Source: an uncultured Alphaproteobacteria bacterium | GTDB lineage: Bacteria > Pseudomonadota > Alphaproteobacteria > ATCC43930 > CGMCC-115725 | NCBI GenBank assembly: GCA_963762575.1 | Contig: CAVXLL010000014.1 | Span: forward strand, 235,811 to 299,810 | Direction of reading: 5' to 3' | DNA length: 64,000 nt | In this document: one piece after another, positions 1 through 64,000 of the stretch | Layout: each line of letters begins with the position of its first letter | How positions within the stretch are numbered: position 1 is the first letter of the stretch | Position numbers and translations under genes: made by a program | Notes under the pieces: generated by a model | Told to the model about the DNA's origin: nothing | The model's input: only the letters and a program-made list of their open reading frames with translations | The model's database searches: none

Positions 1-157
1 CTGTGCCGGCTCCTCCTAAAGGCGGCCGGTTATGCCAGCAAACGGAAAGGCAGCGCTCGCCTTTGACACCGCGCATTCGATGCTGTGTTGAACAGGTGGC
101 GGGCCTGCCCGTCGGTCAGAAGCGGGCCTCTTCTTCTGTGGAGCTGGCTGTGGAGCT

Positions 158-194
158 GGAAAATGGAAACGCCCCCAAATTTCGGGGCGTTTCC
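158..194 (-). terminator. Rho-independent terminator of hsp20
   Basis: Inverted repeat GGAAACGCCCC (165-175) / GGGGCGTTTCC (184-194). On the minus strand the hairpin is followed by ATTTTCC. Lies about 35 nt past the hsp20 stop. Confidence 0.6.
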
Positions 195-228
195 GTGTTC
201 GGACGGTTACGTTCGTTCGACGTGCCGA

Positions 229-708
229 TTAGGCCGCCTTTTGTTCCCTCACCTGAGGTTGCACAGTTGCGACCGTAGTGCCGATCTTGACCGTGCGCGG
301 CTTGGCTGCCTCGGGCACTTCGTGAACCACATCGACGGAAAGCATGCCGTTGTCGAGGCTGGCACCCACCACCTTCATGTGGTCGGCGAGGCTAAATCGC
401 CGCTCGAAACTGCGCCGGGCGATGCCGCGGTGCAGGTAGTCGCCGCCGTTCTCGTCCTCTTTCTGCGCCCCCTTGCCCGTCACCAGAAGCGTGTTCTCCT
501 GAACGGTAATGTCGAGCTCTGCCGGCGAGAACCCGGCCACGGCCATCGTGAGCCGGTACGCGTCTTCGCCGGTCTTCTCGATGTTGTAAGGCGGGTAGGC
601 GAGAGATGCGCTATCAACGCGGGTCGCCGCATCGACCAACCGGGTGAGACGATCGAAGCCGATCGTCGAACGGAACAACGGAGAAAAATCGAAACGATCC
701 ATGACCAT
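229..708 (-). CDS. Small heat-shock protein, Hsp20/alpha-crystallin family
   Basis: 159-aa ORF with alpha-crystallin-type sequence (AYRLTMAVAGFSPAELDITVQENTLLVTGK ... RRSFERRFSLADHMKVVGASLDNGMLSVDV). AGGAGGA lies 7 nt upstream of the ATG. Confidence 0.93.
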   Translation of the reverse strand: MVMDRFDFSPLFRSTIGFDRLTRLVDAATRVDSASLAYPPYNIEKTGEDAYRLTMAVAGFSPAELDITVQENTLLVTGKGAQKEDENGGDYLHRGIARRSFERRFSLADHMKVVGASLDNGMLSVDVVHEVPEAAKPRTVKIGTTVATVQPQVREQKAA

Positions 709-835
709 ATCCTCCTGTGAGCAACATGGATATCGGCACCTTCCACCAGGATAAATGCCAGTTTGTGATGCGCGGACCCAAAATGGCGACCGTGCATTTC
801 TTTATATGGTGATTGACAATATTTTTATAAGTGCG
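709..835 (-). promoter_or_regulatory. ROSE-like 5' leader (candidate RNA thermometer) plus AT-rich promoter region of hsp20
   Basis: The minus-strand leader ends ...AUAUCCAUGUUGCUCACAGGAGGAUAUGGUCAUG. AUAUCC can pair with GGAUAU across the SD, and a UUGCU motif is present as in ROSE elements of rhizobial small-hsp genes. An AT-rich stretch (TTGTCA, TATAAA) lies further upstream. Confidence 0.45.
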
Positions 836-973
836 TTCAGGAAGTCTGATCATATTATATTATTACGATGTTTGCTGCAAAACATTGGCTGTCACCGCGC
901 CACTATTTCGATTCAAAATCATTAGGGCGGAGCGTCTCACGAGGACGCGTGGAGAGCCGAGCAGTGCCGGGCC

Positions 974-1154
974 GGTTCGCAGCAAACTCTCCGCTGGAGG
1001 GATGGATTCGAACCATGGGTTCCTGTCGCGAGGGAGCCGGTTTATAACGCGGAAGGTGAATTGCGCGGGGATCGACGGGCGGCCAAAAAGGCGGGGTACC
1101 GATGGTTCGAATCCATCTCCCTCCAGCGGCGAGTTTGCGAACCATCGGTCCCGC
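974..1154. repeat. T-arm-like hairpin repeat (TLH), inverted pair
   Basis: Copy 974-1023 (minus orientation) and copy 1095-1154 (plus). Plus copy: GGGGTACCGATGGTTCGAATCCATCTCCCTCCAGCGGCGAGTTTGCGAACCATCGGTCCCGC. ACCGATGGTTCG pairs with CGAACCATCGGT. Confidence 0.85.
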
Positions 1155-1479
1155 TGTGGGGAGAAGGCACAGCTTAGGCGTGCCGTCAGCCACACTCGGG
1201 GTGGGCTGAAGGCCCACGGCTCGAACGCCACCTCGCCGAAGCCCGGTTGCCGCCCGGCAAGACCCTCGACAGCTTCGACTTCGAGGCTGCGGCGGCTTAC
1301 TTTGCTGATAACTTGCGCTTCCATGCCTTCCTCCCTGCGCCGCTGGCGAGAGCCGTCGCCCCGGACCCTTCATGTAACAACAACAAAATCTGTTGCGTGT
1401 TACCGCGGCGCATCAACTCGACTGTCTCTCAGGCAAGAACTGCAGAGCAGCAGCAGATCGGTGTGGAATAGAAATGGAT

Positions 1480-1870
1480 CGGGACCAAAAAGCCGTGCCC
1501 TATGCCGGCCGTCGGCCAGACGGCTCGGAGAAAACGTGCTGGTCGCCTGGAACGGCAGCCGTGAAGCCGGACGGGCGGTGCAAGATGCAATCCCCCTAAT
1601 GACCACATCAAGCGTGGTTACGGTCCTGTTGGTCGATCCGGATGAGAATGCCGACATCGACCTTGCCGAGGACCTGCTCGCCCATCTGCTCACACTTGGA
1701 GAAAAAAAGCTCGCTCTCGAGCGTACCAAACAAATTCCCCGACTGTCGCTGAATAGCCGGAATCGGCGCAACCTCGCCGTCCGCGCACGCTCCGGCGAAG
1801 GTCGGCGTAGGTTCGAATTGAGCCATTCGCGGACAACTCGATGCCGCCGAGCGTCATCGCGGGCGCGGAC
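1480..1870 (+). pseudogene. Universal stress protein (UspA-family) fragment, frameshifted
   Basis: AVPYAG.. then (other frame) ENVLVAWNGSREAGRAVQDAIPLM..VTVLLVDP parallels VVPYAG..VLVAWDGTREANRALHDALPLIGDAEAVTVIYVG of the Usp gene at 53515-54418. It sits inside a spurious 443-aa composite ORF. Confidence 0.35.
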
Positions 1871-2158
1871 GAACCGATTGAGTGGGGTAGCTTATAGAGC
1901 CTCTCACGCGCGCCTCCGCCCGCCCGCCCGCGCTCCACGGCACGCGCCGGCCCGCTTCCGAGGCGCCGGCGGCCATCGCAGGCGCCTGGGAAGGGGTAAA
2001 AAGATGGCGCTCATCGGGCAATTAGCGTCGCGCTGGTCAATGGCGGGCCCCGCACTGCGAGGCAGGCGCGTCAAAGCGAATGCGTTATTGTTTAGCGCCG
2101 TTCCACGCGAGAATCTGATAGAGGATGATGTACAGAGAGGCAGAAGCGGAAGCGCGGC

Positions 2159-3013
2159 GTGAGCGACCCGGATGCCGAGCGTCACAGTCAGAAGGGCGAT
2201 GCCCAGACCGTCTATCGGGTGATTGCGCCTGATCAAGGCATGGATAAAACGGGCGGCGTGGGGGTGCCCGCGGTACGTTTTGTGGCCCGAAATGGAAGTG
2301 TGCTACGGCCCCAACCTTGTCCGTTTGCAGCTGCGGAGAGCAGCCTGGGCAACATGATCACTATCCTCCTCGCAAGCGGGTATAGCGACGCAGCAGCCTT
2401 TCTCCAAAACATCCTCTCAGCCGCCGGCCTGCCAATCTCCATCACGGGCGGCTGCGCGCCCGGAGGGCCGGCCGGACCGGCTGCCGTAACCTTCGGACCG
2501 GCTCCCGGAACAAACTTTTTCCCCGACCCCGTGACCACCTATCTTCAAACTCCGAATGTGTGTTTTCAACCTCAGAAGGTGCTCATTCTCAGGGGCAAGG
2601 CCTTCGTCTTCCCCAATACATATGTGGGCGAATCGATCTTTGAGCCTGCGTTCGATGCTCAAGTGCAAGCGCGATATTGGTCAATGTGCAACAATGATGG
2701 GGTGATCCCCTATCCCGTTATCGGGTGCGAAGCTGATTATGAGACGAAGCTCGATCAAAGCCAATTCTACACCTACGTCGTCTCACCTGATCCGGCTCCA
2801 CCATCTTGGCTTCCGGCAGACGCGACATGGCTGCCGTGGGGCCCGGTAAATGCACCCATAACGGTCATTTTCAGGAGTATTCTCACCGAGTTCTCAACGA
2901 TTCCAGCGGACTTCTACCCGCAAGGGGCGCTCTGCGATCAAGCGCTCTTCATTGCCCAAGGATGGCGAGGGTGCTTTGCCGCTGCCGGTCTCAGCGTGGC
3001 GACTGGCTCTTGA
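2159..3013 (+). CDS. Hypothetical protein (possibly 5'-truncated), no family recognised
   Basis: 284-aa ORF with non-repetitive, Trp/Tyr/Cys-containing sequence (ARYWSMCNNDGVIPYPVIGCEADYETKLDQSQFYTYVVSPDP), unlike the Arg/Ala-rich shadow ORFs. Start uncertain. Confidence 0.45.
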   Translation: MSDPDAERHSQKGDAQTVYRVIAPDQGMDKTGGVGVPAVRFVARNGSVLRPQPCPFAAAESSLGNMITILLASGYSDAAAFLQNILSAAGLPISITGGCAPGGPAGPAAVTFGPAPGTNFFPDPVTTYLQTPNVCFQPQKVLILRGKAFVFPNTYVGESIFEPAFDAQVQARYWSMCNNDGVIPYPVIGCEADYETKLDQSQFYTYVVSPDPAPPSWLPADATWLPWGPVNAPITVIFRSILTEFSTIPADFYPQGALCDQALFIAQGWRGCFAAAGLSVATGS

Positions 3014-3195
3014 GGCTCGGCCATCAAAGCGGGCGCTGGCCCGCCGCCTGACGCCCGATCGGTTTCGTCGGGATACTCTCGGGAAACGCGCGTCCGGTGC
3101 TTGAAACTTCCGGCAAGGAGGAGCAGGCTACCGCGTTATTTAACTCGCGCAGCGCCGCCGCCGTAAACGGCCGAAATGCGGCGGCGGTGGCAATC

Positions 3196-3430
3196 GCAAT
3201 CCCAGCTGACGGTAAAGGATTGCCTGGCGGTAAAGGGGACTACGCCGCCGGTAACACCGTGTACGAGACCACGTGCGCGGCTTGTTTAACACGGACCTCA
3301 AGGGCGCGCCGGGGTTTCCGGATATGCCTGCGGGAGCGGCGCTGCGCCTCATTGGCGGTCGTGGCACGTTGACATCGACCAACCCGGTGGTAATCGTCGA
3401 GAGCTACTGGCCATACGCTACGACCTGCAC
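3196..3430 (+). pseudogene. c-type cytochrome fragment, frameshifted in the CxxCH motif and 3'-truncated
   Basis: GNTVYETTCAAC followed after a frame change by DLKGAPGFPDMPAGAALRLIGGRGTLTSTNPVVIVESYWPYATT. The sequence ends abruptly where the IS1634-like remnant begins. Confidence 0.5.
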
Positions 3431-3620
3431 CCGCTGGTGCCGGGGCTGACGCCGCGCAGCGTGCTGTAGAAGTTCGCCGCGATGCAGATGATCGACGTGA
3501 TATGCCAACGACTGACGGCCGCGAGCTCATGCTCACCCGCTATACAGAGCCCGACCCGAGCTCAGCCTGTTGCCATAAGCATGACGGACTGAGGCTCACA
3601 TGCGCCCGCCGCAACGAGGA
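3431..3620 (+). mobile_element. 3' remnant of a diverged IS1634/IS4-like element
   Basis: Nucleotide-level similarity to the 3' end of the transposase gene at 32620-34356 (GGGCTGACGCCGCGCAGCGTGCTG..AAGTTCGCCGC..GCAGATGATCGA..CTCACCCGCTATAC.GAGCCCGA.CCCGAGCTCAGCCT). Confidence 0.7.
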
Positions 3621-3652
3621 TGCCGGATCGAGAAACGCGCTGAAGCATCTTC

Positions 3653-3682
3653 TCCTCTCGCGCGCGAGAGGATAAAAACTCG
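3653..3682. repeat. GC hairpin + GATAAAAACTC tail motif, copy 1
   Basis: Perfect palindrome TCCTCTCGCG/CGCGAGAGGA (3653-3672) followed by TAAAAACTC. Same architecture at 19353 and 37155. Confidence 0.8.
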
Positions 3683-3745
3683 GCTGCACGAGCGACGGCA
3701 CCGCAGCCGGCTGCGATGGGCCGCGAAATAACAAAGGGGAGCCCT

Positions 3746-4741
3746 ATGGAGTACCGGCGCTTTGGACGCACTGAGCTAAAAATCTCGGCAATCGGGTTCG
3801 GCTGCTGGGAAATCGGCGGGACCTACGGTCGGATCGATGAGGCAGAATTTCAGCGCGCCGTGGCGCGCGCGATCGACGGCGGCATCACCTGCTTCGACAC
3901 GGCGGAAGCCTATGGCATGGGCGTGTCGGAAGAGGCGCTGGCACGGGCGCTCGGGCCACGCCGACATGATGTCGCGATCGCAACCAAATTCGGCGTCGGG
4001 TACGAGGAGATGCCGAACCGCCGCGACAGCAGCCGGACGCGCGTGCTCGCCTCGATCGAAAAAAGCCTGAGGCGGCTCAAGACCGATCATGTCGAGATCT
4101 ATCTCGTACATTGGCCGGACCCCAATACGCCGCTCGACGAGACTATGGCGGCGCTCGACGACATCGTGCGGCAAGGTAAGGCGCGCTCTGTCGGCGTCTC
4201 GAATTTCCGCCTGGTGCAGATCGAAGAGGCGATGCGGTTGCGCCGTATCGATGTCGTGCAATACGCCTGGAACATGTTCGACCGGCGCATGCAGACGGAG
4301 ATCTTTCCCTATTGCGCGGCGCAGCAGATTGGCGTGATGGCGTACGGATCGCTGGCCTACGGTATGCTGAGCGGCACGTTCCATTCCGGGATGTCTTTCG
4401 ACGAGAGCGACTGGCGCTCGAAGGCCGGCAACCTCGGCAGCCTCAACCTGTTCCGCACCTTGTTCGGACCCGAGCAGTTCCCGCGCAATCTGGCCGCCGT
4501 CGAGGATCTGAAACGACTGGCGGCCAAGTACGGCAAGACTTTGCCGCAATTCGCATTGCGCTGGACACTGAGCAACCCGGTCGTCGGCACGGCACTGGTC
4601 GGCTTTCGCACGCCTGCCGAAGTGAGGGAAAACCTGGGTGCGCTCGGCTGGGAGATCAGCAACGCCGATATGGCCGAGGTCGATGCCATTCTCGCCCGCC
4701 ACCATGCGGTCACCGTGCCGCCGGGTTGGCTCGAGGATTAG
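3746..4741 (+). CDS. Aldo/keto reductase family oxidoreductase
   Basis: MEYRRFGRTELKISAIGFGCWEIGG..CFDTAEAYG..IATKFG..YLVHWPD typical of the AKR family. GGGGAG precedes the ATG at 3746; the ORF also opens at 3716. Confidence 0.92.
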   Translation: MEYRRFGRTELKISAIGFGCWEIGGTYGRIDEAEFQRAVARAIDGGITCFDTAEAYGMGVSEEALARALGPRRHDVAIATKFGVGYEEMPNRRDSSRTRVLASIEKSLRRLKTDHVEIYLVHWPDPNTPLDETMAALDDIVRQGKARSVGVSNFRLVQIEEAMRLRRIDVVQYAWNMFDRRMQTEIFPYCAAQQIGVMAYGSLAYGMLSGTFHSGMSFDESDWRSKAGNLGSLNLFRTLFGPEQFPRNLAAVEDLKRLAAKYGKTLPQFALRWTLSNPVVGTALVGFRTPAEVRENLGALGWEISNADMAEVDAILARHHAVTVPPGWLED

Positions 4742-4793
4742 GCTGGACAAACCAAGTTCGCAACGTGCTGTCGCCATCGAGAGGAGGATCAGA

Positions 4794-5060
4794 ATGCCGG
4801 TTCAACGCTTCGCGCCAATGACCAAGGAGTTCGCCACCTTTGATTGCGATGCGCATGTCACGGAGCCGCCGCTGATCTGGGAGCGCGCCAAGGATTTTCT
4901 CACCCGCGACGAACTCGATGCGCTGAAGCGCACGATCTGGTGGGACGCCGACGGCCGCCTCTTGATCGTCAACGGTCGCGCCGGGATCGGTCTTGGCTCG
5001 CCGCGGCGCGGCGGCATCCCCGGCACGATGCGGGTCATCAGCAATGCCGGCCCGGGCGTC
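4794..5060 (+). pseudogene. Amidohydrolase-family gene, 5' fragment only
   Basis: GAGGAGGA RBS then MPVQRFAPMTKEFATFDCDAHVTEPPLIWERAKDFL..DALKRTIWWDADGRLLIVNG. Homology stops near 5060, where the truncated LSR gene abuts on the other strand. Confidence 0.55.
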
Positions 5061-6108
5061 AAGCATGCAGCTTGCGTCCACAATGTCCACAGCGGAGGAG
5101 TCCTACCAGAAGACCCTGGCCAGCGCGTATCGCCGCCATCAACTCGTCCCCCTCCCAGTTCACGGAATTACGCCGCATCATTCGTCGGTTCTCTTCGTAT
5201 GTGGCCCAGTGAATATAACCTACATGATGATCGCGCATGAAGACGCGGCACTCTTCGGCGGGGCGCATCGCGCTCTGACGTTTTTCAAGCCGGCCGTCCA
5301 CCAGCAACGTCGTTACCGGACGCCGTCCCCAAACATACGCGCCAGCATAGAAGGGATTGCACAAAATGTCGCGGATCAGGCTCTGCGAGGGAATCTTCCA
5401 GACCAGCCGCGTTCCCTGAATGGGGTTGGCCGGTAGCTCCACGTCGTGATCACGGAACCATTGGAATGTCTGACGCACGCTCCACAGTTCTCGAAACTTG
5501 GCGAACACGAGTTGTATCGCTTCGCAGATCCGTCGGTCGGGATGAAACACAATCTTTCCCACGGGGTCTCGGGCATACCCAACCGGGAGCCTTTTGAACA
5601 GTTCACCGCGGCGCGCTTTGGACTCCTGTCCCGCCAGCAATCGTTGGCGTAGGACCTTGAGTTCGACCACGCTGAGTGTCCCTTTGATGCCCAGCACCAA
5701 TTGATCGTCGAGAAAATTCAAATCGTAGATCTGTTGCTCGTCAGCGATAAGCGTTCCAAAGATCTGACACACCTCGAGCAGCCGACACCAGTCTTTGTCG
5801 GTGCGGGATAGCCGCGATAATTCCCGGCTGCCGACGATTCCGACCTCTCCCAGTGCCACCAAGCTGAGGACACGCTCGAAGCCTTCCCGCTGGGCGGAGG
5901 CAATGCCCGCGCTCGATCCCAGGTCACTATTGATGATCTCGACCTGCTTCCAGCCCAGAGCACGCACTCGTTCGGCCACCGCATACTGCAGCTGTTGACT
6001 TTCCTTATTCTGTCGCACTTGTCTTTCGCTGGACTGCCGAAGGTAGACGATCGCCTTCCGAGCCAGGTGCTCCGGTTTGATCTTGGCATTGTACAAAACC
6101 TCGGTCAT
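5059..6108 (-). pseudogene. Large serine recombinase, C-terminally truncated
   Basis: 349 aa: KPEHLARKAIVYLRQSSERQ (catalytic Ser region), resolvase and recombinase domains, and the start of the zinc ribbon (LLRCGHCGRKLH). It ends there, whereas the paralog at 11386-13461 has 691 aa. Confidence 0.85.
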
Positions 6109-6584
6109 TGACGCTTCCCCCCTCCTCGTGAAAGACCACTACCAGAACGCGGGCCATGAGATCGATCAGATCGGCGCGTGTCGCTGCGTCGATTGGCACG
6201 ACATCGCATTCCTTTGGGATCATCAGGTCCAGAAATTGAAGTTGCACCACGACCATCTTCCTCGCATGCGTTAACAGTCGTTTGCAGGAGGTTATCGTGA
6301 ACAGGGTCTTTGGAGTCGAGTTGTGAGGTGATCAATGAAGCGAGAGATAGGAGGGCTTCCTTACCCAGATGCGGTCGTTGCGAGATCTTGATCTCGGTGC
6401 ACTCTGGCAACAGCATCCAAACGGGAATCTTCAGTCGCCTCCCAGCTGGGTCCATGACACAGACCGCCCCATCTCCCCGCTTCGGGCTGCGAAGGATCTC
6501 CAGGGTAGCACCACGAAGCGGGTGAAAGGGGTAGAAGACCTGAACATTCGTATTACCCGCGCTCAGGGTATTGTGAGCGTGGGT
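6105..6584 (-). CDS. LSR-module accessory ORF-A homolog (start not identifiable); ORF-B-like frame 6005-6256 overlaps
   Basis: VQVFYPFHPLRGATLEIL..DPAGRRLKIPVWML parallels [28 protein letters not shown] of copy 2. The second frame (LQFLDL...ATRADLIDLMARVLVV) parallels [22 protein letters not shown]. Confidence 0.45.
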   Translation of the reverse strand, partial: THAHNTLSAGNTNVQVFYPFHPLRGATLEILRSPKRGDGAVCVMDPAGRRLKIPVWMLLPECTEIKISQRPHLGKEALLSLASLITSQLDSKDPVHDNLLQTTVNACEEDGRGATSISGPDDPKGMRCRANRRSDTRRSDRSHGPRSGSGLSRGGGKRQ

Positions 6585-6586
6585 GC

Positions 6587-7321
6587 CACCACCCGCACGT
6601 CCATCTGATTGTGCCGGGCGGCGGGATATCCCTCGATGGGACGCGCTGGGTGCGCTGCAAGCCAAACTTCCTGCTGCCGGTGCGGGTGCTGTCCCGCCTG
6701 TTCCGGCGGCTCTTCCTGACGGCTCTCGCCGACACCCACGCGGCAGGCCGGCTGGCGTTCTTTGGGGAGATCGAGGGCCTGCGTCGGCGCGAGGCCTTCG
6801 CCACGCACCTCGCGCCGCTCAAGCGCAAGAAGTGGTTCGTCTACGCCAAGCCGCCCTTCTCCGGGCCGGAAGCAGTGCTTGCCTATCTTGCCCGCTACAC
6901 CCATCGCGTCGCCATCGCGAACAGCCGGCTCATTGCTCTCGACGAGCGCGGCGTGACCTTCCAATACAAGGATTACCGCCGCAATGGGCAGGCGCGGTAC
7001 CGCACAATGACGCTCGCCGCCGACGAGTTCATCAGGCGCTTCTTGCTCCACGTTCTGCCAAAGGGCTTTCATCGCATCCGCCACTACGGGCTGCTCGCCA
7101 GCGCCAGCTGTAAGGCCAACATTGCACGCGCCAGGGAGCTGATGGCCGCCCCAATGGCGCCGGTCGATCCGCCGGCAGCGCACGACACCGCCGATCCGCA
7201 CGCCACGACCGATCATCGTCCGCCGTGCCCTTGCTGTGGCGGCCGCATGATTGTTGTCGAAGTCTTTGCGCGTGACGGCGCACCGCGCGGCCCGCCCTCC
7301 GGCGCCGGGCTCAGGACCTGA
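6587..7321 (+). pseudogene. IS91-family transposase, C-terminal part (5'-truncated)
   Basis: HHPHVHLIVPGGGISLDG..KKWFVYAKPPFSGPEAVLAYLARYTHRVAIANSRL..YKDYR..FIRRFLLHVLPKGFHRIRHYGLL and a C-terminal CPCCGG motif. The N-terminal half is absent. Confidence 0.85.
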
Positions 7322-7783
7322 TTCAATGACCTTCCTTCTCATGTCCTGGCCGCATCCGCTCGCTGGAGCATTCCGCTCCTGGCGTCGCGCCGATTTCACC
7401 GTGCTGCCTGCGAACGCTGTCACAACGCCACCGACGGACCCTGACATCAGCCGTCGAGAGCGGCAGCGGCGGCCAATTTGCGATCACCGGCGGCTTTCAC
7501 ATCTTGGCCAACTCGCAAAACCTATCTCCCGCCGACGCCGCTACTCCGACAAATCCCCATAGACGGCCAAGCGCTCACCGCCTCCCGCGGATTCGTTCTT
7601 CGGAGGCTGTCGGACGCCGGCCCGCCGGCTCTATACCGGATCGACCGCTCGCGCCCGGCCGGCATCCGAAACCCTTCCCGAGATCGGAGCCGGCGCTCCG
7701 CTCTCTAAAAAGCGTCTTGGTGTAGCTCGTCAGCCTCAAGGCTACCGTTCGCCGATCGCCGCTAGATCGCGGCGGTTCGCATC

Positions 7784-7826
7784 AAACTCACTGGTGGAGG
7801 AAGCGAGATTCGAACCTGTATGGGGC
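7784..7826 (-). repeat. TLH repeat copy
   Basis: rc reads ..CAGGTTCGAATCTCGCTTCCTCCACCAGTGAGTTTGATGCGAACC. Confidence 0.7.
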
Positions 7827-7876
7827 TTTTCCTGTCAAGTGGTGGTTTTTGGTTTTTGCCGGTTCTTTGTTCGGAG

Positions 7877-9790
7877 GTGTGTCCAGGTAAGGCTAGCATG
7901 TTCAGCAGGAGGCAGTCCTGCCGGGGTAAAAGTCAGAGCCCCGTAGTTTGGATAGCGGAGGAGATGGAAACAGAACCTTCGAAGCCTATCGACAAGATCT
8001 CCCGAGGGGAGAGCACGAGTCACCGGGCTGTATCAAAAGAGAACGCATTGTGGCCTCGAAAAAAGTAGCCCCGAGGGCCGAGCCTACCTCCGAAGGGCGA
8101 AGGCAGCAGGAGCCGCCGAACACTGACCGATACGGCTTTCACCTCGGCGGGGTGGAAGCGACGGCACGGTGACAAGGACATGCTGAGCAACTGGAGAAGC
8201 CCTCCTCGTCCCGGCGCGAAATCGCCGGAGCAAGGTAGGCCGTATAACCGGCGACACCGGGAAGTCGGCCGAAGACGAGAGGGTGGCGGCTGGGTCCGGA
8301 GTAGTGAGGAAGCGGAGTAATGTCCGTGGAGCGAAGGGGCCCTGCCATTTGCAATGTCTCCAACGTAAGGAAGGCAAGGACGAGATGACAAAGGCGTCCA
8401 TCGATTTGCAGGACCTGAGGCGGAGACTATACGGCAAGGCGAAGGCTGAACCGTCCTGGCGTTTTTGGGGGCTATACGTCCACGTCTGCAAGATGGAGAC
8501 CCTGCGCGCAGCGTATGCGATGGCCAAACAAAACGATGGGGCCCCGGGAATAGACGGGGTCACGTTCGAGGCCATCGAGGCGCAAGGCGTGGAGGCTCTG
8601 CTCGAGCAGCTGCGCGACGAACTGACCGGGTGCACCTACAAGCCACTCCCAGCCCGGAAGCAGGAGATACCGAAAGACGGGGGCAAAGTCCGCGTCTTAT
8701 CGATCCCGGCGATCCGGGACAGAGTGGTGCAGGGTGCGCTCAAGCTCATCCTCGAACCTGTGTTCGAGGCGGACTTCCAACCGGGGTCGTATGGATATCG
8801 GCCCAAGCGGACAGCACACGACGCGATCAAGCGAGTGGCTGAAGCAATAGCTCAGCGGAAGACGCGGGTCCTGGACTTTGATCTGCGAGCCTACTTTGAC
8901 AATGTCCGGCATGACCGGTTGTTGGAGAAAGTGGCTCAGCGGGTCGACGACAAGGACATCATGCATCTGTTGAAACTTATGCTAAAGGCCTCTGGCAAGA
9001 AGGGCGTTCCGCAAGGCGGCGTGATCTCGCCCTTGCTCAGTAATCTCTACCTCAATGAGGTGGACAAAATGCCGGAGCGAGCGCGGGAAGTCACACGCAA
9101 CGGCAAGTACACCAATGTCGAATATGCGAGGTTCGCTGACGACCTGGTGGTCTTGATCCACGCCTACAAACGTCATGACTGGCTGATTGGAGCAGTGAAC
9201 AAGCGACTACGGGAGGAGTTCGCCAAACTGCAGGTCGAAATCAATGATGAAAAGAGCCGCAGAGTTCGACCTGGAACGAGGTGAGAACTTCGGCTTTCTG
9301 GGGTTTGACTTCCGCTACCTCCGCGGTCTGCGCGGAGTGATGCGGCCGCATTACACGCCCAAGCTCAAAAAGCGGACGGCGCTGCTGCGGGAGCTCAAGC
9401 AGGTATTTCGCCGACACCGGTCGCAACCGATTGAGAGGGTGATAAGCCTGATCAATCCAATGCTGCGGGGGTGGGTCAACTACTTCGCGGTGGGGAACTC
9501 TAGCGAGTGCTTCACCCACATCAGAGATTGGGTAGAGAAGAAGGTCAGGCGCCAGCTGGCGCATGCTCGGAAACGAAAGGGCTTCGGCTGGGAGCGGTGG
9601 AGTAGGCCGTGGCTGTATGACACTCTAGGGCTGTTCAACAGCTATCGAGTGCGACACGACGGACCGAAAGTTGCCCCGGCATGATAGGTCCCATAAGCCC
9701 TGAAGTGAAGCAAATGGGGGCGCGCAGTGCGGGAAATCCGCATGCTGCGTGCGACGTGGAGGGGGCTGGAAACGTGGCACGGTCGGGATA
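7877..9790 (+). mobile_element. Group II intron (boundaries approximate)
   Basis: Begins with GTGTG (GUGYG consensus) at 7877. Contains an RT/maturase ORF in the domain IV position. Candidate domain V at 9722-9750 (GCGCAGUGCGGGAAAUCCGCAUGCUGCGU, GAAA-type loop, 2-nt bulge). The 3' end is not pinned. Confidence 0.7.
8385..9684 (+). pseudogene. Group II intron reverse transcriptase/maturase, one frameshift near 9255-9265
   Basis: RT motifs (GAPGIDGVTFEAIE, RVLSIPAIRDRVVQGA, YGYRPKRTAHDA, GVPQGGVISPLLSNLYLNEVD, FADDLVVL) in frame 8283-9284. The maturase X domain (LINPMLRGWVNYF) continues in frame 9244-9684. No endonuclease domain seen. Confidence 0.85.
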
Positions 9791-10169
9791 CCTCGGCCAA
9801 CTGGCGCGCCAGTCCTCGACCCTACCGGGAAAGCCGTTCTTCGTCCCGTCGCCTGGGATCAGGTTCGCGGAGCGCGCGGAAGGGGTCAAGGGACCGAAAC
9901 GGTAGCACAGCTTGGCGGCTTGCCGCTTAGCGTCGCTTGTGTTTCGCAGCGCCTTGACGCCTGAGCACGCGGAGCGACGATGAACGGCGAGACGGGCTTT
10001 TGCATAGCTTCGGGGCGGTCGGTGCCTGAGGATTCGAGGGGAGCTCGCCACTGGGGCACATCTTCGTGCCACAGACTTGTATGCGGTAGGGTCATTTGAT
10101 CCTGACCATGATGCAGTCATGCGCATCGGCGGCGAAGCTCCGGGCGGCGGGCCCATTCTCTCGGTCGGC

Positions 10170-10225
10170 ATCAAGTGCCAGGTTCGAATACGGCATCCCG
10201 CCACCTCGGATCGTGAGTTCGGCAG
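10170..10225 (+). repeat. Degenerate TLH-like repeat
   Basis: GGTTCGAATACGGCATCCCGCCACCTCGGATCGTGAGTTCGGCAG resembles the family consensus but is diverged. Confidence 0.35.
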
Positions 10226-10293
10226 TCGTGCTGAAAAGCCAGCGCGAGCGCCGAAATGGTGCTGAGTGGTATGCTCGTTCCGGTAAGCCCGTT

Positions 10294-10518
10294 TCAGGAT
10301 GCTGGACGTAAGACGACGCCCTCCAGTGGTTCGCCAGCAGTGACAAAGCGCCAGAGCGCAATGATCAGTTTGCGTGCCAGCGCGACAATCATTGTCTTGC
10401 GCGTGCCACTACGGCTGTCGGCGGTGCGTTCTGGTCCAAGGCGACGAGGGATCTGCTCAGGTCGTTTGGCTGGGGCATCGCGGCACTCCATCGTTAGATG
10501 CAGCGACGAGGTTGCCAT
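10294..10518 (-). pseudogene. IS110-family transposase, C-terminal fragment
   Basis: ..RTADSRSGTRKTMIVALARKLIIALWRFVTAGEPLEGVVL matches the conserved C-terminus of IS110/IS1111-type transposases. No N-terminal part is present. Confidence 0.65.
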
Positions 10519-10813
10519 TCCTCGCCGCCCGCCCCATAGCGTCTCTCGGTCCCCCGCAGGGGAGCCGCGATTTTGATGCCGCCCGTAGCCGCGAACTTGA
10601 CTTGCTGAACAAATCCACCGGCAGAGGAGGCGAGATGTATTAGTCGAGACTTGGTCTGACAGACGCTGTTGGTTGATTGAGCCTGTATAGCTGTTGCCGG
10701 TCTTCAGGCGGCCATGAGTTTCTCCTTCGCCAGTGGGATTTCGTCAAGGAAGGTCTGCATCGGAGTCTTGCCGAAGCACCAGCGGCCCTGATGCGGTCGA
10801 CGATAGTTGTACA

Positions 10814-11392
10814 AAGCGACGAGATAACGCCCATAAGATCGAGGAGCTTGAGGTCCTCTACCCGTGGCATCCGTGGTTCGGACGGGTTGTTCATGTCCAT
10901 GAGGTGATCGAGCAACGAGCCGGCGGCGTCCTTCACTGCAGTCCGGATGGCGACGCTTCACGGCGTTGGCTTGAGCTGCCGCAGTGGATGTTCGACCGTG
11001 CGGCATGCCTGGCGATCCGCATGGCGGCCTCACCGCGTGTCGATACCACGGCGCTCATCGCCTTGAAGACGTGTCTTGCGGACGCGTCGGATGCTGGCTT
11101 GTGCGGCGGCCCTCTATCGAATGCCTCTGCTTCTGGTGCAGGGAGGAACTCCTGCGACCAGAATCAGGGAGCTGCCCGTGCGACACAAGTACCGACGTCC
11201 ACCCAGCCATCAGGCCGCCGTCAAGCAGTTAGATCTATTCGGTCTGCCAGGCGCGAAGCACCCGACCCCGGTGTTAGAGTGGCAGCAGCTGCCGGAGGAG
11301 ACCCGCCAGATGGTCACCGGGCTGATGGTGCACCTACTCGTCAACCACCAACGCCGCGATCGCGAGCCCAACTCGATAGGAAGGCGTGGTGA
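10814..11392 (+). CDS. LSR-element ORF-A (conserved YPWHPW protein); no canonical start inside the element; true end uncertain
   Basis: The frame is open from the left element end. Conserved with copy 1 ([28 protein letters not shown]). First in-frame GTG/ATG lies downstream of the conserved N-terminal motif. Confidence 0.45.
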
Positions 11393-11399
11393 TGTCTGA
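11076..11399 (+). CDS. LSR-element ORF-B (small protein overlapping the recombinase start)
   Basis: [42 protein letters not shown] is conserved with the second frame of copy 1. Its stop overlaps the LSR start by 8-14 nt. Confidence 0.45.
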
Positions 11400-13461
11400 C
11401 AAGATCAAGCCGCACCATCTGGCACGCAAAGCGCTTCTCTATGTGCGGCAATCTTCGACCCACCAGCTTCTGCACAACCGCGAGAGCCAGGCGCTGCAGT
11501 ATGCCATGCGGGATCGGCTCGTGGCGCTTGGCCGGTCCGAGGTCGACACGGTGGACGACGATCTCGGGCGATCTGCCGCGGGCGGCGTGACGCGCGTCGG
11601 GTTCGAACGGATGGTAGCCGAGGTCTGCCTCGGCAAAGTCGGCGCGGTAGCGGCCCGCGAAGTCTCCCGCTTCGCGCGCAACAGCCGCGATTGGCAGCAG
11701 CTGATCGAGATGTGCCGCGTGGTTGACACCGTCTTGATCGACCAGGAGATGGTCTACGCACCGCGCCAAGGCAACGACCGACTGTTGCTCGGCCTCAAGG
11801 GAAGCCTCAACGAGTATGAGCTCGATCTCTTACGGCAACGATCATTGTCGGCCCGCTACGAAAAGGCGCGGCGGGGTGAACTAATCGTTGCAGCGCCGGT
11901 CGGCTTCGTGAAGGTGGGCGACCATCTCGAGAAGGATCCAGATCGCCGGGTACAGGGAGCGATCGAACTGGTCTTCGACAAGGTGGCCGAACTGGGCAGC
12001 GCGCGCCAGGCGCTCCTGTGGTTCCGCGAACACGGCCTCAAGCTGCCCGTGAAGCAGAGCAACGGTGAAGTCGAATGGCGCAGCCCCCGCTATGCCAGCA
12101 TCCATCGGATGATCACCAACCCGATCTATGGCGGTGCCTACGCTTACGGAAAGACCAGCGTCACCGTGCACTACGACGGCATCATGGCTCGCGCCAAGAG
12201 CCGACGCAAGCCGCGCGAGGAATGGCTAGCATTGCGCCCAGGCACCCATGAGGGCTATGTCGATTGGGAGCGCTCGGAGGCGATCCGCAGGATGGTCAGC
12301 GACAACATCCCAAACAGCCGGCATCACGGCGCTGCCAAGCACGGCGACGCGCTGCTCGCGGGTCTGATCAGGTGTCACCGGTGCGGGCGCAAACTTACGA
12401 TCCGCTACACGGGCGCAAAGCACAATATCCCCCGCTACAGCTGCAGCCGGGGCTGGCTCGACAATGGCGAGCCGCGTTGCATCGCCTTTGGCGGTTTGCG
12501 GGTGGACGATGCCATTGAAGCGGCGATCCTGAAAGTTGTTGAACCAAGCGCCATTGCCGCAGCGATCGAGGCCGATGCGCAGGAAGCGGCGCGTCGCGAC
12601 GAGGTCCGCGACGCCTTGGTCCGAGACCTGGAAGCAATGCGCTATACCGCCGATCGCGCCTTCCGACAATACGACGCGACCGATCCCGCCAATCGTCTGG
12701 TGGCAGCAGAGCTGGAACTGCGCTGGAACCGGGCATTGACACGCGTCAGCGAGATGGAGGCGCGCATTGCCGCTCACTATAGGGCGGCGCCCCCTCGGTC
12801 GGAACTCTCAGCGGTCTCTTTCGTGACCCTCGCCGATGACTTGCAAACGGTGTGGCAAGCGCCGACGACCGATGTGCGGTTGAAGAAACGGATCGTCCGC
12901 GCGGTGATTAAGGAGGTAGTCGCCGATGTCGACGCCGAGGCCGGCGAGATCATTCTGTTTCTCCACTGGATGGGTGGGATTCATACGGAGTTGCGCCTGC
13001 CCAGACGTCGACGCGGGCAACGTGATAGCACGTCACAGGACATCGTCGCCGCCGTTCGACAGCTTGTCCTGATCGCCAATGATGAACTGATTGCCGGTAT
13101 TCTCAATCGCAACAAGCTGACCACGGGCCGTGGCAATCGCTGGACCCGGGAACGAGTGACGGCGCTTCGATCGCATCACAAGATCCCGGTCTATTGTCCT
13201 CCTGAGCAAGGTCAAGAGCCGTGGCTCAATCTGAGCAAGGCCGCAGCGTATCTGCAGATCAGTTCCAAGACCTTGCGCTTGGCCGCCGAGGGCGGCGAAA
13301 TCGACGCGCTACACCCCTTGCCGGACGGACCTTGGATCCTCAGCCGCGCCGTCCTCGACAGCACCGCGGCGAAGGTCGTGGTCCGTCGCGCCCGGAACCG
13401 CGCAAAACACCCCTCGGGACCGCATCCTGATCAACAAAATCTCTTCTCTTCAATTGCATAG
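11386..13461 (+). CDS. Large serine recombinase (resolvase/invertase N-domain + recombinase domain + zinc ribbon + coiled coil)
   Basis: 691 aa: [20 protein letters not shown] (catalytic Ser), [50 protein letters not shown] zinc ribbon, and a long C-terminal helical region. The start may be the ATG at 11392. Confidence 0.93.
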
Positions 13462-14706
13462 ATAGATGGGTGTGATGAAGCGGGGTTGTACTCGATCAAC
13501 CAGGCGTCCAGGTCGGCCTGCAGCTCGTCGATCGAGTGATAGATCTTCTTGCGGAAAGCGATGCGATAGAATTCATCCAATACAGTGCGATGGAAGCGCT
13601 CACAAATTCCGTTCGTTTTGCGGGCTCTTGGTCTTGGTGCGGCTGTGATCAATGTCCTCAACCGCGAGATAGAGCTCGTATTCATGGCTTTGGGTGCCGC
13701 AAAACTCGGTGCCGCGATCGGTCAGCACGCGCGACAGGCGGATGCCGTGCTCGTCATAAAACGGCACCACCCGGTCATTGAGGATCTCGGCCGCGGTGAT
13801 CGGGGTCTTGCGGTCATAGAGCTTGGCGAAGGCGACCTTGGCATAGGTGTCGATGAAAGTCTGCTGATAGACCCGCCCCACACCCTTCAGCGTGCCGACG
13901 TAGAAGGTGTCCTGGGCACCGCAATAGCCTGGGCACTCGCTCTCGAACTCGCCATGCGCCTCCTTGTCGGTCTTGGCCTTCTCGAGGGCGGCGATCTGGG
14001 TTTCGGTGAGCAGGATGCCATCCTGCGCCACCTTGGCCTCGAGCGCCTTCAGGCGCAGCTTCATCGACGTCAGGTCGTGGCGCTGCCACACGCAGCGCAC
14101 CCCGGCCGGCGAGATCGACAGACCCCGCCGCTTCAGCGCCTCCGAGATGCGCACCTGGCCCCAGGCCGGCTGCTCGATCGCCAGCGCCACCACCGCCTGT
14201 TCGATCTCGATCGGTGTGCGGTTCTTTAGGATCGGCTTGCGGCGGCTGATCTCCTGCAATGCCAGCTCGCCGCCTTTGTCGTACAGCTCCTTGAAACGGT
14301 AAAAGCTGTCCCGGCTGTATCCAATCATTTTGCAGGCTTGGCTGACATTGCCAAGCTGCTTGGCCAGCTCCAATAACCCCACCTTCGCCCGAATGATCTT
14401 TTGCTCTTGCGTCATGTCGTGATCTCCGTCCCGCCGAAGGGCGGGTCGCGGTCCCAGCTCGGGGTGAGAACCGCGCCCCGCCCTCCGGCTCACTTCGGAA
14501 AATCAACAACGTTTGTCAGATTAAGTCCAAGCTATTACAAATGATTTGAGCGGCGGCTGCACGGCGAGGATCACGGTCGCGCCCTTGGCGGCAACGGCCG
14601 GGGCATATCGGCAGAATTGCAGTGTGTCACCGAGGCCTTGCTCCGCGTGAATGAAGATGGTCTTTCCCGATATGTCTTCCTTGCCGAGCCAAAGCGGCGC
14701 TGCGAT

Positions 14707-15918
14707 TTAGCCGGCGGGCCTAAACACCATCGCGACCGGTGTGATGGAGGGGGTTACCTGGCCAGTTGGCTTCAATTCGCCGGTCTCCGGGTGGATCTCG
14801 AACTGAACGATGGTGTCGCCCTTCTGGTTGGCGACGTACAGCCACTTCCCACTCGGGTCGATGGCGAAGTTGCGGGGAAAATTTACGCCTTGCGTGGCGA
14901 ATCCGATCACCGAGAGCAAGCCTGTCGAGGGATCAATTCGATAGCCCACGATGCTGTTGTGGCCGCGGTTAGAGGCATAGAGGAATTTGCCGGACGGATG
15001 CACCGCGACTTCGGCCGTGCTGTGCGGTCCGTTGTATCCGGCTGGTTCGGTCGAGATGGTCTGCAGTTCCTTCCCGATCAGCCCCATGCCGGCGTCGTAG
15101 GCAAAAGCCGTCACCGTCGCATTCAGCTCATTTAGGACGTAGAGGCGCTTGCTGCTCAGGTCGAATGCGATATGCCGCGGTCCGGCACCGGGCGCCACCT
15201 GCGCCTCGCTGACGCGCGTGAGACCGCCGTCGCTGAGGCGGAAGACCTGGACCTTGTCGATGCCGAGATCCGCCGCGGCGATGAAGCGGCCGGCCGGGTC
15301 GAAGACGACACTGTGAGGATGCGGCGCCTCCTGCCGCTTCTCGTTCGGGCCGCTGCCGGTATCCTTCACCTCGCCGCTAACGGGGCCGAGCCGTCCATCG
15401 GCCTCGGTTGGCAGGACGACGAAATCGCCGCCGATATAGTTGGCGATAACGAGGTGGTGCGCCGTCGGATCCACCGCCAGATGGGCCGGAATGGGGCTAT
15501 GTAAGGACTGCCGATTGAGTAGTTTGATCATCCCGGTGTTCGGGTCGATCGCGTAAGCCTCGGCCGAACCGCTCTTCTGCCCTTCGTAGTCATCGATCTC
15601 GTTGATCACGTACAGGAAACGGCGCGATGGATCGAGTGCGGCGAACGACGGATTGGCGCTCTTCAGTTGCTGGACCGGCGACAATGCACCCGTCGCCGGA
15701 TCGAACCCGAAGACCGAAAGTCCGACAGGATTATTGCTGCCACCTCCTGGCGGGTTCTTGGTGTACGAGCCGACATAGACAAACATCAGCCCTGATGTGT
15801 CAGCGGCGTGGCCGGCAGCGACCGGGAGCACGAGGCTGGCGACACCGAGGGCGCCAGCAGCCAGGACACCGCGGCGGCTGACCTTGGGTAGTGCGGATTT
15901 GACTTCGTGTTCGTCCAT
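14707..15918 (-). CDS. Lactonase, 7-bladed beta-propeller family (6-phosphogluconolactonase-like), Tat-type signal
   Basis: MDEHEVKSALPKVSRRGVLAAGALGVASLVLPVAAGHA signal. Repeated propeller motifs (PSFAALDPSRRFLYVINE, PAHLAVDPTAHHLVIANY, PHSVVFDPAGRFIAAADLG, PRHIAFDLSSKRLYVLNE, PRNFAIDPSGKWLYVANQ). Confidence 0.88.
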   Translation of the reverse strand: MDEHEVKSALPKVSRRGVLAAGALGVASLVLPVAAGHAADTSGLMFVYVGSYTKNPPGGGSNNPVGLSVFGFDPATGALSPVQQLKSANPSFAALDPSRRFLYVINEIDDYEGQKSGSAEAYAIDPNTGMIKLLNRQSLHSPIPAHLAVDPTAHHLVIANYIGGDFVVLPTEADGRLGPVSGEVKDTGSGPNEKRQEAPHPHSVVFDPAGRFIAAADLGIDKVQVFRLSDGGLTRVSEAQVAPGAGPRHIAFDLSSKRLYVLNELNATVTAFAYDAGMGLIGKELQTISTEPAGYNGPHSTAEVAVHPSGKFLYASNRGHNSIVGYRIDPSTGLLSVIGFATQGVNFPRNFAIDPSGKWLYVANQKGDTIVQFEIHPETGELKPTGQVTPSITPVAMVFRPAG

Positions 15919-16265
15919 TGTTCGATGTCCTCCATTGATGCGGCGAATGTGTCGATGGGCAGCCTCTATTGTCACGATCGTGCCCCGGATTTGGAGTTCG
16001 CCGGCGAACCTCACAGGTCGTGTAGCAAAATTAGGGGAACCTGACCTAACGGCGTCTCCGGCGGGGTCAGGTTAACCGTTCGGTCTGTGGTTAACGCGTT
16101 GGCGAGTCGCCCATCGGCTCTGGCAGCTCGTAGCCGACCCGCCTGAAGGAGACGAGAAAGGCGATCGACGCGTCGCCGGCGAGCATGCTCGAGATGCCTA
16201 TACCACTCTGCGATGATCCCCCGACGCCAACATCTCGGCCTGCAGAGCAAGCGGCGGGATTCCTA

Positions 16266-16667
16266 TTATGATTTTGAAGCAAGCAACTCGCCCAGGTGCT
16301 TATCGAGCTGACTGATCGCATTCGCATCGGCGCCGAACAATGCGAGATGCCCATCAATGGTTTGGATCGGTCGGAACTCCGCATTGGGTATGAGTCGCCA
16401 CTCGGCTTGGCAATCTGCCGGTGGGAAAAACATGTCTGAGGACATCGGCATGACGAAGGTCTTGGCTTTAATTCGGCTCAACGCGGCCCGCAGGTCTCCG
16501 CCCGTGTGGCGGCTGACATCGCCGCGCTGCCATTTCCACGCCATGCACAGCAGATCATTAGGGTCCATGACGCTGAAATAGGTATACAGGAAGTTGATGA
16601 TGAAATCGTCCATGGAAGAAAAGCCGAGGGCTTTGTATCTACCGAACAACAACGTGTGTTTCTTCAC
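16266..16667 (-). pseudogene. Alpha/beta hydrolase (homoserine acetyltransferase-like) C-terminal fragment
   Basis: ..DLRAALSRIKAKTFVMPMSSDMFFPPADCQAEWRLIPNAEFRPIQTIDGHLALFG resembles the C-terminal third of the family. No N-terminal nucleophile region is present. Confidence 0.5.
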
Positions 16668-16693
16668 GCGCTCGCCGGTTGAAAGCCCGTCCC

Positions 16694-16867
16694 CTAATTG
16701 GCATCATCTTGGCTTTCGCTGTCATTGTCACCGTCATTGAGGCTCTTGCTGATTGCTCGGATGATGTCCGGATTACCGCCCGTCTTTTGCAGGAATTGGA
16801 TCGCGTTTTCGACAGCATCCCGAGCAACCTGCGAAGCACGACGAACGGGCCTTCCTGGTGGAGACAT
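16694..16867 (-). CDS. Small acidic hypothetical protein (57 aa)
   Basis: My own translation, below the ORF-track size cutoff: MSPPGRPVRRASQVARDAVENAIQFLQKTGGNPDIIRAISKSLNDGDNDSESQDDAN. No homology recognised. Confidence 0.25.
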   Translation of the reverse strand: MSPPGRPVRRASQVARDAVENAIQFLQKTGGNPDIIRAISKSLNDGDNDSESQDDAN

Positions 16868-17040
16868 TCACGAGCAGCGCGAGGATGATCGCCGCTAAAC
16901 CCAGGAGGAGTTGGATGCTCACCGCCCTCCACGCCGGGGCAGCTACGAAATTGCCGCTTGCACAAGCCGACGATCGGGATGGTCAACGGCCTCGCCTATG
17001 GCGGCGCGGCAGTGCCTCCTCGCTCGACATGCGGACGAAA

Positions 17041-17252
17041 ATGCGAGCCTATAACTTGAACGAATTGATGAGCCTCACACGCACCGAACTCTTGGCGCTG
17101 CACCGACGGATCGTCCGCGCCCTCGCGCTAATGCCCGCGGGTTCTCCCAGCGGCTTATTGCGCTTGCGAACCTGCGCTACATCCGGCAGGTGCTGAAACG
17201 GCCCACCGCTGCAACGCGGATCACGCCATATCCCACGGTACATCGAAAATAG
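17041..17252 (+). pseudogene. Small conserved hypothetical protein, apparent frameshift near 17150
   Basis: MRAYNLNELMSLTRTELLALHRRIVRALALMPAGSP continues more plausibly in the +2 frame as LIALANLRYIRQVLKRP. Confidence 0.3.
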
Positions 17253-17436
17253 TGAGGGTCATGTCCTCCCCATCGAGATCCACCTCAAGCACCCGATTTA
17301 CCCGCTCGCCTATCCCCTTGCGAATAATAATGATGCACGGCATCGATGGCGTCCGAGGTGGCTTTGACGGTGTCACCGAGCCGCTCGGAAATGGGTGACG
17401 GCTTGAGGTTAAATCCTGCCCCGATAGGAGGAATAG

Positions 17437-19188
17437 ATGTCTCCTGCTCTTGCGGGCGAGCGGCGGCCCCGCGCGCGAATTTATCTGGTCGGCACCATGC
17501 GTGCCGTGGGCCCCGGCGGGATCGACCTGTTGCCGCATGGCCGAAAAACACGCGCGCTGCTGGCTGTCCTATGCCTCGCGGAAGGTGAGCGCGTCCCGCG
17601 AACTCGTCTTGTTGGACTGTTGTGGGACAGATCGACCGACGCAAACGCCAGAACAAGCTTGCGGCAATCGCTCTCGGAGATCAATGGCTTCGTTAATCGC
17701 CATGTTCCTGGCCTTGTAGAGATCGGGCGCGACGCCGTGCGGATTGATGTCGGGAAGTGTTGGGTCGACGCACTCGCGATATTCGAGGCCAGCGCCGACG
17801 CGACCGCGAATTCCAGTAACCTCGTGCAGCCGTATAGCGAACGTCTTCTCGAAGATCTCGACGGGATCACGCCCTCGTTCGATCACTTGCTCGCAGGCGA
17901 GCGAACGCGCTTTGAGGATCGCGTGCGAAAAATTTTGGAGGCGGATCTCGACCGCGTGACTGAGCAGAACGCGAAACCGGAAGTGCGCGCGGCCGCCGCG
18001 CGCCGACTGATCAACTTCGAGCCGACACATGAGGGTGCCGTGCGCTGCCTGATGAAGGCTTTTGCGCAAATGGGCGATCGCGCGCAGGCAATTCGCGAAT
18101 TCGAGCGTTGCCGGCAGGCGCTGCTGAGAGTTTTGGACTTGCCTCCCTCCAGGGAGACGTTCGCTCTCTATGAAGCGATACGGAACGAAGCGCCGCAATT
18201 TCTCTCTCCGACGGACGATGACCGACCTACAGCCGAGCAAATCCCGCCGCAGGGTGCAGGGCCACACTTCACGTTCGGTCCCGCCGCTCTAATCGCGCTC
18301 TCACCCCCGGCCGAGATCGATGCCTCCGGAAATAACGTCGCCCGGATCCAGCAGTTCTTGCCACTCGCCCGCCGCGCTGCCGACGACCTAATTGGGCATC
18401 TCAACCCAAATGCCTTCCCGGAGCTCGTGCGCGATGTTGCGGATTATCGAGCAGCACTGACCGCCGAAGACAAATTCATCGTTTGGGGCATCGTTTTCGG
18501 ACTTGGAGTGATGCTTGAGAATGCGGCCGCCGCCGCGCGTAGAGAGATCGAAGATCGGATGCAGCCAGCACTTGAAGACGCTGCTCAATCCGCGCTCAAT
18601 TCCCTCTTGACTTTGCACGGGCCATTGATCCTCGCCACGGCTGAGGGTCGCGAATTGTCGGACGAGGCTGACCACATACGCCTGACACGCGACGAACAGG
18701 CGAAGCTACGTGCGGACGCGCAGGTGATCGCCGAGGCCTTGCAGCAGGACAATCGAGTAATCGAGCGGCCAGCGGCCGCGCTCGTCGCCAAAGCTGCTAA
18801 CGCAATAAATCAAGGCGGCCATCCCGAACGCGGTACGGTATTCGGGCTGGCGACAATGAAGAACTTAACGATCACTCTCATTGGCGTGGCGGCAGTCTCG
18901 GCTACTTTCGGCATGAACGTGGTTGAAGCTGGAGCGGCCCTCCTCACTATCGAGGCGGTAAAGAAAACCGAAACGTTCTCAGCGGTGACATCCATGCTAG
19001 GCCAGAACATAGATCGCGTCCTGCGAGTTGGTTCTGCCTACCGGCGGTTCGTGATGGCCAACCAGGGGCCACTGCGCCACATCGCCGCAAATACTGGTCA
19101 ATCAGGTTGGATGCTGCCCCACATCGACCGCATCGTCCAGGCCGAAGTGACGAACCAGGCCGATTTCCACGAGGTTCCACCCCAGTAG
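17437..19188 (+). CDS. SARP/AfsR-type regulator (winged-helix + BTAD) fused to an uncharacterised ~300-aa C-terminal region
   Basis: N-terminus: GRKTRALLAVLCLAEGERVPRTRLVGLLW (OmpR/PhoB-type wHTH). Then ERTRFEDRV..RRLINFEPTHEGAVRCLMKAFAQMGDRAQAIREFERCRQALLRVLDLPPSRET (BTAD). The C-terminal half is unrecognised and has one hydrophobic stretch, ITLIGVAAVSATFGMNVVEAGAALLTI. Confidence 0.85.
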   Translation: MSPALAGERRPRARIYLVGTMRAVGPGGIDLLPHGRKTRALLAVLCLAEGERVPRTRLVGLLWDRSTDANARTSLRQSLSEINGFVNRHVPGLVEIGRDAVRIDVGKCWVDALAIFEASADATANSSNLVQPYSERLLEDLDGITPSFDHLLAGERTRFEDRVRKILEADLDRVTEQNAKPEVRAAAARRLINFEPTHEGAVRCLMKAFAQMGDRAQAIREFERCRQALLRVLDLPPSRETFALYEAIRNEAPQFLSPTDDDRPTAEQIPPQGAGPHFTFGPAALIALSPPAEIDASGNNVARIQQFLPLARRAADDLIGHLNPNAFPELVRDVADYRAALTAEDKFIVWGIVFGLGVMLENAAAAARREIEDRMQPALEDAAQSALNSLLTLHGPLILATAEGRELSDEADHIRLTRDEQAKLRADAQVIAEALQQDNRVIERPAAALVAKAANAINQGGHPERGTVFGLATMKNLTITLIGVAAVSATFGMNVVEAGAALLTIEAVKKTETFSAVTSMLGQNIDRVLRVGSAYRRFVMANQGPLRHIAANTGQSGWMLPHIDRIVQAEVTNQADFHEVPPQ

Positions 19189-19352
19189 ACTGCCGCCGCC
19201 CGAGCAAACGCGCAATACAAACGGCGGCACCGGCAGGTAATGGTCGGCCGAATCTGGACCGAACTTTTCAGTGTGCGGGCTCCAGCTGGCGCCCCTCGAT
19301 CCGCCATCATGGTCGGCGAATTGAACGGCGTTTTGCACATCGGGGATCTAGG

Positions 19353-19381
19353 CCCTCGCGCGCGCGAGGGGATAAAAACTC
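19353..19381. repeat. GC hairpin + GATAAAAACTC tail motif, copy 2
   Basis: Perfect palindrome CCCTCGCGC/GCGCGAGGG (19353-19370) followed by GATAAAAACTC. Confidence 0.8.
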
Positions 19382-19587
19382 CGCTCCAGCAGGCAAGCAA
19401 CGATCCTATGTTTGAACATTTCGCTTCCCAAATCGCTTTTCGCGCGCCCCGCGACACCTACTGCCGGCACGATGAGTACAGGTGCAGAGTTTAGACGACT
19501 GCTCCGCGCCGATCCGTCTAGGGGCACCGCGATGTTGCCCCACTGTGCGGACGTTACAATCGGGAAACCGTGCCGGACGTAATTCTT

Positions 19588-20238
19588 TCAGGGATTCACC
19601 CGTACGTACACCCCGGCAGAACCCGGTGCATGCGTCATGGCCTGCCGCATGCGCGGCGAATTGGGCGAGGAATGTTGCTGTTGCTCCTTCCACTCCGGGC
19701 TTTCGGGCACGGCCGTACTGGCAAATTCGTAGACCGTGCTGTAGCCGCTGGTACCCTCGAGAACCCGATAACGGCGGGCGTAGATCACTCCCGGCACCTT
19801 GCGGTAGCCTGGCACATATTCCCTACTGTACCAGGCGTTCCACTCCGCATCGACCTCGGCGGGGACGGACATGCGGCCAATCTGCAACACCGGCGCCATG
19901 CCACGCTCCGGCATTTCCACGCCGTCCGGGTAAATCTGTTCCCCGACAATGCGTGTCAAATTCTTCCCAATCACGGACGGCGAGACTTTCTGTCCCCACG
20001 GCGTCCGCGGCCGGTTGGTAAACGCCGGCGTCTGCATCACCGCCACGCTTTCCAGTTCATAGCATGCCAGGTATTGCGGGCCACCCTTGACCGCCTCGTA
20101 GCGGGCCGCTGAGAGAATGCCGGGCACCGACAGCAATTCCGGTAGATGTTCCTTGTTATACCAGTCGTTGAATTCCTGCACGTGCTGGGCGTCGATATCA
20201 ACGTACACCATGAAAATCCCGCGACCTTTTTGTGCCAT
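19588..20238 (-). CDS. Tandem ferredoxin-fold (DUF4286/EthD-like) protein
   Basis: Two internal repeats, each with (F/W)N.WY..E(H/Y)(L/V)P..(PG)..A.RY: EFNDWYNKEHLPELLSVPGILSAARYE and EWNAWYSREYVPGYRKVPGVIYARRYR. Start taken at MAQKGRGIFMVYVD. Confidence 0.75.
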   Translation of the reverse strand: MAQKGRGIFMVYVDIDAQHVQEFNDWYNKEHLPELLSVPGILSAARYEAVKGGPQYLACYELESVAVMQTPAFTNRPRTPWGQKVSPSVIGKNLTRIVGEQIYPDGVEMPERGMAPVLQIGRMSVPAEVDAEWNAWYSREYVPGYRKVPGVIYARRYRVLEGTSGYSTVYEFASTAVPESPEWKEQQQHSSPNSPRMRQAMTHAPGSAGVYVRVNP

Positions 20239-20514
20239 GTTTCCGTCTCCTCTGTGAAGCCTAGCCACCATCGTTTTTGCCTCGGGTCGTTGGCACCCGG
20301 TCCTCACGCCCGGAGCCCAGGAGAGACACGAGACACCAACTGCGGAGCCATTTTAGTTAACACTGAAAATCGCATCGCTTGCAAACATACCTGTCGGGGT
20401 GGCCACTGTCGTCCGGCGAATTGCCGGCGAGTGCGCGTTTGTCGACGAGCGCGGCGGCGGCATTCGGCTCGAACCGGGCGGCCCGCAGCCCTCGTTCATC
20501 GCGTTACTGGTGTC

Positions 20515-20625
20515 GGGCTAGTCCCCGGATACCCGTGCCACGTTCCGCCGGCGCAGATGCGGCAGCGCCCGGTCGGCACCGGGCCGTTCAAGTTCTTCGA
20601 GTTCAAGCCCAATGAATCAGTTCTC
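20515..20625 (+). pseudogene. ABC substrate-binding protein fragment
   Basis: GYPCHVPPAQMRQRPVGTGPFKFFEFKPNES parallels IYPCHISARDMRTHPIGTGPFKFVEYKPNQS of the intact SBP at 54492-56087. Confidence 0.55.
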
Positions 20626-21003
20626 GGTTGCGGCGGTGAGGGTTGTTGATCGCGGCCCGCCGACGCATAGGCGAGCATCTGCGCCGTACTGACTTTGCAG
20701 GTTTATACGATCTTTGACATCCATCCGCTCCTTGCCGACGAGTTCGTTCGCCGCGGAGAGCCATCTCAGGCGGTTTGACCTGGCATTTCGGGCGTCCGCC
20801 TGTGCAGGGCCTCGATTTCGAGGTCGATGTGCGTGGCGTCGCTCAGGAATTGGTGATCTGACGCATACGCGCGACGCAAAAATTGCCACGCCGCTGAAGG
20901 ACGCGGGTTCTAAATAACTTTTGATTCTCCTCCGAGTAGTGCCGCTCTCTCCGGCCGAAGGAGACGGAACCTTGTGGCGCGTGTTGAAAGGGGTCTTTTC
21001 AAA

Positions 21004-21054
21004 GCGGGACCACGAGTTCGAATCCACCTCCCTCCAGTGCGAACTGTGCGGCCG
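21004..21054 (+). repeat. TLH repeat copy (short-loop variant)
   Basis: GCGGGACCACGAGTTCGAATCCACCTCCCTCCAGTGCGAACTGTGCGGCC. CAC(G)AGTTCG pairs with CGAACTGTG. Confidence 0.8.
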
Positions 21055-23198
21055 GTAGCACGCCGCTTACACCACAGGGTCTTCAACCCGGCACATTGGT
21101 CACGATCGGCGGCTCGGGGTTCTGCCCGGATTCACAGGTCAGCTTCGGCAATCCGGAGCTAGGTGCCACGGCGACGCCAAGCACCATCGCCACCGACGGC
21201 ACCTATATGACGGTTTCCACGCCGGTGCTCGCAACCGACGGCCCGGTGACCGTTTCGAGCGCAGGCGTGGCCGCTAGCTCACCGGAAAGCCTTCATGTCA
21301 ACAGCTATCGCAACGTCAACGGCTATCAGTTTCATAACTACGACCCGATCATCACATTCGATCAAATGACCGAGGCGTTCGGTGCAGGCCAAACATACAC
21401 GACCATTGTGATTCCTGTGTGCGTGATACTTGGTGTCTTCATAGACTGCAACATTACCGAAACCTTCAAAGACCCATTTGCGTTGCTTCTGCTCGCGATG
21501 CCAATGACACCATTGACGCCGGCGCCTGCTTCGGATTCTCACTCTCTACCCAGCAATTCCTAGAGGGGTCGGAATCGCTGGGTGGCTTCCCTAACGACGG
21601 CAACAACACGATCTTCGGGCTCGACACACCGTCGGATCCATCGGCGCTGCGCGATTTCATCAACGCAATGCATGTCTCGCAGCTGAGTGATCCGTTTCTC
21701 AGCCATTATCTGAGCGAAGCGTCCAGCCACCTCGCCGAGGGCGGCGCCGCCGCTGCGCAGGACGTATACAATGGGATTCGCGGCGTCTTTTCGCAAGGCC
21801 GTTTCCCGCTTATCTCGATGCGCGACGCAACTATCGTGACAAAGGGCCACGAGGTGGTCGCGTACAATATCGAGGACGCTCCGCCCAACTGGTACATCGA
21901 CGTCTATGACTCCAACGAGCCATTCAACGGTAGCGAGAATAGCACGACCGACGGCGGCGCCTTTCACAAGACGCAGTTCGAGGCTAGTCGTATCCAGATC
22001 GGTTCCACCGGGGAATGGTCCCTACCAAGCAGCGGCATTTCGGGAGACATGACAGGGCTCGTCGTGACCGACCCGGCGAGCCTGCCCGAGGATCCCACGA
22101 TGGCGACCGACCCCGCCGGGCTCATCGGAGTCTTGGCCAGCAGCGCCGGCACTGCTGGCACGAGGGGTACTGGCAGCGTCGGTCCATCGAGCCGGGTCAC
22201 GCAGGTGTCCGACGAGACCGGTCACACGCTCTTGACGCCCAAGGAAACCTCAATACAAACCCAGCGACCAGGCTGCGGGGCATGCCGTTTGCCCCGCTTG
22301 TCGCCGACACGGCGCGCAGCACTGGGGCCGCTGGCGCGGGGACCCCGCAGATAATCCTTCTTGGCAGCGGTGCGTCAACACTGCACGCGACTATAACCGA
22401 TACCAACTCTGGCAACGACACGCACACTTTCCTTGGCCAAGGCTTTGCCGCTCAGATTGTCACGGCCGCTGCAGGACGCGGTGTTGTGGACAAGCTTACA
22501 CTTGACCCTGCTGCCGGCGCCGGATTCGCCACGACCGCCCCGAGCAAGCCGCTGACCTTGAAGCTTATCGGAGCGATGGGGAAAGACCGCCGCACCGTCG
22601 AGATCACGACGACCAGCTTCAGCGGCGCCGGCGATTTGTTATCATTTACGGACTCAAGCAGCGGCCTTTCGTTCATCCACAACGGCCCTGCGACTACGTT
22701 CACCATCAGCCTCTGGTCGCAGGGCCCGACCAGCGCGCCGACGCTTTTCCAGAGCGACCCGCTGCCGATCGGCGCCGGCGAGACCGCGCGGCTCGACTCG
22801 ATCCAATGGGACTCGCTTACCGACACCACACTGAAGGTTACCAGCGGCGGGCGGACGGTCACCGTCGCCAATCGCCTTCCGCCGCCGCGGTCAGCCACGA
22901 TCAACTCACTGCAGGTCACGAAAGTGGGCGACCGAACCGCCAAGCTCACGATCCGCGCCGGGCTCCGAGAATTGCGGGCCGGAGCAAACTCGCGTTTGGA
23001 TGGGTTGTGCAGCGCGAAGGTCGAGTAGTGGCGACCCACGGGCAGTTGGTGCCGGCCGGCACGGAGACGGCGAGCTTCGAATTCACCCCGACAGACCCGG
23101 GCCGCTATGATCTGACCGCAACCGTTACCGTGATCTCAAGCAGCCTTGCACCCGAGGGAGCGGCGTCCACCAGCCGAACGATACCGTTTAGCCTGTAA
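21055..23198 (+). pseudogene. Large secreted/surface-type protein (IPT/TIG-like N-terminus), 5'-truncated, at least 3 frameshifts
   Basis: Coding signal runs through four overlapping frames (21096-21563, 21419-22354, 22015-23028, 22806-23198). N-terminus PGTLVTIGGSGFCPDSQVSFG..TYMTVSTPVLATDGPVTV. Frame changes near 21500, 22230 and 23000. Confidence 0.65.
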
Positions 23199-23240
23199 TC
23201 ATCAGCTGGGCGGCCGAGAATAGTCAGCAATAGCCGCCCG

Positions 23241-23345
23241 TGCGCGGAATCCGGCCTTGCGATTGGTGACCGCGGCCAGGGTATTCATCAGATCGCGGGT
23301 TGACCTGGCCAGCGGGTCGAACTCCGTCACCATCAGCACGTTGCC
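23241..23345 (-). pseudogene. Small serine recombinase (resolvase) fragment
   Basis: GNVLMVTEFDPLARSTRDLMNTLAAVTNRKAGFRA matches the conserved resolvase core (..DRLARSTRDLLN..L...G..F). Confidence 0.6.
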
Positions 23346-23399
23346 GGCAGCGACTTCGGGGAGAGAAGCCGGCGAAGCTGCACGCCGTCGGCTCAACGA

Positions 23400-24400
23400 G
23401 GAGCGCCCGCTGCGCCGGTTCGGCCGTCACCCGCCGCGCGCTGCTCGAAGAGCTCGATCGGCCCAACCTCAAGCGCTTGCCGGCGGAGCCCTACTCCTTT
23501 GCCGAATGGCGCCTGCGCCGGGTCGGCGTTCACTACCATGTCGAGGTCGAGGCTCCCTTCTAGAGTGTCCCGCACTCCCGCACCGCTTCGCGCGTAGCGA
23601 GGTCGAGGTGCGGCTGACGCCGCAGACCGTCGAGATCTTTCTCAAGGCGAGCGGATCGCAGCGCATCGGCGAGCCAGCGGCAACCACGGGTGCCCACCAT
23701 TACCGAGCCATGCCGTCGAGCCATCGACGTTACGTCGACTGGACCATTGATCGCTGATCCTCGAACGTCGTCCGCATCCTGAACAAGGCTTCCGCGCCTG
23801 CCTGGGCATCGTCCGGCTGGTGCGGCCATTCGGCCCGGCTCGCCTCGAAGCCGCAGCAACGCGGGCCATCGAGATCGGCGCCCTGACCTACGGGTCGGTA
23901 CGCTCGATCCTCGACCACAAGCTCGACCGCCAAACGCCGCCCCGCCCGCCCAGCGATGGCGTGCCGGTCCTGCATGCCAATATCCGCGGGCCGCGCTACT
24001 ACCATTAAGGAGAACCGAGTTGCTCACCCACCCGACGCTCGACCAGCTGCACCAGCTCGGCCTCCCCGGCATGGCCCAGGCCTTCGCCGAATTGGAAGCC
24101 TCCGTCGACGCCGCGACGCTCAGCCACGCCGACTGGCTTGGGTTGCTGCTCGATCGCGAGCTTACGCATCGCCGTGACAAGCGGCTCGCTGCCCGTCTGC
24201 GCTATGCGCGTCCGCGCCAGCACGCCGTCATCGAGGACGATCACAACCGCGCCCCGCGTGACCTCGACCCCGCCCTGTTCCAGAAGCTTGCCGTCGGCGA
24301 ACGGATCGACGCGCACGACAATCTGATCTTGTGCGGGCCGCCCGGTGTCGGCAAGAGTTGGCTGGCTGCGGCCTCGGTCACAAGGCGTGCGCGACAACCG
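23400..24400 (+). mobile_element. IS21-family remnant (istA 3' part with frameshifts, istB 5' part)
   Basis: IstA pieces: LPAEPYSFAEWRLRRVGVHYHVEVE, EVEVRLTPQTVEIF, RLEAAATRAIEIGALTYGSVRSILDHKLDRQ..HANIRGPRYYH. IstB 24020-: MLTHPTLDQLHQLGLPGMAQAFAE..DKRLAARLRYAR..NLILCGPPGVGKSWLA, then decays. Confidence 0.78.
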
Positions 24401-24579
24401 CTTAGTGCTCTATCAGCGGGTCAGCGTGCTATTCTCGTCGAGAGCGGCGAGCGACCTTGATTTGGCCTGCGCGCCTGGCCCACGATGTTATTCGTCCCGA
24501 TAGCGAGATAGGGATGGGCTTGGTGCCTTGCAGGGCGCGGCGCTCCTGCGCCGTTGGGGTTTACGATGCAGCAGTAGCC

Positions 24580-25110
24580 TCAGCGCGAGATTGCCTCGAG
24601 GCGCAGATTTGTGGTGCGCGGGCCCATCGATGCGATCACGACAAAAACGGAGACCATTGCGGTTGCAATGAATAGGAAGACGTCGGTCGTCCCGTAATTC
24701 CTGAGAAAAAAGGCGATGAAAAATCCGACGAAGATCGTGCTGAAACGGCTCCAAGAATACGTGAAGCCGACGGCGCGGGCGCGGATCCGGGTCGGGTAGA
24801 GCTCTGACTGATAGGTATGCAGCGAATAGGCGAGCATGGTATTGGAAAACGCGATCAACAGGCCAAAGACGACGATTCCGGCGGCGCTCCTCTGTTGCGA
24901 AAAACAGAGGCCAAAAACCGCGATCCCGAGCGCCGACCCGGCAAGCTGCCATTTTCGCTCGAGGCGGTCCGCGAACTGGGTCGCGGCCAGGGCGGCTCCC
25001 GGCGAGGCGAGCGCGATCACGAACGTGTAGGCGAGCGATTTTGTAATGTTGATCCCTTGCGAAAGTAGCAGTGTCGGAACCCAGCTCGTAAACCAGTAAT
25101 AGCCGATAGT
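24580..25110 (-). pseudogene. MFS transporter, C-terminal half only (3' part of a 437-aa chimeric ORF)
   Basis: TIGYYWFTSWVPTLL..YQSELYPTRIRARAVGFTYSWSRFSTIFVGFF..: MFS helices 7-12 with the sugar-porter-type motif. It is joined in frame to a desaturase fragment at 25110/25111. Confidence 0.75.
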
Positions 25111-25893
25111 GTGGTAGGGCATATTCCACATCAGCAATCGTATCGGGAAGGAGGTCAAGGTGGTGCGCGTGTTGGTCAGGCCGTTGCGGTCCAAGCTGCA
25201 GCCGGTATGCTCGGCAATCAGCAAAATGCGCAAGAACGGCTGCGCGAGGATCGCCGGCACAAACCAGAAATAAGTGTCGCTCGGAACCCGAACGCGATTC
25301 CAATCGCGCCGGCCAGGTAGATCAGCAACTGAACCGACACCGAGACGGCGATCCGGCGCCGTGCGCTGTCGGGAACAAACGGCGCTCGGCTCCGTCCTAA
25401 ACGCCAGCGCCGGGTAATCAATTGCGCGGCGTACCCAAAACATCACGCCGCTGATTTCCCTAACGTACCCGAGCAGGTTGCTTGCCTTGGAAAAGGCCAG
25501 CTCCGGATCGCGTGCCGGGTCTTGCGTGTAGCGGTGATGCCAGGAATGAAAATGCCAGTAATAAGTTGAGTTATAGAAACTGGCGATGCCGGCCAACCAG
25601 CCGACGGTCACATTCACGGCCCGCGACGCGAAAGCCGTACGGTGGACGCATTCGTGCATTGGAGCAAAGAGCGTGACGATCGTGACCCCGTGCAACGCCA
25701 TCGCCGGAATGAACAGAGGCCAGAAAGGCGCAGCTACCCAGACCAGCAGTGCGGTCGCCGACATGCAACCGAGATGCGCCGCCAATTGCAGCGCGCCGCG
25801 ACAATTGGAGCGTCCCGTGAACCGCGCCAGATCGGAGCGGCCTAGCAGAGCGCGTCCCGGCTGGTGGCCCTCCACCGATGTGGCAATCGGCAA
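25111..25893 (-). pseudogene. Membrane fatty-acid desaturase family gene, internally frameshifted and 3'-truncated
   Basis: His boxes HECVH and HSWHH, later EHTGC and NMPYH. The middle section reads better in another frame (FVPDSARRRIAVSVSVQLLIYLAGAIGIAFG, ORF 25218-25421). Homology stops at NMPYH. Confidence 0.7.
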
Positions 25894-26086
25894 GCTGCAC
25901 GAAGCCGAATCCCTTGTCGGGGTTGTACCATTTGACTACGGCTTGGATCGGCGGACCGGAGGGCGCTTCAAACCTCTGGGCGTTAGATCCCGATACAGCT
26001 CCGAAACTGCGCCGAGGTGTTTCGAAGTTGTCGTCGTCGAAGCCACGGCGACGGCTGGGGCGAAAGTCTCTCTCTCTGCTGCTCAC
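25894..26086 (-). pseudogene. Cold-shock-domain protein, 5' fragment
   Basis: MSSRERDFRPSRRRGFDDDNFE..PIQAVVKWYNPDKGFGFVQLAD. The CSD is cut after the RNP1 region where the desaturase fragment begins. Confidence 0.65.
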
Positions 26087-26190
26087 GTGATTCTCTGGAG
26101 GCGTATGGAATGCTCCCCAATCTGAAATGAGGAGGGGTGATCGTCAACGAATTCCGGGTGATGAGAGCCCGAAAACGCAACTCTTTGCGA

Positions 26191-26245
26191 GAGGGACCGA
26201 TGGTTCGAAGCCGGCTCCCTCCACCAGCGAGTCCGCTGCGAACCT
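26191..26245 (+). repeat. TLH repeat copy
   Basis: GAGGGACCGATGGTTCGAAGCCGGCTCCCTCCACCAGCGAGTCCGCTGCGAACC. Confidence 0.75.
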
Positions 26246-26343
26246 TGACTTTCTCGATCAGGGATGCGCCCGCGCCCCGCGACATGCATGGCGCAACGGG
26301 CATCGGCTCTTCCCGGCCAGCCGGAGCCGCAGCCGCAACCGCT

Positions 26344-27291
26344 TCATGCGCACGCTTCTGCGCCGCCGCTTGGCCGCGTCCGGACGGAGCTGATCCCGGC
26401 CGAACGCGCTTCGGCGATGACCTCGGCAATGGCGCTATGGTTGCGCGGCGCCATGATGTGAGCGCCGCTTACTGCCGGGATTTGCGTGAGTTCTTGCAGC
26501 AGTTCGATACAGATCCGCTTTCCCTCGGCTTTCGGGTCGCCGGCTCGTGCGAGCCGGTCGATTACGGCATCAGGGATGATCGAGCCGGGCAGATGCTCGC
26601 GCATCCATAATGCCGTCCGCGCCGAAGGCAGCGGGGCAATCCCGATCAGCACGAAAAGGCGCTCGGTAATTCCTTCTTCGGCCAGCCGGTTCATGTAACG
26701 CCGCGTAATCGCGCCATCCATGCAGAACTGCGTCTGCGTGAACTGTGCCCCGGCGGCAATCTTGTTTCGCAATGAAACCGGGGTCCAGTTGGGGGCTGGG
26801 TCTAGCGGTGTGTCTGCAACGCCAATGAAGAAATCGGCGCCGCCCGCGACCCTGCGTCCCGAAGGCAGTTCATGGCGATCGCGGATGCGGACGGCGGTCT
26901 CGATCAGTTTGCGGGAATCGAGATCGAAGACCGGCTTCGCCTCGGGCTGGTCGCCGGCGCTGGGATCATCGCCGGTCAGGATCAGCAGATTGCAAATTCC
27001 CAGTGCAGCCGCCCCCAATAAATCACTCTGCAAAGCAATGCGGTTGCGATCGCGGCAGGTCAGCTGGAAGACCGGCTCGATGCCTTCTCGAACAAGAATG
27101 GCAGCGGCCGCCAGTGCGCTCATATGGACGCGCGCGCTCGCTCCATCCGTGATATTGACCGCATTGGCCAGTCCGCCAAGCGGCATGGCCTTTTCCAACA
27201 GATCCTCTGGATCGCTCGACAACGGTGGGGAGATCTCTGCGGTGATTACAAAGTCGCCGGCGCGGAGTTTGGAACCAAACCCGTCGCTCAC
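26344..27291 (-). CDS. Methylenetetrahydrofolate reductase (MTHFR/MetF) family protein
   Basis: FVITAEISPP..NAVNITDGASARVHMSALAAAAIL..GIEPVFQLTCRDRNRIALQSDLLGAAALGICNLLILTGDD..GAQFTQTQFCMD typical of the MTHFR TIM barrel. GTG start overlaps the upstream stop (GTGA). Confidence 0.85.
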   Translation of the reverse strand: MSDGFGSKLRAGDFVITAEISPPLSSDPEDLLEKAMPLGGLANAVNITDGASARVHMSALAAAAILVREGIEPVFQLTCRDRNRIALQSDLLGAAALGICNLLILTGDDPSAGDQPEAKPVFDLDSRKLIETAVRIRDRHELPSGRRVAGGADFFIGVADTPLDPAPNWTPVSLRNKIAAGAQFTQTQFCMDGAITRRYMNRLAEEGITERLFVLIGIAPLPSARTALWMREHLPGSIIPDAVIDRLARAGDPKAEGKRICIELLQELTQIPAVSGAHIMAPRNHSAIAEVIAEARSAGISSVRTRPSGGAEACA

Positions 27292-28493
27292 CTAAGCCTC
27301 CGCTTGCGCGAGATGACAAAAGCTTCGTCCCAGAACCACAAGCCGCCATGCTCTCGCAGTACCGCTTGTGTGGCGTCGAGATAGGCGCGATCGGCAAGCG
27401 CCGCAGACAGGCGCCCATCGTCGATCTGGGCGACATAGACGGCCGCGTTCCAGGCCGCCCACAAGGTTGAAGTCCCGATCGCGTCACTGATTTCGCTCGG
27501 CAGCGTGTGCATCTCGTAGCGGAAGAGCGAGCGAGCATCGGGGTAGGCGGCGAGGTTATAGTCGCGACTGACGCTACCGAGCTCGATCTTGGTTGCCCGC
27601 AACAGCTGATGACGATCGCTCCGGAACGGGTTCTCGCCCGGCCAGATCTTTCGGATGATTTCGAGCCCGGGATCATCCCCATGGGAATGGATGACGATCA
27701 GCCTGCCACCAGGCGCCAAAGCCCTAGTCAACGGCGCCAGTATCCGCTTTGCCTTGAACTCGACTGGAGCGCGGGCCCGGTATGGCTGCGAGGCAATGAC
27801 GAGGTCGTAATCGGCGATTGCCGCGCCGCGCCGCGGCCGCACCTGGTCGAGCAGAAATTTGTGGTCGTCGCGGTAAACAACGAGCACGACCGGCCGGTCA
27901 TAGATCGGGTTGCCGCTCCTCGGGCTGATGCGCGCGCGCCAATGTTCGGAGAGAAAAGGCTGCAGATCGGTGATCTGCTGTTCGAATTCGTGCGCCGTCG
28001 TACCAGTCAGCGCCACCTCGTGCCACATCAGTCCAGTAGCGGCGGCCATTGAATTGGGCACCAGCCACGGCGCTTCCGAATAGTACATGTTGGTCATGAC
28101 GAGAACGGTGGCCGGATGCTCGAACAGCCGGTCCGGCATCTTGTCGAGCACGAGGCGGACGTCCTCGAGGCTGATCTCCTTCCCGACGATGTAGCTGGGC
28201 AAGGTCGGAAAGCGCTGGTGCATAGCGCGCATCACGCGCGTCAGCACAGTGCCGTCGCCGACCCCGGCGTCGAAAATGCGAATGGCGGGCGGCCGCGGAT
28301 AGATATTACCCAATTCCATCGCGACCCGTTGCGCGACGACCCACTTCTCGCTACAGGTATTGACGAACAGCAGGTATTTCTGTCGGTTGTCGTAGAAGCG
28401 GAAAACCGGCTCACCGGTCGCCAGCGGCGCGGTGCTCATCGCGACGACTGCCGTATCCACCACTACGGATCCTTTAGGTTTGAAGAAATCCAC
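27288..28493 (-). CDS. Putative SAM-dependent methyltransferase-fold protein, uncharacterised family
   Basis: 401-aa ORF. Contains an IFDAGVGDGTV glycine-rich motif and a second Rossmann-like stretch LAPGGRLIVIH. Start is GTG 28493 or ATG 28439. Translationally coupled to the MTHFR gene. Confidence 0.75.
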   Translation of the reverse strand: MDFFKPKGSVVVDTAVVAMSTAPLATGEPVFRFYDNRQKYLLFVNTCSEKWVVAQRVAMELGNIYPRPPAIRIFDAGVGDGTVLTRVMRAMHQRFPTLPSYIVGKEISLEDVRLVLDKMPDRLFEHPATVLVMTNMYYSEAPWLVPNSMAAATGLMWHEVALTGTTAHEFEQQITDLQPFLSEHWRARISPRSGNPIYDRPVVLVVYRDDHKFLLDQVRPRRGAAIADYDLVIASQPYRARAPVEFKAKRILAPLTRALAPGGRLIVIHSHGDDPGLEIIRKIWPGENPFRSDRHQLLRATKIELGSVSRDYNLAAYPDARSLFRYEMHTLPSEISDAIGTSTLWAAWNAAVYVAQIDDGRLSAALADRAYLDATQAVLREHGGLWFWDEAFVISRKRRLR

Positions 28494-28847
28494 TGATCAC
28501 TCGATTGACGTCGCCGGCCTTCTCCATATGCGCCGAAGTGCATGTGCCCGCTCCCCTTAATGTCTACCGGCATCGGGCTGATCTTAGCCAGGAGTTCGGG
28601 CGGCGCAATGCCACCTTTTGGGTCAGCTGGAAAGTGCCTGTGGCAGGAACCGGGTGGAATGGGCAGAAACGAGCTGTCCGCGAACGCAATCGGCGCAAGC
28701 ACGCACCAGCCTTGTTCGGCGAGACGCGATCAACGCCGAAAACGCAAATCCGAATGCCGACATGATCCAGTCGAGCGCCGCGAGGCGGGTGTGGTAACGA
28801 AATAGGTTGCCCAAATTTGATGCATTACTGATACGCGCTATGCCCGC

Positions 28848-30422
28848 TTGTTCGGCACGCCGGGCGCCCGGTACATGTCCCGTTTGGCTGGTACAACGGG
28901 GTGCGCATTGCTCGATGAACCCACCTCCCGGGACCAGTTCCCGGAGGCCCTGTCGATCGAAGCCAAATCGGCGCGAAGGCTCGTGCTGGCGGCCGTCATG
29001 ATGGCGACCTTCATGGCGGCGATGGAAAGCTCGATCGTCGCCACCGCGATGCCGACGATCGTCGCTGAGCTTGGCGGGTTTCACCTGTTCAGCTGGGCCT
29101 TTGCCGCCTATCTGTTGCCCCAGGCGGTGACGATCCCGATTTATGGACGCCTCGCCGATCTCTACGGCCGCAAACGCGTCTTCTTCGCTGGGGCGGGGCT
29201 GTTCCTGTTCGCCTCGACCTTGTGTGGCCTCGCCTGGGGCATGCTGCCGCTGGTGCTGTTCCGGGCACTGCAAGGGGCGGGAGCCGGCGCGATCCAGCCG
29301 ATCGCGATCACCATCATCGGCGACATCTATCGGCCGACCGAACGGGCTCGGGTACAGGGTTACATCTCCGGCGTTTTTGGTGTCGCTGCGATCATCGGCC
29401 CCATGCTCGGCGCCTTCCTCGTCGAGCATGTGACCTGGTCTCTCGTGTTCTGGATCAATCTGCCGATCGGGGCCGTGACGTTCCTGATGTTCGGCCTGTT
29501 CCTGCACGAAGGCCAAGCGCCGCGTCGGCATCGGATCGATTATCTCGGCTCGGCATTGATGATGTTCGGTGCCGGCGCGCTGATGTTGGCGCTGGTGGAG
29601 GTCGGGAATTCGGGCGAGATGGCGACGATAGCGTCGCTCGCGGCGGGCGGCGTGGTTGCTTTGTTGGCGCTGGCAGCCCATGAACGTGGTGCAGCAGAGC
29701 CGATATTGCCGCTGAAGCTCTGGCGGGACCGGGTCATCGCAGTTGGCAGCCTCAGCGGGTTCACGGGCGGCATGGTCATGATGTCGATCAACGCCTTTCT
29801 GCCCCTCTACGTGCAAGGGGCGATGGGCCGCAGCCCGGCGGCGGCTGGACTGGCCCTCGGCGCTGCGTCGGTCAGCTGGACGTTTGCCAGCGTAGCGGCC
29901 GGCCGGCTGATGATCCGCACGTCCTACCGGCTGGCGGCGACCGTCGGCGGCGCGTTTCTGATTGCCGGCACGTTGGTGCTGATGACGCTCGGTCCCGCGA
30001 GCGGCCTTCTTTGGGCCGGCGCTGGCTCCCTCCTGATCGGAACCGGCATGGGCTTCTGCAACACCGCGTTTCTCGTCTCGACCCAAGCCAGCGCAGGTTG
30101 GAACGAGCGCGGGATGGCCACGTCGTCGATCATGTTCATGCGCATCGTCGGTAACTCGGTTGGCGCGGCCGTGTTCGGTGCGATACTCAATTTCGGCATC
30201 AACCGCCGCATCCCCGAAGCCGGCGATGCCGTCAACCGTCTGCTTGAGCCGGCAGCACGCCACGGCCTCGGCGCCGCCGAGATTTGCCGGTTGAGTGAGG
30301 CGGTCGCGAGCTCACTGCATATCGTCTATGTTGTTGCCGGGCTTGTCGCAGTCGTGAGCCTTTTTCTGGCATTGTCATTGCCGACGAGGCTCAGTCCGAC
30401 CCGTCCGCCCACGCGGCGTTGA
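28848..30422 (+). CDS. MFS transporter, DHA2 (14-TMS, EmrB/QacA-like) type
   Basis: MATFMAAMESSIVATAMPTIVAELGG..PIYGRLADLYGRKRVF..ALQGAGAGAI and about 14 hydrophobic segments. Exact start uncertain. Confidence 0.88.
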   Translation: MFGTPGARYMSRLAGTTGCALLDEPTSRDQFPEALSIEAKSARRLVLAAVMMATFMAAMESSIVATAMPTIVAELGGFHLFSWAFAAYLLPQAVTIPIYGRLADLYGRKRVFFAGAGLFLFASTLCGLAWGMLPLVLFRALQGAGAGAIQPIAITIIGDIYRPTERARVQGYISGVFGVAAIIGPMLGAFLVEHVTWSLVFWINLPIGAVTFLMFGLFLHEGQAPRRHRIDYLGSALMMFGAGALMLALVEVGNSGEMATIASLAAGGVVALLALAAHERGAAEPILPLKLWRDRVIAVGSLSGFTGGMVMMSINAFLPLYVQGAMGRSPAAAGLALGAASVSWTFASVAAGRLMIRTSYRLAATVGGAFLIAGTLVLMTLGPASGLLWAGAGSLLIGTGMGFCNTAFLVSTQASAGWNERGMATSSIMFMRIVGNSVGAAVFGAILNFGINRRIPEAGDAVNRLLEPAARHGLGAAEICRLSEAVASSLHIVYVVAGLVAVVSLFLALSLPTRLSPTRPPTRR

Positions 30423-30578
30423 AGGCGGTCTGCACACAGCCGATGTGCCCCTACCCGCAGCGAGCGCAGTAACGTGGATCTACTAGATGCGAGAGCGGCG
30501 GCGGAAGGGTCCTCTGTCCCTACTACAGTTGCCGCTGTCGTCGTGCCACTACAGCGATGCCGGAAATTTCTGAGTTCA

Positions 30579-30632
30579 GGTTCGCACCCAACTCTCCGGT
30601 AGAGGAAAGCGGATTCGAACCATCGGTCCCGC
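30579..30632 (-). repeat. TLH repeat copy
   Basis: rc: GCGGGACCGATGGTTCGAATCCGCTTTCCTCTACCGGAGAGTTGGGTGCGAACC. Confidence 0.8.
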
Positions 30633-30748
30633 TTGGAGAAAAGCGGTGGTTCCGAAACGCGAGCATCCGCGAGCTGCATCGCGCAGCCTACCGGGGCGGG
30701 CCGCAAACGATATCGGCGCGGACGACCGTCAGGCAGCCGGCGATCAAA

Positions 30749-30991
30749 TCATAGCAACACGGCTACGGCGTCGGAGCTGCAGGTGAGAGCTGTGGGCTGA
30801 ACAGCGGTAACCTCAATATCTTGAGCGAGGCGCGGATACATGCGCCGGAGCTGATCAGCGAGCAAGTCAGCGTCGACCCGAACGAAGAAGTGCTTTGCTC
30901 GTCTTTGGTCAGTAGAAAAGTTCGACGCTGATGCGTCATACCATCCGATGATTGTTTTGTCGAACTTTTTCCGAAGAGCGATGCAATACAT
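30749..30991 (-). CDS. Hypothetical small protein in an AT-richer stretch
   Basis: 80-aa ORF (MYCIALRKKFDKTIIGWYDASASNFSTDQRRAKHFFVRVDADLLADQL..) with non-shadow composition. No homology recognised. Confidence 0.3.
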   Translation of the reverse strand: MYCIALRKKFDKTIIGWYDASASNFSTDQRRAKHFFVRVDADLLADQLRRMYPRLAQDIEVTAVQPTALTCSSDAVAVLL

Positions 30992-31289
30992 GATTTGGGG
31001 TCTTCACAGCTGGATTTCTTGAATCCTTGATGTGGCGGGCAGGCTCAAAGCTGATTTGCTCGTGATACTTTGGACAGTGCATCACGTTAAAATCAAGTCG
31101 CTGCCGTATGCTGTCACGAAGCAAAGGTCCTGCATTTTGGCTGTCTGTCTAACCGGCCGGCAGCTCATGGCGATATCCTGGCATGCAAGGATATCGGCAG
31201 AGAAAATGACAGCATGCTTTCGCTGACGTTAATTTTTCGTAACTTCCATTTGACGGCACGGGGTGCGGAGTCGTGGCGGCAGGTTCTTC

Positions 31290-31529
31290 AACCAACTCCG
31301 CAGCCCTCAGAGTTCCTCTAACTCACCGCTGGAACAAGCTGGATCGAACCGTCAGTACCGCGTGAGACGACCAAGATTTCGAGAGAGGGGCTCGTGTCGG
31401 CTCTCCTTGCCGCAACGGAGAAGGCGGCGCGACGAGACCCGATATCACGACGAGGGCGGGGGGTCTTCCGCGGGACCGATGGTTCGAATCCGGCTTCCTC
31501 CAGCGGCAAGTCAGCGGCGAACCCGACCC
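31290..31529. repeat. TLH repeat, inverted pair
   Basis: Partial minus-orientation copy around 31300-31362 (..CACCGCTGGAACAAGCTGGATCGAACCGTCAGTACC) and plus copy 31470-31529 (GCGGGACCGATGGTTCGAATCCGGCTTCCTCCAGCGGCAAGTCAGCGGCGAACCCGACCC). Confidence 0.75.
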
Positions 31530-31758
31530 GAGAGCACCTCGCCTGCCTGAGAAGCGCTGGATTTGGGAGTCTTCTGGCGCTGGAACGCTTGAGGGAGCGG
31601 CATCAGAGGGTCTTAATCGCCTGCTCACCCCGCTGAACACAGTGAAGAGCCAGGCGCCGGAAACCGGAAATGTGGAGGTAGCGATTCGGGACGGCTGAAC
31701 AGCGGGTGTTCTTCAGGCGCTCTTAATCCGATTTCGCCCATGGTCGGCAAAACGCCCC

Positions 31759-32315
31759 ATGAGCCCGCCGGAGTACGCCATGCCAGCCCCCAATGTGTCC
31801 GTCGAAGTGAGCGAAGCGAACGAATTGGCCGAGGCGCGAGGCGACGAAGCAGCTGCGAAGACGGCCGCGCGGGAGCGCCGCGAAGCGGAGCGGGTTATCA
31901 CCGATTGGGAAGACGAGACGCGACGGCTCAGCCACGTGCTCGCCTTGCTGACGCTGAATACCTCCGAGATGACGACCGAGAAGTGGGCCTGCCGATTTAT
32001 CGTAGCGCTCCGCCCGGCCGTCGAAGACTGCACCTTCCTTTTTTACGGAGCCAAATTCGCGGCTCTCTTGGAACTGCCGGAGACGGCCAATCGGTCGTCC
32101 CTATGGTCGAGCAGCTACCGGCGCGGTATGTGCCGGTGTTTACGAGAGGCTGCATCAACGCGAGGTTGCGAGGCATTCCCGTACGGCTGCACGGCTCAGC
32201 CGACCGCGACGACGGACGGCAGGAGCTCTGCCGGGCAGCGTTTATCCGCTTGAGCCTCGATACGTATCGGCAGCGACACTTCTCGCTCGGCGCGTTCAAT
32301 TGCCGCGTGATTTGA
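31759..32315 (+). pseudogene. Conserved hypothetical (PAS-like fold suspected), frameshift near 32090
   Basis: Frame 31759-32253 carries the N-terminal part. The C-terminal part (VVPMVEQLPARYVPVFTRGC..GRQELCRAAFIRLSLDTYRQRHFSLGAFNCRVI) is in frame 31740-32315. The same C-terminal motif recurs at 40390-40495. Confidence 0.45.
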
Positions 32316-32459
32316 ACCGCGAACTGCGGCGTCGGCCGCAAAGGTATTCACAGGACGCGCCGCGGATTTGGTAACTGTCTGAAACAGCACTCGGTTCACC
32401 GAGTGCAGGGATCGGATTTTCACGGATGGAGCTCGCGGGGGCAAAGAAGCGCTCTGCGG

Positions 32460-34476
32460 CTAGCCTAACTTCGCCGAATTCGACCCGCCGTTCCGGAATT
32501 TTCGCCGGGCAAGTCATTGAACGACAAGGAGCGCGGCGGGCCAAAACGCCGAAAATCGGCTGTAGTGCCGACCAAGTCTATTCTCTCGGCCGCCAATGTG
32601 CCGATAATCGCCGGCCATCATGTTCTTGCGCTGCAAAGTTCGCCGGAAGGATGGCAAGCAACATCGCTATTGGAGCGTTGTCGAGAACACGCGGACCGCC
32701 AGGGGGCGCGTGGTGCAGCGGCACGTGCTGTACCTGGGCGAGATCAACGACACGCAGGAGTTGGCGTGGCGGCGCTCAATCGAGGTGCTTAAGGAAGGCG
32801 CCACGCAACCGCGGACGCTGTCGCTGTTTCCGGAAGACCGCGGCGCAGGAGTGCTGGCGGACACCTCGATCGTCCACGTCAAGCTGTCGCAGTTGCAGTT
32901 GCGCCGGCCACGGCAGTGGGGTGCGTGCTGGCTGGCGTTGATGCTGTGGCGTGAGCTGCAGCTCGATCAGTTCTGGTCGAAGCGGCTGGGGGTGAGCCGC
33001 AAGGGGACGCGCTGGGATCAGGTCCTGTTCGTGCTGGTCGCCTATCGCCTGCTGGCGCCGGGCAGCGAATGGCGCCTGCACCGCGAGTGGTTTCAGCGCA
33101 GCGCCGTGGCCGATCTCTTGGGCCAGGATGCCGGGCTCGCCGAGATCCACAAGCTGTATCGTTGTCACGACCGACTGCTCGCGCACAAGCAAGCGGTCTT
33201 CGATCACCTGGTGGGACGGTGGCGCGATCTGTTCAACATCAGCTACGACGTGCTGCTCTACGATCTGACGAGCACCTATTTCGAGGCGGATCCACCGTTC
33301 CCGGAAGGCGACAAGCGCCGCTTCGGGTACTCGCGCGATCATCGACCCGATTGTGTGCAGATCGTCATTGCCCTGGTGGTGACGCCCGAAGGCCTGCCGC
33401 TGGCCTATGAGGTGCTGGCCGGCAACACTGCGGACAAGACGACATTGCGGGGGTTTCTCGACCACATCGAGCGACAATACGGCAAGGCGCGCCGCGTCTG
33501 GCTGATGGACCGCGGCGTGCCGACCGAAGAGGTGCTCGCCGAAATGCGCGCGGCCGACCCGCCGGTGCATTACCTGGTGGGCACGCCGAAGGGTCGCTTG
33601 ACGCGTTTGGAGAAGCATCTGATTGCCAAGCCGTGGCAAGAGGCGCGACCCGGCGTGCAGGTCAAGCTGTTGGCGCAAGAGGGTGAACTCTATGTCCTTG
33701 CCCAGAGCCGCGACCGCGTCGCCAAAGAGCGTGCGATGCGGCGGCGGCAGCTGAAGCGGCTGTGGGCCCGGCTCAGGCAACTCGCTACAATGGCGCTCGC
33801 GCGCGAGGAGCTGCTCATGAAACTCGGTGCCGCGCGCGATCAGTCCCGCGCCGCCTGGCGTCTGGTCACGATCGAGGTCGCCGCAGACAGCGCCACGTTC
33901 AGCTATCGGCTCGATCGCAATAAGCTGCGGCAGGCACGATCGCGCGAAGGCCGGTATCTGTTGCGCACCAACCTCGTCGAGGAAGACCCCGCAAAGCTGT
34001 GGAGCCATTATCTGCTGCTGGTGGCGGTCGAAGAGGCGTTCAAGAACCTCAAGGGCGACCTGGCGATCCGGCCGGTCTTTCACCAGATTGAGGCACGCGT
34101 TGAGGCGCACGTCTTCATCGCCTTCCTGGCCTATTGCCTGCACGTCACTCTTGCGCGGCGCTTGCATGCGCTGGCGCCCGGGCTGACGCCGCGCAGCGTG
34201 CTGGAAAAGTTCGCCGCCGTGCAGATGATCGATGTGCACCTGCCGACCACCGACGGCCGCGAGATGATGCTCACCCGCTATACCGAGCCCGAACCCGAGC
34301 TCAGCCTCTTGCTGAATAAGCTCGAAACTGGAGCTTCCCGCCCAACCACCACCTAAAATCACCGCCATCCCGCCGACGCTACCCACCTCGCTGTAGTGCC
34401 GACCTACGGGGGTCCACCTCAGCGATCTCAGACACTTAGGCGCTTAAAAGTGCTCCAATCGGCGAAGTTCGGCTAG
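32460..34476 (+). mobile_element. IS1634/IS4-like insertion sequence, intact copy
   Basis: Terminal IRs CTAGCCTAACTTCGCCG (32460-) and CGGCGAAGTTCGGCTAG (-34476). Ends defined by comparison with the inverted copy at 48842-50844. Single 578-aa transposase. Confidence 0.88.
32620..34356 (+). CDS. IS1634/IS4-family DDE transposase
   Basis: 578 aa. MFLRCKVRRKDGKQHRYWSVVENTRTARGRVVQRHVLYLGEIN N-terminus is typical of IS1634-group transposases. Also YDLTSTYFE, RDHRPDCVQIV, VWLMDRGV, EEAFKNLKGDLAIRPVFH. Confidence 0.93.
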   Translation: MFLRCKVRRKDGKQHRYWSVVENTRTARGRVVQRHVLYLGEINDTQELAWRRSIEVLKEGATQPRTLSLFPEDRGAGVLADTSIVHVKLSQLQLRRPRQWGACWLALMLWRELQLDQFWSKRLGVSRKGTRWDQVLFVLVAYRLLAPGSEWRLHREWFQRSAVADLLGQDAGLAEIHKLYRCHDRLLAHKQAVFDHLVGRWRDLFNISYDVLLYDLTSTYFEADPPFPEGDKRRFGYSRDHRPDCVQIVIALVVTPEGLPLAYEVLAGNTADKTTLRGFLDHIERQYGKARRVWLMDRGVPTEEVLAEMRAADPPVHYLVGTPKGRLTRLEKHLIAKPWQEARPGVQVKLLAQEGELYVLAQSRDRVAKERAMRRRQLKRLWARLRQLATMALAREELLMKLGAARDQSRAAWRLVTIEVAADSATFSYRLDRNKLRQARSREGRYLLRTNLVEEDPAKLWSHYLLLVAVEEAFKNLKGDLAIRPVFHQIEARVEAHVFIAFLAYCLHVTLARRLHALAPGLTPRSVLEKFAAVQMIDVHLPTTDGREMMLTRYTEPEPELSLLLNKLETGASRPTTT

Positions 34477-34700
34477 GCAGGCACCGGGAGTTTTCCGTTC
34501 CTAGCGCTGGCGTGTCCGTTGGTTTGAGGCGTCCCCGAGAGGCCGATTGACCAGCGACCCGCTTCACTCCGAACAACCTGGCCGTCTTGCTCCATGCGCT
34601 CCAATGCGATTTCGGTTCGGTCGGCTAGGTACTCGATCGCTTTGGCGATCTGGGCCGCCGTCATCGGCTGACCGGAAAACGACAACTCCCGCACGATCAA
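34473..34700 (-). CDS. Small winged-helix-like hypothetical protein, probably 3'-truncated by the IS
   Basis: 75-aa ORF (..MTAAQIAKAIEYLADRTEIALERMEQDGQVVRSEAGRWSI..). Its stop codon (34473-34475) lies inside the terminal CTAG of the IS. Confidence 0.4.
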   Translation of the reverse strand: MIVRELSFSGQPMTAAQIAKAIEYLADRTEIALERMEQDGQVVRSEAGRWSIGLSGTPQTNGHASARNGKLPVPA

Positions 34701-35012
34701 TTTGCGGATCGGCCGGCGGTCACGCCGCTGGCGCGGTTCCTGGACGTCGGCTGCTCAAGACGATGGAGCCTCGTCGCCCCCGGAATCGGGGAGGAATGTC
34801 GGTGGCACCGCGTATCGTATCGCGACAACTGGCCTTCGTGGAGGATTGAAGTGGGGCGGGTGGTGCCGGCGACGGCGGCCGCCACGGCAGTGGCTGCGGG
34901 CCGTCCTGCCAATTCTAGCTCAGTGAGGCCCCGGTGGCACCGCCAAAGGGCCGCTCGGCGCGCCGAACATCAGAACCGGCCAACCCACGCAGATTTTCGC
35001 TAGGAAATCGCG

Positions 35013-36620
35013 ATGACGTTCAGCGCGCTCAAGCACGCCGCGGTTCAGACCGCGGCGCCCCTCGGTCCGGCATTGTTCCTGGCTATCCTGTCGCTCTGGG
35101 TCTTTACCCGAAACAACGATTTTCCGCTCGATTATCACCCCGACGAGCGGGGTAAAGTTCTGCAATTGATCGACCCGACACATACGCGAAATTTCAACCA
35201 CCCGCTCCTGATGCTTGAAGCGGCAGCCGCAGTCCGCGACTGGTTACACATAGATAACGACGAGCGCGCGAACGTGATCGCCGGACGATGGGCTTCCGCT
35301 GCTCTCGCTTCGATCGCCGTGCTCGCCTTAGCGGTCGCCGGCTACTACGCCGCCGGTTATCAGGGGCTGGTGATCTGCGGCAGCATGGCTGCGCTCTGTC
35401 CCCCGCTGAACGTCTATGCGCATTTTTTCAAAGAGGATACCGCGTTGGTCGCTGGCTTGGCTGTCGCGATTTTGGGTGCAACCCGGCTCATTGCCACGGA
35501 TCAGCGGTCGAAACAGGGGTTCGCGGCTGCACTGATGGGCGTTGGATGCGCTGCCGCGCTCAGCGGCAAATATGTCGGCTTGGCCATTGTCGGCCCATGC
35601 CTGGTCACCATCTGTGTGGCGCCGGGCTTCGCACTGCGACTGTTGCTGCTCCGGTTCGTCACGTTCGCCGTGCCCGCGGTCGCGGGCGTTTTCGCATTCA
35701 ATGTGTATGCGTTCCAGAGCCTCGTCCCTCCGCGACTTATCCCTGGGGCGTTGCAAAGGATGGGGGGCGAATTCATCGACGCGACGACGGGCCATGAAGG
35801 CCTCGCCCTCTCCATCCCGAACACCTTCTCCCTCAAGGTCAGCCTTAGTGAGATGATGCCTGATGTGTGGCTATTTTTGGCATTCGGCATGGTCGCATTG
35901 ATGGCGCGTTGGGTGTTTGATCGTTCGACGGTTGTGCTCGGCTTTTTCCTGCTGACGTTCGGCGTCGTGCTCAGCTACAGTTCCTTTCCGTTTCCCCGTT
36001 ACGCGTTGCCGATAACCGTGCTCGGTTACTTCGTTTCTGGCCAGCTGATTGCATCTGCACTTCGGGGCTTGAAGCAGCCGAGACGGTTCAAACAAGCCAT
36101 GGTCGCACTCTGTCTTGGCTTCATTTTAGCCTTGCAGGGGACGCGCTGCTGGCGTTTCGATATACAGTTCGCCGACGACAGCCGGCAGCGGCTTCACGAG
36201 TGGGCCGCGCGGAATCTGCCCGTCGAGGCAACAATTTTGGTGGAAGACTACACCGGCCTCGATGGACCGGGCGACCCTTGGCGGCATCCGGACCAAGCCA
36301 CAATTCAAGCGCGAGTGCTGAGGGCGAGGTCTGCTGCGGATCAGGGGAAGAGCATTGGGCAGCTGAAGGCGGCGGGGATCGACTACGTGGTCGTCGCGGA
36401 GCCCCGTTATGAACGATACTTCCGATCCGCCATTCATGGCGGTTCTTTCGGACAGCCGGAGGATTTAACCGAACACCAGCGGTTCTATCGCGAACTGTTC
36501 GCAGGTGCCGACCTCGTGTGGTCCTCTGTTCCGTCGCCGGCGAGCCACGCCTACTTGGATCCCCAATTGCGGGTGTACCGTCTTTCCGACGCAACCACGA
36601 GCGCTTTGAAGTCAGAGTAA
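35013..36620 (+). CDS. Membrane glycosyltransferase, ArnT/PMT-like (GT39/GT83-type)
   Basis: 535 aa with about 10 N-terminal TM segments, YHPDERGK and FFKEDTAL loop motifs, and a soluble C-terminal domain. Confidence 0.8.
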   Translation: MTFSALKHAAVQTAAPLGPALFLAILSLWVFTRNNDFPLDYHPDERGKVLQLIDPTHTRNFNHPLLMLEAAAAVRDWLHIDNDERANVIAGRWASAALASIAVLALAVAGYYAAGYQGLVICGSMAALCPPLNVYAHFFKEDTALVAGLAVAILGATRLIATDQRSKQGFAAALMGVGCAAALSGKYVGLAIVGPCLVTICVAPGFALRLLLLRFVTFAVPAVAGVFAFNVYAFQSLVPPRLIPGALQRMGGEFIDATTGHEGLALSIPNTFSLKVSLSEMMPDVWLFLAFGMVALMARWVFDRSTVVLGFFLLTFGVVLSYSSFPFPRYALPITVLGYFVSGQLIASALRGLKQPRRFKQAMVALCLGFILALQGTRCWRFDIQFADDSRQRLHEWAARNLPVEATILVEDYTGLDGPGDPWRHPDQATIQARVLRARSAADQGKSIGQLKAAGIDYVVVAEPRYERYFRSAIHGGSFGQPEDLTEHQRFYRELFAGADLVWSSVPSPASHAYLDPQLRVYRLSDATTSALKSE

Positions 36621-37154
36621 CGAACAGGGCGCGATCTGTGATTATCGTAGCCCGACGGGATCAGAGAGCAGTATGCAAGCAGGCAAGGTCGCGGCATGGT
36701 TCATTGACGGCGACTATGACGGTACGCACCTTCTGCTATCGCCGACAATCCATCCGTGCACCGTCTTGTGTTACCTAACCTACGATGCATTGGACAAATG
36801 CGAGCGCCAATTTAGGGCGGTCGGCTCTTCCGAGGAAGCCGAAGGTCACCAACACGGTCAGGATGGGCTTCTATTTCGGTTTGATTGCCGGGTTGCCGCC
36901 CGGCGTGCCGGAGGGCGGGACCACCGGCATGCGGTCACCGGAAGGGGGCGGCGTCTGTTTCATTTGCGGATCGACCCCGATCGGGGGCGTAATGACCCCG
37001 CCCGAGCGGCTCAGCTCGGAGCTGCTGGATCCGCTCGCCGGCGTCGACGCATTGCCGGAAGGACCGGATGGAGCGTGTTCGAAACGCCGCCGAAATTGAC
37101 ATCCATCACGCGGTGCAGCTCGTCGGTTGCTCGGCGACGCCGACAAACTGCCCC

Positions 37155-37180
37155 CCCCCCGCGCGGGGGGATAAAAACTC
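37155..37180. repeat. GC hairpin + ATAAAAACTC tail motif, copy 3
   Basis: CCCCCCGCGCGGGGGG (37155-37170) followed by ATAAAAACTC. Confidence 0.8.
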
Positions 37181-37384
37181 CCCGATGAGTTTTGCTACCT
37201 GAACCATCTCGACGGGATTGGCTCGACCCGATGCTGGCATTTCTTGGCACGAGACGATCAACCGGACGTGGGCGGCGGCATTGCCGAGGCGTCATCGGTG
37301 GGCCGGGCTCGGAGAGGATTGACGTTTTCCTGACGTGCTTTTGACAAAGGTTGCAGGCACCCGTCCAGGGAGTTTGCGATGCCC

Positions 37385-37530
37385 GACCCACTCAGAGGCT
37401 TGAGGCGCAGGAAGAGGTGAAACGTGGCAATTATGATGCGGCGGTCCTGGACATCAACCTAAATGGCGAGCGGGTTTATTCAGTCTGCGAGACTTTGTCG
37501 GGCCGAAATATCCCCTACTTTCAAAGTTAA
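37385..37530 (+). pseudogene. Response-regulator receiver domain fragment
   Basis: ..LEAQEEVKRGNYDAAVLDINLNGERVYSVCETLSGRNIPYFQS resembles the central part of a CheY-like receiver. No start or phospho-acceptor region present. Confidence 0.4.
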
Positions 37531-37566
37531 GGGAGCTAGCGAAATGGTCATCACCGGAGGCTACAG

Positions 37567-38079
37567 ATGAAAACAAAGCATCTCTTGAGCGGCGTTGCGG
37601 TGATTGCCGCGCTTGCGCTTTCCGCGCCAGCCTGGGCGCAACCAGCCAACCCATCGGGCGGAAACGCTGTGGGTGTACCCGGCCCCAATCCCGGTGGGCC
37701 TGGTCTGACGCCGGACAGCACGGGCGCAGCTCCTCCGGCGCCCGCCCCCTCGGCTAATGGCGCACACGGCCGAATGCCCGCAGGAGGGAAGAAGACATCA
37801 ACAAGGGGGGGCCATATCCCGGCAACCTCGGCGACGCCCCCGATGCACCATCACGCGCATTACGTTACCCACGCGGCCGTGCACCACAAGAGGGTGCCTC
37901 TGACGGGATCTACGGCCAATCGGCTGAACCAACAAGAACTCGCCCGCCTTCAGACAGGTAGCGCGATGCCGCCACCAGCTCCAATGCCGAGCCCGTCAGG
38001 GGGGAACAGCATGGGAATGCCCGCTCCTAACACCGGCGGACCCGGCCTGACGCCCTACAGCGGCGCCCCTCCACGGTGA
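37567..38079 (+). CDS. Secreted Pro/Gly-rich protein with N- and C-terminal repeat
   Basis: GGAGG RBS. Signal peptide MKTKHLLSGVAVIAALALSAPAWA. PSGGNAVGVPGPNPGGPGLTPDS near the N-terminus is repeated as PSGGNSMGMPAPNTGGPGLTPYS near the C-terminus. His-rich centre. Confidence 0.75.
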   Translation: MKTKHLLSGVAVIAALALSAPAWAQPANPSGGNAVGVPGPNPGGPGLTPDSTGAAPPAPAPSANGAHGRMPAGGKKTSTRGGHIPATSATPPMHHHAHYVTHAAVHHKRVPLTGSTANRLNQQELARLQTGSAMPPPAPMPSPSGGNSMGMPAPNTGGPGLTPYSGAPPR

Positions 38080-38268
38080 CCGGGTTGCGAGCTTCGTCGA
38101 GCGCCTGACCATTGCTGCGAGGGGGGCTGGGAGCCCCTGGCGCGGCGGCAACCTGATCAGGTCGGTCAATCCACTATGGATTCTGGTTATCGCCGGCCGC
38201 TATCGGCGCGCTCGGCCTAATCTGACGCGGACATAATCCCGGGTCGGGCGCCCTGATGAAGGGGAGCA

Positions 38269-38436
38269 GGTTCGCAGCAGACTCCATGCCGGAGGAAACG
38301 GGATTCGAAGTCCCGGTCCCGATCACAAACCGGCGCGTTAGGCGAACGACAGAGTGGCCGGCTTTTGCGAACGTAGCGCATGCGGGTGGGACCGGGTTCG
38401 CTCGAGACTCCCTCCTCCACCGCAGAGTCTGCGAAC
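38269..38436. repeat. TLH repeat, inverted pair (CCUCCUCC-loop variant)
   Basis: Minus copy 38269-38331 (rc CGGGACCGGGACTTCGAATCCCGTTTCCTCCGGCATGGAGTCTGCTGCGAACC) and plus copy 38388-38436 (GGGACCGGGTTCGCTCGAGACTCCCTCCTCCACCGCAGAGTCTGCGAAC). Confidence 0.75.
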
Positions 38437-38479
38437 TTTTTGTCCCTCCCGGGCCTATTTCAGCGAAGACATCGGAGCC

Positions 38480-39185
38480 ATGATGGCATTGGTTAACCGT
38501 GCATTGGCGCTCAATCCAAGCTTCGCTCGCGGCTGGTACATCAGTGGTGTCATAAAGCTATGGGCGGGCCAGCCCGATGTGGCGATCGAGCATGTCGAAG
38601 CCTCGATGCGCCTCAGTCCCCGCGCCCCCATAGGCCCAGCGCTCGGCGTAATAGGCGGCGCGCATTTCTTTGCTGGGCGGTTCACTGAGGCCGTGTCGAA
38701 GCTGCGCGATCTACAGGCATTACTGAGCGCATCTGTCTTCTCTCATAGTGGGATCATCGACAAGTTCCTGGGCGACGGCTTGATGGCGGTCTTCGGCCCA
38801 CCCATGCCGGGTTCCGCTGGACGCGACCAGTGCCGCGCGCTGCGCGATCGACATCCTGCAATCGATCGACGGCTGGAACGAGCGATGCCATCGATACGCC
38901 GACGCGGCGATCCGGGTGGCCGTCGGCATCCACTATGGCGATGTGGTCCAGGGCGATATTGGCAGCGAGAAGCAGCTGGAACTCACTGTCACCGGCGATA
39001 CGGTCAATATTGCGAGCCGCGTCGAAGCGTACTGCCGATCGCTTGGTTGTGCGGTGCTGGTAACCGGGGCGTTCATCGATTCAATTCGTTCGGAAGGGAG
39101 CGACGTCCTGGCGGAAAAGTTTGCCCGACCAAGGCGACCACTTCTTGCGCGGCCGCGCCGAGCCGAATTCGCCTCTACGGCGTGA
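38480..39185 (+). pseudogene. TPR fragment fused to a frameshifted class III adenylate/guanylate cyclase domain
   Basis: ALALNPSFARGWYISGVIKLWAGQPDVAIEHVEASMRLSP (TPR), then GIIDKFLGDGLMAVFGPP. In another frame: IRVAVGIHYGDVVQGDIGSEKQLELTVTGDTVNIASRVEAYCRSLG (cyclase). Confidence 0.7.
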
Positions 39186-39491
39186 GGAAGCAAAGCGGCT
39201 TATCGACGGGTTGTCGTAAATTATCGGATCTCTGTTCGATGGTCGTCGACCTTTCGGGACCGCCCTCCGCGGTGTAGGCTAACTCGCTCCGGCAAGCTGT
39301 CGGATGCCGAAAGACATTGATCCACGTCAAAGCCCCTCCTCGGTAGATCCCTAATCATTCTTTCTGGAAAAATTGCGCGTCCGCGCAGCGGTGCATTTTC
39401 GTGTGCCGGTTTGCGGTTTCAATTGAACGTGGGACGATCTTGCCCACATGGAGTGATCGCAAGGATGTCCTTTGCCCTCGGGACAGTAATT

Positions 39492-40127
39492 ATGAGCAAG
39501 ACGATAACGACGCACTCCGGCCCTTTGTCTTACGAATGGCAAGCAGCGGGACAAACTGATATGGTCCTGCGGTCTGACCAGTTGGCCACAGTGATAGTTA
39601 TGGCCGATTTTGCGAGAGACTGGTTCGATGACACCCGCAACGAAGCCACCAAAGAGACCGCTGCCGCGCGACGTAGGGAAATAATCTTTGCAGTGTGCAC
39701 GCTAGAGAGCTATCTCCTTGAGTGGGTTCGTGAGATACTCTTGTCTCGGTACCCTCCCGCCGAGATTCTCGGCAGATTAGATAAATATTTCCCTAAGGGG
39801 CAAAGAAACTCTATTCTTAGGAAGTGGAAAGCCGTGCCCGAGGCGGTTTATGCTGATGAACTCATAAAGGAAAAGCCAGACCTAAGTGGGCAGACTTGGC
39901 AGACGTTTAAGGAAACGGTATATGAATACTACCGTAATGCGCTAGTTCACGCAAGCGTAAGTCGGCCACAAAAGAAAGTCACAGCCTTCCTACCTCCCCC
40001 CGCAGATTGGAAGGTGGAACTTGGCAAACTGCGCGCCGGCTGGGCAATGGAGATTGTCGCCGAACTGATACGGGGCCTGAACGACAAAGCTGGCACCCTT
40101 ACCCCGGACTGGGTAGACGACCCGTAA
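39492..40127 (+). CDS. Hypothetical protein with HEPN-like Rx4H motif
   Basis: 211-aa ORF in a visibly AT-richer segment. All-helical-looking sequence with ..CTLESYLLEWVREIL.. and ETVYEYYRNALVHASVS (R-x4-H). The ORF also opens at 39411. Confidence 0.65.
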   Translation: MSKTITTHSGPLSYEWQAAGQTDMVLRSDQLATVIVMADFARDWFDDTRNEATKETAAARRREIIFAVCTLESYLLEWVREILLSRYPPAEILGRLDKYFPKGQRNSILRKWKAVPEAVYADELIKEKPDLSGQTWQTFKETVYEYYRNALVHASVSRPQKKVTAFLPPPADWKVELGKLRAGWAMEIVAELIRGLNDKAGTLTPDWVDDP

Positions 40128-40227
40128 TTTCTGCTGAGTGCTTCCGCGCGCACACCAGCTTCGGAGGTTCCGGACCCTGGCGTGTTAGGATGCTAAGCCA
40201 CTACGACGATACCACAGGTAGGCGCAA

Positions 40228-40509
40228 ATGCCCCTCATAAGATGTCCAGCATGCGACAAGGAAGTCTCGGCAGAGGCAGTGTCCTGCCCGAATTGCGGCC
40301 ACCCGCTGGCGAAACCACTTTCTACAAAGTCGCAAAGCAACACACGTCCTTGGGTGGCCCGTATTAATACTCGTGGTAGTAGTTTTGGTTGGCGTCGCCT
40401 TGAGCCGCGGAGGAGGGCAGCGTTCATTCGTTTGAGCATCGACGCGAAGCGCCTACAACGCCTTGCGCTCGGCGCTTTCAACTGCCGAATAGCCGAACCG
40501 CAGGCCTGA
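40228..40509 (+). pseudogene. Zinc-ribbon protein 5' fragment joined to a PAS-like-family C-terminal fragment
   Basis: MPLIRCPACDKEVSAEAVSCPNCGHPLA (zinc ribbon), then low-quality sequence, then AAFIRLSIDAKRLQRLALGAFNCRI (compare 32230-32310). Confidence 0.4.
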
Positions 40510-40586
40510 GCGCCGCCGTCGCGTGTACGGGAAGTGCATGAAGATCGGCCCAACTCGGACGAAACCACGAAACTGTTGCCTATCTA

Positions 40587-40647
40587 GCGCGGAACTGAAC
40601 GTTCGAATCCAGTCCGCCCCAGCGGCGAGTCGGGCGAACGTCAGTCC
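40587..40647 (+). repeat. TLH repeat copy
   Basis: GCGCGGAACTGAACGTTCGAATCCAGTCCGCCCCAGCGGCGAGTCGGGCGAACGTCAGTCC. ..CTGAACGTTCG pairs with CGAACGTCAG.., i.e. compensatory relative to copy 1095. Confidence 0.8.
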
Positions 40648-40669
40648 GTGTGCTGCGCATTGACTGATG

Positions 40670-41075
40670 CCACCTTGAGGGATCGAACACTCGCGAACTC
40701 GCCCGTCTCGGTGCCCGGATGCATGCCAGCGATATCGCGCCGACCTTCATTCGCCACGCACAGTCCACGGAAGCGACCGATCCGCTCGGCATCATCTTTC
40801 AAGTCGCCGACGCGCTTTCGCTGCCCTTCGCCGACAACTCATTCGATTTCGTGACCGCCTTCATGTCGATGATGGATATGCCTGACCAGGGTTGTGCGCT
40901 GCGAGAGGCGCACCGGGTATGCGTCCCGGCGGGTTTCTCCAATTCTCAATCTTGCACCCATGTTTTGCCCCGTCGCATCGCCGGGTATTGCGGAACGCGG
41001 ATGGCGCCACGAGGGCGATTGAGGTCGCGGGCTACTTCGATGCGATAGACGGGGAGGTCAAGACTTGGTGGTTCG
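40670..41075 (+). pseudogene. Class I SAM-dependent methyltransferase fragment (5'-truncated, one frameshift)
   Basis: RELARLGARMHASDIAPTFIRHAQ..IIFQVADALSLPFADNSFDFVTAFMSMMDMPD, then shifted RPGGFLQFSILHPCF. Confidence 0.6.
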
Positions 41076-41204
41076 GAACCTTGCCGCGAGCGCCCCGGCC
41101 TGCCGCCTCGCCATGTCTACAGGCTGACCGCGCGAGGGCTGGCGCTTGCTCATGAGCAGGAGATGGAAGCGCTCTTGAGCGATCGCGCCGGAGCCACCGC
41201 ATGA
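41075..41204 (+). pseudogene. PadR-like regulator C-terminal fragment
   Basis: ..RHVYRLTARGLALAHEQEMEALL. The stop overlaps the ATG of the downstream hydrolase (ATGA). Confidence 0.3.
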
Positions 41205-42892
41205 ATGCCGCGCCGAGCTCGTGGCGGCGATCGGCAATAAGGCTTGCGCAGCATGCGTCACGGGTCCTTCCCGACGCGGGCCCGTGGGCCGAGGCGATGC
41301 GGCACGAGATCGACTATATCGCGGACGATAAAGCTGCCTTGCGCTGGGCGTTCGGCGGCCTCCTGGCAAGCTACCGGGCGAGGCTCGCCCAATTGCGGTG
41401 CTTCAGCGCGCAGACCTCCTTGAGATACGTCGGAACGATCAGCGGCGTCCTGCTGGTCGTGATCGGACTTGCGCTCGACGCGGGGCATGCCAGCGGCCAG
41501 GCGGAGCCGCCTCAACCTGTCTTCGACGACACAGCTTGCAATCTGCCCGGTCTCTCGCCGGAGATAAGTCCGCACCTGCGCTGCGGCACGGTCAGCGTCC
41601 CGCGGAGTTACGATAACCCCGGCGCAGGCCGGTTCAAGCTGGCGGTCGTCGTCGTCAGGAGCGCCCAGCAGCCCGCGTTTCCCGACCCCGTCGTTTATAT
41701 CAACGGCGGCCCAGGTAGTCCCCTCACCATCTACGCCGACCAGCAGGCCCGGACCCGATACACCGCGGGCCGCGATCTCATCCTCGTCGATCAACGGGGA
41801 ACCGGCCGATCGGAGCCGAAGCTCTGCCCGGACCTCGATGGCGCGCTCTTCGATGCTGGCCTCGCCGTCGCCGCAGACCCGGGCGACGATGCCCTGGCCA
41901 AGCGTCGAACCATCTATGCGGCGTGCCGCTCCGAGGCGACCGCGCACGGCTTCGACCTGACGGATTTCGGCACCAGCGTCACCGTCGCCGATTTTGAGTG
42001 GGTGCGCCGGGCGCTTGGGATCGAGCGCTGGAACGTCTACGGCGAATCCTACGGCACGACCGTCGCCATGACATTGGTCACGTTGCATCCCGAGACCGTG
42101 CGCGCCGCCGTGCTCGATTCGATCTATCCGCCGGACCCGACACCGATGCAGTCGACCAACGTCGCCGACGCGCTCGCTGCGTTCTTCCGATATTGCAGCG
42201 GCGATCGAGCCTGCGCCGACGCATATCCCGACCTCGCAGGAACCTACCGAGAGACGGTGTCCGGGCTCGCTCGCGCACCGCTGACCGTCCCCGTGCCGCC
42301 GAAGATGCATCGTCCCAATGATCGGGTGAGCCTCACTTCGACCCTGTTCGAGGCTCTGGTCGGCAGTCTCATCTACTATCCCTCGGCCTATCCGAGCTTG
42401 CCGCGCCTGATCGCGACCGTGCATGACCGCGACAGCCAGGGGCTCGGAAAGGTTCTTGCGTCCACGTATGCGGCCAGGGCGGCGGAGGTGAACCAGGCGA
42501 CGAACATTGCCGTCGAATGCCGCGACCGTCCGCATTATCGCGACCCGCTTCCGGCCGGTGCGAGCGTGCTCGACCGCTTACAGCTCTACGGCCGCTGCGA
42601 CGATTGGTCGGAAATCGGGCCCGCGCCGCTCGTGCCGATTGGCACCGCCGTGCCGACGCTGGTGCTGACGGGAGAATTCGACCCCGTCACGCGGCCATCC
42701 CAGAGCCAGCATGTGGCGGCACTGATCGGTCGCAATGCGCGCTGGGTCGAGTTTCCCCATATCGGTCACAACGTCAGGGCGTTCAGTCCGTGCGGGGCCA
42801 AAATCGCCGCAGACTTCATCGACAATCCCGCGAAGTCATCCGACACATCGTGCACCGATCGCGCCGCGCCTATCCGTTTTCTTCCGAAATAG
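41201..42892 (+). CDS. Alpha/beta hydrolase (prolyl/tripeptidyl aminopeptidase-like) with N-terminal membrane anchor
   Basis: 563 aa. VVYINGGPGSP, LILVDQRGTGRSEP, nucleophile elbow NVYGESYGTTVA, and a C-terminal TAP-like region (VLTGEFDPVTRP..FPHIGHN). TM segment ISGVLLVVIGLAL. Confidence 0.88.
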   Translation: MNAAPSSWRRSAIRLAQHASRVLPDAGPWAEAMRHEIDYIADDKAALRWAFGGLLASYRARLAQLRCFSAQTSLRYVGTISGVLLVVIGLALDAGHASGQAEPPQPVFDDTACNLPGLSPEISPHLRCGTVSVPRSYDNPGAGRFKLAVVVVRSAQQPAFPDPVVYINGGPGSPLTIYADQQARTRYTAGRDLILVDQRGTGRSEPKLCPDLDGALFDAGLAVAADPGDDALAKRRTIYAACRSEATAHGFDLTDFGTSVTVADFEWVRRALGIERWNVYGESYGTTVAMTLVTLHPETVRAAVLDSIYPPDPTPMQSTNVADALAAFFRYCSGDRACADAYPDLAGTYRETVSGLARAPLTVPVPPKMHRPNDRVSLTSTLFEALVGSLIYYPSAYPSLPRLIATVHDRDSQGLGKVLASTYAARAAEVNQATNIAVECRDRPHYRDPLPAGASVLDRLQLYGRCDDWSEIGPAPLVPIGTAVPTLVLTGEFDPVTRPSQSQHVAALIGRNARWVEFPHIGHNVRAFSPCGAKIAADFIDNPAKSSDTSCTDRAAPIRFLPK

Positions 42893-43104
42893 CAGACACC
42901 TGCCGAAGCATCCGGGGGCTCTCGTCCGCGATGCGGCGGGCAATTTCACGCTGGGCCTGATCGCGATCGCGCTCGGCCCGGCATTGTCGGCGATCGTCGT
43001 ACTGTTGCTCGGCCACGATCGGCGCCTTGAACACATCCCGACCCGGCGACTCGCCACGCCATGACACGCGATATCATTTGCCATGCGGCGGGCTCACCGC
43101 GTCA

Positions 43105-43160
43105 GCGGAACTGGCAGTTCGAATCCATTCCCCTCCAGCGCGGAGTTTATTGCGAACTTG
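43105..43160 (+). repeat. TLH repeat copy
   Basis: GCGGAACTGGCAGTTCGAATCCATTCCCCTCCAGCGCGGAGTTTATTGCGAACTTGG. Confidence 0.75.
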
Positions 43161-43536
43161 GCTCTTCCGGCGTCGACGCAGCGAGCCCGCCAATAACCCC
43201 GGGGCCGAGCGGAACTGCCGGAAGCGCGCACCTGGTTCGAACGTCCCGGCGAGCGGCGTCGCGAACAGGGCGTGTGTGTCGGCGATGTAGAGCATACCGT
43301 CGCCGCCCACGGCGAGACCGCCGGCATGGCCGCACGGGCTCGGCACGTCGACATATCCGGTTGGCCGCCCGTCTCGAGATCCATGCGGATCACCCGACAG
43401 GCCCGCGATGGACGCCCAAGCTGTCGCTGCGATAGGCGGAGACGTAAATGCCGCCACCATCGATCGCGAGCCCCTGCAGATCGTAGCCGTCATCGAGTCC
43501 CGGTAACCAGTCCCAATCGGCGCCGATCGGGGCCTC

Positions 43537-44410
43537 TCAGTTCATCAGGAAACGTGCGAGGAAAACGGGAACGCGAGAGAATGCATCCTGTCGTGCGGCG
43601 GGATCCGTTCCTTGAATGGGGACGACGCCGGCGGCGGTGCGATAATTTGGCGACTCGTGGCGCCCCATGTTGGGCCAGTCGAAATCGTGATAGGCGCCGG
43701 GATAGATTTGTACCGTGACCTTGGCGCCGCGGGCGGCAGCGCCGTCGAGCAGTTCCTTGCACGGCGCTGCGGGGGTCCAGACGTCCTCGGCGCCGACCAG
43801 CACGAGAAGTGGGATCGTGCTCGTCCATGCGCCCTCCCGCCGCTCGTTGCACGACGCCGGGTAGAACGCGACGGCGGCCCGGAAGTCGCCCTGCGGCAGC
43901 TGGGCCGGACGGACGGGGCTCTGCCCGCCGATCGCAAAGAGGACGGCGCCGCCGCCCTCGGACCAGCCGACCACGCCGACGCGGTCCGGCCGCACATAAG
44001 GCTGCGCCTGCAGGAACAACAGCGCCCCATATGCGTCGTGCGGCCGCTTCTGATAGACCTCGCGATTGAAGCCGCGCTGCGAACACATCTCGCCCTGGTT
44101 CCGCGGCCCAAAGCTGTCGACCATCAGCACGACATAGTCACGCTGCGTGAGTTCCCGGGCCCAGTCGAGCTCGCGGGGGTTAATGGAACCCCGTCGCGCG
44201 GTTGAAGAGACCGCCGCACCCGTGCAGGAAAACCACGGCCGGATGTTTCCCCTCGCCTGCCGGGCGAAAGAGATAACCGTCTAGCGCGGTCGCGGCACGG
44301 CCCGGGCCGTTGTCTTCGAACGACGGGAAATGCACGGCCTCTTGCCCCGCGGCGGTGGTGCACCACAGCAGGAGCGCGGCGGCCGCAAAATGTTCGGCGA
44401 GCCGGGGCAT
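43537..44410 (-). pseudogene. Dienelactone hydrolase family protein, one frameshift near 44150
   Basis: Signal-like MPRLAEHFAAAALLLWCTTAAG..HPAVVFLHGCGG (frame 44180-44452). Continues as VVLMVDSFGPRNQ..RVGVVGWSEGGGAVL..LVLVGAEDVWTP..YPGAYHDF (frame 43537-44130). Confidence 0.75.
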
Positions 44411-44449
44411 TAACCTACAGAGGGCGTCGCGCGGTGACCAACCACACTG

Positions 44450-44658
44450 CAAAAGCTCGTCGTCATCGCCGCCACTCTGGTGACCTTCAACCTTCCGGAA
44501 GCGGGCCTGCTATTGATCATCGGCATCGACCAGTTCCTCGACATGGGCCGTACGCGACCAACGTGATCGGCAACAGTTTGGCGACGGCTGTCATTGGCCG
44601 CTGGGAGGGGGAGACAGCGGAGACGCTCGGCGTGCCGGCGGAGGCGCAAGCGGCTTGA
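44450..44658 (+). pseudogene. Dicarboxylate/amino acid:cation symporter (DctA-like) C-terminal fragment
   Basis: LVVIAATLVTFNLPEAGLLLIIGIDQFLDMGRT, then shifted TNVIGNSLATAVIGRWEGE. Only the last ~65 residues of the family are present. Confidence 0.55.
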
Positions 44659-44767
44659 TGCTGCGCTTATTGCTCGCCGTCGCGCTCAGCGCATCGCTGC
44701 TGGCGATTCCTGCCGCACACATTTGAGGTCGACGGCGGTTTCGTCATACAGGTCGACGTCTGAAGTT

Positions 44768-44798
44768 GGGGGCAAACTCGATTTGCTTTGCCCCTTTT
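44768..44798 (+). terminator. Rho-independent terminator-like hairpin
   Basis: GGGGCAAA..loop..TTTGCCCC followed by TTTT. Confidence 0.5.
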
Positions 44799-44929
44799 AA
44801 ATCGTCGCTGAAGTGCCATTTTCGGACGTCGGCGGTAGCCGCCCCTTTCATTCCAGCCTGAAGTAAAAAGAAGGCGATTCGATGTTGGTTGCCAGCTCAC
44901 CGCGTCGGAGTCACCGCTTCAATCGCCGA

Positions 44930-45292
44930 TCATCCCGAGCAGGCGCCGAGCTGTTGCATTCGTGAGGCGAGCCGCTCGGACCAGGCCTGAAAAGCGTGAT
45001 CGACATCGTTCCAGTTGTTGAGCGTATTTTCTACCAGGGCCGTGGTGCCACCTCTTCGGTCGACGGCTTCCCAGAGCAGACCTCCGTTCGTCGCATCGGT
45101 CGCATAGCCCTCGGCTGTCGCGGTGCCGGCGAAATATCCGACGCCGTTGTTGAAGGCGAGGGATGCGAGGCTGTAGGCGGTGCCGACGTAAGGCGTGTAA
45201 GTCGCAACGGTGTTGACCGTGGAGTTGGGAATTGTGGCATCGACCAGCGCGAACCGCATCCGCATCGTACCCGGCGAGGGCGAGGTCACCAT
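44930..45292 (-). CDS. Hypothetical protein
   Basis: 120-aa ORF with balanced composition (..NSTVNTVATYTPYVGTAYSLASLAFNNGVGYFAGTATAEGYATDATNGGLLWEAV..NNWNDVDHAFQAWSERL). No family recognised; start uncertain. Confidence 0.4.
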   Translation of the reverse strand: MVTSPSPGTMRMRFALVDATIPNSTVNTVATYTPYVGTAYSLASLAFNNGVGYFAGTATAEGYATDATNGGLLWEAVDRRGGTTALVENTLNNWNDVDHAFQAWSERLASRMQQLGACSG

Positions 45293-45548
45293 TTCCAGGT
45301 GCCATATTTTCGGAACGACTTTCGGTGACGACCGCCAGCCATCGCGTTATCCTGACAATGCCATGCCGGGTGATGCGTTAAGGTTGAACCATCACCATCC
45401 CTGCCTGGCGAGGCACGCCTTCGTCGCTTGCCTAGCGTCGAGATGGGTCCGTGCACCTGATGGTCCGTTCCATGTTAAAAGCTCGTAGGTTGCACTTCGG
45501 CTCGCCGATCGCGGTTTCGTGTTGAGCTGGACGCGCCATGTTTTTGTT

Positions 45549-45611
45549 CAAGTCCACTAACGTGACTTGGGCCGCGGCCCAAGTCACGTTAGTGGACTTG
45601 GGCCGCGGCCC
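45549..45611. repeat. 52-bp perfect palindrome plus second copy of GACTTGGGCCGCGGCCC
   Basis: 45549-45600 is a perfect inverted repeat centred at 45574/45575 (CAAGTCCACTAACGTGACTTGGGCCGC | GCGGCCCAAGTCACGTTAGTGGACTTG). The 17-mer 45564-45580 recurs at 45595-45611. Confidence 0.9.
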
Positions 45612-45629
45612 GATCCTTAGGAGACGTCA

Positions 45630-46223
45630 ATGTCAGATAGCGAAGACAAAAATTCTGACATCGAAACAAAAATCAAAGAGTACATTGATAATCGGCTGCT
45701 CGGCAAGCAAAGCGGTTACCTGGGCTATTACGACAGGGCAGCAGGGCGGATGAAGAAGCGTCACATACAAAGCCGCTCGGTTGCCGCGATCGGCGCTGTT
45801 CTTATCCCCGTCGTTAGCAATATAGCTTGGGTGCCTGAAATTAGCGGAACTAGAGTCGAGATTGCAACAATTGGTGCCTCGCTCATTGGAGTAACCGTTG
45901 CGCTAATTCTTGCACTTGAAGGAGTATTCCACTTCAAGGAACAGTGGCAAAACTTTCGAGGTACCGAGCAGTACCTGCTCTCACAAAAATACCGCTTCGA
46001 AAACAGTGCGGACGAGTACCAGTCGCTTTCCAGAGAGGACGCATTCAAGCTGTTTGTATCAAGGGTGGAAAAGGCAATTCTTGATGAAAATAACGTGACC
46101 CTCAATATCCTTGGGCGTACCGAAGGTACAACTTCAGGCAACACACTACCGACTCCTTCGGGGAACCCGCCGCAGCGGGTGCTTCAGAGCACCACGCCCG
46201 TGGTACCGCATGTTGCCCAATAA
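45630..46223 (+). CDS. DUF4231/SLATT-like two-transmembrane protein
   Basis: TAGGAGA RBS. 197 aa with two adjacent TM helices (VAAIGAVLIPVVSNI; IATIGASLIGVTVALILAL) followed by FKEQWQNFRGTEQYLLSQKYRFENSADEYQ..FKLFVSRVEKAILDE, the pattern I associate with DUF4231/SLATT proteins. AT-richer than surroundings. Confidence 0.8.
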   Translation: MSDSEDKNSDIETKIKEYIDNRLLGKQSGYLGYYDRAAGRMKKRHIQSRSVAAIGAVLIPVVSNIAWVPEISGTRVEIATIGASLIGVTVALILALEGVFHFKEQWQNFRGTEQYLLSQKYRFENSADEYQSLSREDAFKLFVSRVEKAILDENNVTLNILGRTEGTTSGNTLPTPSGNPPQRVLQSTTPVVPHVAQ

Positions 46224-46953
46224 GCCGATAAGATGTATAGTCGCAGGCTGGTTGGTCAGCGCCGACAGCAAGTCATCCAAGAGGGGGATAGCGGTGACCG
46301 TGCGGGGCATTCAGAGGTCCCGCAACGTGAGGGGAACAACGGCGATCCTTCGAGGCATTCAGAGGTCCAACAACGTGAGGGGGACAACAGCGAACTGCAA
46401 GGTCCCGCCGCAACTTGCCGAGCCACAACTCGGCGAACCGCCCGGGCCCACGGTTTGGGGCAAAGTGAAATGGTACAATGCTGTTAAGAGGTACGGCTTT
46501 GTCGAGCTCTCGGACGGGTCCGGCGATGCTTTCCTCCATGCTTCTGCGCTTGCCGGCATAAGCGTCGACGCCCTCCAACCAGGCGTGACGATCGAGTTCC
46601 GGACAGCTTCTGCGCAGCGGGGTGTTCAGGTGACGGAAGTCATAAGCATAGATAGCAGCACCGCAGCCCCGCCCAGACCGCCACGAAAGAGTTCACGATC
46701 GCCATTAGACCGACAGCCCTTGGAGGCCAGCGTCCAAGAGATGGGGACGGTGAAGTGGTACAACATCGCCAAGGGGTTCGGTTTCATTGTTCGGGACGGC
46801 GGCGGGAAGGACATCTTCGTACACGTCTCCGCGCTTGACCGGGCGGGCATCACGGGTTTGAACGAGGGCCAGCGCGTCTTTGTCGGTGTAGCCGAGGGGC
46901 AAAAAGGACCAGAAGCCGCCTCGATCCCAAGTGGCCTAGTGGATCCTGGGTAA
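46210..46953 (+). CDS. Tandem cold-shock-domain protein (two CSDs); start uncertain
   Basis: CSD1 GKVKWYNAVKRYGFVELSDGSGDAFLHASAL. CSD2 GTVKWYNIAKGFGFIVRDGGGKDIFVHVSAL. The ATG at 46210 overlaps the SLATT-like gene end by 14 nt; later starts are possible. Confidence 0.8.
   Translation: MLPNKPIRCIVAGWLVSADSKSSKRGIAVTVRGIQRSRNVRGTTAILRGIQRSNNVRGTTANCKVPPQLAEPQLGEPPGPTVWGKVKWYNAVKRYGFVELSDGSGDAFLHASALAGISVDALQPGVTIEFRTASAQRGVQVTEVISIDSSTAAPPRPPRKSSRSPLDRQPLEASVQEMGTVKWYNIAKGFGFIVRDGGGKDIFVHVSALDRAGITGLNEGQRVFVGVAEGQKGPEAASIPSGLVDPG
46306..46401 (+). repeat. 48-bp tandem duplication (2 units) in the 5' part of the CSD gene
   Basis: GGCATTCAGAGGTCCCGCAACGTGAGGGGAACAACGGCGATCCTTCGA / GGCATTCAGAGGTCCAACAACGTGAGGGGGACAACAGCGAACTGCAAG. 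Encodes RGIQRS(R/N)NVRGTTA twice. Confidence 0.9.
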
Positions 46954-46996
46954 TGATCTCCCCTGATGAGATCAGCAGGAGCCAGGGGTAAGGCGC

Positions 46997-48007
46997 ATGC
47001 GCAAGTTCTTCGGGCCGATGGGTTCCGTCAGCCGCATCAACCGTCGAGAGCGAAGCCCTCAAGAGCAATATGCTGGGGGATCCGTCGGTGCGCGTCGTCG
47101 ATGTATACGTCCCGGCTGGGCATGACGGACAAGGATTGCCGCTGCTGGTGGATCTTGTCGGCTTCACCGGCAGCGGCCTGTCCCACACGAATTGGGTCGG
47201 CTTCCGCGAGAACCTGCCGGAACGGCTCGACCGGCTGATCGGCGAACAGCGCATGCCGCCTGTCGTCGTCGCCTTTCCCGATTGCTTCACCCGGCTCGGC
47301 GGCAACCAGTACATCAACTCGGCTTCGATGGGTGCTTGGGAGGACTTCCTGCTGCACGAGATGCTGCCGGCAATCGAGCAGCGCTTCGGGTGTGGCGGTG
47401 CCGGGCGCCGCGGCGTGTTCGGCAAGAGCTCCGGCGGCGTATGGCGCCATTACGCACGCGCTGCGCCACTCCGACATCTGGTCGGCCGCGGCCTGTCATT
47501 CCGGCGATATGGGCTTCGAGTTGTGCTATCTGCCCGACATGCCGGCGGTGCTGCGCGCACTCGCCGGCGCCGAGAACTCGATCGAGCGCTGGTGGCAGCA
47601 GCTCGAAGCAGCCAAAAAGCATCCGGAGGGTTCCTTCAAGGTGATCAACGCGCTGGCGATGGCGGCCAGCTACGATCCCGATCCCACGCAGTTCCTCGGG
47701 ATCCGGCTGCCGGTCACGCTTCGACACCTGCGAGGTCATCGAGGAACGCTGGGCGAATTGGTTGCGGCAAGATCCGGTCGTCGCGATCGAAACCCAGGCG
47801 GACAATCTCCGCCGGCTGAAGGCGCTCTACATCGACTGCGGCGAGAAGGATCAGTTCAATCTGCTCTACGGCGCCCGCAGGTTCGTGCGGCGGCTGAACG
47901 AGCTCGGCATCGCGCATCGCTACGAGGAGTTCCCCGACAACCATAGCGGTGTCGATTACCGGATGGACGAGAGCTTGCCTTTTCTCGCGCAGGCGCTGTC
48001 CGGCTGA
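46997..48007 (+). pseudogene. Esterase (putative esterase / enterochelin-esterase-like fold), about 3 frameshifts
   Basis: Coding signal passes through frames starting at 46997, 47070, 47332 and 47762: VRVVDVYVPAG..LLVDLVGFTGSG..GVFGKSSGG | YGAITHALRHSDIWSAAACHSGD | ..ALYIDCGEKDQFNLLYGARRFVRRL..FPDNHSG. Confidence 0.75.
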
Positions 48008-48039
48008 TCTGTAGGGTTAAAGGCGTTCCCTTGCCGCCC

Positions 48040-48190
48040 TGGGGGTGCGGGGGCTTCTCGGATACGATCGGCCGTGTTGTCATGACCGGGCGCGACGATC
48101 TGTGCGACCTCGCACTCGAGATGCGCCTTGGCCTCTGCGATGCGAAACGGTCGTACCTTCGCCGACGGCGCTGGCCACGTCCGCGAGCGC
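48040..48190 (-). pseudogene. Flavin reductase-like fragment (weak call)
   Basis: My own translation: ..PAPSAKVRPFRIAEAKAHLECEVAQIVAPGHDN.. resembles the C-terminal part of FMN-binding split-barrel flavin reductases. Broken by a stop upstream. Confidence 0.3.
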
Positions 48191-48504
48191 TCCTATCCAG
48201 GGTACAGCTACATTGCGTCGGTGTGGAGGAACGGCCGCGTCGACCCAAGACTGCTCGACCCGGTGTGCCGTTTATCGGGCTCTGGTATATGCCGGCGCTG
48301 GGCGATTGGTGGCGCGGGCGCCGGCAATGAAAAACATCGAGCACATCGGGATGGACGCGATGCCCGGAAGCAGCGGCGATAACGCTTCTTCCGGCTCGCC
48401 GAACCAGGATCAAGCCCGCTTACGCCGCCGCGGAGCACTGGTGGGGCGCTCGGCGGCATCCTCGGTCTTGCGTTTGCGCCCGCCGCTGACGGGCAGCAGC
48501 AAGG

Positions 48505-48621
48505 CCGAGGGCCGAACGGGCTTTCGTTGGTGTTGAGCTTCACCAGATTGGCGATGCGCGGCTGCTCGCCGGGCACATAGGGCGAAAGCCAGCGCGATCC
48601 ATCCGCGAGTTGGTCGGACAT
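48505..48621 (-). pseudogene. hisC: Histidinol-phosphate aminotransferase, 5' fragment
   Basis: [38 protein letters not shown] matches the HisC N-terminus (YVPGEQP...KLNTNENP). Homology ends after about 38 codons. Confidence 0.6.
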
Positions 48622-48659
48622 TCGGTTTTACGCCGCAGTGAAATCGCGGCCAGCGCCGG

Positions 48660-48830
48660 ATTCCCTGATCGGGCGAAAAAATTCCCTGATGGCCCGAATT
48701 AATTCCCTGCAAGGCCGAATTAAATTCCCTGTTCCGATGCGTAGGGAATTGGGTCGTAACCCATTGAATTCGGCTATCCCTCTCGAGCCAATAGTCGCAC
48801 TTGAGAGGCCTAGACGAACAAAATTCCCTG
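48660..48830. repeat. Phased AATTCCCTG repeat array
   Basis: ATTCCCTG at 48660, 48681, 48702 and 48724 (spacing 21, 21, 22). Inverted TAGGGAAT at 48742. Direct copy at 48823. A further inverted CAGGGAAT lies at 50845, just beyond the IS. Confidence 0.85.
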
Positions 48831-48841
48831 TATTTTCCCAG

Positions 48842-50844
48842 CTAGCCGAACTTCGCCGATTGGAGCACTTTTAAGCGCCTAAGTGTCTGAGATCGCTGAG
48901 GTGGACCCCCGAAGGTCGGCACTACAGCGAGGTGGGTGGCGTCGGCGGGATGGCGGTGATTTTAGGTGGTGGTTGGGCGGGAAGCTCCAGTTTCAGCTTA
49001 TTCAGCAAGAGGCTAAGATCGGGTTCGGGCTCGGTATAGCGGGTGAGCAACAGCTCGCGGCCGTCGGTGGTCGGCAGGTGCACATCGATCATCTGCACGG
49101 CGGCGAACTTTTCCAGCACGCTGCGCGGCGTCAGCCCGGGCGCCAGCGCATGCAAGCGCCGCGCAAGAGTGACGTGCAGGCAATAGGCCAGGAAGGCGAT
49201 GAAGACGTGCGCCTCAACGCGTGCCTCAATCTGGTGAAAGACCGGCCGGATCGCCAGGTCGCCCTTGAGGTTCTTGAACGCCTCTTCGACCGCCACCAGC
49301 AGCAGATAATGGCTCCACAGCTTGGCGGGGTCTTCCTCGACGAGGTTGGTGCGCAACAGATACCGGCCTTCGCGCGATCGTGCCTGCCGCAGCTTATTGC
49401 GATCGAGCCGAAGCTGAAGGTGGCGCGTCTGCGGCCACCTCGATGGTGACCAGGCGCCGGCGGCGTGGACTGATCGCGCTGGCGCCGAGTTCATCGAGCA
49501 GTTCGTCGCGCCCAGCGCCATTGCCGACCGCCTGAGCCGGGCCCACAGCCGCTTCAGCTGCCGCCGCCGCATCGCACGCTCTTTGGCGACGCGGTCGCGG
49601 CTCTGGGCGAGGACATAGAGTTCTCCCTCTTGCGCCAACAGCTTGACCTGCACGCCGGGTCGCGCCTCTTGCCACGGCTGGGCAATCAGATGCTTCTCCA
49701 AACGCGTCAAGCGACCCTTCGGCGTGCCCACCAGGTAATGCACCGGCGGGTCGGCCGCGCGCATTTCGGCGAGCACCTCTTCGGTCGGCACGCCGCGGTC
49801 CATCAGCCAGACGCGGCGCGCCTTGCCGTATTGTCGCTCGATGCGTCGAGAAACCCCCGCAATGTCGTCTTGTCCGCAGTGTTGCCGGCCATCACCTCAT
49901 AGGCCAGCGGCAGGCCTTCGGGCGTCACCACCAGGGCAATGACGATCTGCACACAATCGGGTCGATGATCGCGCGAGTACCCAAAGCGGCGCTTGTCGCC
50001 TTCCGGGAACGGGGATCGCCTCGAAATAGGTGCTCGTCAGATCGTAGAGCAGCACGTCGTAGCTGATGTTGAACAGATCGCGCCACCGTCCCACCAGGTG
50101 ATCGAAGACCGCTTGCTTGTGCGCGAGCAGTCGGTCGTGACAACGATACAGCTTGTGGATCTCGGCCAACCCGGCATCCTCGCCCAGGAGATCGGCCACG
50201 GCGCTGCGCTGAAACCACTCGCGGTGCAGGCGCCATTCGCTGCCCGGCGCCAGCAGGCGATAGGCGACCAGCACGAACAGGACCTGATCCCAGCGCGTCC
50301 CCTTGCGGCTCACCCCCAGCCGCTTCGACCAGAACTGATCGAGCTGCAGCTCACGCCACAGCATCAACGCCAGCCAGCACGCACCCCACTGCCGTGGCCG
50401 GCGCAACTGCAACTGCGACAGCTTGACGTGGACGATCGAGGTGTCCGCCAGCACTCCTGCGCCGCGGTCTTCCGGAAACAGCGACAGCGTCCGCGGTTGC
50501 GTGGCGCCTTCCTCGAGCACCTCGATTGAGCGCCGCCACGCCAACTCCTGCGTGTCGTTGATCTCGCCCAGGTACAGCACGTGCCGCTGCACCACGCGCC
50601 CCCTGGCGGTCCGCGTGTTCTCGACAACGCTCCAATAGCGATGTTGCTTGCCATCCTTCCGGCGAACTTTGCAGCGCAAGAACATGATGGCCGGCGATTA
50701 TCGGCACATTGGCGGCCGAGAGAATAGACTTGGTCGGCACTACAGCCGATTTTCGGTGTTTTGGCCCGCCGCGCTCCTTGTCGTTCAATGACTTGCCCGG
50801 CGAAAATTCCGGAACGGCGGGTCGAATCGGCGAAGTTAGGCTAG
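48842..50844 (-). mobile_element. IS1634/IS4-like insertion sequence, decayed inverted copy
   Basis: Near-identical at nucleotide level to 32460-34476 in reverse orientation, with the same terminal IRs. Carries several indels. Confidence 0.87.
48922..50685 (-). pseudogene. IS1634/IS4-family transposase, multiple frameshifts
   Basis: Split into ORFs 49897-50685 (N-terminal 262 aa, diverging after TSTYFEA) and 48922-49803 (C-terminal part with an out-of-frame internal stretch). Confidence 0.87.
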
Positions 50845-50864
50845 CAGGGAATTTGGGCTTCAGA

Positions 50865-50913
50865 GACGGGTTCGCTCGAGACTGCCTCCTCCAGCGAAGA
50901 GTTCAGGAGCGAA
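50865..50913 (+). repeat. TLH repeat copy (CCUCCUCC-loop variant)
   Basis: GACGGGTTCGCTCGAGACTGCCTCCTCCAGCGAAGAGTTCAGGAGCGAAC. Closely resembles the copy at 38388. Confidence 0.7.
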
Positions 50914-50916
50914 CTC

Positions 50917-51027
50917 GATTTCGAGGACCTCGCCAAGATGACAACCGCGCTCCTCGACCGTCTCACGCATCATTGCGAAATCATCGAAACCGGCAACGAG
51001 AGCTGGCGCTTCAAACACCGCGACTGA
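50917..51027 (+). pseudogene. IS21-family IstB helper, extreme C-terminal fragment
   Basis: [35 protein letters not shown]-stop matches the conserved IstB C-terminus (..LDRL.HH...+...G.S+R.K). Confidence 0.7.
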
Positions 51028-51168
51028 GTGCCACCCCGGCTTGCCCCCGGTGGGCAAACAGGCACCTCCCACGCCCCGGTGGACCGTTGAGCGGCAACGC
51101 CAGTATCGCATATAATTCGCCAATGCCTGCTCATTGTCCGGCGGCAATCCCCACAGTGAGAGGTTTCA

Positions 51169-52013
51169 ATGTTTAAGCCTGATCTCCTGGCCGAAAAGGC
51201 CGGCGCAATCCTCTTTGAGAAAATCGAGCAACGCTTAGAATCCCTCCTCGCGGAACACGGGGTTTCGGAGCCAGGCGAGCTTGCTCCCACTCAGATGAAC
51301 GAGGTGTTTCAGCGGGCAATCGTCGAAGCCGCGGGGTGTTTTCCGACTGCAAACCTCGAGCAGTTGGCCCACGGCTTCCGCTCGTTTGTTCATCCGGCCT
51401 TCATGCCTGCGTGGGACCGGGTCAAGTTGGCTACGGCGGTGGGCAGGGATCCCTTCGCGTTCAGCAGCGGTGTGGATGCTGCCGTCCTGCTCGCTGGCTT
51501 CGGTCTCGCGGTTGCTCCTTTCGATTTTCAGCACGGCAGCCTTGAAGAGCCGACGAACACGTCGACACCGTGCTTGCGATGTTCTCTCGTCGGCCAGACG
51601 CGTTAGTCGGATATGATACGTGCGGAGCGCCGTTTTACGTGCTGCTGACGGATTGCGTAAGGACGCTGGTAAAACTACTGGGCACCCACGCCAATCTCAT
51701 CGACATCAGAAGACTGTTTGCGCGAAATGGGGGCTCACTACCGCCCGACCCTGGGAAAGGGTTCGTACCGGGGATGGTAATATTCGCACGTGAGCCGAGC
51801 GACATGATCTCGACCATCCTGCTGCATGATCGGAAACCCGATGTGGGCTCACTGATGTTGCACGCGGGGTGGCGGGTTGAAGAACAGGCGTATGGAGCTC
51901 CGTACGATGGGTACTTTCCCGTCCCGGTGTCACTGCTCCGTGCCGTCGCCTACGAACCCGCCGTCGCCTCCGCGATCTGCCGCCGCGTCACACCACCGCC
52001 CCGGATGCACTGA
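51169..52013 (+). pseudogene. Hypothetical protein, apparent frameshift near 51560
   Basis: ORFs 51169-51606 and 51570-52013 overlap in different frames and together make about 280 aa of non-shadow sequence. No family recognised. Confidence 0.4.
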
Positions 52014-52036
52014 CCGCTGCATTCGGACACGACGGA

Positions 52037-53341
52037 TCAGCTAATGGGAGGCCTCGGGTTGAAGTACGACGAAGGTGCGCGCTCCGCCCGGGGCCTTTCC
52101 AAAGTTTCCGCGGGTTTTGCCCATCCAAACACCGAGCGCCCACCATAGGTATGTGAAAGCCGCTGTTCTTGTGTGATCAGCTCCTCGACCGGAGGACCCG
52201 AAGCGCACCGCTCGAGGAGCCGAGCCTGCCCATCGAGGCGCTTTAGCGCTCCCAGCGCCTCCTCTCGCCCGAGCTTCGCGGCGTGAACCGCGGACTTCAG
52301 CACGCGTATCGTCTCGTCGTAGACACGCAGCGGCACGGGGAAGGGATGCCTGTCCTTTCCCCCGTGCGCGAACGAAAATCGAGCCGGGTCGGTGAAACGA
52401 TAAGGGGCTCCGTGCACGACCTCGGCAACCATAGCCAAAGCTTGCACGGTGCGCGGGCCCACGCTGGGAGTTAGCAGCAGCTCCGGGAAGTCCCTCGGCC
52501 CCCGGTCGGCTGCCGCCGCCAAGTTTCCGTATAGCCGCTTCCCCACTATGTCGCCCGGGCGAACATCGTGATGAGCGGGCAGATCGAGATGTGGAAGCAG
52601 CGGCTCTCCCCCGAAATCGCGCCTAGCATAAGAAGGGATTATTTTCGACAGCTCGCGACCGATGCCGTCCGGGCCCAGCGTGCCGAGGAGCTCGAGCTGG
52701 CCGCGGCGAGACAGTTCCGCGCGGTGGTCGGTCAGGTTCACGATCTCGCCCTGCCCTGGACCTTCGATCGCAGCATGCGGCTCATCGACAAAACTCTTCA
52801 ATCCCTCGGAGAGCCAGTGGTAGCGGCGAGCCTGCTTGAGATCGCCGTTCATCCCTTGTTGTACAACGACCCAGTGGCCGTCGTCGGTAACGATAAAGCT
52901 GTGCAGATACAGCTGGAACCCGTCCTGCACAGCGGCACTGTCGACCTTCGCTACCAAGCGGCTGGCTGTGGCGAGTGCTGCCCCATCGAAACCTACCCGC
53001 TCCCCGATCTCGACCACCTCGTGAGGGGTTTGCCGTGAATACCTGCCACGTCCGCCGCAGACATGGATCCCGAGTTCCTGCTCCAACGGAGCCAGCCCGC
53101 GCTTCAACGCGCCGATGACGCTCGTGGTGATACCGGAGGAATGCCAGTCCATACCCATAACGGCGCCGAACGATTGGAACCAGAACGGGTGAGCGAGACG
53201 GCGCAGCAATTCGTCACGGTCGTAATGATGGACTATCGCCTCGCTGATCACCGCCCCGAGGCGAGTCATGCGGTCGGCGAGCCACTTGGGTACCTGTCCT
53301 CCATGCAGCGGTAAGTTGGCGGTTCCAGCTCTCTGAGCCAT
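52037..53341 (-). CDS. DUF763 family protein
   Basis: 434 aa. N-terminus LPLHGGQVPKWLADRMTRLGAVISEAIVHHYDRDELLRRLAHPFWFQSFGAVMGMDWHSSGITTSVIGALKRG is what I recall as the DUF763 signature region. Confidence 0.8.
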   Translation of the reverse strand: MAQRAGTANLPLHGGQVPKWLADRMTRLGAVISEAIVHHYDRDELLRRLAHPFWFQSFGAVMGMDWHSSGITTSVIGALKRGLAPLEQELGIHVCGGRGRYSRQTPHEVVEIGERVGFDGAALATASRLVAKVDSAAVQDGFQLYLHSFIVTDDGHWVVVQQGMNGDLKQARRYHWLSEGLKSFVDEPHAAIEGPGQGEIVNLTDHRAELSRRGQLELLGTLGPDGIGRELSKIIPSYARRDFGGEPLLPHLDLPAHHDVRPGDIVGKRLYGNLAAAADRGPRDFPELLLTPSVGPRTVQALAMVAEVVHGAPYRFTDPARFSFAHGGKDRHPFPVPLRVYDETIRVLKSAVHAAKLGREEALGALKRLDGQARLLERCASGPPVEELITQEQRLSHTYGGRSVFGWAKPAETLERPRAERAPSSYFNPRPPIS

Positions 53342-53514
53342 CGGTCGAAAAATCTCCTGAATTTCGAGCCGCGATGATTTCCACGTATCTGGCTACCTTT
53401 ATCCCTACGAAACAAGGGGATCCAAGGACGATCGCAAAGGCGATTAGGAGGAACGAGCGGTTTCCGCGGGTGTATCCCAGGCGTATCTTTGGGGCTGAGA
53501 CCGGGAGAAGGGCG

Positions 53515-54418
53515 ATGGCACTCCGCGACATCTTGGTTTGTATCGATGGCACCGCTGCCGGCGACGTCCGGTTCGAGCTGGCACTGAATCTGGCGCAGAC
53601 CAGCAGGGCGCATCTGACAAATGTTTATGCCTTGCCGGAGCCCCGCGGCTTTCCCACGCCACCGGCGGGAGTGGGCCTGCCTCCGACTGTCCTCGGACCA
53701 GTTTCGCCGGAGGGCGCCAGGGCCATGGAGGGACAGCCGATAAGTGCAGCCGCGCCCGTTGTGGAGATCGTACGCGAAGCCGAGCGGGCCGACACCGTCG
53801 AGGAGCGATTCCGCGAGGAGCTAAAAGTGCGCGGGCTCGATGGCGAATGGCACATTGTCGATCACACCGGCGAGGCGGAAGTGATTGAGCTGGCCGAAAC
53901 GGCAGATCTGGTAATCCTCGGGCAATATCCCGGGGATGAGTTCGGACGGCGTGACCTGGCTCCGGCCGGATCATGTCGTCACCGCCGCCGGAAGGCCGGT
54001 TCTCGTCGTCCCTTATGCCGGCACCTTCGCGCGCGTCGGCATACGGGTGCTCGTCGCCTGGGACGGAACGCGCGAGGCCAACCGGGCGCTTCATGACGCG
54101 CTGCCGCTCATCGGCGATGCTGAGGCGGTCACGGTGATCTATGTCGGAACACGGGAGGCCGATCTGGACCGCGCGCGCACCCGGCTCGAAGGCGTCGTCC
54201 AGCACCTGCAGCGGCACGGGGTCATGGCGCACCCCGAAGAAAGCCCGCGCAATGGCATCTCGATTTCCGATGCGCTGTTGTCGCGCGCCGCCGATCTGGG
54301 TGCCGACATGATAGTGGCAGGGGCTTACCACCACTCGCACCTGCGCGAGACGTTGCTCGGCGGGGTGAGCCGTGACTTGCTCGATCACATAACCGTACCG
54401 GTGTTGATGTCGCACTGA
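53515..54418 (+). pseudogene. Tandem universal stress protein (UspA), one frameshift near 53945
   Basis: Domain 1 MALRDILVCIDGTAAGDVRFELAL..ADLVILGQYPGDEFG (frame 53374-54096). Domain 2 VLVAWDGTREANRAL..DMIVAGAYHHSHLRETLLGGVSRDLLDHITVPVLMSH (frame 53936-54418). Confidence 0.75.
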
Positions 54419-54491
54419 ATTTCAGTTGGCCTAATGTGATGGGCTACGGTTTGTAGATATCGGGGGTAACGGAAAAATCGGGGAGGTTGGC

Positions 54492-56087
54492 GTGAAAGGA
54501 TTGGGCCGAATATTTGCAGCCAGCGCCGCGTTCGTCCTGGGACTCTATACTTTCCGGGGGGCACTCGCGCAAAAGCAGGGCGGCATCCTGCGAGTGTTTC
54601 ACCGCGACAGCCCCGCTAGCATGTCGATCCTTGAGGAGGGCAGCATCTCGGCAATCATGCCGATGATGGGGGTCTTCAATAACCTCGTCCTGTTTGAGCA
54701 ACACGTGCCGCAGAACCGAGTTGAATCAATCGTGCCCGATCTTGCGACCAGCTGGAGCTCGAACGAAGAAGGGACGGAGCTCACGTTCACGCTGCGGGAC
54801 GGCGTGAAATGGCACGACGGCAAGCCGTTCACCTCAGCCGACGTCAAGTGCACCTACGATTTGCTGACCGGAAAGGCCAAGGAGAAGCTTCGCCTGAACT
54901 ACCGCGAGGCCTGGTTTTTGAACCTCAACGAGGTGACGACAAACGGTGACCGCGAACTCACGTTTCATCTGAAGCGGCCGCAGCCGGCCTTGATCTCCCT
55001 GCTCGCCTCAGGATATTCGCCGATCTATCCGTGCCACATCTCGGCGCGGGACATGCGCACTCACCCGATTGGCACGGGACCCTTCAAATTCGTCGAATAC
55101 AAACCCAACCAGTCGATCAAAGTCGCGCGGAACCCCGATTATTGGAAACCGGGCAGGCCGTACCTGGATGGCATCGAGTACACAATCATAGCCAACCGCT
55201 CGACCGCGATCCTCGCATTCGTCGCCGGAAAGTTCGACATGCCGTTTCCGTACGAGGTATCGATTCCGCTCGTAAAGCAGGTGAAGAGCCAAGCGCCACA
55301 GGCGATCTGCGAAGTAAAACCAATGAACGGCCGGGCCAACCTGCTCGTCAACCCCGCGCCGCCATTCGACAACCCTGTGCTGCGCCGCGCCATGCAGCTG
55401 AGTTTAGACCGAAAATCGTTCATCGACATTCTCGGCGAGGGGCAATATGACGTCGGCGGGGTGCTGCAGCCGCCACCGGAGGGCATCTGGGGCATGCCCA
55501 AGGAGATGCTGGAGCAGCTGACGGGATATGGGTCGGATGTAAAGAAGAACCGGGAAGAAGCCCGCACCCTGATGCGTTCGCTCGGTTATGGCCCGGACAA
55601 TCGGCTGAAGGTGAAAGTCTCCTCCCGCAATATTGCATGGTATCGCGATCCGGCGGCTATCCTGATCGACCAGCTGAAGGAAATCTGGATCGATGGCGAG
55701 CTCGATGCGGTCGAGACCGCAAACTGGGTCCCAAAGCTGATGCGCAAAGACTTCACCGTCGCAATGAGCCTTTCCGGCAGCGCCGTCGACGATCCAGACA
55801 CGCAGCTTTACGAAAACTACTCATGCCGCTCGTCCCGCAACTACACCGGCTGCAACCCGGAGGTCGATGCGCTGATCGAGCAGCAATCGGCAGAAACGAA
55901 CCCAGACAAGCGTAAGGAGCTGGTCTGGCAAATCGAGCGCAAGCTGGTTGAGGACGCGGTCCGCCCGATCATCTTCTTCATGCGCCAGGGCACGTGCTGG
56001 CAGCCCGAGGTGAAGGGGCTGACGTTGATGGAGAACAGCATTTTCAACAGCTGGCGGATGGAGGACGTCTGGCTCGACAAGCAGTGA
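54492..56087 (+). CDS. ABC transporter substrate-binding protein, family 5 (peptide/nickel type)
   Basis: 531 aa with a signal peptide MKGLGRIFAASAAFVLGLYTFRGALA. Motifs LATSWSSNEEGTELTFTLRDGVKWHDGKPFTSADV and GTGPFKFVEYKPNQSIKVARNPDYW. Confidence 0.9.
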   Translation: MKGLGRIFAASAAFVLGLYTFRGALAQKQGGILRVFHRDSPASMSILEEGSISAIMPMMGVFNNLVLFEQHVPQNRVESIVPDLATSWSSNEEGTELTFTLRDGVKWHDGKPFTSADVKCTYDLLTGKAKEKLRLNYREAWFLNLNEVTTNGDRELTFHLKRPQPALISLLASGYSPIYPCHISARDMRTHPIGTGPFKFVEYKPNQSIKVARNPDYWKPGRPYLDGIEYTIIANRSTAILAFVAGKFDMPFPYEVSIPLVKQVKSQAPQAICEVKPMNGRANLLVNPAPPFDNPVLRRAMQLSLDRKSFIDILGEGQYDVGGVLQPPPEGIWGMPKEMLEQLTGYGSDVKKNREEARTLMRSLGYGPDNRLKVKVSSRNIAWYRDPAAILIDQLKEIWIDGELDAVETANWVPKLMRKDFTVAMSLSGSAVDDPDTQLYENYSCRSSRNYTGCNPEVDALIEQQSAETNPDKRKELVWQIERKLVEDAVRPIIFFMRQGTCWQPEVKGLTLMENSIFNSWRMEDVWLDKQ

Positions 56088-56193
56088 AAAGAACGCCCCG
56101 GAGCCATTACCCCCATCAAGATCGACCTCCGCCCCCGTTTGGCCGCAAGCGGGTCTCATGGCGGCTGGGTCGAGCTGATCCCGAGGCAGCACG

Positions 56194-56626
56194 ATGAAGA
56201 AGGAGCCTATCTTGGATACGCCGAAATTTCACGAAATCTGGGTTGAGCAGTGCGAAGCTGCTGAGGGTATCAAACGGCGCTACGGAACGAAGGCGGCGTT
56301 CGATTACCTCGTCGCAGAAAAATTGTTCAATTTCGCTGATGCCGCGAACTCACATCCTGCTTTCGCGAGACAGCTTCCTCGATTTGTCGCCCGTGTTAGG
56401 GACTTGTTTACAGTTGAGGAAATGCGGAGCACACCTCAACCGTATTGAACGCGAGCAGCGAGAAAACGACGCCTCCATCGAGGAGCGCGATGACTGCGCT
56501 GACGAGGACGAGCATCAGAAGGAGCACGCGCTAGGCCTCGAAAGCTCTACAGTAACGGCGGAGCGCGCTCGGCAATTCGCTTCTATCGCAGAATTATTAA
56601 CCGCTGCGGGGCTAGGGACGTCGTGA
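56194..56626 (+). pseudogene. Hypothetical protein, apparent frameshift near 56425
   Basis: ORF 56194-56448 (MKKEPILDTPKFHEIWVEQCEAAEGIKRRYG..) continues in frame 56243-56626 (..HLNRIEREQRENDASIEERDD..). Confidence 0.4.
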
Positions 56627-56776
56627 TAGCTTGAAGGCGAGCGAGGCCAATATCCGACCCCGTGCCCCGTTGACTAAGCGTGCCGACCAGAATGGTCTTG
56701 CGACGATAAGTCGGCAGCCGGATTTGCGTAATACGCCGGGACTGCACCCTCTGAGTTTTTGCCGGAGTAGTGAAGC

Positions 56777-59143
56777 ATGAACTCGTCGGGCTCAGTGGCC
56801 AGCGGCATTGGTCAGCCGGTGCTGCGCAAGGAGGATTTTCGTCTCCTCACCGGTCGAGGCAGCTTTGCCGACGATGTCTGCCTGACGGAGATGGCGCATG
56901 CTGCGATCGTGCGCTCGCCCCACGCCCATGCGCATATTGCATCCATCGACAAGGCAGCGGCGCTCGCATCTCCGGGCGTCCTCGCGGTCCTCACCGGCCA
57001 CGACTACGTCGCCGACGGGCTCGCGACCAATCCCGCACGGTGCAGGCCTCATGGGCCGACCCGACGTAGCTGTTCGAGTTCGAGGTTTTGACCCGATCAC
57101 GACCCGCGATTACCCGATGCCGCGCCGATACAGTCCGCTTTGTCGGCGAGCCGGTCGCGATCGTCGTGGCCGAGACCGTCGATCAGGCAAAGGACGCAGC
57201 CGAGTTGCTCGAGATCGCCTATGAGCCGTTGCCGGCGGTAGTTCGGGCTGCCGACGCGGTGAAGCCGGGTGCGCCCGCGCCTGTGGGACGATGCGCCGGA
57301 TAATCTCTGCGTCGACATCGAGGTTGGGGACGAAACGGCGACTACAGAGGCTTTCCGGCGCGCCGCTCACATCGTTCGGCTCGACACTTGGGTGCAGCGC
57401 GTCACCGGCGTCCCGATGGAGCCGCGCACCACAACCGCCGATTATGATGCGGCGACCGGACATTACACGCTTTACGCCGGCAGCGGCCGCGGTGTCGCCA
57501 AGCTGAGGCTCGACCTCGCCCAGGTTCTGGGTGTGCCAGCCGAGCAGGTCCGCTGCGTGTGCGGCGACATGGGCGGCAATTTCGGTACGCGGAACTTCTT
57601 TTATCCGGAATACGCCCTCCTCGCCTGGGCCGCGCGCCGGGTAGGCCGGCCGGTGAAATGGGCGTGCGAGCGGAGCGAGGCATTTCTCAGCGATTACCAG
57701 GGCCGCGATCTCACAGTCGAGGCTGAGCTCGCTCTCGACAAGGATGGGAATTTCCTCGCAGTTCGCGGCTCGAACCTCAGCAACCTCGGTGGGCATGCGG
57801 CCGCCTTCGTGTCCTTGCAGAAAGGGCTCGGCTTGATGTCGAATGTCTATCGCATCCCGGTCGGCTATTTCCGCGGTCGGGGCGCCGTCACCAATACCGT
57901 CTCGACCACGCCTTATCGAAGCGCCGGCCGGCCCGAGGCGATCTTTGTCATCGAGCGGCTGATCGATTTGGCCGCCGACGAGCTGCGGCTCGACCCGGTC
58001 GCGCTGCGACGCCGGAACATGATCCCGGCTGCCGCCCAGCCCTACGCCAATCCACTGGGCATCACCTACGACAGCGGCCGCTACGAAGACGCCATGGATA
58101 CGGCGCTGGCGCTCTCCGATTGGGACGGCTTTCCGGCCAGGCGCGCCGAGGCGCGAGAACGCGGCAAGCTGCGAGGTATCGGCATCGCAAATTATGTCGA
58201 GATCACATCAGGCGCGCCGCGCGAGCGCACCGAGATCACGGTACTTCCGGAAGGCCGAGTTGAGCTGGTGATGGGCACGATGTCCTCGGGGCAAGGGCAC
58301 GAAACCAGCTTTGCGCAGCTCGTCACCGAATGGCTTGGCGTGCCGTTCGAGAGCATCACGTACGTCGCCCACGACACTGCCCGGGTTGCGGCGGGTGGCG
58401 GCTCCCATTCCGGCCGCTCGATGAAGCTGGCCACGACCATCATCGGCCAGGCGACCGACGACATCATCGACAAGGGCCGCAAGATCGCCAGCTTCCTGCT
58501 CGAGACTGGCGAAGTCGACATCGAGTTCGAGCGTGGGAGATACCGAGTCGCCGGCACCGATCGCGAAGTCGGCATCTTCGAGGTCGCCGCGGCCGCCGTC
58601 ACGCGCAAGGACTTGCCAGAGGATCTGCAAGGGCCGCTCGCCGGCATCTCCGACCAGACGCTTCCGGTCGCGAGCTTTCCGTATGGCACGCAGGTTTGTG
58701 AAGTTGAGGTCGATCCCGAAACCGGCGAGGTTGAAATTGTCCGCTACGCTGCAGTCGACGATGTCGGGCGCGCCATCAATCCGCTGATCCTGCACGGTCA
58801 AACGCACGGCGGAATTGCCCAAGGGGTCGGCCAGGCGCTGCTCGAGGACAGCTACTACGAGCCCGAGACTGGGCAACTGTTGGCGGCGAGCTTCATGGAT
58901 TACGCGATGCCGCGAGCCGACACGCTGCCATTCTTTGCAACAGCGCTCAGCGAAGTCCCGACGCCGACGAATAGGCTCGGCGTGCGTTCCGGCGGCGAAG
59001 GCGGCACGACGCCCGCGCTGGGTGCCGTGATCAACGCCGTTGTCGACGCGCTCAGCGAACTCGGGGTGCGCCACATCGAAATGCCGGCGACCCCTGAGCG
59101 GGTGTGGCGGAATATTCGAGCAGCTACCGCGGGGAAGGTCTAA
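56777..59143 (+). pseudogene. Xanthine dehydrogenase / CoxL-family molybdopterin-binding large subunit, at least 3 frameshifts in the first 500 nt
   Basis: GIGQPVLRKEDFRLLTGRGSFADDV..AAIVRSPHAHAHI (56777-), RFVGEPVAIVVAET (57088-), then an uninterrupted 624-aa frame 57269-59143 (VTGVPMEPR.., GGNFG, YRSAGRPEA, GQGHETS, GEGGTTPA). Confidence 0.8.
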
Positions 59144-59320
59144 AGCAGTTAAAGCTGTCACTTTCCCCTCGCGAGCTCGTTCATGGGTCAAGAAAGGCGC
59201 GCTCCCGTCGGAAATTTTGAGCGCTGGTGCAAACGAGCGCAGAGGGCGCTGGGCAAGTTCAAGGCGATCCCGACGGCGATGCGGCTTGTCCTCATTTGCA
59301 TCGCTGTCCTAGTCGTCTTT

Positions 59321-60577
59321 TCCAAAGTTCCGCACCTATCGGTCAGGCGGGGAGATCGATTTTGTAGCGCCATCGATGGATGACCGGGTCGCGATTTAGG
59401 TCATTGATGAATTCGATGATGCGTTGCTTCAATTCGTGTGTGGAGTTGACACGGATGTGGCGGAGCACGGATCGGGCTGCTTTGGAGAAAAACCCCTCGA
59501 CCAGGTTGAGCCAGGAACCGTGTTTGGGGGTGAACACAAACGCGAAGCGGCCGTCCGGCTGAACGGCCAGCCACGTCTTGGTCTCCCGCGAGATGTGCGC
59601 CGAGTGATTGTCCAGAATGACTTTGATCGCAGTTGCGGCCGGATAGGCAGCGTCGAGGATTTTGAGGAACTCAATGAACTCGCGACTGCGATGGCGGTCC
59701 TTGACGAGGGCGTGCACAGTACCAGTGAGCAGATCGATGCCGGCCATCAGGGTCACCGTGCCGTGGCGCTTGTACTCGTGGTCGCGCTGCGTGGTGGGGT
59801 GGGTGCCGGGAACCGGGGGGAGATCAGGAGTGGTATTGCCGATCGCCTGAATACCGGGTTTCTCGTCATAGGAGAGGATGGCGATTTCGCCCCCGCCATC
59901 ACAGTTCGCGGCAGCCGCGCGCCGCATCTCGACTTCGCGGTAAAGGCAAAGCACTTCTGCCATTTTTTGCTCGAAATCGGGGTCGCGCTGCTCCACGTAG
60001 TAGCGGACTTTATGCGGCTTGACCTCATGCGCCGCCAGGATCTTGCACACCGTTCCCTGGGCGAGTTTCGCCAGGCTGGGATGGCCAGCCTGCGGCCCGT
60101 GGTTACGCGCATGCGCGGCCAACAAGCGGGTGGTCCACAGCTCGTGTGGATACCCGGATGCGATCGGCTTGGCGCAAGCCAGCGAAACCAGCCGCGCCCT
60201 CGCTTCCCGTGTAATCACTGCATCGCGTCCTGCTCGCGGCCGGTCATCGAGCGCTGCTAACACCCCCAATTCCGCGGCTCGCTCCAGGCACCGCGTCACG
60301 GTCTGCTGGCTCACCCCGATCTGCCGTGCGACGACGTAAGCCGATGGGGTGTCGAGGTAGGCAATGATCATGCGAGCCCGCTCCACCCGGCCCGTCGCCT
60401 CGCTCCGCGAGCGCGAAATATCGACCAGCGCACGGCGCTGGTCCGGATCAATCGAAAGCGTAATGACGCGGCGCGCAGCAACCATCGCTTCCCCCTGCGA
60501 TGTCCTCCCGCTGCTTACCATATCTCGCGTACATTGCATACTCCGCCACAACATATCGATAATTTGGAATCTTTGTA
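59321..60577 (-). mobile_element. IS630-like insertion sequence
   Basis: Imperfect IRs T(C/A)CAAAG(A)TTCC..TATCG at both ends. Flanked directly by CTAGTCGTCTTT (59309-59320 and 60578-60589). Confidence 0.78.
59343..60485 (-). CDS. IS630-family DDE transposase
   Basis: HTH N-terminus (VARQIGVSQQTVTRCLERA). Motifs ILSYDEKPGIQA, VILDNHSAHISRETKTWL and FTPKHGSWLNLVEGFFSK. Start taken at MVAARRV; the ORF opens at 60554. Confidence 0.88.
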   Translation of the reverse strand: MVAARRVITLSIDPDQRRALVDISRSRSEATGRVERARMIIAYLDTPSAYVVARQIGVSQQTVTRCLERAAELGVLAALDDRPRAGRDAVITREARARLVSLACAKPIASGYPHELWTTRLLAAHARNHGPQAGHPSLAKLAQGTVCKILAAHEVKPHKVRYYVEQRDPDFEQKMAEVLCLYREVEMRRAAAANCDGGGEIAILSYDEKPGIQAIGNTTPDLPPVPGTHPTTQRDHEYKRHGTVTLMAGIDLLTGTVHALVKDRHRSREFIEFLKILDAAYPAATAIKVILDNHSAHISRETKTWLAVQPDGRFAFVFTPKHGSWLNLVEGFFSKAARSVLRHIRVNSTHELKQRIIEFINDLNRDPVIHRWRYKIDLPA

Positions 60578-61521
60578 CTAGTCGTCTTTTCAGTCACAAA
60601 CCTGGTTTATCAAATTCTGCATAAGCCGACGGAAGTGTTTGCCCTCATCCCGGGCGAATCTAATAAAGCACCGATTGAAACCTGGAGACGATATGCGCCG
60701 CTCTTTCAGGAATATTCCACCACCTCCATCTCGCCTGAGCTGCTGGCCGCGCTCGCTCAGGTGGAAAGCGCCGGAAATCCGATTGCGAGGACCTATTGGC
60801 GGTGGAGTCTGACCTCGGATCCGTTCGCAGTCTACCAGCCTGCTTCGAGCGCTGTCGGCATGTATCAGATGACCGACGCCGCGTTGTCAGAGGCGCAAGG
60901 CTATTGCATCCTTCACCATTCAGTCGTTGAGACCGGGTGTTCCGCGACCCTGCTCAATTCTCGGGTCGTGCCCCGCCCCGCCACGGAACTCACGGCGGTG
61001 TTCTTGGACCGCAACCTCGCAGCGATTCTCGGCCATCGCCGAAACACGAGGATCAGTCGTCAGCAAAGGGAGGAGCTGGCCGCAATAATTCATTTGTGCG
61101 GCGCCGGTCCGGCGAAGGCATTCGCGCACCGCGGGTTCCGATTGGTGCCCGGGGAGCGCTGCGGTGATCACGACGTCTCAGCGTATCTTGACCAGATCAA
61201 TGCGATGAAACGGGAGTTCCTGCGCTTCGCCGCCGACAAGTGAGGGGGCGATATCGGTGAAAGGCGGGGCGCTGTCCGTCTCTGGTTTGGTCCTCGGGAT
61301 TGAGCGTGTGGCCCAAATTGCGCGCGAAACGGCGCGAGCCAACCCGAAGTGAATTTTTAGAACGCGCCAGTCAAATGTCGGCCATCGGGTGGCAAGCCGA
61401 CCATCGCCCACGCCCTGCTCGATTACGCCTTCGCGCCGATTTCGGACCTTCGCGTGATGGCAAGTAGCCGGCCGGACCCGACCCTAAGGCGGCGATTGCC
61501 TGCGAGCGAAGGGCCGATCGA

Positions 61522-62988
61522 TTATCCCCGATTGTGAACCGCCCGGATGGCGAAGGGCAGCGCAGCCGCCGGAAATATTGAGATCGTCAGGAACAGCCAG
61601 AAGACCGCATGCACGACCCCGGTAGACCCCAGCGCTGGATTTCCGAACCCGGCGATATTCGCGATCATTCCAGCGAGAGCAGCGCCAAACGCTTGTGAGA
61701 TGAGATTGACGGTTGAGATGAAAGCCGCCGCAACATCCCGGTCGTTCGGCTCTGCGAACCCGATCAGCAGGCTTCCCAGATACGCCCATGCCGCCCCGAT
61801 ACCCGCGCCGACCGGGACGAGCGCTAACCCGATAAGCACGAGTGAATCAGTCGTCAGCGCCCACCCAGTCAGGATGAGACCGAGCATCACGAGTACCGGC
61901 CCCGATATGATGAAGCGATTTGCCCAGGCGCTCACCGACGCGCTGGCGAGCGCGGCTGCGGCCCACGCCACGGGGAGTACCGAACTCAGATACCCTCCCG
62001 TGATCGGCGCATGCATGCCGACGCGGACGACCACATAGGGCACATAGACGACAGCCATAGTGCAACCGCTGATCAACGCCATCGCCAGGGATACGGCACC
62101 GAGAGGGGCGTAGGGATTGAACGCCCCCGTAGGCAAGAGACGCCGGCGTCCGGGGCTGCGAGCGACGCGGCCGTCCATGCGGAGCATGACGACCAAGAGG
62201 ATGGTGGCAGCCGTAAGGCCAAGCCCGCTGGTCAATGCGCGCCCGGACAATCCGCCGATCGCGACCGCCAACACCGACCCACCGAGAAGCGTCAGCCGTC
62301 CCGCAGCGATCGACGAAGGGGCCGTAGCACGGCTCACCGTTTCGCCCGTGCTCGTCAGTATGGTTCGTTGGGCAACCACTCCCACCGCCGCTGCGAGCGG
62401 CAGATCAACCCAGAATGCCCAGCGCCAGAGGCCCCATCCTGCGAGGATGCCGCCGACCAGCGGCCCGCACAGAGCGGCAATGCTCCAGACCGTGGACAAC
62501 GTGGCGATGGCGCGGGTGTGCAGGTGCGCCGGAAAGACCCGCGAGATGGTCGTGTAGGCGAGCGCCGTCAACAGTCCGCCACCCAGACCTTGGAACAACC
62601 GGCCGGCGAGGAAGACCCCCATATTGGGGGAGAGGGCGCAGACGATGCTGCCGACCACGAACAGCGCCAGAGCGATGTGGTAGGCACGACGAAGGCCGTG
62701 TGAGACGGCCAGTGAAGCGGCGGATGCCGCGCCCCAGATCGCACTGATCATCGCTACCGTCATCGTCCACGCAAAAAAACGCAGACCGCCGATTTCAATC
62801 ACCGCCAACGGCAGAACGGTTACCACCACCCGGAGAGAGAGCGCGTGTATCGCAACCGCACCAGTAAGAACGACCGAGCGTGCGAGGTTTGGACCCGCGA
62901 ACAGAGCCCCCCACCCGTCACGCGCTGCATCTTCGGCTGAGCCGCGCGAAGCATCGACGGCTTCGCCGGCCGGCTCTTTCGCAGGCAT
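61522..62988 (-). CDS. MFS transporter (DHA2-like)
   Basis: 488 aa with about 14 hydrophobic segments. Motif LFQGLGGGLLTALAYTTISRVFP. Divergent from a LysR gene. Confidence 0.88.
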   Translation of the reverse strand: MPAKEPAGEAVDASRGSAEDAARDGWGALFAGPNLARSVVLTGAVAIHALSLRVVVTVLPLAVIEIGGLRFFAWTMTVAMISAIWGAASAASLAVSHGLRRAYHIALALFVVGSIVCALSPNMGVFLAGRLFQGLGGGLLTALAYTTISRVFPAHLHTRAIATLSTVWSIAALCGPLVGGILAGWGLWRWAFWVDLPLAAAVGVVAQRTILTSTGETVSRATAPSSIAAGRLTLLGGSVLAVAIGGLSGRALTSGLGLTAATILLVVMLRMDGRVARSPGRRRLLPTGAFNPYAPLGAVSLAMALISGCTMAVVYVPYVVVRVGMHAPITGGYLSSVLPVAWAAAALASASVSAWANRFIISGPVLVMLGLILTGWALTTDSLVLIGLALVPVGAGIGAAWAYLGSLLIGFAEPNDRDVAAAFISTVNLISQAFGAALAGMIANIAGFGNPALGSTGVVHAVFWLFLTISIFPAAALPFAIRAVHNRG

Positions 62989-63092
62989 CTCCGCCCCTTC
63001 TGGTATGAATTGGCAAGATGCTAAGCGGCTCTCAGAAACAGTGCTAATGGTGGATACTCATCGATGCATGAACCCAATTCATGTGAGGAACC

Positions 63093-64000
63093 ATGCCAAG
63101 TCCTTATCGCTCGCTGCCGCCGCTCGCTACCCTGCGGACTTTCGAGGCCGTCGCCCGAAATCTTTCCTTCACCCGTGCGGCGGACGAGCTTGCGCTGACC
63201 CAGAGCGCGGTCAGCCATCAGATTCGCACGCTCGAAGATCACCTCGGAGCCTCGTTGTTCGGGCGTTTGCATCGCGGGATCGAGTTGACCAGTGATGGTC
63301 GGGTGCTGCTGGACGGAGTGCGAGCGGGGCTCGATAGCGTGCTCCTTGCCAGTGAGCGAGTGCGAAGCCAACGGCGGGTCGGCGTGCTGACCATCGCGGC
63401 ACCGGCGGCGTTTGCCACATGGTGGCTGGTTCCGCGCCTTGGCAGGTTCGCCTCGCTCCATCCCGATATCGAGGTGCGGATCGCCGCGATGGATGGCCGC
63501 GAACCCGATCTGTGGCGCGACGGCGTCGATGTCGCCGTGGTGAAGCGCCCGGCAAAGCTGGCGGATTGCGACCGGGTGGAAATGCCGCTGCTGCGTGAGA
63601 TCGTGTTTCCGGTGTGCGCGCCATCCATACTCGATGGCGGGGCTCCGCTGCACAGCCTCCACGATCTCGTCCGCCATACCCTGATTGAAAGCGACACCGC
63701 CGAGGCGGACGACACCGAATTTACGTGGTCGAGTTGGCTTTCCCGCTTCGGCCTGCAACAAGAGCAGATGGCACGGCAGTTGAGGTTTAGCCATTTTGGG
63801 CTTGCCTTGTCCGCCGCGATCGACGGGCTCGGCGTCGCTCTCGGGCGGTCGCCGATGGTCGATGCGGAGCTTGCTTCTGGCCGGCTCGTCCGTCCGTTTG
63901 GCGGAAAAGTCATGGCTAAGGCGTCCGATGTGTTCGCCCTGGCGTGGCGAGATACGGGTGGCGCCAGTGCGCCAGATCAACGTATCGCCGCCTTTCGCGA
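63093..64000 (+). CDS. LysR-family transcriptional regulator (3' end beyond the window)
   Basis: Not in the ORF track because no stop occurs before the window end. My own translation: MPSPYRSLPPLATLRTFEAVARNLSFTRAADELALTQSAVSHQIRTLEDHLGASLFGR (LysR HTH), then a substrate-binding domain. No in-frame stop through 64000. Confidence 0.85.
   Translation, partial: MPSPYRSLPPLATLRTFEAVARNLSFTRAADELALTQSAVSHQIRTLEDHLGASLFGRLHRGIELTSDGRVLLDGVRAGLDSVLLASERVRSQRRVGVLTIAAPAAFATWWLVPRLGRFASLHPDIEVRIAAMDGREPDLWRDGVDVAVVKRPAKLADCDRVEMPLLREIVFPVCAPSILDGGAPLHSLHDLVRHTLIESDTAEADDTEFTWSSWLSRFGLQQEQMARQLRFSHFGLALSAAIDGLGVALGRSPMVDAELASGRLVRPFGGKVMAKASDVFALAWRDTGGASAPDQRIAAFR

What the first reader, a model, noticed from the sequence alone, without database searches (positions are those of the whole stretch)
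974..1154. Dispersed ~50-60-nt hairpin repeat with a tRNA T-arm-like GGTTCGAATCC core, CCUCC-rich loop and compensatory stem changes (at least 13 copies)
Approximate consensus: GGGACCgatGGTTCGAATCCnnnTCCCTCCAGCGGCGAGTnTGCGAACC(atcGGTCCC). Copies lie at 974-1023(-), 1095-1154(+), 7784-7826(-), 21004-21054(+), 26191-26245(+), 30579-30632(-), about 31300-31362(-), 31470-31529(+), 38269-31(-), 38388-38436(+), 40587-40647(+), 43105-43160(+) and 50865-50913(+), with a possible degenerate copy at 10170. The 5' and 3' flanks of the core pair, and the pair next to GTTCG/CGAAC covaries between copies: ATGGTTCG/CGAACCAT at 1095, AACGTTCG/CGAACGT at 40587, and CAC(G)AGTTCG/CGAACTGTG at 21004. That is three different Watson-Crick pairs at the same position. 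The loops carry CCUCC or CCUCCUCC, which looks like an anti-Shine-Dalgarno sequence and is reminiscent of alphaproteobacterial multi-copy 'cuckoo'/alpha-r14-type sRNAs. Three loci are inverted pairs that could form ~50-bp hairpins, which is MITE-like. Many copies sit exactly at the edges of gene fragments, so they may mark recombination breakpoints. In six-frame translations they create recurrent pseudo-peptides (GFEPSVP, SNPSPSSGE).
Basis: partly seen in the sequence, partly recalled or inferred. Interest (0 to 1): 0.65.

Follow-up and report, generated by a model that had tools for sequence, protein, structure and literature searches.

The report
Multi-copy serine-recombinase landing-site repeat
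The "tRNA-like hairpin repeat" is a real, high-copy DNA repeat of uncultured soil Alphaproteobacteria, but the evidence says it is a recombination site where mobile elements carrying a large serine recombinase (and a group II intron) insert, not a small RNA gene.

Summary
The repeat is real. A covariance model finds 11 copies at E<=4e-5, plus 2 variant copies; the 10170 candidate is not supported. Related soil MAGs (Stellaceae and unclassified Alphaproteobacteria) hold tens of copies or more per genome.

It is not a tRNA and matches no Rfam family. The T-arm-like stem shows no covariation. The long hairpin shows only weak covariation and is mostly no more stable than shuffled sequence.

The copies behave as DNA recombination sites. 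Two arms flank a common core, CCCTCCAGCGG:
- Arm A: GGGACCGAtGGTTCGAATCCnnCTCCCTCCA
- Arm B1: GGnGAGTC-n4-TGCGAACC

A mobile-element family encoding DUF3489, DUF2924 and a large serine recombinase carries a 50-bp symmetric partner site, X-core-B2, about 240 bp from the recombinase gene. All four arm combinations occur (A-B1, X-B1, A-B2, X-B2). I predicted X-B2 and then found it in 24 metagenome contigs. In near-identical sequences, homology breaks inside the core.

The common form spans about 41 bp and the partner spans 50 bp, which matches the attB/attP size rule.

Copies are intergenic and often form head-to-head doublets, as REPINs do. A group II intron repeatedly homes into them.

How the copies multiply is not known.

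The parts
963..1031 (-). Type-1 copy (arm A, core, arm B1). Left half of a head-to-head doublet.
   Evidence: CM 51 bits, E 1.2e-10; nhmmer E 4e-14; sequence.
1090..1154 (+). Type-1 copy with short B1 and an extended 3' arm (GCGAACCATCGGTCCC). This is the only window copy with a long, stable hairpin. Right half of the doublet.
   Evidence: CM 74 bits; fold z = -3.7.
1032..1089 (.). Spacer of the doublet 963-1154. The same composite of about 190 nt recurs in other MAGs (L057, L106, L107, L112, L020).
7774..7816 (-). Copy whose arm A is cut at ..GGATTCGAACC| by a group II intron.
   Evidence: CM 40.7 bits, model positions 15-57 only; junction sequence.
7818..9825 (+). Group II intron inserted immediately 3' of the copy's inverted repeat.
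   Evidence: Rfam D1-D4, 105.5 bits; domain V/VI, 36.8 bits at 9718-9825; RT ORF; the same junction occurs on different copies in L013, L020, L029, L044 and L079.
21001..21056 (+). Degenerate type-1 copy with an internal deletion between CCAG and TGCGAAC.
   Evidence: CM 29.2 bits.
26188..26255 (+). Type-1 copy, about 90 nt downstream of the MTHFR gene.
   Evidence: CM 61 bits.
30568..30639 (-). Type-1 copy. Left boundary of a 900-nt unit. In L089 the homologous copy carries B2 and a recombinase-element end instead of B1.
   Evidence: CM 60.4 bits.
30606..31505 (.). 900-nt unit bounded by inverted copies. It is about 97% identical to L089, and the identity stops inside the cores.
   Evidence: higher depth than neighbouring genes in soil metatranscriptome contigs.
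31300..31368 (-). Degenerate type-1 copy. Head-to-head partner of the copy at 31464.
   Evidence: CM 32.5 bits.
31464..31534 (+). Type-1 copy. Right boundary of the 900-nt unit.
   Evidence: CM 65.8 bits.
38258..38325 (-). Type-1 copy (variant).
   Evidence: CM 42.9 bits.
38383..38448 (+). Type-2-like copy (X-like arm GGTTCGCTCGAGACTCCCTCCTCCA, then B1). Head-to-head with the copy at 38258.
   Evidence: 14.8 bits.
40581..40651 (+). Type-1 copy (variant). A 5'-truncated methyltransferase starts 78 nt downstream.
   Evidence: CM 47.4 bits.
43101..43169 (+). Type-1 copy between convergent hydrolase genes.
   Evidence: CM 54.4 bits.
50855..50926 (+). Type-2 copy (X, core, B1), the attR-like junction.
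48680..48834 (+). Left part of module M (repeated AATTCCCTG motifs), which precedes arm X. Here it is split by an IS at CTAG; the right part lies at about 50845-50865.
48835..50851 (.). IS (DDE_Tnp_1 transposase) inserted into module M. Not part of the repeat itself.

Best explanation
**What it is.** The repeat is a family of short, imperfectly palindromic DNA sites. It is not an RNA gene.

**Anatomy of a common copy (type 1).**
- Left arm A: GGGACCGAtGGTTCGAATCCnnCTCCCTCCA.
- Right arm B1: GGnGAGTC-n4-TGCGAACC.
- Both arms flank a common core, CCCTCCAGCGG.

**The partner site.** A family of mobile elements encodes the operon DUF3489, DUF2924 and a large serine recombinase (LSR, about 566 aa). 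It carries a longer, symmetric partner site, X-core-B2, with GTTCGC and GTGAAC each 24 bp out from a central GC (50 bp in all). The site lies about 240 bp past the recombinase stop codon.

**The reaction.** Recombination between X-core-B2 (attP-like) and a type-1 copy (attB-like, about 41 bp) inside the common core gives A-core-B2 next to the recombinase (attL-like) and X-core-B1 (attR-like, the 'type 2' copies at 38388 and 50865). The dispersed copies are therefore a multi-copy set of landing pads for these elements, and also a homing site for a group II intron.

**What is shown.**
- The repeat family and its anatomy.
- All four arm combinations.
- Homology breakpoints inside the core.
- The position of the recombinase gene.
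- The difference in site length.

**What is inferred.**
- That this LSR catalyses the exchange.
- Which form is attB.
- That the distal motif is read by the zinc-ribbon domain.

**What is unknown.** How the copies themselves multiply. They occur as singletons and as head-to-head doublets with conserved spacers, like REPINs, but no dedicated transposase was found. The resemblance to a tRNA 3' end (T-loop, acceptor strand, discriminator A) may reflect descent from a tRNA-gene attachment site, or may be coincidence.
For: **1. The family is real and widespread.**
- More than 116 loci with the exact 26-nt pattern, in a capped scan; 17-20 loci in single MAGs.
- 237 nhmmer hits in 790 kb.

**2. Arm classification around the core in the held loci.**
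- A-B1: about 130.
- A-B2/3: 16.
- X-B1: 6, plus 2 in the window.
- A followed by another flank directly after CCAGCGG: 27.

**3. The predicted fourth combination exists.** X-core-B2/3 was searched for and found in 24 metagenome contigs, most with module M upstream.

**4. The recombinase sits next to the site.**
- An LSR gene reads towards the site with its stop 230-260 bp away in L107, L023, L128, L134, L141 and L143.
- B2 alignments run into the LSR 3' end in five loci.
- The DUF3489-DUF2924-LSR operon is seen.

**5. Breakpoints fall in the core.**
- L130 (X-core-B2) and L023 (A-core-B2) are about 97% identical to the right of CCCTCCAGCGG and unrelated to the left. Their LSRs are 95% identical.
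- Window 30606-31505 and L089 are about 97% identical up to CCAGCGG, then differ: B1 in the window, B2 plus a recombinase-element end in L089.
- The same doublet carries B1 in L057, L106 and L112, but B3 plus an LSR in L107.

**6. Geometry fits the rule for serine integrases.**
- The partner site is symmetric, 24+2+24 = 50 bp. Type 1 is 21+2+18 = about 41 bp (my count on the sequences).
- B1 and B2 share the inner GGnGAGTC, but the outer G(C/T)GAAC motif is 6 bp further out in B2.
- This fits the published rule that attB is about 10 bp shorter than attP, with the distal (ZD) motif shifted about 5 bp towards the centre (PMC3783163).

**7. The arms are conserved without covarying,** as expected for protein sites.

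**8. There is a precedent.** The phiRv1 serine recombinase integrates within the REP13E12 repeat (PMC9317374).

**9. Assembly artefact is unlikely.** Many junctions are in long-read MAG contigs. The shared core (11-17 nt) is far shorter than assembly k-mers, so chimeric assembly is an unlikely cause (inference).
Against: - No single contig shows a complete element with both attL-like and attR-like ends. The elements exceed the 10-kb flanks I could fetch.
- The symmetric centre is GC, a palindromic dinucleotide, whereas serine integrases normally use a non-palindromic one. The true crossover position within CCCTCCAGCGG is not resolved.
- Arm A is conserved out to about 31 bp from the centre, which is longer than a typical attB half-site. 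Its distal motif is shifted by only 3 bp, not 5, relative to X.
- B3-type flanks are followed by an LSR in L107 but by unrelated genes in L033, L060, L133 and L140.
- The window's own two LSR genes belong to another family (22% identity). No B2/B3 flank is present in the window.
- A landing-pad role does not explain how tens to hundreds of copies arose.
- No enzymology has been done.
Confidence: 0.6

Rival explanations
1. A classical REP/REPIN system. The copies would be short palindromes spread by a REP-associated tyrosine transposase (RAYT) acting on single-stranded hairpins. The recombinase elements, IS and intron would merely exploit them as targets. This is compatible with the landing-pad role; it differs only on what makes the copies.
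For: - Copies are intergenic and occur in clusters of 2-4 in mixed orientation.
- There is a strong excess of head-to-head doublets with spacers of 60-110 nt (35 of 48 close pairs).
- Doublet families with conserved spacers are shared within and between genomes.
- These are the features that define REPINs (PMC3116915, PMC3337134).
Against: - No Y1/RAYT gene was found among 85 ORFs next to copies, nor among ORFs lying between inverted copies. Only 8-kb pieces around copies were held, so this is not exhaustive.
- Most copies do not form stable hairpins.
- The element (about 60 nt with long non-palindromic conserved arms) is unlike typical 20-35-nt REPs.
Confidence: 0.15
2. The copies are the ends and scars of serine-recombinase-driven mini-elements. 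On this view arm A is an element end (a P-type half-site) and arm B1 is a target half (B-type), so every type-1 copy is itself a hybrid junction. Doublets and the 900-nt unit would be non-autonomous elements moved in trans by an LSR, TnpX-like.
For: - In doublets, and in the 900-nt unit, the A arms face inwards and the B1 arms outwards.
- Arm A is long, like an attP half-site, and B1 is short, like an attB half-site.
- The 900-nt unit is about 97% identical in two genomes, with different outer arms.
- With a central GC, the inverted cores are compatible with serine-recombinase insertion (inference).
Against: - Only one near-empty B1'-GC-B1 site was seen (L071), and it is attached to module M.
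- Beyond 400 nt, pair orientation is random.
- About a third of neighbouring copies are in direct orientation.
- Circles of 100-200 bp are poor recombinase substrates (general knowledge).
- A palindromic crossover dinucleotide would be unusual.
Confidence: 0.12
3. A structured small RNA or tRNA-like RNA element: a cuckoo/alpha-r14-like sRNA with CCUCC anti-Shine-Dalgarno loops, or a tRNA-like 3' module.
For: - The sequence resembles a T-loop plus a 3' acceptor strand.
- C/T variation at two inner-stem positions keeps G-U pairing in the '+' sense (pairs 28-44 and 30-42).
- There is weak excess covariation next to GGTTCG/CGAACC.
- Copies are present in metatranscriptome contigs.
Against: - No tRNA and no Rfam family.
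- The T-arm does not covary.
- The consensus and most copies fold no better than shuffles.
- No orientation bias to genes.
- No shared promoter or terminator. Flanks differ or fall into MGE families.
- Breakpoints of near-identical DNA lie inside the 'loop'.
Confidence: 0.05
4. Terminal inverted repeats of a DDE-transposon family and its MITEs.
For: - Inverted doublets of about 190 nt and a 900-nt unit with terminal inverted copies.
- Several transposase families occur near copies.
Against: - No target-site duplication is evident at doublet ends (sequences).
- No transposase gene is consistently bounded by copies.
- Most copies are singletons.
- The arms exchange at an internal core, not at the outer ends.
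Confidence: 0.05
5. A conserved protein-coding motif on the opposite strand (..RFAxDSPLEGxGFEPSVP..).
For: The fully variable columns (8, 11, 17, 29, 44, 50) are spaced in threes and fall on third codon positions of that frame.
Against: - In-frame open lengths equal those of the control frames.
- Only 8 short hypothetical proteins match, among 5.8 billion, and none in plasmids.
- Many third positions are invariant, and the substitutions that do occur are radical.
- The peptide is the usual antisense-tRNA-like artefact (general knowledge).
Confidence: 0.02

Closest known systems
Attachment sites of large serine recombinases/integrases (A118, phiC31, Bxb1 type)
   Same: - Short imperfect palindromes around a central crossover.
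- A 50-bp site next to the recombinase gene and a partner of about 41 bp.
- A shared inner motif, with the distal motif displaced outwards in the long site.
- Hybrid junctions carrying one arm of each partner (rule from PMC3783163).
   Different: - The attB-like partner is present in tens to hundreds of copies instead of one.
- The symmetric centre is a palindromic GC.
- Arm A is conserved further out than a normal attB half-site.
- The recombinase sits in an operon with DUF3489 and DUF2924 proteins of unknown role.
- No biochemical proof.
phiRv1 prophage-like element and the REP13E12 repeat of Mycobacterium tuberculosis
   Same: An element encoding a serine recombinase uses a repeated genomic element as its attB, so several alternative integration sites exist (PMC9317374; Bibb & Hatfull 2002, as cited there).
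   Different: - REP13E12 is a long repeat with only a handful of copies (about 1.4 kb and seven copies, from my memory).
- Here the repeat is about 60 nt and palindromic, with very many copies.
- It belongs to a different phylum and is unrelated in sequence.
REP / BIME / REPIN elements mobilised by RAYT transposases
   Same: Short intergenic palindromic repeats in high copy number, forming clusters and inverted doublets with spacers, and used as targets by other mobile elements (PMC3116915).
   Different: - No RAYT was found.
- The conserved arms are longer and mostly non-palindromic.
- The hairpin is weak.
- There is a defined internal exchange point linked to a serine recombinase.
Integron attC sites
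   Same: Imperfect inverted repeats recognised by a site-specific recombinase, with boundaries of exchangeable units inside the site. Some group II introns (class C) insert at them (PMC4424553).
   Different: - No integron integrase and no ordered array in one orientation.
- No GTTRRRY/RYYYAAC core sites.
- The associated enzyme is a serine recombinase, not a tyrosine recombinase.
Alphaproteobacterial multi-copy sRNAs (alpha-r14 / 'cuckoo') and tRNA-like RNAs
   Same: Multi-copy, C/U-rich CCUCC motif, hairpin potential.
   Different: No Rfam match even at E<=10, no structural covariation for the T-arm, and no promoter/terminator frame.

Membership tests
tRNA / tRNA-like RNA | Detected as a cloverleaf by tRNA finders or by the Rfam tRNA model at its gathering score | tested here: not met
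   ARAGORN finds 0 tRNAs on copies in the window and in 116 loci. Rfam tRNA scores 15.6 bits against 29 required.
tRNA / tRNA-like RNA | T-arm stem maintained by compensatory changes | tested here: not met
   Variable stem pairs are paired 0.47 against 0.42 expected, and 0.45 against 0.43. The covariation score is below the shuffle mean.
alpha-r14 / cuckoo or any Rfam sRNA family | Match to the family's covariance model | tested here: not met
   The only gathering-level hit in the window is the group II intron. A scan of the doublet at E<=10 gives only sub-threshold chance hits.
Structured RNA in general | Statistically supported covariation and above-background stability | tested here: inconclusive
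   For the long hairpin, double changes are 85 against 59 in shuffles (0/500), but paired cells are 71.2% against 70.2% and the outer stem is mostly unpaired. Only 2 of 5 window copies tested fold better than shuffles.
REP/REPIN (RAYT) | Short intergenic palindromic repeats in high copy | tested here: met
REP/REPIN (RAYT) | Inverted doublets with a spacer as the predominant paired form | tested here: met
   35 of 48 pairs less than 150 nt apart are head-to-head.
REP/REPIN (RAYT) | A RAYT (Y1 transposase) gene flanked by the repeats | tested here: inconclusive
   None among 85 neighbouring ORFs (only the top 25 Pfam families were listed) and none among 19 ORFs tested individually. Whole genomes were not available.
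MITE of a DDE transposon | Terminal inverted repeats plus target-site duplication, and a related autonomous element | tested here: not met
   No duplication at doublet ends. No transposase bounded by copies.
Large serine recombinase attachment sites | Imperfect palindromic sites of about 40-50 bp; the attP-like site lies next to the recombinase gene | tested here: met
   The symmetric 50-bp X-core-B2 site lies 230-260 bp from the LSR stop in L128, L130 and L134.
Large serine recombinase attachment sites | All four sites exist (attP, attB, attL, attR), with exchange in a short common core | tested here: met
   Breakpoints are shown.
Large serine recombinase attachment sites | attB shorter than attP, with the distal motif shifted about 5 bp towards the centre | tested here: met
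   About 41 bp against 50 bp. The distal motif is shifted 6 bp on the right arm and 3 bp on the left arm (my count; rule).
Large serine recombinase attachment sites | Non-palindromic central dinucleotide that sets polarity | tested here: inconclusive
   The symmetric centre is GC (palindromic). The crossover cannot be placed more finely than within CCCTCCAGCGG. No wrong-polarity junctions were seen.
Large serine recombinase attachment sites | The recombinase catalyses attP x attB recombination | not testable with these tools
   Needs an in vivo or in vitro assay.
Integron attC | GTTRRRY/RYYYAAC core sites, and arrays next to an IntI integrase | tested here: not met
   The sequences lack these core sites. 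Copies lie on both strands and are dispersed.

The most novel reading that the evidence does not exclude
The repeat family is not only a landing pad. On this reading it is itself produced and spread by serine recombination. Arm A would be the end of non-autonomous mini-elements (doublets, the 900-nt unit), and arm B1 the target half. A large serine recombinase would then maintain a genome-wide population of miniature elements. That would be a serine-recombinase counterpart of the REPIN-RAYT partnership, possibly seeded from the 3' end of a tRNA gene.
Probability: 0.15. Interest if true: 0.8.

Novelty: new variant of a known kind. Interest (0 to 1): 0.55.

Why it matters
- **A natural experiment in site recognition.** This could show which positions of a serine-integrase site matter, and could supply recombinases with many native landing pads.
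- **Genome structure in this lineage.** It explains why this accessory region is a mosaic of cassettes, gene fragments and nested mobile elements.
- **MAG quality.** It explains why MAG assemblies of these soil Alphaproteobacteria break at these points. Short repeat-ended contigs are binned to unrelated phyla.
- **A caution for annotation.** tRNA-like or 'hairpin with covariation' signals in raw sequence can be protein-recognised DNA sites.

Tried and rejected
- **Coding motif on the opposite strand.** Suggested by period-3 variability. Rejected because ORF lengths equal the control frames, there are almost no database proteins, and many third positions are invariant.
- **Real tRNA or tmRNA.** Rejected. 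The single ARAGORN 'tmRNA' in L009 spans an inverted doublet and is spurious.
- **RAYT or any other dedicated transposase next to copies.** Not found. IS110-family hits were 3 of 85 ORFs, and I could not locate them by motif, so I did not pursue them.
- **The reverse complement of B2/B3 joined to B1 as the other element end.** Not present in the held loci.
- **Both ends of one recombinase element on one contig.** Not seen within 10-kb flanks of three long contigs, nor by joining adjacent loci.
- **Source genome of the window.** Two exact-protein look-ups failed. A plasmid search gave no informative hit.
- **Discrete transcripts.** Only assembled metatranscriptome contigs were available. They break at the repeat, so they cannot show RNA ends. 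The 'joints' skipping 30630-31472 rest on only 20-25 nt and probably come from other doublets.
- **Orientation relative to genes.** My GC3-based gene caller is crude, and the result (88 against 61) is not decisive.
Full report
**1. Observation**

The sequence at 974-1154 holds two inverted copies of a motif of about 60 nt.

- GGTTCGAATCC with up to 1 mismatch occurs 10 times in the window, against 2.0 expected.
- A 25-nt pattern occurs 8 times, against 0.16 expected.
- A profile HMM finds 11 copies.
- A covariance model built from 110 copies of related genomes finds the same 11 at E<=3.6e-5.
- The copies at 38388 and 50865 score at E of about 0.1, and nothing scores at 10170.

**2. Distribution**

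Almost all come from soil MAGs labelled Stellaceae or 'uncultured Alphaproteobacteria', with 17-20 loci in single MAGs.

A number of hits lie on 1-3-kb contigs binned to unrelated phyla. I take these to be mis-binned contigs that broke at the repeat.

The window's DNA is present in many soil metagenomes and metatranscriptomes.

In 790 kb of held sequence there are 237 copies. They are intergenic, often 2-4 per intergenic region, in mixed orientation. Pairs closer than 150 nt are head-to-head in 35 of 48 cases.

**3. Not an RNA gene by the available tests**

- ARAGORN finds no tRNA on any copy.
- Rfam gives nothing at gathering score except a group II intron.
- At E<=10 the tRNA model scores 15.6 bits against 29 required, and no alpha-r14/cuckoo family appears.
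- The core does read like a tRNA 3' end: a T-loop GGTTCGAATCC, seven 'acceptor' bases TCCCTCC, and a discriminator A. Two copies even continue with CCA. But the variable T-stem pairs are paired no more often than chance, and the T-arm structure scores below shuffled controls.
  - The next two pairs show some double changes (85 cells against 59 in shuffles, 0/500).
  - Overall pairing is 71.2% against 70.2%, and the outer nine pairs are unpaired in most copies.
  - Only the copies at 1095 and 26191 fold better than shuffled sequence.
- Metatranscriptome contigs contain the copies but break at them, so they say nothing about RNA ends.

**4. A coding artefact considered and dismissed**

The freely variable columns are spaced by three, and the opposite strand reads ..RFAxDSPLEGxGFEPSVP... 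Three results argue against a coding role:

- In-frame open lengths equal those of the other frames.
- Only eight short hypothetical proteins in 5.8 billion carry the motif.
- Many third positions are invariant.

**5. Anatomy as a DNA site**

Similarity among all copies covers about -15 to +48 around GGTTCG. Beyond that, the flanks fall into families.

Around the common core CCCTCCAGCGG:

- The left arm is either A (GGGACCGAtGGTTCGAATCCnnCTCCCTCCA) or X (..AGAGACGGGTTCGCTCGAGACTGCCTCCTCCA). X is preceded by a module of about 230 nt, module M, with 4-6 AATTCCCTG motifs.
- The right arm is one of two kinds.
  - B1 is GGnGAGTC-n4-TGCGAACC.
  - B2/B3 is GGnGAGTCYGTCTC.., conserved for 100-400 nt.
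- Counts in the held loci are about 130 A-B1, 16 A-B2/3, 6 X-B1 (plus window 38388 and 50865), and 27 A-core followed directly by other sequence.

**6. Link to a large serine recombinase**

B2 runs into the 3' end of a gene of about 566 aa with Resolvase and Recombinase domains. This is a large serine recombinase (LSR) that reads towards the site. The gene is preceded by DUF2924 and DUF3489 genes. The same arrangement, with A-core-B2 230-240 bp after the LSR stop, occurs on long contigs L141 and L143. The LSRs of L023 and L107 are 50% identical over their full length.

**7. Prediction and test**

If A-B2 and X-B1 are the products of recombination between an element site and a type-1 copy, the element site X-core-B2 should exist. 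I searched metagenome contigs for it and found it in 24 contigs, most with module M upstream. The LSR lies downstream wherever the contig is long enough: L128 with the full operon, L134, and L130.

**8. Breakpoints**

- L130 (X-core-B2) and L023 (A-core-B2) are about 97% identical from CCCTCCAGCGG rightwards and unrelated leftwards. Their recombinases are 95% identical.
- Conversely, window 30606-31505 and L089 are about 97% identical up to CCAGCGG. After that point the window has B1 and L089 has B2 with the recombinase-element end.
- The same doublet carries B1 in L057, L106 and L112, and B3 plus an LSR in L107.

Exchange therefore happens inside the 11-bp common core.

**9. Geometry**

In X-core-B2, the motifs GTTCGC and GTGAAC end 24 bp on either side of a central GC, giving 50 bp. 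In type-1 copies they end 21 and 18 bp out, giving about 41 bp. B1 and B2 share the inner GGnGAGTC, but the outer motif sits 6 bp further out in B2 (my counts on the sequences).

This matches the published rule for serine integrases. Minimal attB sites are about 10 bp shorter than attP sites, and the distal zinc-ribbon-domain motif is shifted about 5 bp towards the centre (PMC3783163).

**10. Other users of the site**

A group II intron at about 7818-9825 sits immediately after ..GGATTCGAACC of copy 7774-7816, that is, directly 3' of the inverted repeat on the opposite strand. The same junction occurs on five different copies in other genomes.

Insertion after inverted-repeat motifs (terminators or attC sites) is the known habit of class C introns (PMC4424553). 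I did not determine the class of this intron.

An IS sits in module M next to copy 50865.

**11. What remains open**

- No contig shows both ends of one recombinase element.
- The crossover dinucleotide is unresolved, and the symmetric centre, GC, is palindromic.
- Arm A is conserved further out than a usual attB half-site.
- B3 flanks are not always followed by an LSR.
- The way the copies multiply is unknown. The doublets with conserved spacers look like REPINs (PMC3116915), but no RAYT was found in the limited sequence I held.
- An alternative I cannot exclude is that type-1 copies are themselves hybrid junctions left by serine-recombinase-driven mini-elements.

**12. Comparison and verdict**

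The nearest precedent is phiRv1, whose serine recombinase integrates within the repeated REP13E12 element (PMC9317374).

This case differs in three ways:

- The repeat is a short palindrome in very high copy.
- The recombinase is in an operon with DUF3489 and DUF2924.
- The complete set of four junctions is recoverable from environmental sequence.

I classify it as a new variant of a known kind. The RNA interpretation is not supported. The observation itself, the MITE-like pairs and the recombination-breakpoint idea are supported.

Noticed in passing
window 7818-9825: A group II intron (RT ORF 8283-9284, possibly frameshifted through to 9684; domain V/VI at 9718-9825, below the Rfam gathering score). 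It has homed into a repeat copy, and the same junction occurs on different copies in L013, L020, L029, L044 and L079. The 3' exon (CGGGAAAGCCG..) is not the expected remainder of arm A.
   Followed up: partly
window 32454-34483 and 48835-50851: Two 99%-identical inverted copies of an IS encoding a 578-aa DDE_Tnp_1 transposase. The second copy is inserted at a CTAG inside the AATTCCCTG-repeat module M. A diverged IS fragment (about 88% identity) lies at 3426-3557.
   Followed up: partly
window 48680-48834 and 50845-50865; L026, L049, L062, L071, L092, L104, L108: Module M, about 230 nt with 4-6 direct and inverted AATTCCCTG motifs, always lies just left of arm X. It may be a binding array for an accessory or directionality protein of the recombinase element.
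   Followed up: partly
window 3654-3688, 19354-19388, 37153-37187: A second small repeat: a GC palindrome followed by GATAAAAACTC (CCTCNCGCGCGCGAGNGGATAAAAACTC). Three copies.
   Followed up: no
window 1226-1282: 57 nt that are 91% identical to unannotated DNA on two Microvirga lotononidis plasmids. Possibly another short conserved element.
   Followed up: no
window 24580-25893 (-): A chimeric ORF: a fatty-acid desaturase domain fused to the C-terminal part of a sugar/MFS transporter. This looks like a gene fusion or fragment junction.
   Followed up: no
window 5059-6108 (-) and 11386-13461 (+): Two large serine recombinase genes of a different family (22% identity to the repeat-associated LSR). 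The first is truncated. No repeat core lies next to either.
   Followed up: partly
window 30640-31460: The interior of the 900-nt unit has higher contig depth than the neighbouring genes in four soil metatranscriptomes. It contains only short ORFs (62-80 aa) with no Pfam match, so it may be a small gene or a non-coding RNA.
   Followed up: partly
window 45549-45600 and 46281-46376: A perfect 26-nt palindrome (52 nt in all), and two tandem 48-nt units (79% identical).
   Followed up: no
L004, L009, L011, L014, L017, L032, L044, L053, L076, L077, L085, L101, L112 and others: Repeat-bearing contigs of 1-8 kb are assigned to MAGs of unrelated phyla (Acidobacteriota, Planctomycetota, Chloroflexota, Verrucomicrobiota, Actinomycetota). 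This is probably mis-binning of contigs that end at the repeat. L101, in a cultured Dactylosporangium genome, looks like a chance match.
   Followed up: no
L142 1252-8492: Upstream of one DUF3489-DUF2924-LSR operon lie two further serine recombinase genes and four ParB/RepB-like genes. This suggests a plasmid-like or integrative backbone.
   Followed up: no

Follow-up and report, generated by a model that had tools for sequence, protein, structure and literature searches.

How can a gene be translated when the integrated mobile element that carries it has no start codon in front of it? This question is raised by a 2.68-kb element of the large serine recombinase (LSR) type at about 10810-13490 of the window, i.e., the whole stretch of 64,000 nucleotides of alphaproteobacterial DNA that was analyzed. 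The element (copy 2 of the window) interrupts a DDE transposase gene on the minus strand, whose upstream part (HTH plus rve, ending ...DAWLIE) lies at 13491..14493 and whose downstream part, beginning YNYRRPHQG (rve_3 motif), lies at 10704..10809. Three genes are found on its plus strand. ORF-A (10814..11392) has YPWHPW region motifs and no start codon, ORF-B (11178..11399, 73 aa) has a GTG start with GGGAG upstream, and the LSR (11386..13461) starts at GTG 11386 or ATG 11392 and has the Pfam domains Resolvase PF00239 (E 1.2e-16), Recombinase PF07508 (E 9.6e-16) and Zn_ribbon_recom PF13408 (E 1.4e-08).

The ORF-A codons of the window, read from 10814, are AAG CGA CGA GAT AAC GCC CAT AAG ATC GAG GAG CTT GAG GTC CTC TAC CCG TGG, and ATG, GTG and TTG are all absent from this frame between the left end of the element and the YPWHPW motif, as the initial annotation had claimed. 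It had also placed start codons at the opposite end, and these are where it put them: the LSR stop TAG (13459-13461) is followed by a further in-frame TAG (13463-13465) and by ATGs at 13466 and 13475. When the ends are joined at their common core, the sequence becomes ATG GGT GTG ATG AAG CGG GGT TGT ACA AAG CGA..., and translation of this junction runs from the right-end ATG into the frame of ORF-A, as had been proposed. The joined-end read is predicted as ...ATGAAACAGGATTGTACAACACGACGA... Within the window there is a single occurrence of each end pattern, left and right, where 0.02 and 0.00, respectively, would be expected. The left-flank side of the ORF-A frame is also open, and the ORF listing gives 10733..11392 with a GTG start in flanking DNA, so the lack of a start is true of the element's own sequence and not of the whole integrated locus.

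The core shared by the two ends is shorter than first described. GTTGTAC is found at 10806-10812 and again at 13485-13491, and these seven bases are indeed identical at both ends in the window, but the sole identity between attL and attR across loci is the dinucleotide TA (10810..10811, plus strand, and 13489-90). The longer identity in the window exists because the target happens to resemble the element's site. The flanks vary at positions -2 and +1, which rules out GT and AC as crossover dinucleotides, and one locus (L074) has TG in place of TA at both junctions. Insertion is conservative: both junctions share the 2-bp core, the target is not otherwise duplicated, and it is restored upon removal of the element. 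The elements sit antisense in transposase genes at conserved motif codons, and an uninterrupted ..[YF][NH]..R[PT]H is regained in 31 of the 37 targets that were reconstructed.

The arms of the attachment site double as coding sequence. The left arm (P', CAAAGCGACGAGATAACGCCCAT, 10812..10834, plus strand) is conserved in 69 distinct left ends and encodes the ORF-A residues (C)TKRRDNAH, while the right arm (P, ATGGGTGTGATGAAGCGGGGTTGTA, 13466..13490, plus strand) carries ATG 13466, ATG 13475 and then K R G C, i.e., the detached head of ORF-A, together with the right TA. AACGCCCA of the left arm matches TGGGTGTT of the right end in inverted orientation, and imperfect inverted-repeat half-sites (TGGGYGTT / AACRCCCA) flank the core at a distance of ~15-22 nt, with TTG/CAA adjoining the core itself. 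The crossover TA falls between ORF-A codon 5 or 8 (Cys, TGT) and the following codon (Thr, ACA), and the attP of the free element lies inside the first ORF-A codons. With attP in this position, integration separates the start and a few further codons, which come to lie at the right end just behind the LSR stop, from the remainder of ORF-A, which lies 2.7 kb off at the left end and lacks a start. The explanation that we consider probable is that the free element rejoins an ORF-A that integration had cut within its first codons.

The comparison within the lineage of the window element (family 1) covers 80 genome loci among the matches listed, with 132 further loci matched. At least 9 copies are present in Bradyrhizobium erythrophlei GAS478. 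Among the loci listed there are 69 distinct left ends, 22 distinct right ends and 37 loci with both ends. Two decayed loci (L006 and L060), whose right ends are aberrant owing to a terminal deletion and a disrupted LSR, were set aside and are not counted as counter-examples. The family 1 right end is conserved as CATAG-N4-ATGGGTGTT-ATG-AAA-CAG-GAT-TGTA, and an open in-frame junction ORF is found in all 37 both-end loci among the matches listed. ATG stands at codon -4 in 12 of the 22 distinct right ends and at codon -3 in 8, where codon -4 is GTG, GTA, CTG or CAA, and the remaining 2 have GTG at -4 plus ATG at -7. Codon -3 is free to vary when ATG is at -4, and codon -4 is free when ATG is at -3. 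The other two frames have ATG in 1/22 and 0/22 right ends. From the left end to the motif there are no frame-0 stops (0/52), compared with 6/52 and 27/52 in the other frames, and indels in this stretch come in multiples of three, giving lengths of 16, 17 or 19 codons. The initial annotation had suggested comparing further copies and had named frame-incompatible ends as a finding that would speak against it; none occur among the 37 both-end loci, no stop precedes the motif, and the right-end ATG with its frame is kept in all 37 and in all 22 distinct right ends. Judged from these patterns, the conserved frame relationship is not due to chance, and the right-end ATG behaves like a start codon under selection.

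The left ends offer little in the way of a substitute start. An internal canonical start is absent in 56 of the 69 distinct left ends; the internal GTG or TTG codons of the other 13 are sporadic and at differing positions, and no conserved internal start or RBS was found among them. A start of their own, another finding that could have undermined the proposal, was not found in the ORF-A homologues either (136 at E<=0.001). Their predicted N-termini upstream of the core are mutually unrelated and, ahead of the conserved 'CT', flank-derived.

Family 2, the lineage of window copy 1, is homologous to family 1 and has the same layout, with 26% identity in ORF-A and 43% in the recombinase, and ORF-B is absent. 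Copy 1 itself (5059..6586, minus strand) is a truncated sister-lineage element consisting of an ORF-A with YPFHP and the first 349 aa of the LSR, inserted antisense in an IS91-type transposase at the HHPHVH motif. Its left end (GCACCC...) starts at 6586, and the annotated lack of a canonical start from this junction to YPFHP holds; its right end is missing because the LSR is truncated at 5059. The family 2 right end reads AAGGAGatgataATG..ATGAGTGAGGGTTC, and the 3' end of the recombinase gene contains a canonical AAGGAG-N6-ATG that has a long in-frame continuation only across the junction. On three metagenome contigs (L091-L093) the LSR tail, SD-ATG, core and ORF-A follow each other in frame across the junction, and five database proteins begin with M(P/A)GI(M/L)SEGS and continue as ORF-A sequence. 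Removal of an integrated family 2 copy (L087) at the core AG restores the IS91 motif GQNLLLHPHIHCLV in frame, and this core agrees with the junction proteins. GAGG and ATG were rejected as the family 2 core, as each breaks the IS91 frame on restoration. The split and a conserved in-frame right-end ATG thus occur in two homologous lineages with different targets.

Conserved ends could also have another cause. It is improbable, in our assessment, that the right-end ATG is merely a part of the recombinase site with an incidental frame, and that the integrated ORF-A is read from the flank or from a non-canonical internal start. The ATGGGTGTT/AACGCCCAC inverted repeat is typical of attP half-sites, so ATG 13466 and the 'NAH' residues may be kept as DNA and not as coding sequence, and part of the end conservation reflects recombinase binding and not coding. 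However, the ATG at -4 or -3 lies in a non-symmetric linker whose left-arm mirror positions vary freely, and yet the in-frame ATG is retained throughout, moving between two neighboring codons. An in-frame flank start is present in 43 of the 69 integrated copies, including GTG 10733 of the window copy, and gene callers adopt such starts; some translation of an N-terminally extended ORF-A from integrated copies is therefore conceivable. Yet the flank starts lie 2 to 60 codons out and lack a common ribosome-binding site, and 20 of the 69 left ends have no start whatsoever up to the nearest in-frame flank stop, some of these stops being 0-3 codons from the core. An incidental ATG would also fit the finding that no canonical SD precedes the family 1 right-end ATG, except in L037. 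Against this stands the full AAGGAG-N6-ATG of family 2. In family 1, the distance of 4 nt from the LSR stop to the first ATG suggests re-initiation.

Right-end-to-left-end junctions are found in assembled DNA at L029 and L081-L084 (family 1) and on the three family 2 contigs, all in frame. A scan of viral_contigs with both junction patterns gave 0 matches. The contigs with these junctions are of short length, and three or more of them are heterotypic tandems or lie beside a right-end remnant, so they are no proof of free circles; the junction DNA would fit a circle or a tandem alike, which assemblies do not tell apart. We consider it quite improbable that the split gene is real but that the relevant restored state is a chromosomal tandem, head to tail or beside a right-end remnant, and not a free circle, with constitutive expression of ORF-A in such arrays. 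Such arrangements do exist, as the finished genome of a Bradyrhizobium contains the heterotypic tandem L029, and two of the family 1 metagenome contigs (L081 and L082, of L081-L084) have a full element behind a right-end stretch of just 129 or 220 nt. Nevertheless, tandems are seldom seen (1 of the 80 genome loci among the matches listed), the majority of copies are single insertions in transposase genes, and the three family 2 junction contigs have a continuous LSR tail. The tandem is a complement to the circle more than a competitor.

That ORF-A is non-coding, with conservation stemming from the 5' attachment site and the overlapping 3' ORF-B, is highly improbable: although its C-terminal half is low-complexity and overlapped by ORF-B, and neither Pfam nor NCBIfam assigned a family to the ORF-A or ORF-B of copy 2, the residues with the strongest conservation (YPWHPW and a second motif) are situated between the attachment site and ORF-B and show mainly synonymous variation, AF2 is confident over this core (pLDDT 84-93), family 2 has a homologous ORF-A without ORF-B, and almost every intact element has an open frame of ~170 codons that ends exactly where the LSR begins. 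The TGA of this frame (11390-11392 in the window) overlaps the LSR start as ATGA or GTGA, again in nearly all intact elements, which makes translational coupling plausible. ORF-B is nested in the 3' half of ORF-A, in the +1 frame, has the motifs QLDLF and W..LP.ETR..L..LM..LL..H, and keeps its own SD and start across the family. A joining of ORF-A and ORF-B by frameshifting, as suggested by the fusion P0070, was rejected in view of this conserved SD and start. A PDB fold search with the AF2 model of the ORF-A N-domain (pLDDT 71) gave nothing significant, the best hits (E at least 0.097) being small beta-barrels of KOW or Tudor type. Against DUF5372 (gathering threshold 25 bits), copy 2 ORF-A gave no match, copy 1 reached 18.9 bits (E 0.0016), and none of 19 aligned family members matches. 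Some family 2 proteins have a weak precomputed DUF5372 match. Neither sequence nor fold matched ORF-A or ORF-B to a recombination directionality factor.

If the free element rejoins the split ORF-A, the parts would come together into a translatable gene when the element is excised as a circle or lies in a tandem of any kind. Transcription would arrive at the right-end ATG from within or around the circle, and this ATG would be reached by re-initiation after the LSR stop in family 1 and via the AAGGAG-N6-ATG inside the LSR 3' end in family 2. Through the stop/start overlap, ribosomes on ORF-A could be handed to the recombinase start. The free element would then make ORF-A, and probably more recombinase, at the time when it must reintegrate or be lost, and the integrated copy would be quiet. 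The initial annotation had gone further and suggested that the ORF-A/ORF-B/LSR operon as a whole is assembled or activated after excision. This stands for ORF-A, but ORF-B and the LSR are each equipped with an SD and a start; since only ORF-A is assembled by joining, activation of the whole operon would depend on the ATGA overlap.

A more far-reaching version, which we regard as doubtful, is that the split ORF-A is a two-state sensor for a directionality switch without a separate RDF, and that the family is a new class of hyperparasitic LSR elements homing to transposase motif codons. In the integrated state ORF-A would be untranslatable, and ORF-B (own SD, Q[LF][DE]LF) and basal LSR would be made, permitting excision at a low rate. 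Once the element is circular, translation that begins at the right-end ATG would run through and occlude the ORF-B start, and the ATGA overlap would deliver it to the LSR start, resulting in an LSR-rich state that drives reintegration. The targets in question are the YN..RPH codons of rve enzymes and the HPHxH codons of IS91 enzymes.

Junction-dependent expression is known from several systems. In IS911, IS30, IS21 and others, the junction of a circle or tandem dimer forms a strong promoter that is absent from the integrated copy, with the -35 box of a DDE transposase element in one end and the -10 box in the other; to our knowledge, no coding sequence spans these junctions. The present element is similar in that a transient circular or tandem form makes an expression signal, and differs in that a coding frame spans the junction. 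A consensus scan of 10600-13700, limited to sigma-70-like promoters, gave none near either end or across the junction, and neither -35/-10 hexamers brought together nor an outward-facing end promoter. The analogy to IS junction promoters drawn in the initial annotation is therefore functional and not mechanistic.

In the clostridial Tn4451/Tn4453, whose LSR is TnpX, the circular intermediate forms the tnpX promoter (Lyras and Rood, 2000, cited in PMC13023037). As portrayed in that citing paper, Tn4451 resembles our case as an LSR element whose excised circle turns on expression over the joined ends, which favors reintegration of a non-replicating circle. However, Tn4451 assembles a promoter and acts on the recombinase gene, whereas here a reading frame would be assembled, with the start at one end and the body at the other, and it belongs to an accessory ORF in a 2.7-kb element with no cargo and no junction promoter detected. 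ICEclc Pcirc and ICEKp1 P3'end are far-end promoters that drive int only after circularization (PMC13023037). They share the state-dependent expression, with a 3'-end signal joined via attP to a 5'-end gene, but belong to tyrosine-recombinase ICEs, use a transcriptional signal, and leave int with its own start codon. The 'suicidal' integrases of SSV type in archaeal viruses and plasmids have attP inside int, which is split upon integration, and such split-integrase systems are stated to be known only in archaea (PMC8371274). In both cases the element's attachment site is part of one of its own coding sequences, integration splits the gene and excision restores it. There, the gene split mid-gene is the tyrosine recombinase itself, while here the recombinase is intact, the core lies 28-29 nt past its stop and inside ORF-A, and the accessory gene loses its first 5-8 codons. 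A description of this family was not found in the literature on DUF5372, serine-recombinase elements targeting transposase genes, or start codons split across attP. Compared with these systems, excision-activated expression via a completed reading frame, and not via a joined promoter, appears to be a new variant.

For annotators, the split means that ORF-A homologues in databases bear spurious N-termini from flanking DNA. Genome engineers may be interested in the defined 50-bp sites and in natural targets that are repeated many times per genome. The family is abundant in soil, the 90%-identity cluster of the window LSR having 780 members, and inserts antisense and with single-codon precision at motif codons of IS transposases. 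Elements with a non-replicating circle must know their own state, and in the systems known so far this is achieved with a promoter that is joined to a gene. In the present element it would instead be a reading frame that the junction completes, an all-or-none translational switch that would require no regulator and that offers a simple, testable model of how excision versus integration may be controlled in minimal serine-recombinase elements.

Copy 2, the intact 2.68-kb element, sits within a DDE transposase gene on the minus strand and splits it precisely between ...DAWLIE and YNYRRPHQG (target at 10704-10811 and 13491-14493). The initial annotation proposed that ORF-A (body 10814-11392, plus strand) has no start codon while the element is integrated and gains one when the ends are joined. 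The GTTGTAC pair it described lies at 10806-10812 and 13485-13491, and the TAG stop of the large serine recombinase (LSR; 13459-13461), the second in-frame TAG (13463-13465) and the ATG codons at 13466 and 13475 are also in place. Read from 10814, the ORF-A codons are AAG CGA CGA GAT AAC GCC CAT AAG ATC GAG GAG CTT GAG GTC CTC TAC CCG TGG, with no ATG, GTG or TTG up to TAC CCG TGG. The missing start holds for the element's own codons but not for the flank, where the frame remains open and an ORF call (10733..11392) starts at a GTG. Joining the ends places the right-end ATG codons in the ORF-A frame, as seen from 30 residues translated across the junction.

The LSR (11386-13461, plus strand, 691 aa) carries a Resolvase, a Recombinase and a Zn-ribbon domain. 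Almost every intact relative has an ORF-A-frame TGA that lies behind the Shine-Dalgarno sequence GGGAGGAG and overlaps the start codon of the LSR (ATGA or GTGA), which suggests translational coupling; an A invariably opens the second LSR codon and so preserves the TGA. At 11386-11392 the overlap reads GTGATG in copy 2, and ATGA in most relatives. ORF-A matched no Pfam or NCBIfam family, and its N-domain, modelled as a small beta-barrel followed by helices (core pLDDT 84-93), gave no significant structural match. Within its 3' half, ORF-B (11178-11399, plus strand) is read in the +1 frame from a start of its own, GGGAG-N6-GTG, and has the conserved sequence Q[LF][DE]LF ... W..LP.ETR..L..LM.RLIL.H. 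The first of these motifs, with which ORF-B begins, resembles the beta-clamp-binding pentapeptide QL[SD]LF. ORF-B measures 60-73 aa and is found in every clade checked of family 1, the relatives of copy 2, and is missing from family 2, the lineage of the truncated copy 1.

Searching one genome per species yielded at least 80 related loci, mostly in alpha-proteobacteria, with at least nine copies in Bradyrhizobium erythrophlei GAS478. Family 1 (L002-L074) inserts antisense and with single-codon precision just 5' of YN..R(P/T)H in rve/rve_3 DDE transposases of several IS families; among 37 reconstructed targets the antisense arrangement occurred 31 times and the sense arrangement never. Left ends align as flank..T(G/A/C)T followed by ACA ACN CGA CGA CNG AAC GCC CAC ... 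EVLYPWHPW, and right ends as CATAG-N4-ATG GGT GTT ATG AAA CAG GAT TGTA followed by flank. Only TA is common to both junctions (TG in L074), and TA is therefore the crossover dinucleotide. The shared TA of copy 2 (10810-10811, 13489-13490) is palindromic, yet the elements face strictly one way relative to the target gene. Polarity in serine integrases is normally dictated by the central dinucleotide. The target of copy 2 is apparently frame-broken, as minus-strand ORFs 13600-14493 and 13431-13685 overlap (13600-13685) where one gene is expected.

The frame relationship and the right-end ATG are kept in further copies, with an open junction ORF in all 37 loci that have both ends (22 distinct right ends). 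Counted back from the core TGT, ATG occupies codon -4 in 12 of the 22, with a variable codon -3 (AAA, AAG, AAT, ACT, GCT, CAG, ATG), and codon -3 in another eight, with a variable codon -4 (GTG, GTA, CTG, CAA); the last two combine GTG at -4 with ATG at -7. The other two frames contain an ATG in 1/22 and 0/22. An in-frame ATG that hops between adjacent codons is the pattern that start-codon selection would predict. Between left end and motif, frame 0 has no stop in 52 distinct sequences, compared with 6 and 27 for the two alternative frames, and length varies by whole codons only.

Internal canonical starts are absent from 56 of 69 distinct left ends and sporadic in the other 13, as GTG or TTG at different codons. 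A flank start occurs 2-60 codons away in 43/69, and 20/69 lack any start ahead of the closest in-frame flank stop; in some, that stop is 0-3 codons from the core. The N-termini of ORF-A homologues in databases are unrelated upstream of the conserved 'CT' and are gene-caller extensions into flanking DNA. Proteins P0001-P0120 and P0146-P0265 mostly carry such spurious extensions, from flanking antisense transposase DNA, and some match Pfam families, e.g., Y2_Tnp.

The ends contain an inverted repeat (TGGGYGTT), ATGGGTGTT on the right and AACGCCCAC on the left, and these most likely are the outer motifs that the recombinase binds in attP, the site of the free element. Given this putative binding repeat, it may be the DNA sequence, not the encoded peptide, that is conserved at ATG 13466 and the 'NAH' residues. 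The case for a selected start rests on the codon -4/-3 ATG, located in the non-symmetric linker of the site, whose mirror positions in the left arm vary freely, and on family 2.

Copy 1 (5059-6586, minus strand) is a truncated relic, 26% identical to copy 2 in ORF-A (BLASTP E 4e-09) and 43% in the LSR. Its right end is unreadable in the window because of the truncation. Only the first 349 aa of the LSR remain, up to 5059, where unrelated DNA takes over, and the IS91-type transposase hosting it resumes at 6587-7321 (plus strand). Between the two copies lie a group II intron (7903-8038, plus strand; Rfam RF02003, 105.5 bits) and then a reverse-transcriptase/maturase ORF (8283-9684, plus strand). 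Family 2 relatives contain ORF-A and LSR only, antisense at LLL|HPHxH in IS91-type transposases; subtracting the element with its AG core from L087 restores GQNLLLHPHIHCLV in frame. Elements of both families are parasites of insertion sequences. At the family 2 right end, a canonical ribosome-binding site plus start codon falls within the LSR 3' end, with the sequence AAGGAGatgataATG CCN GGN ATN ATG AGT GAG GGT TC and then the core. LSR tail, SD-ATG, core and ORF-A follow one another in frame on three independent metagenome contigs (L091-L093), and five database proteins start M(P/A)GI(M/L)SEGS, then (G)TH(A/P)HNTLSA..VQVFYPFHP. Thus, the split-gene layout is common to two homologous lineages with different targets, which is hard to account for except by function.

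When genomes and metagenome contigs were searched for right-end sequence joined to left-end sequence, one genome locus (L029) and four contigs (L081-L084) matched, all in frame. L029 is a heterotypic tandem, L083 could be homotypic, and the full element of L081 and L082 comes after a right-end remnant of only 129 or 220 nt. The joined configuration exists, and is compatible with free circle and tandem alike. In L081 (300-428), L082 (1532-1750) and L029 (7633-7680), adjoining sequence supplies the missing start to an integrated copy, the upstream neighbour being a short right-end remnant or a different family member. One possible origin of these arrangements is integration into attL or attR, the junctions of an integrated element.

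The closest analogues are Tn4451, described as having a circle-junction promoter for TnpX, ICEclc and ICEKp1 with promoters of comparable type, Pcirc and P3'end (PMC13023037), and the archaeal SSV-type integrases, in which attP lies inside an integrase gene that is split on integration, a system known only from archaea according to the review (PMC8371274). Unlike these, the present element is bacterial and serine-recombinase based, its recombinase stays intact, and what is assembled is the start codon of an accessory gene together with 5-8 of its codons. Our literature search found no paper describing this transposase-gene-targeting recombinase family, which is apparently undescribed.

A sigma-70 consensus scan found no sigma-70-like promoter near the element ends. 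The 4-nt gap from LSR stop to first ATG is conserved in family 1, suggesting re-initiation on a transcript running round the circle. We propose that attP lies inside the first codons of ORF-A, so that integration would detach its start and excision or tandem joining would restore it. Given the overlap of the ORF-A stop with the LSR start, translating ORF-A may boost recombinase production from the free form, which is unable to replicate and has to reintegrate. Conservation and covariation in two lineages support the interpretation that the ORF-A start is restored only across joined ends. Collectively, our sequence comparisons support the split ORF-A as a putative new form of excision-activated expression.
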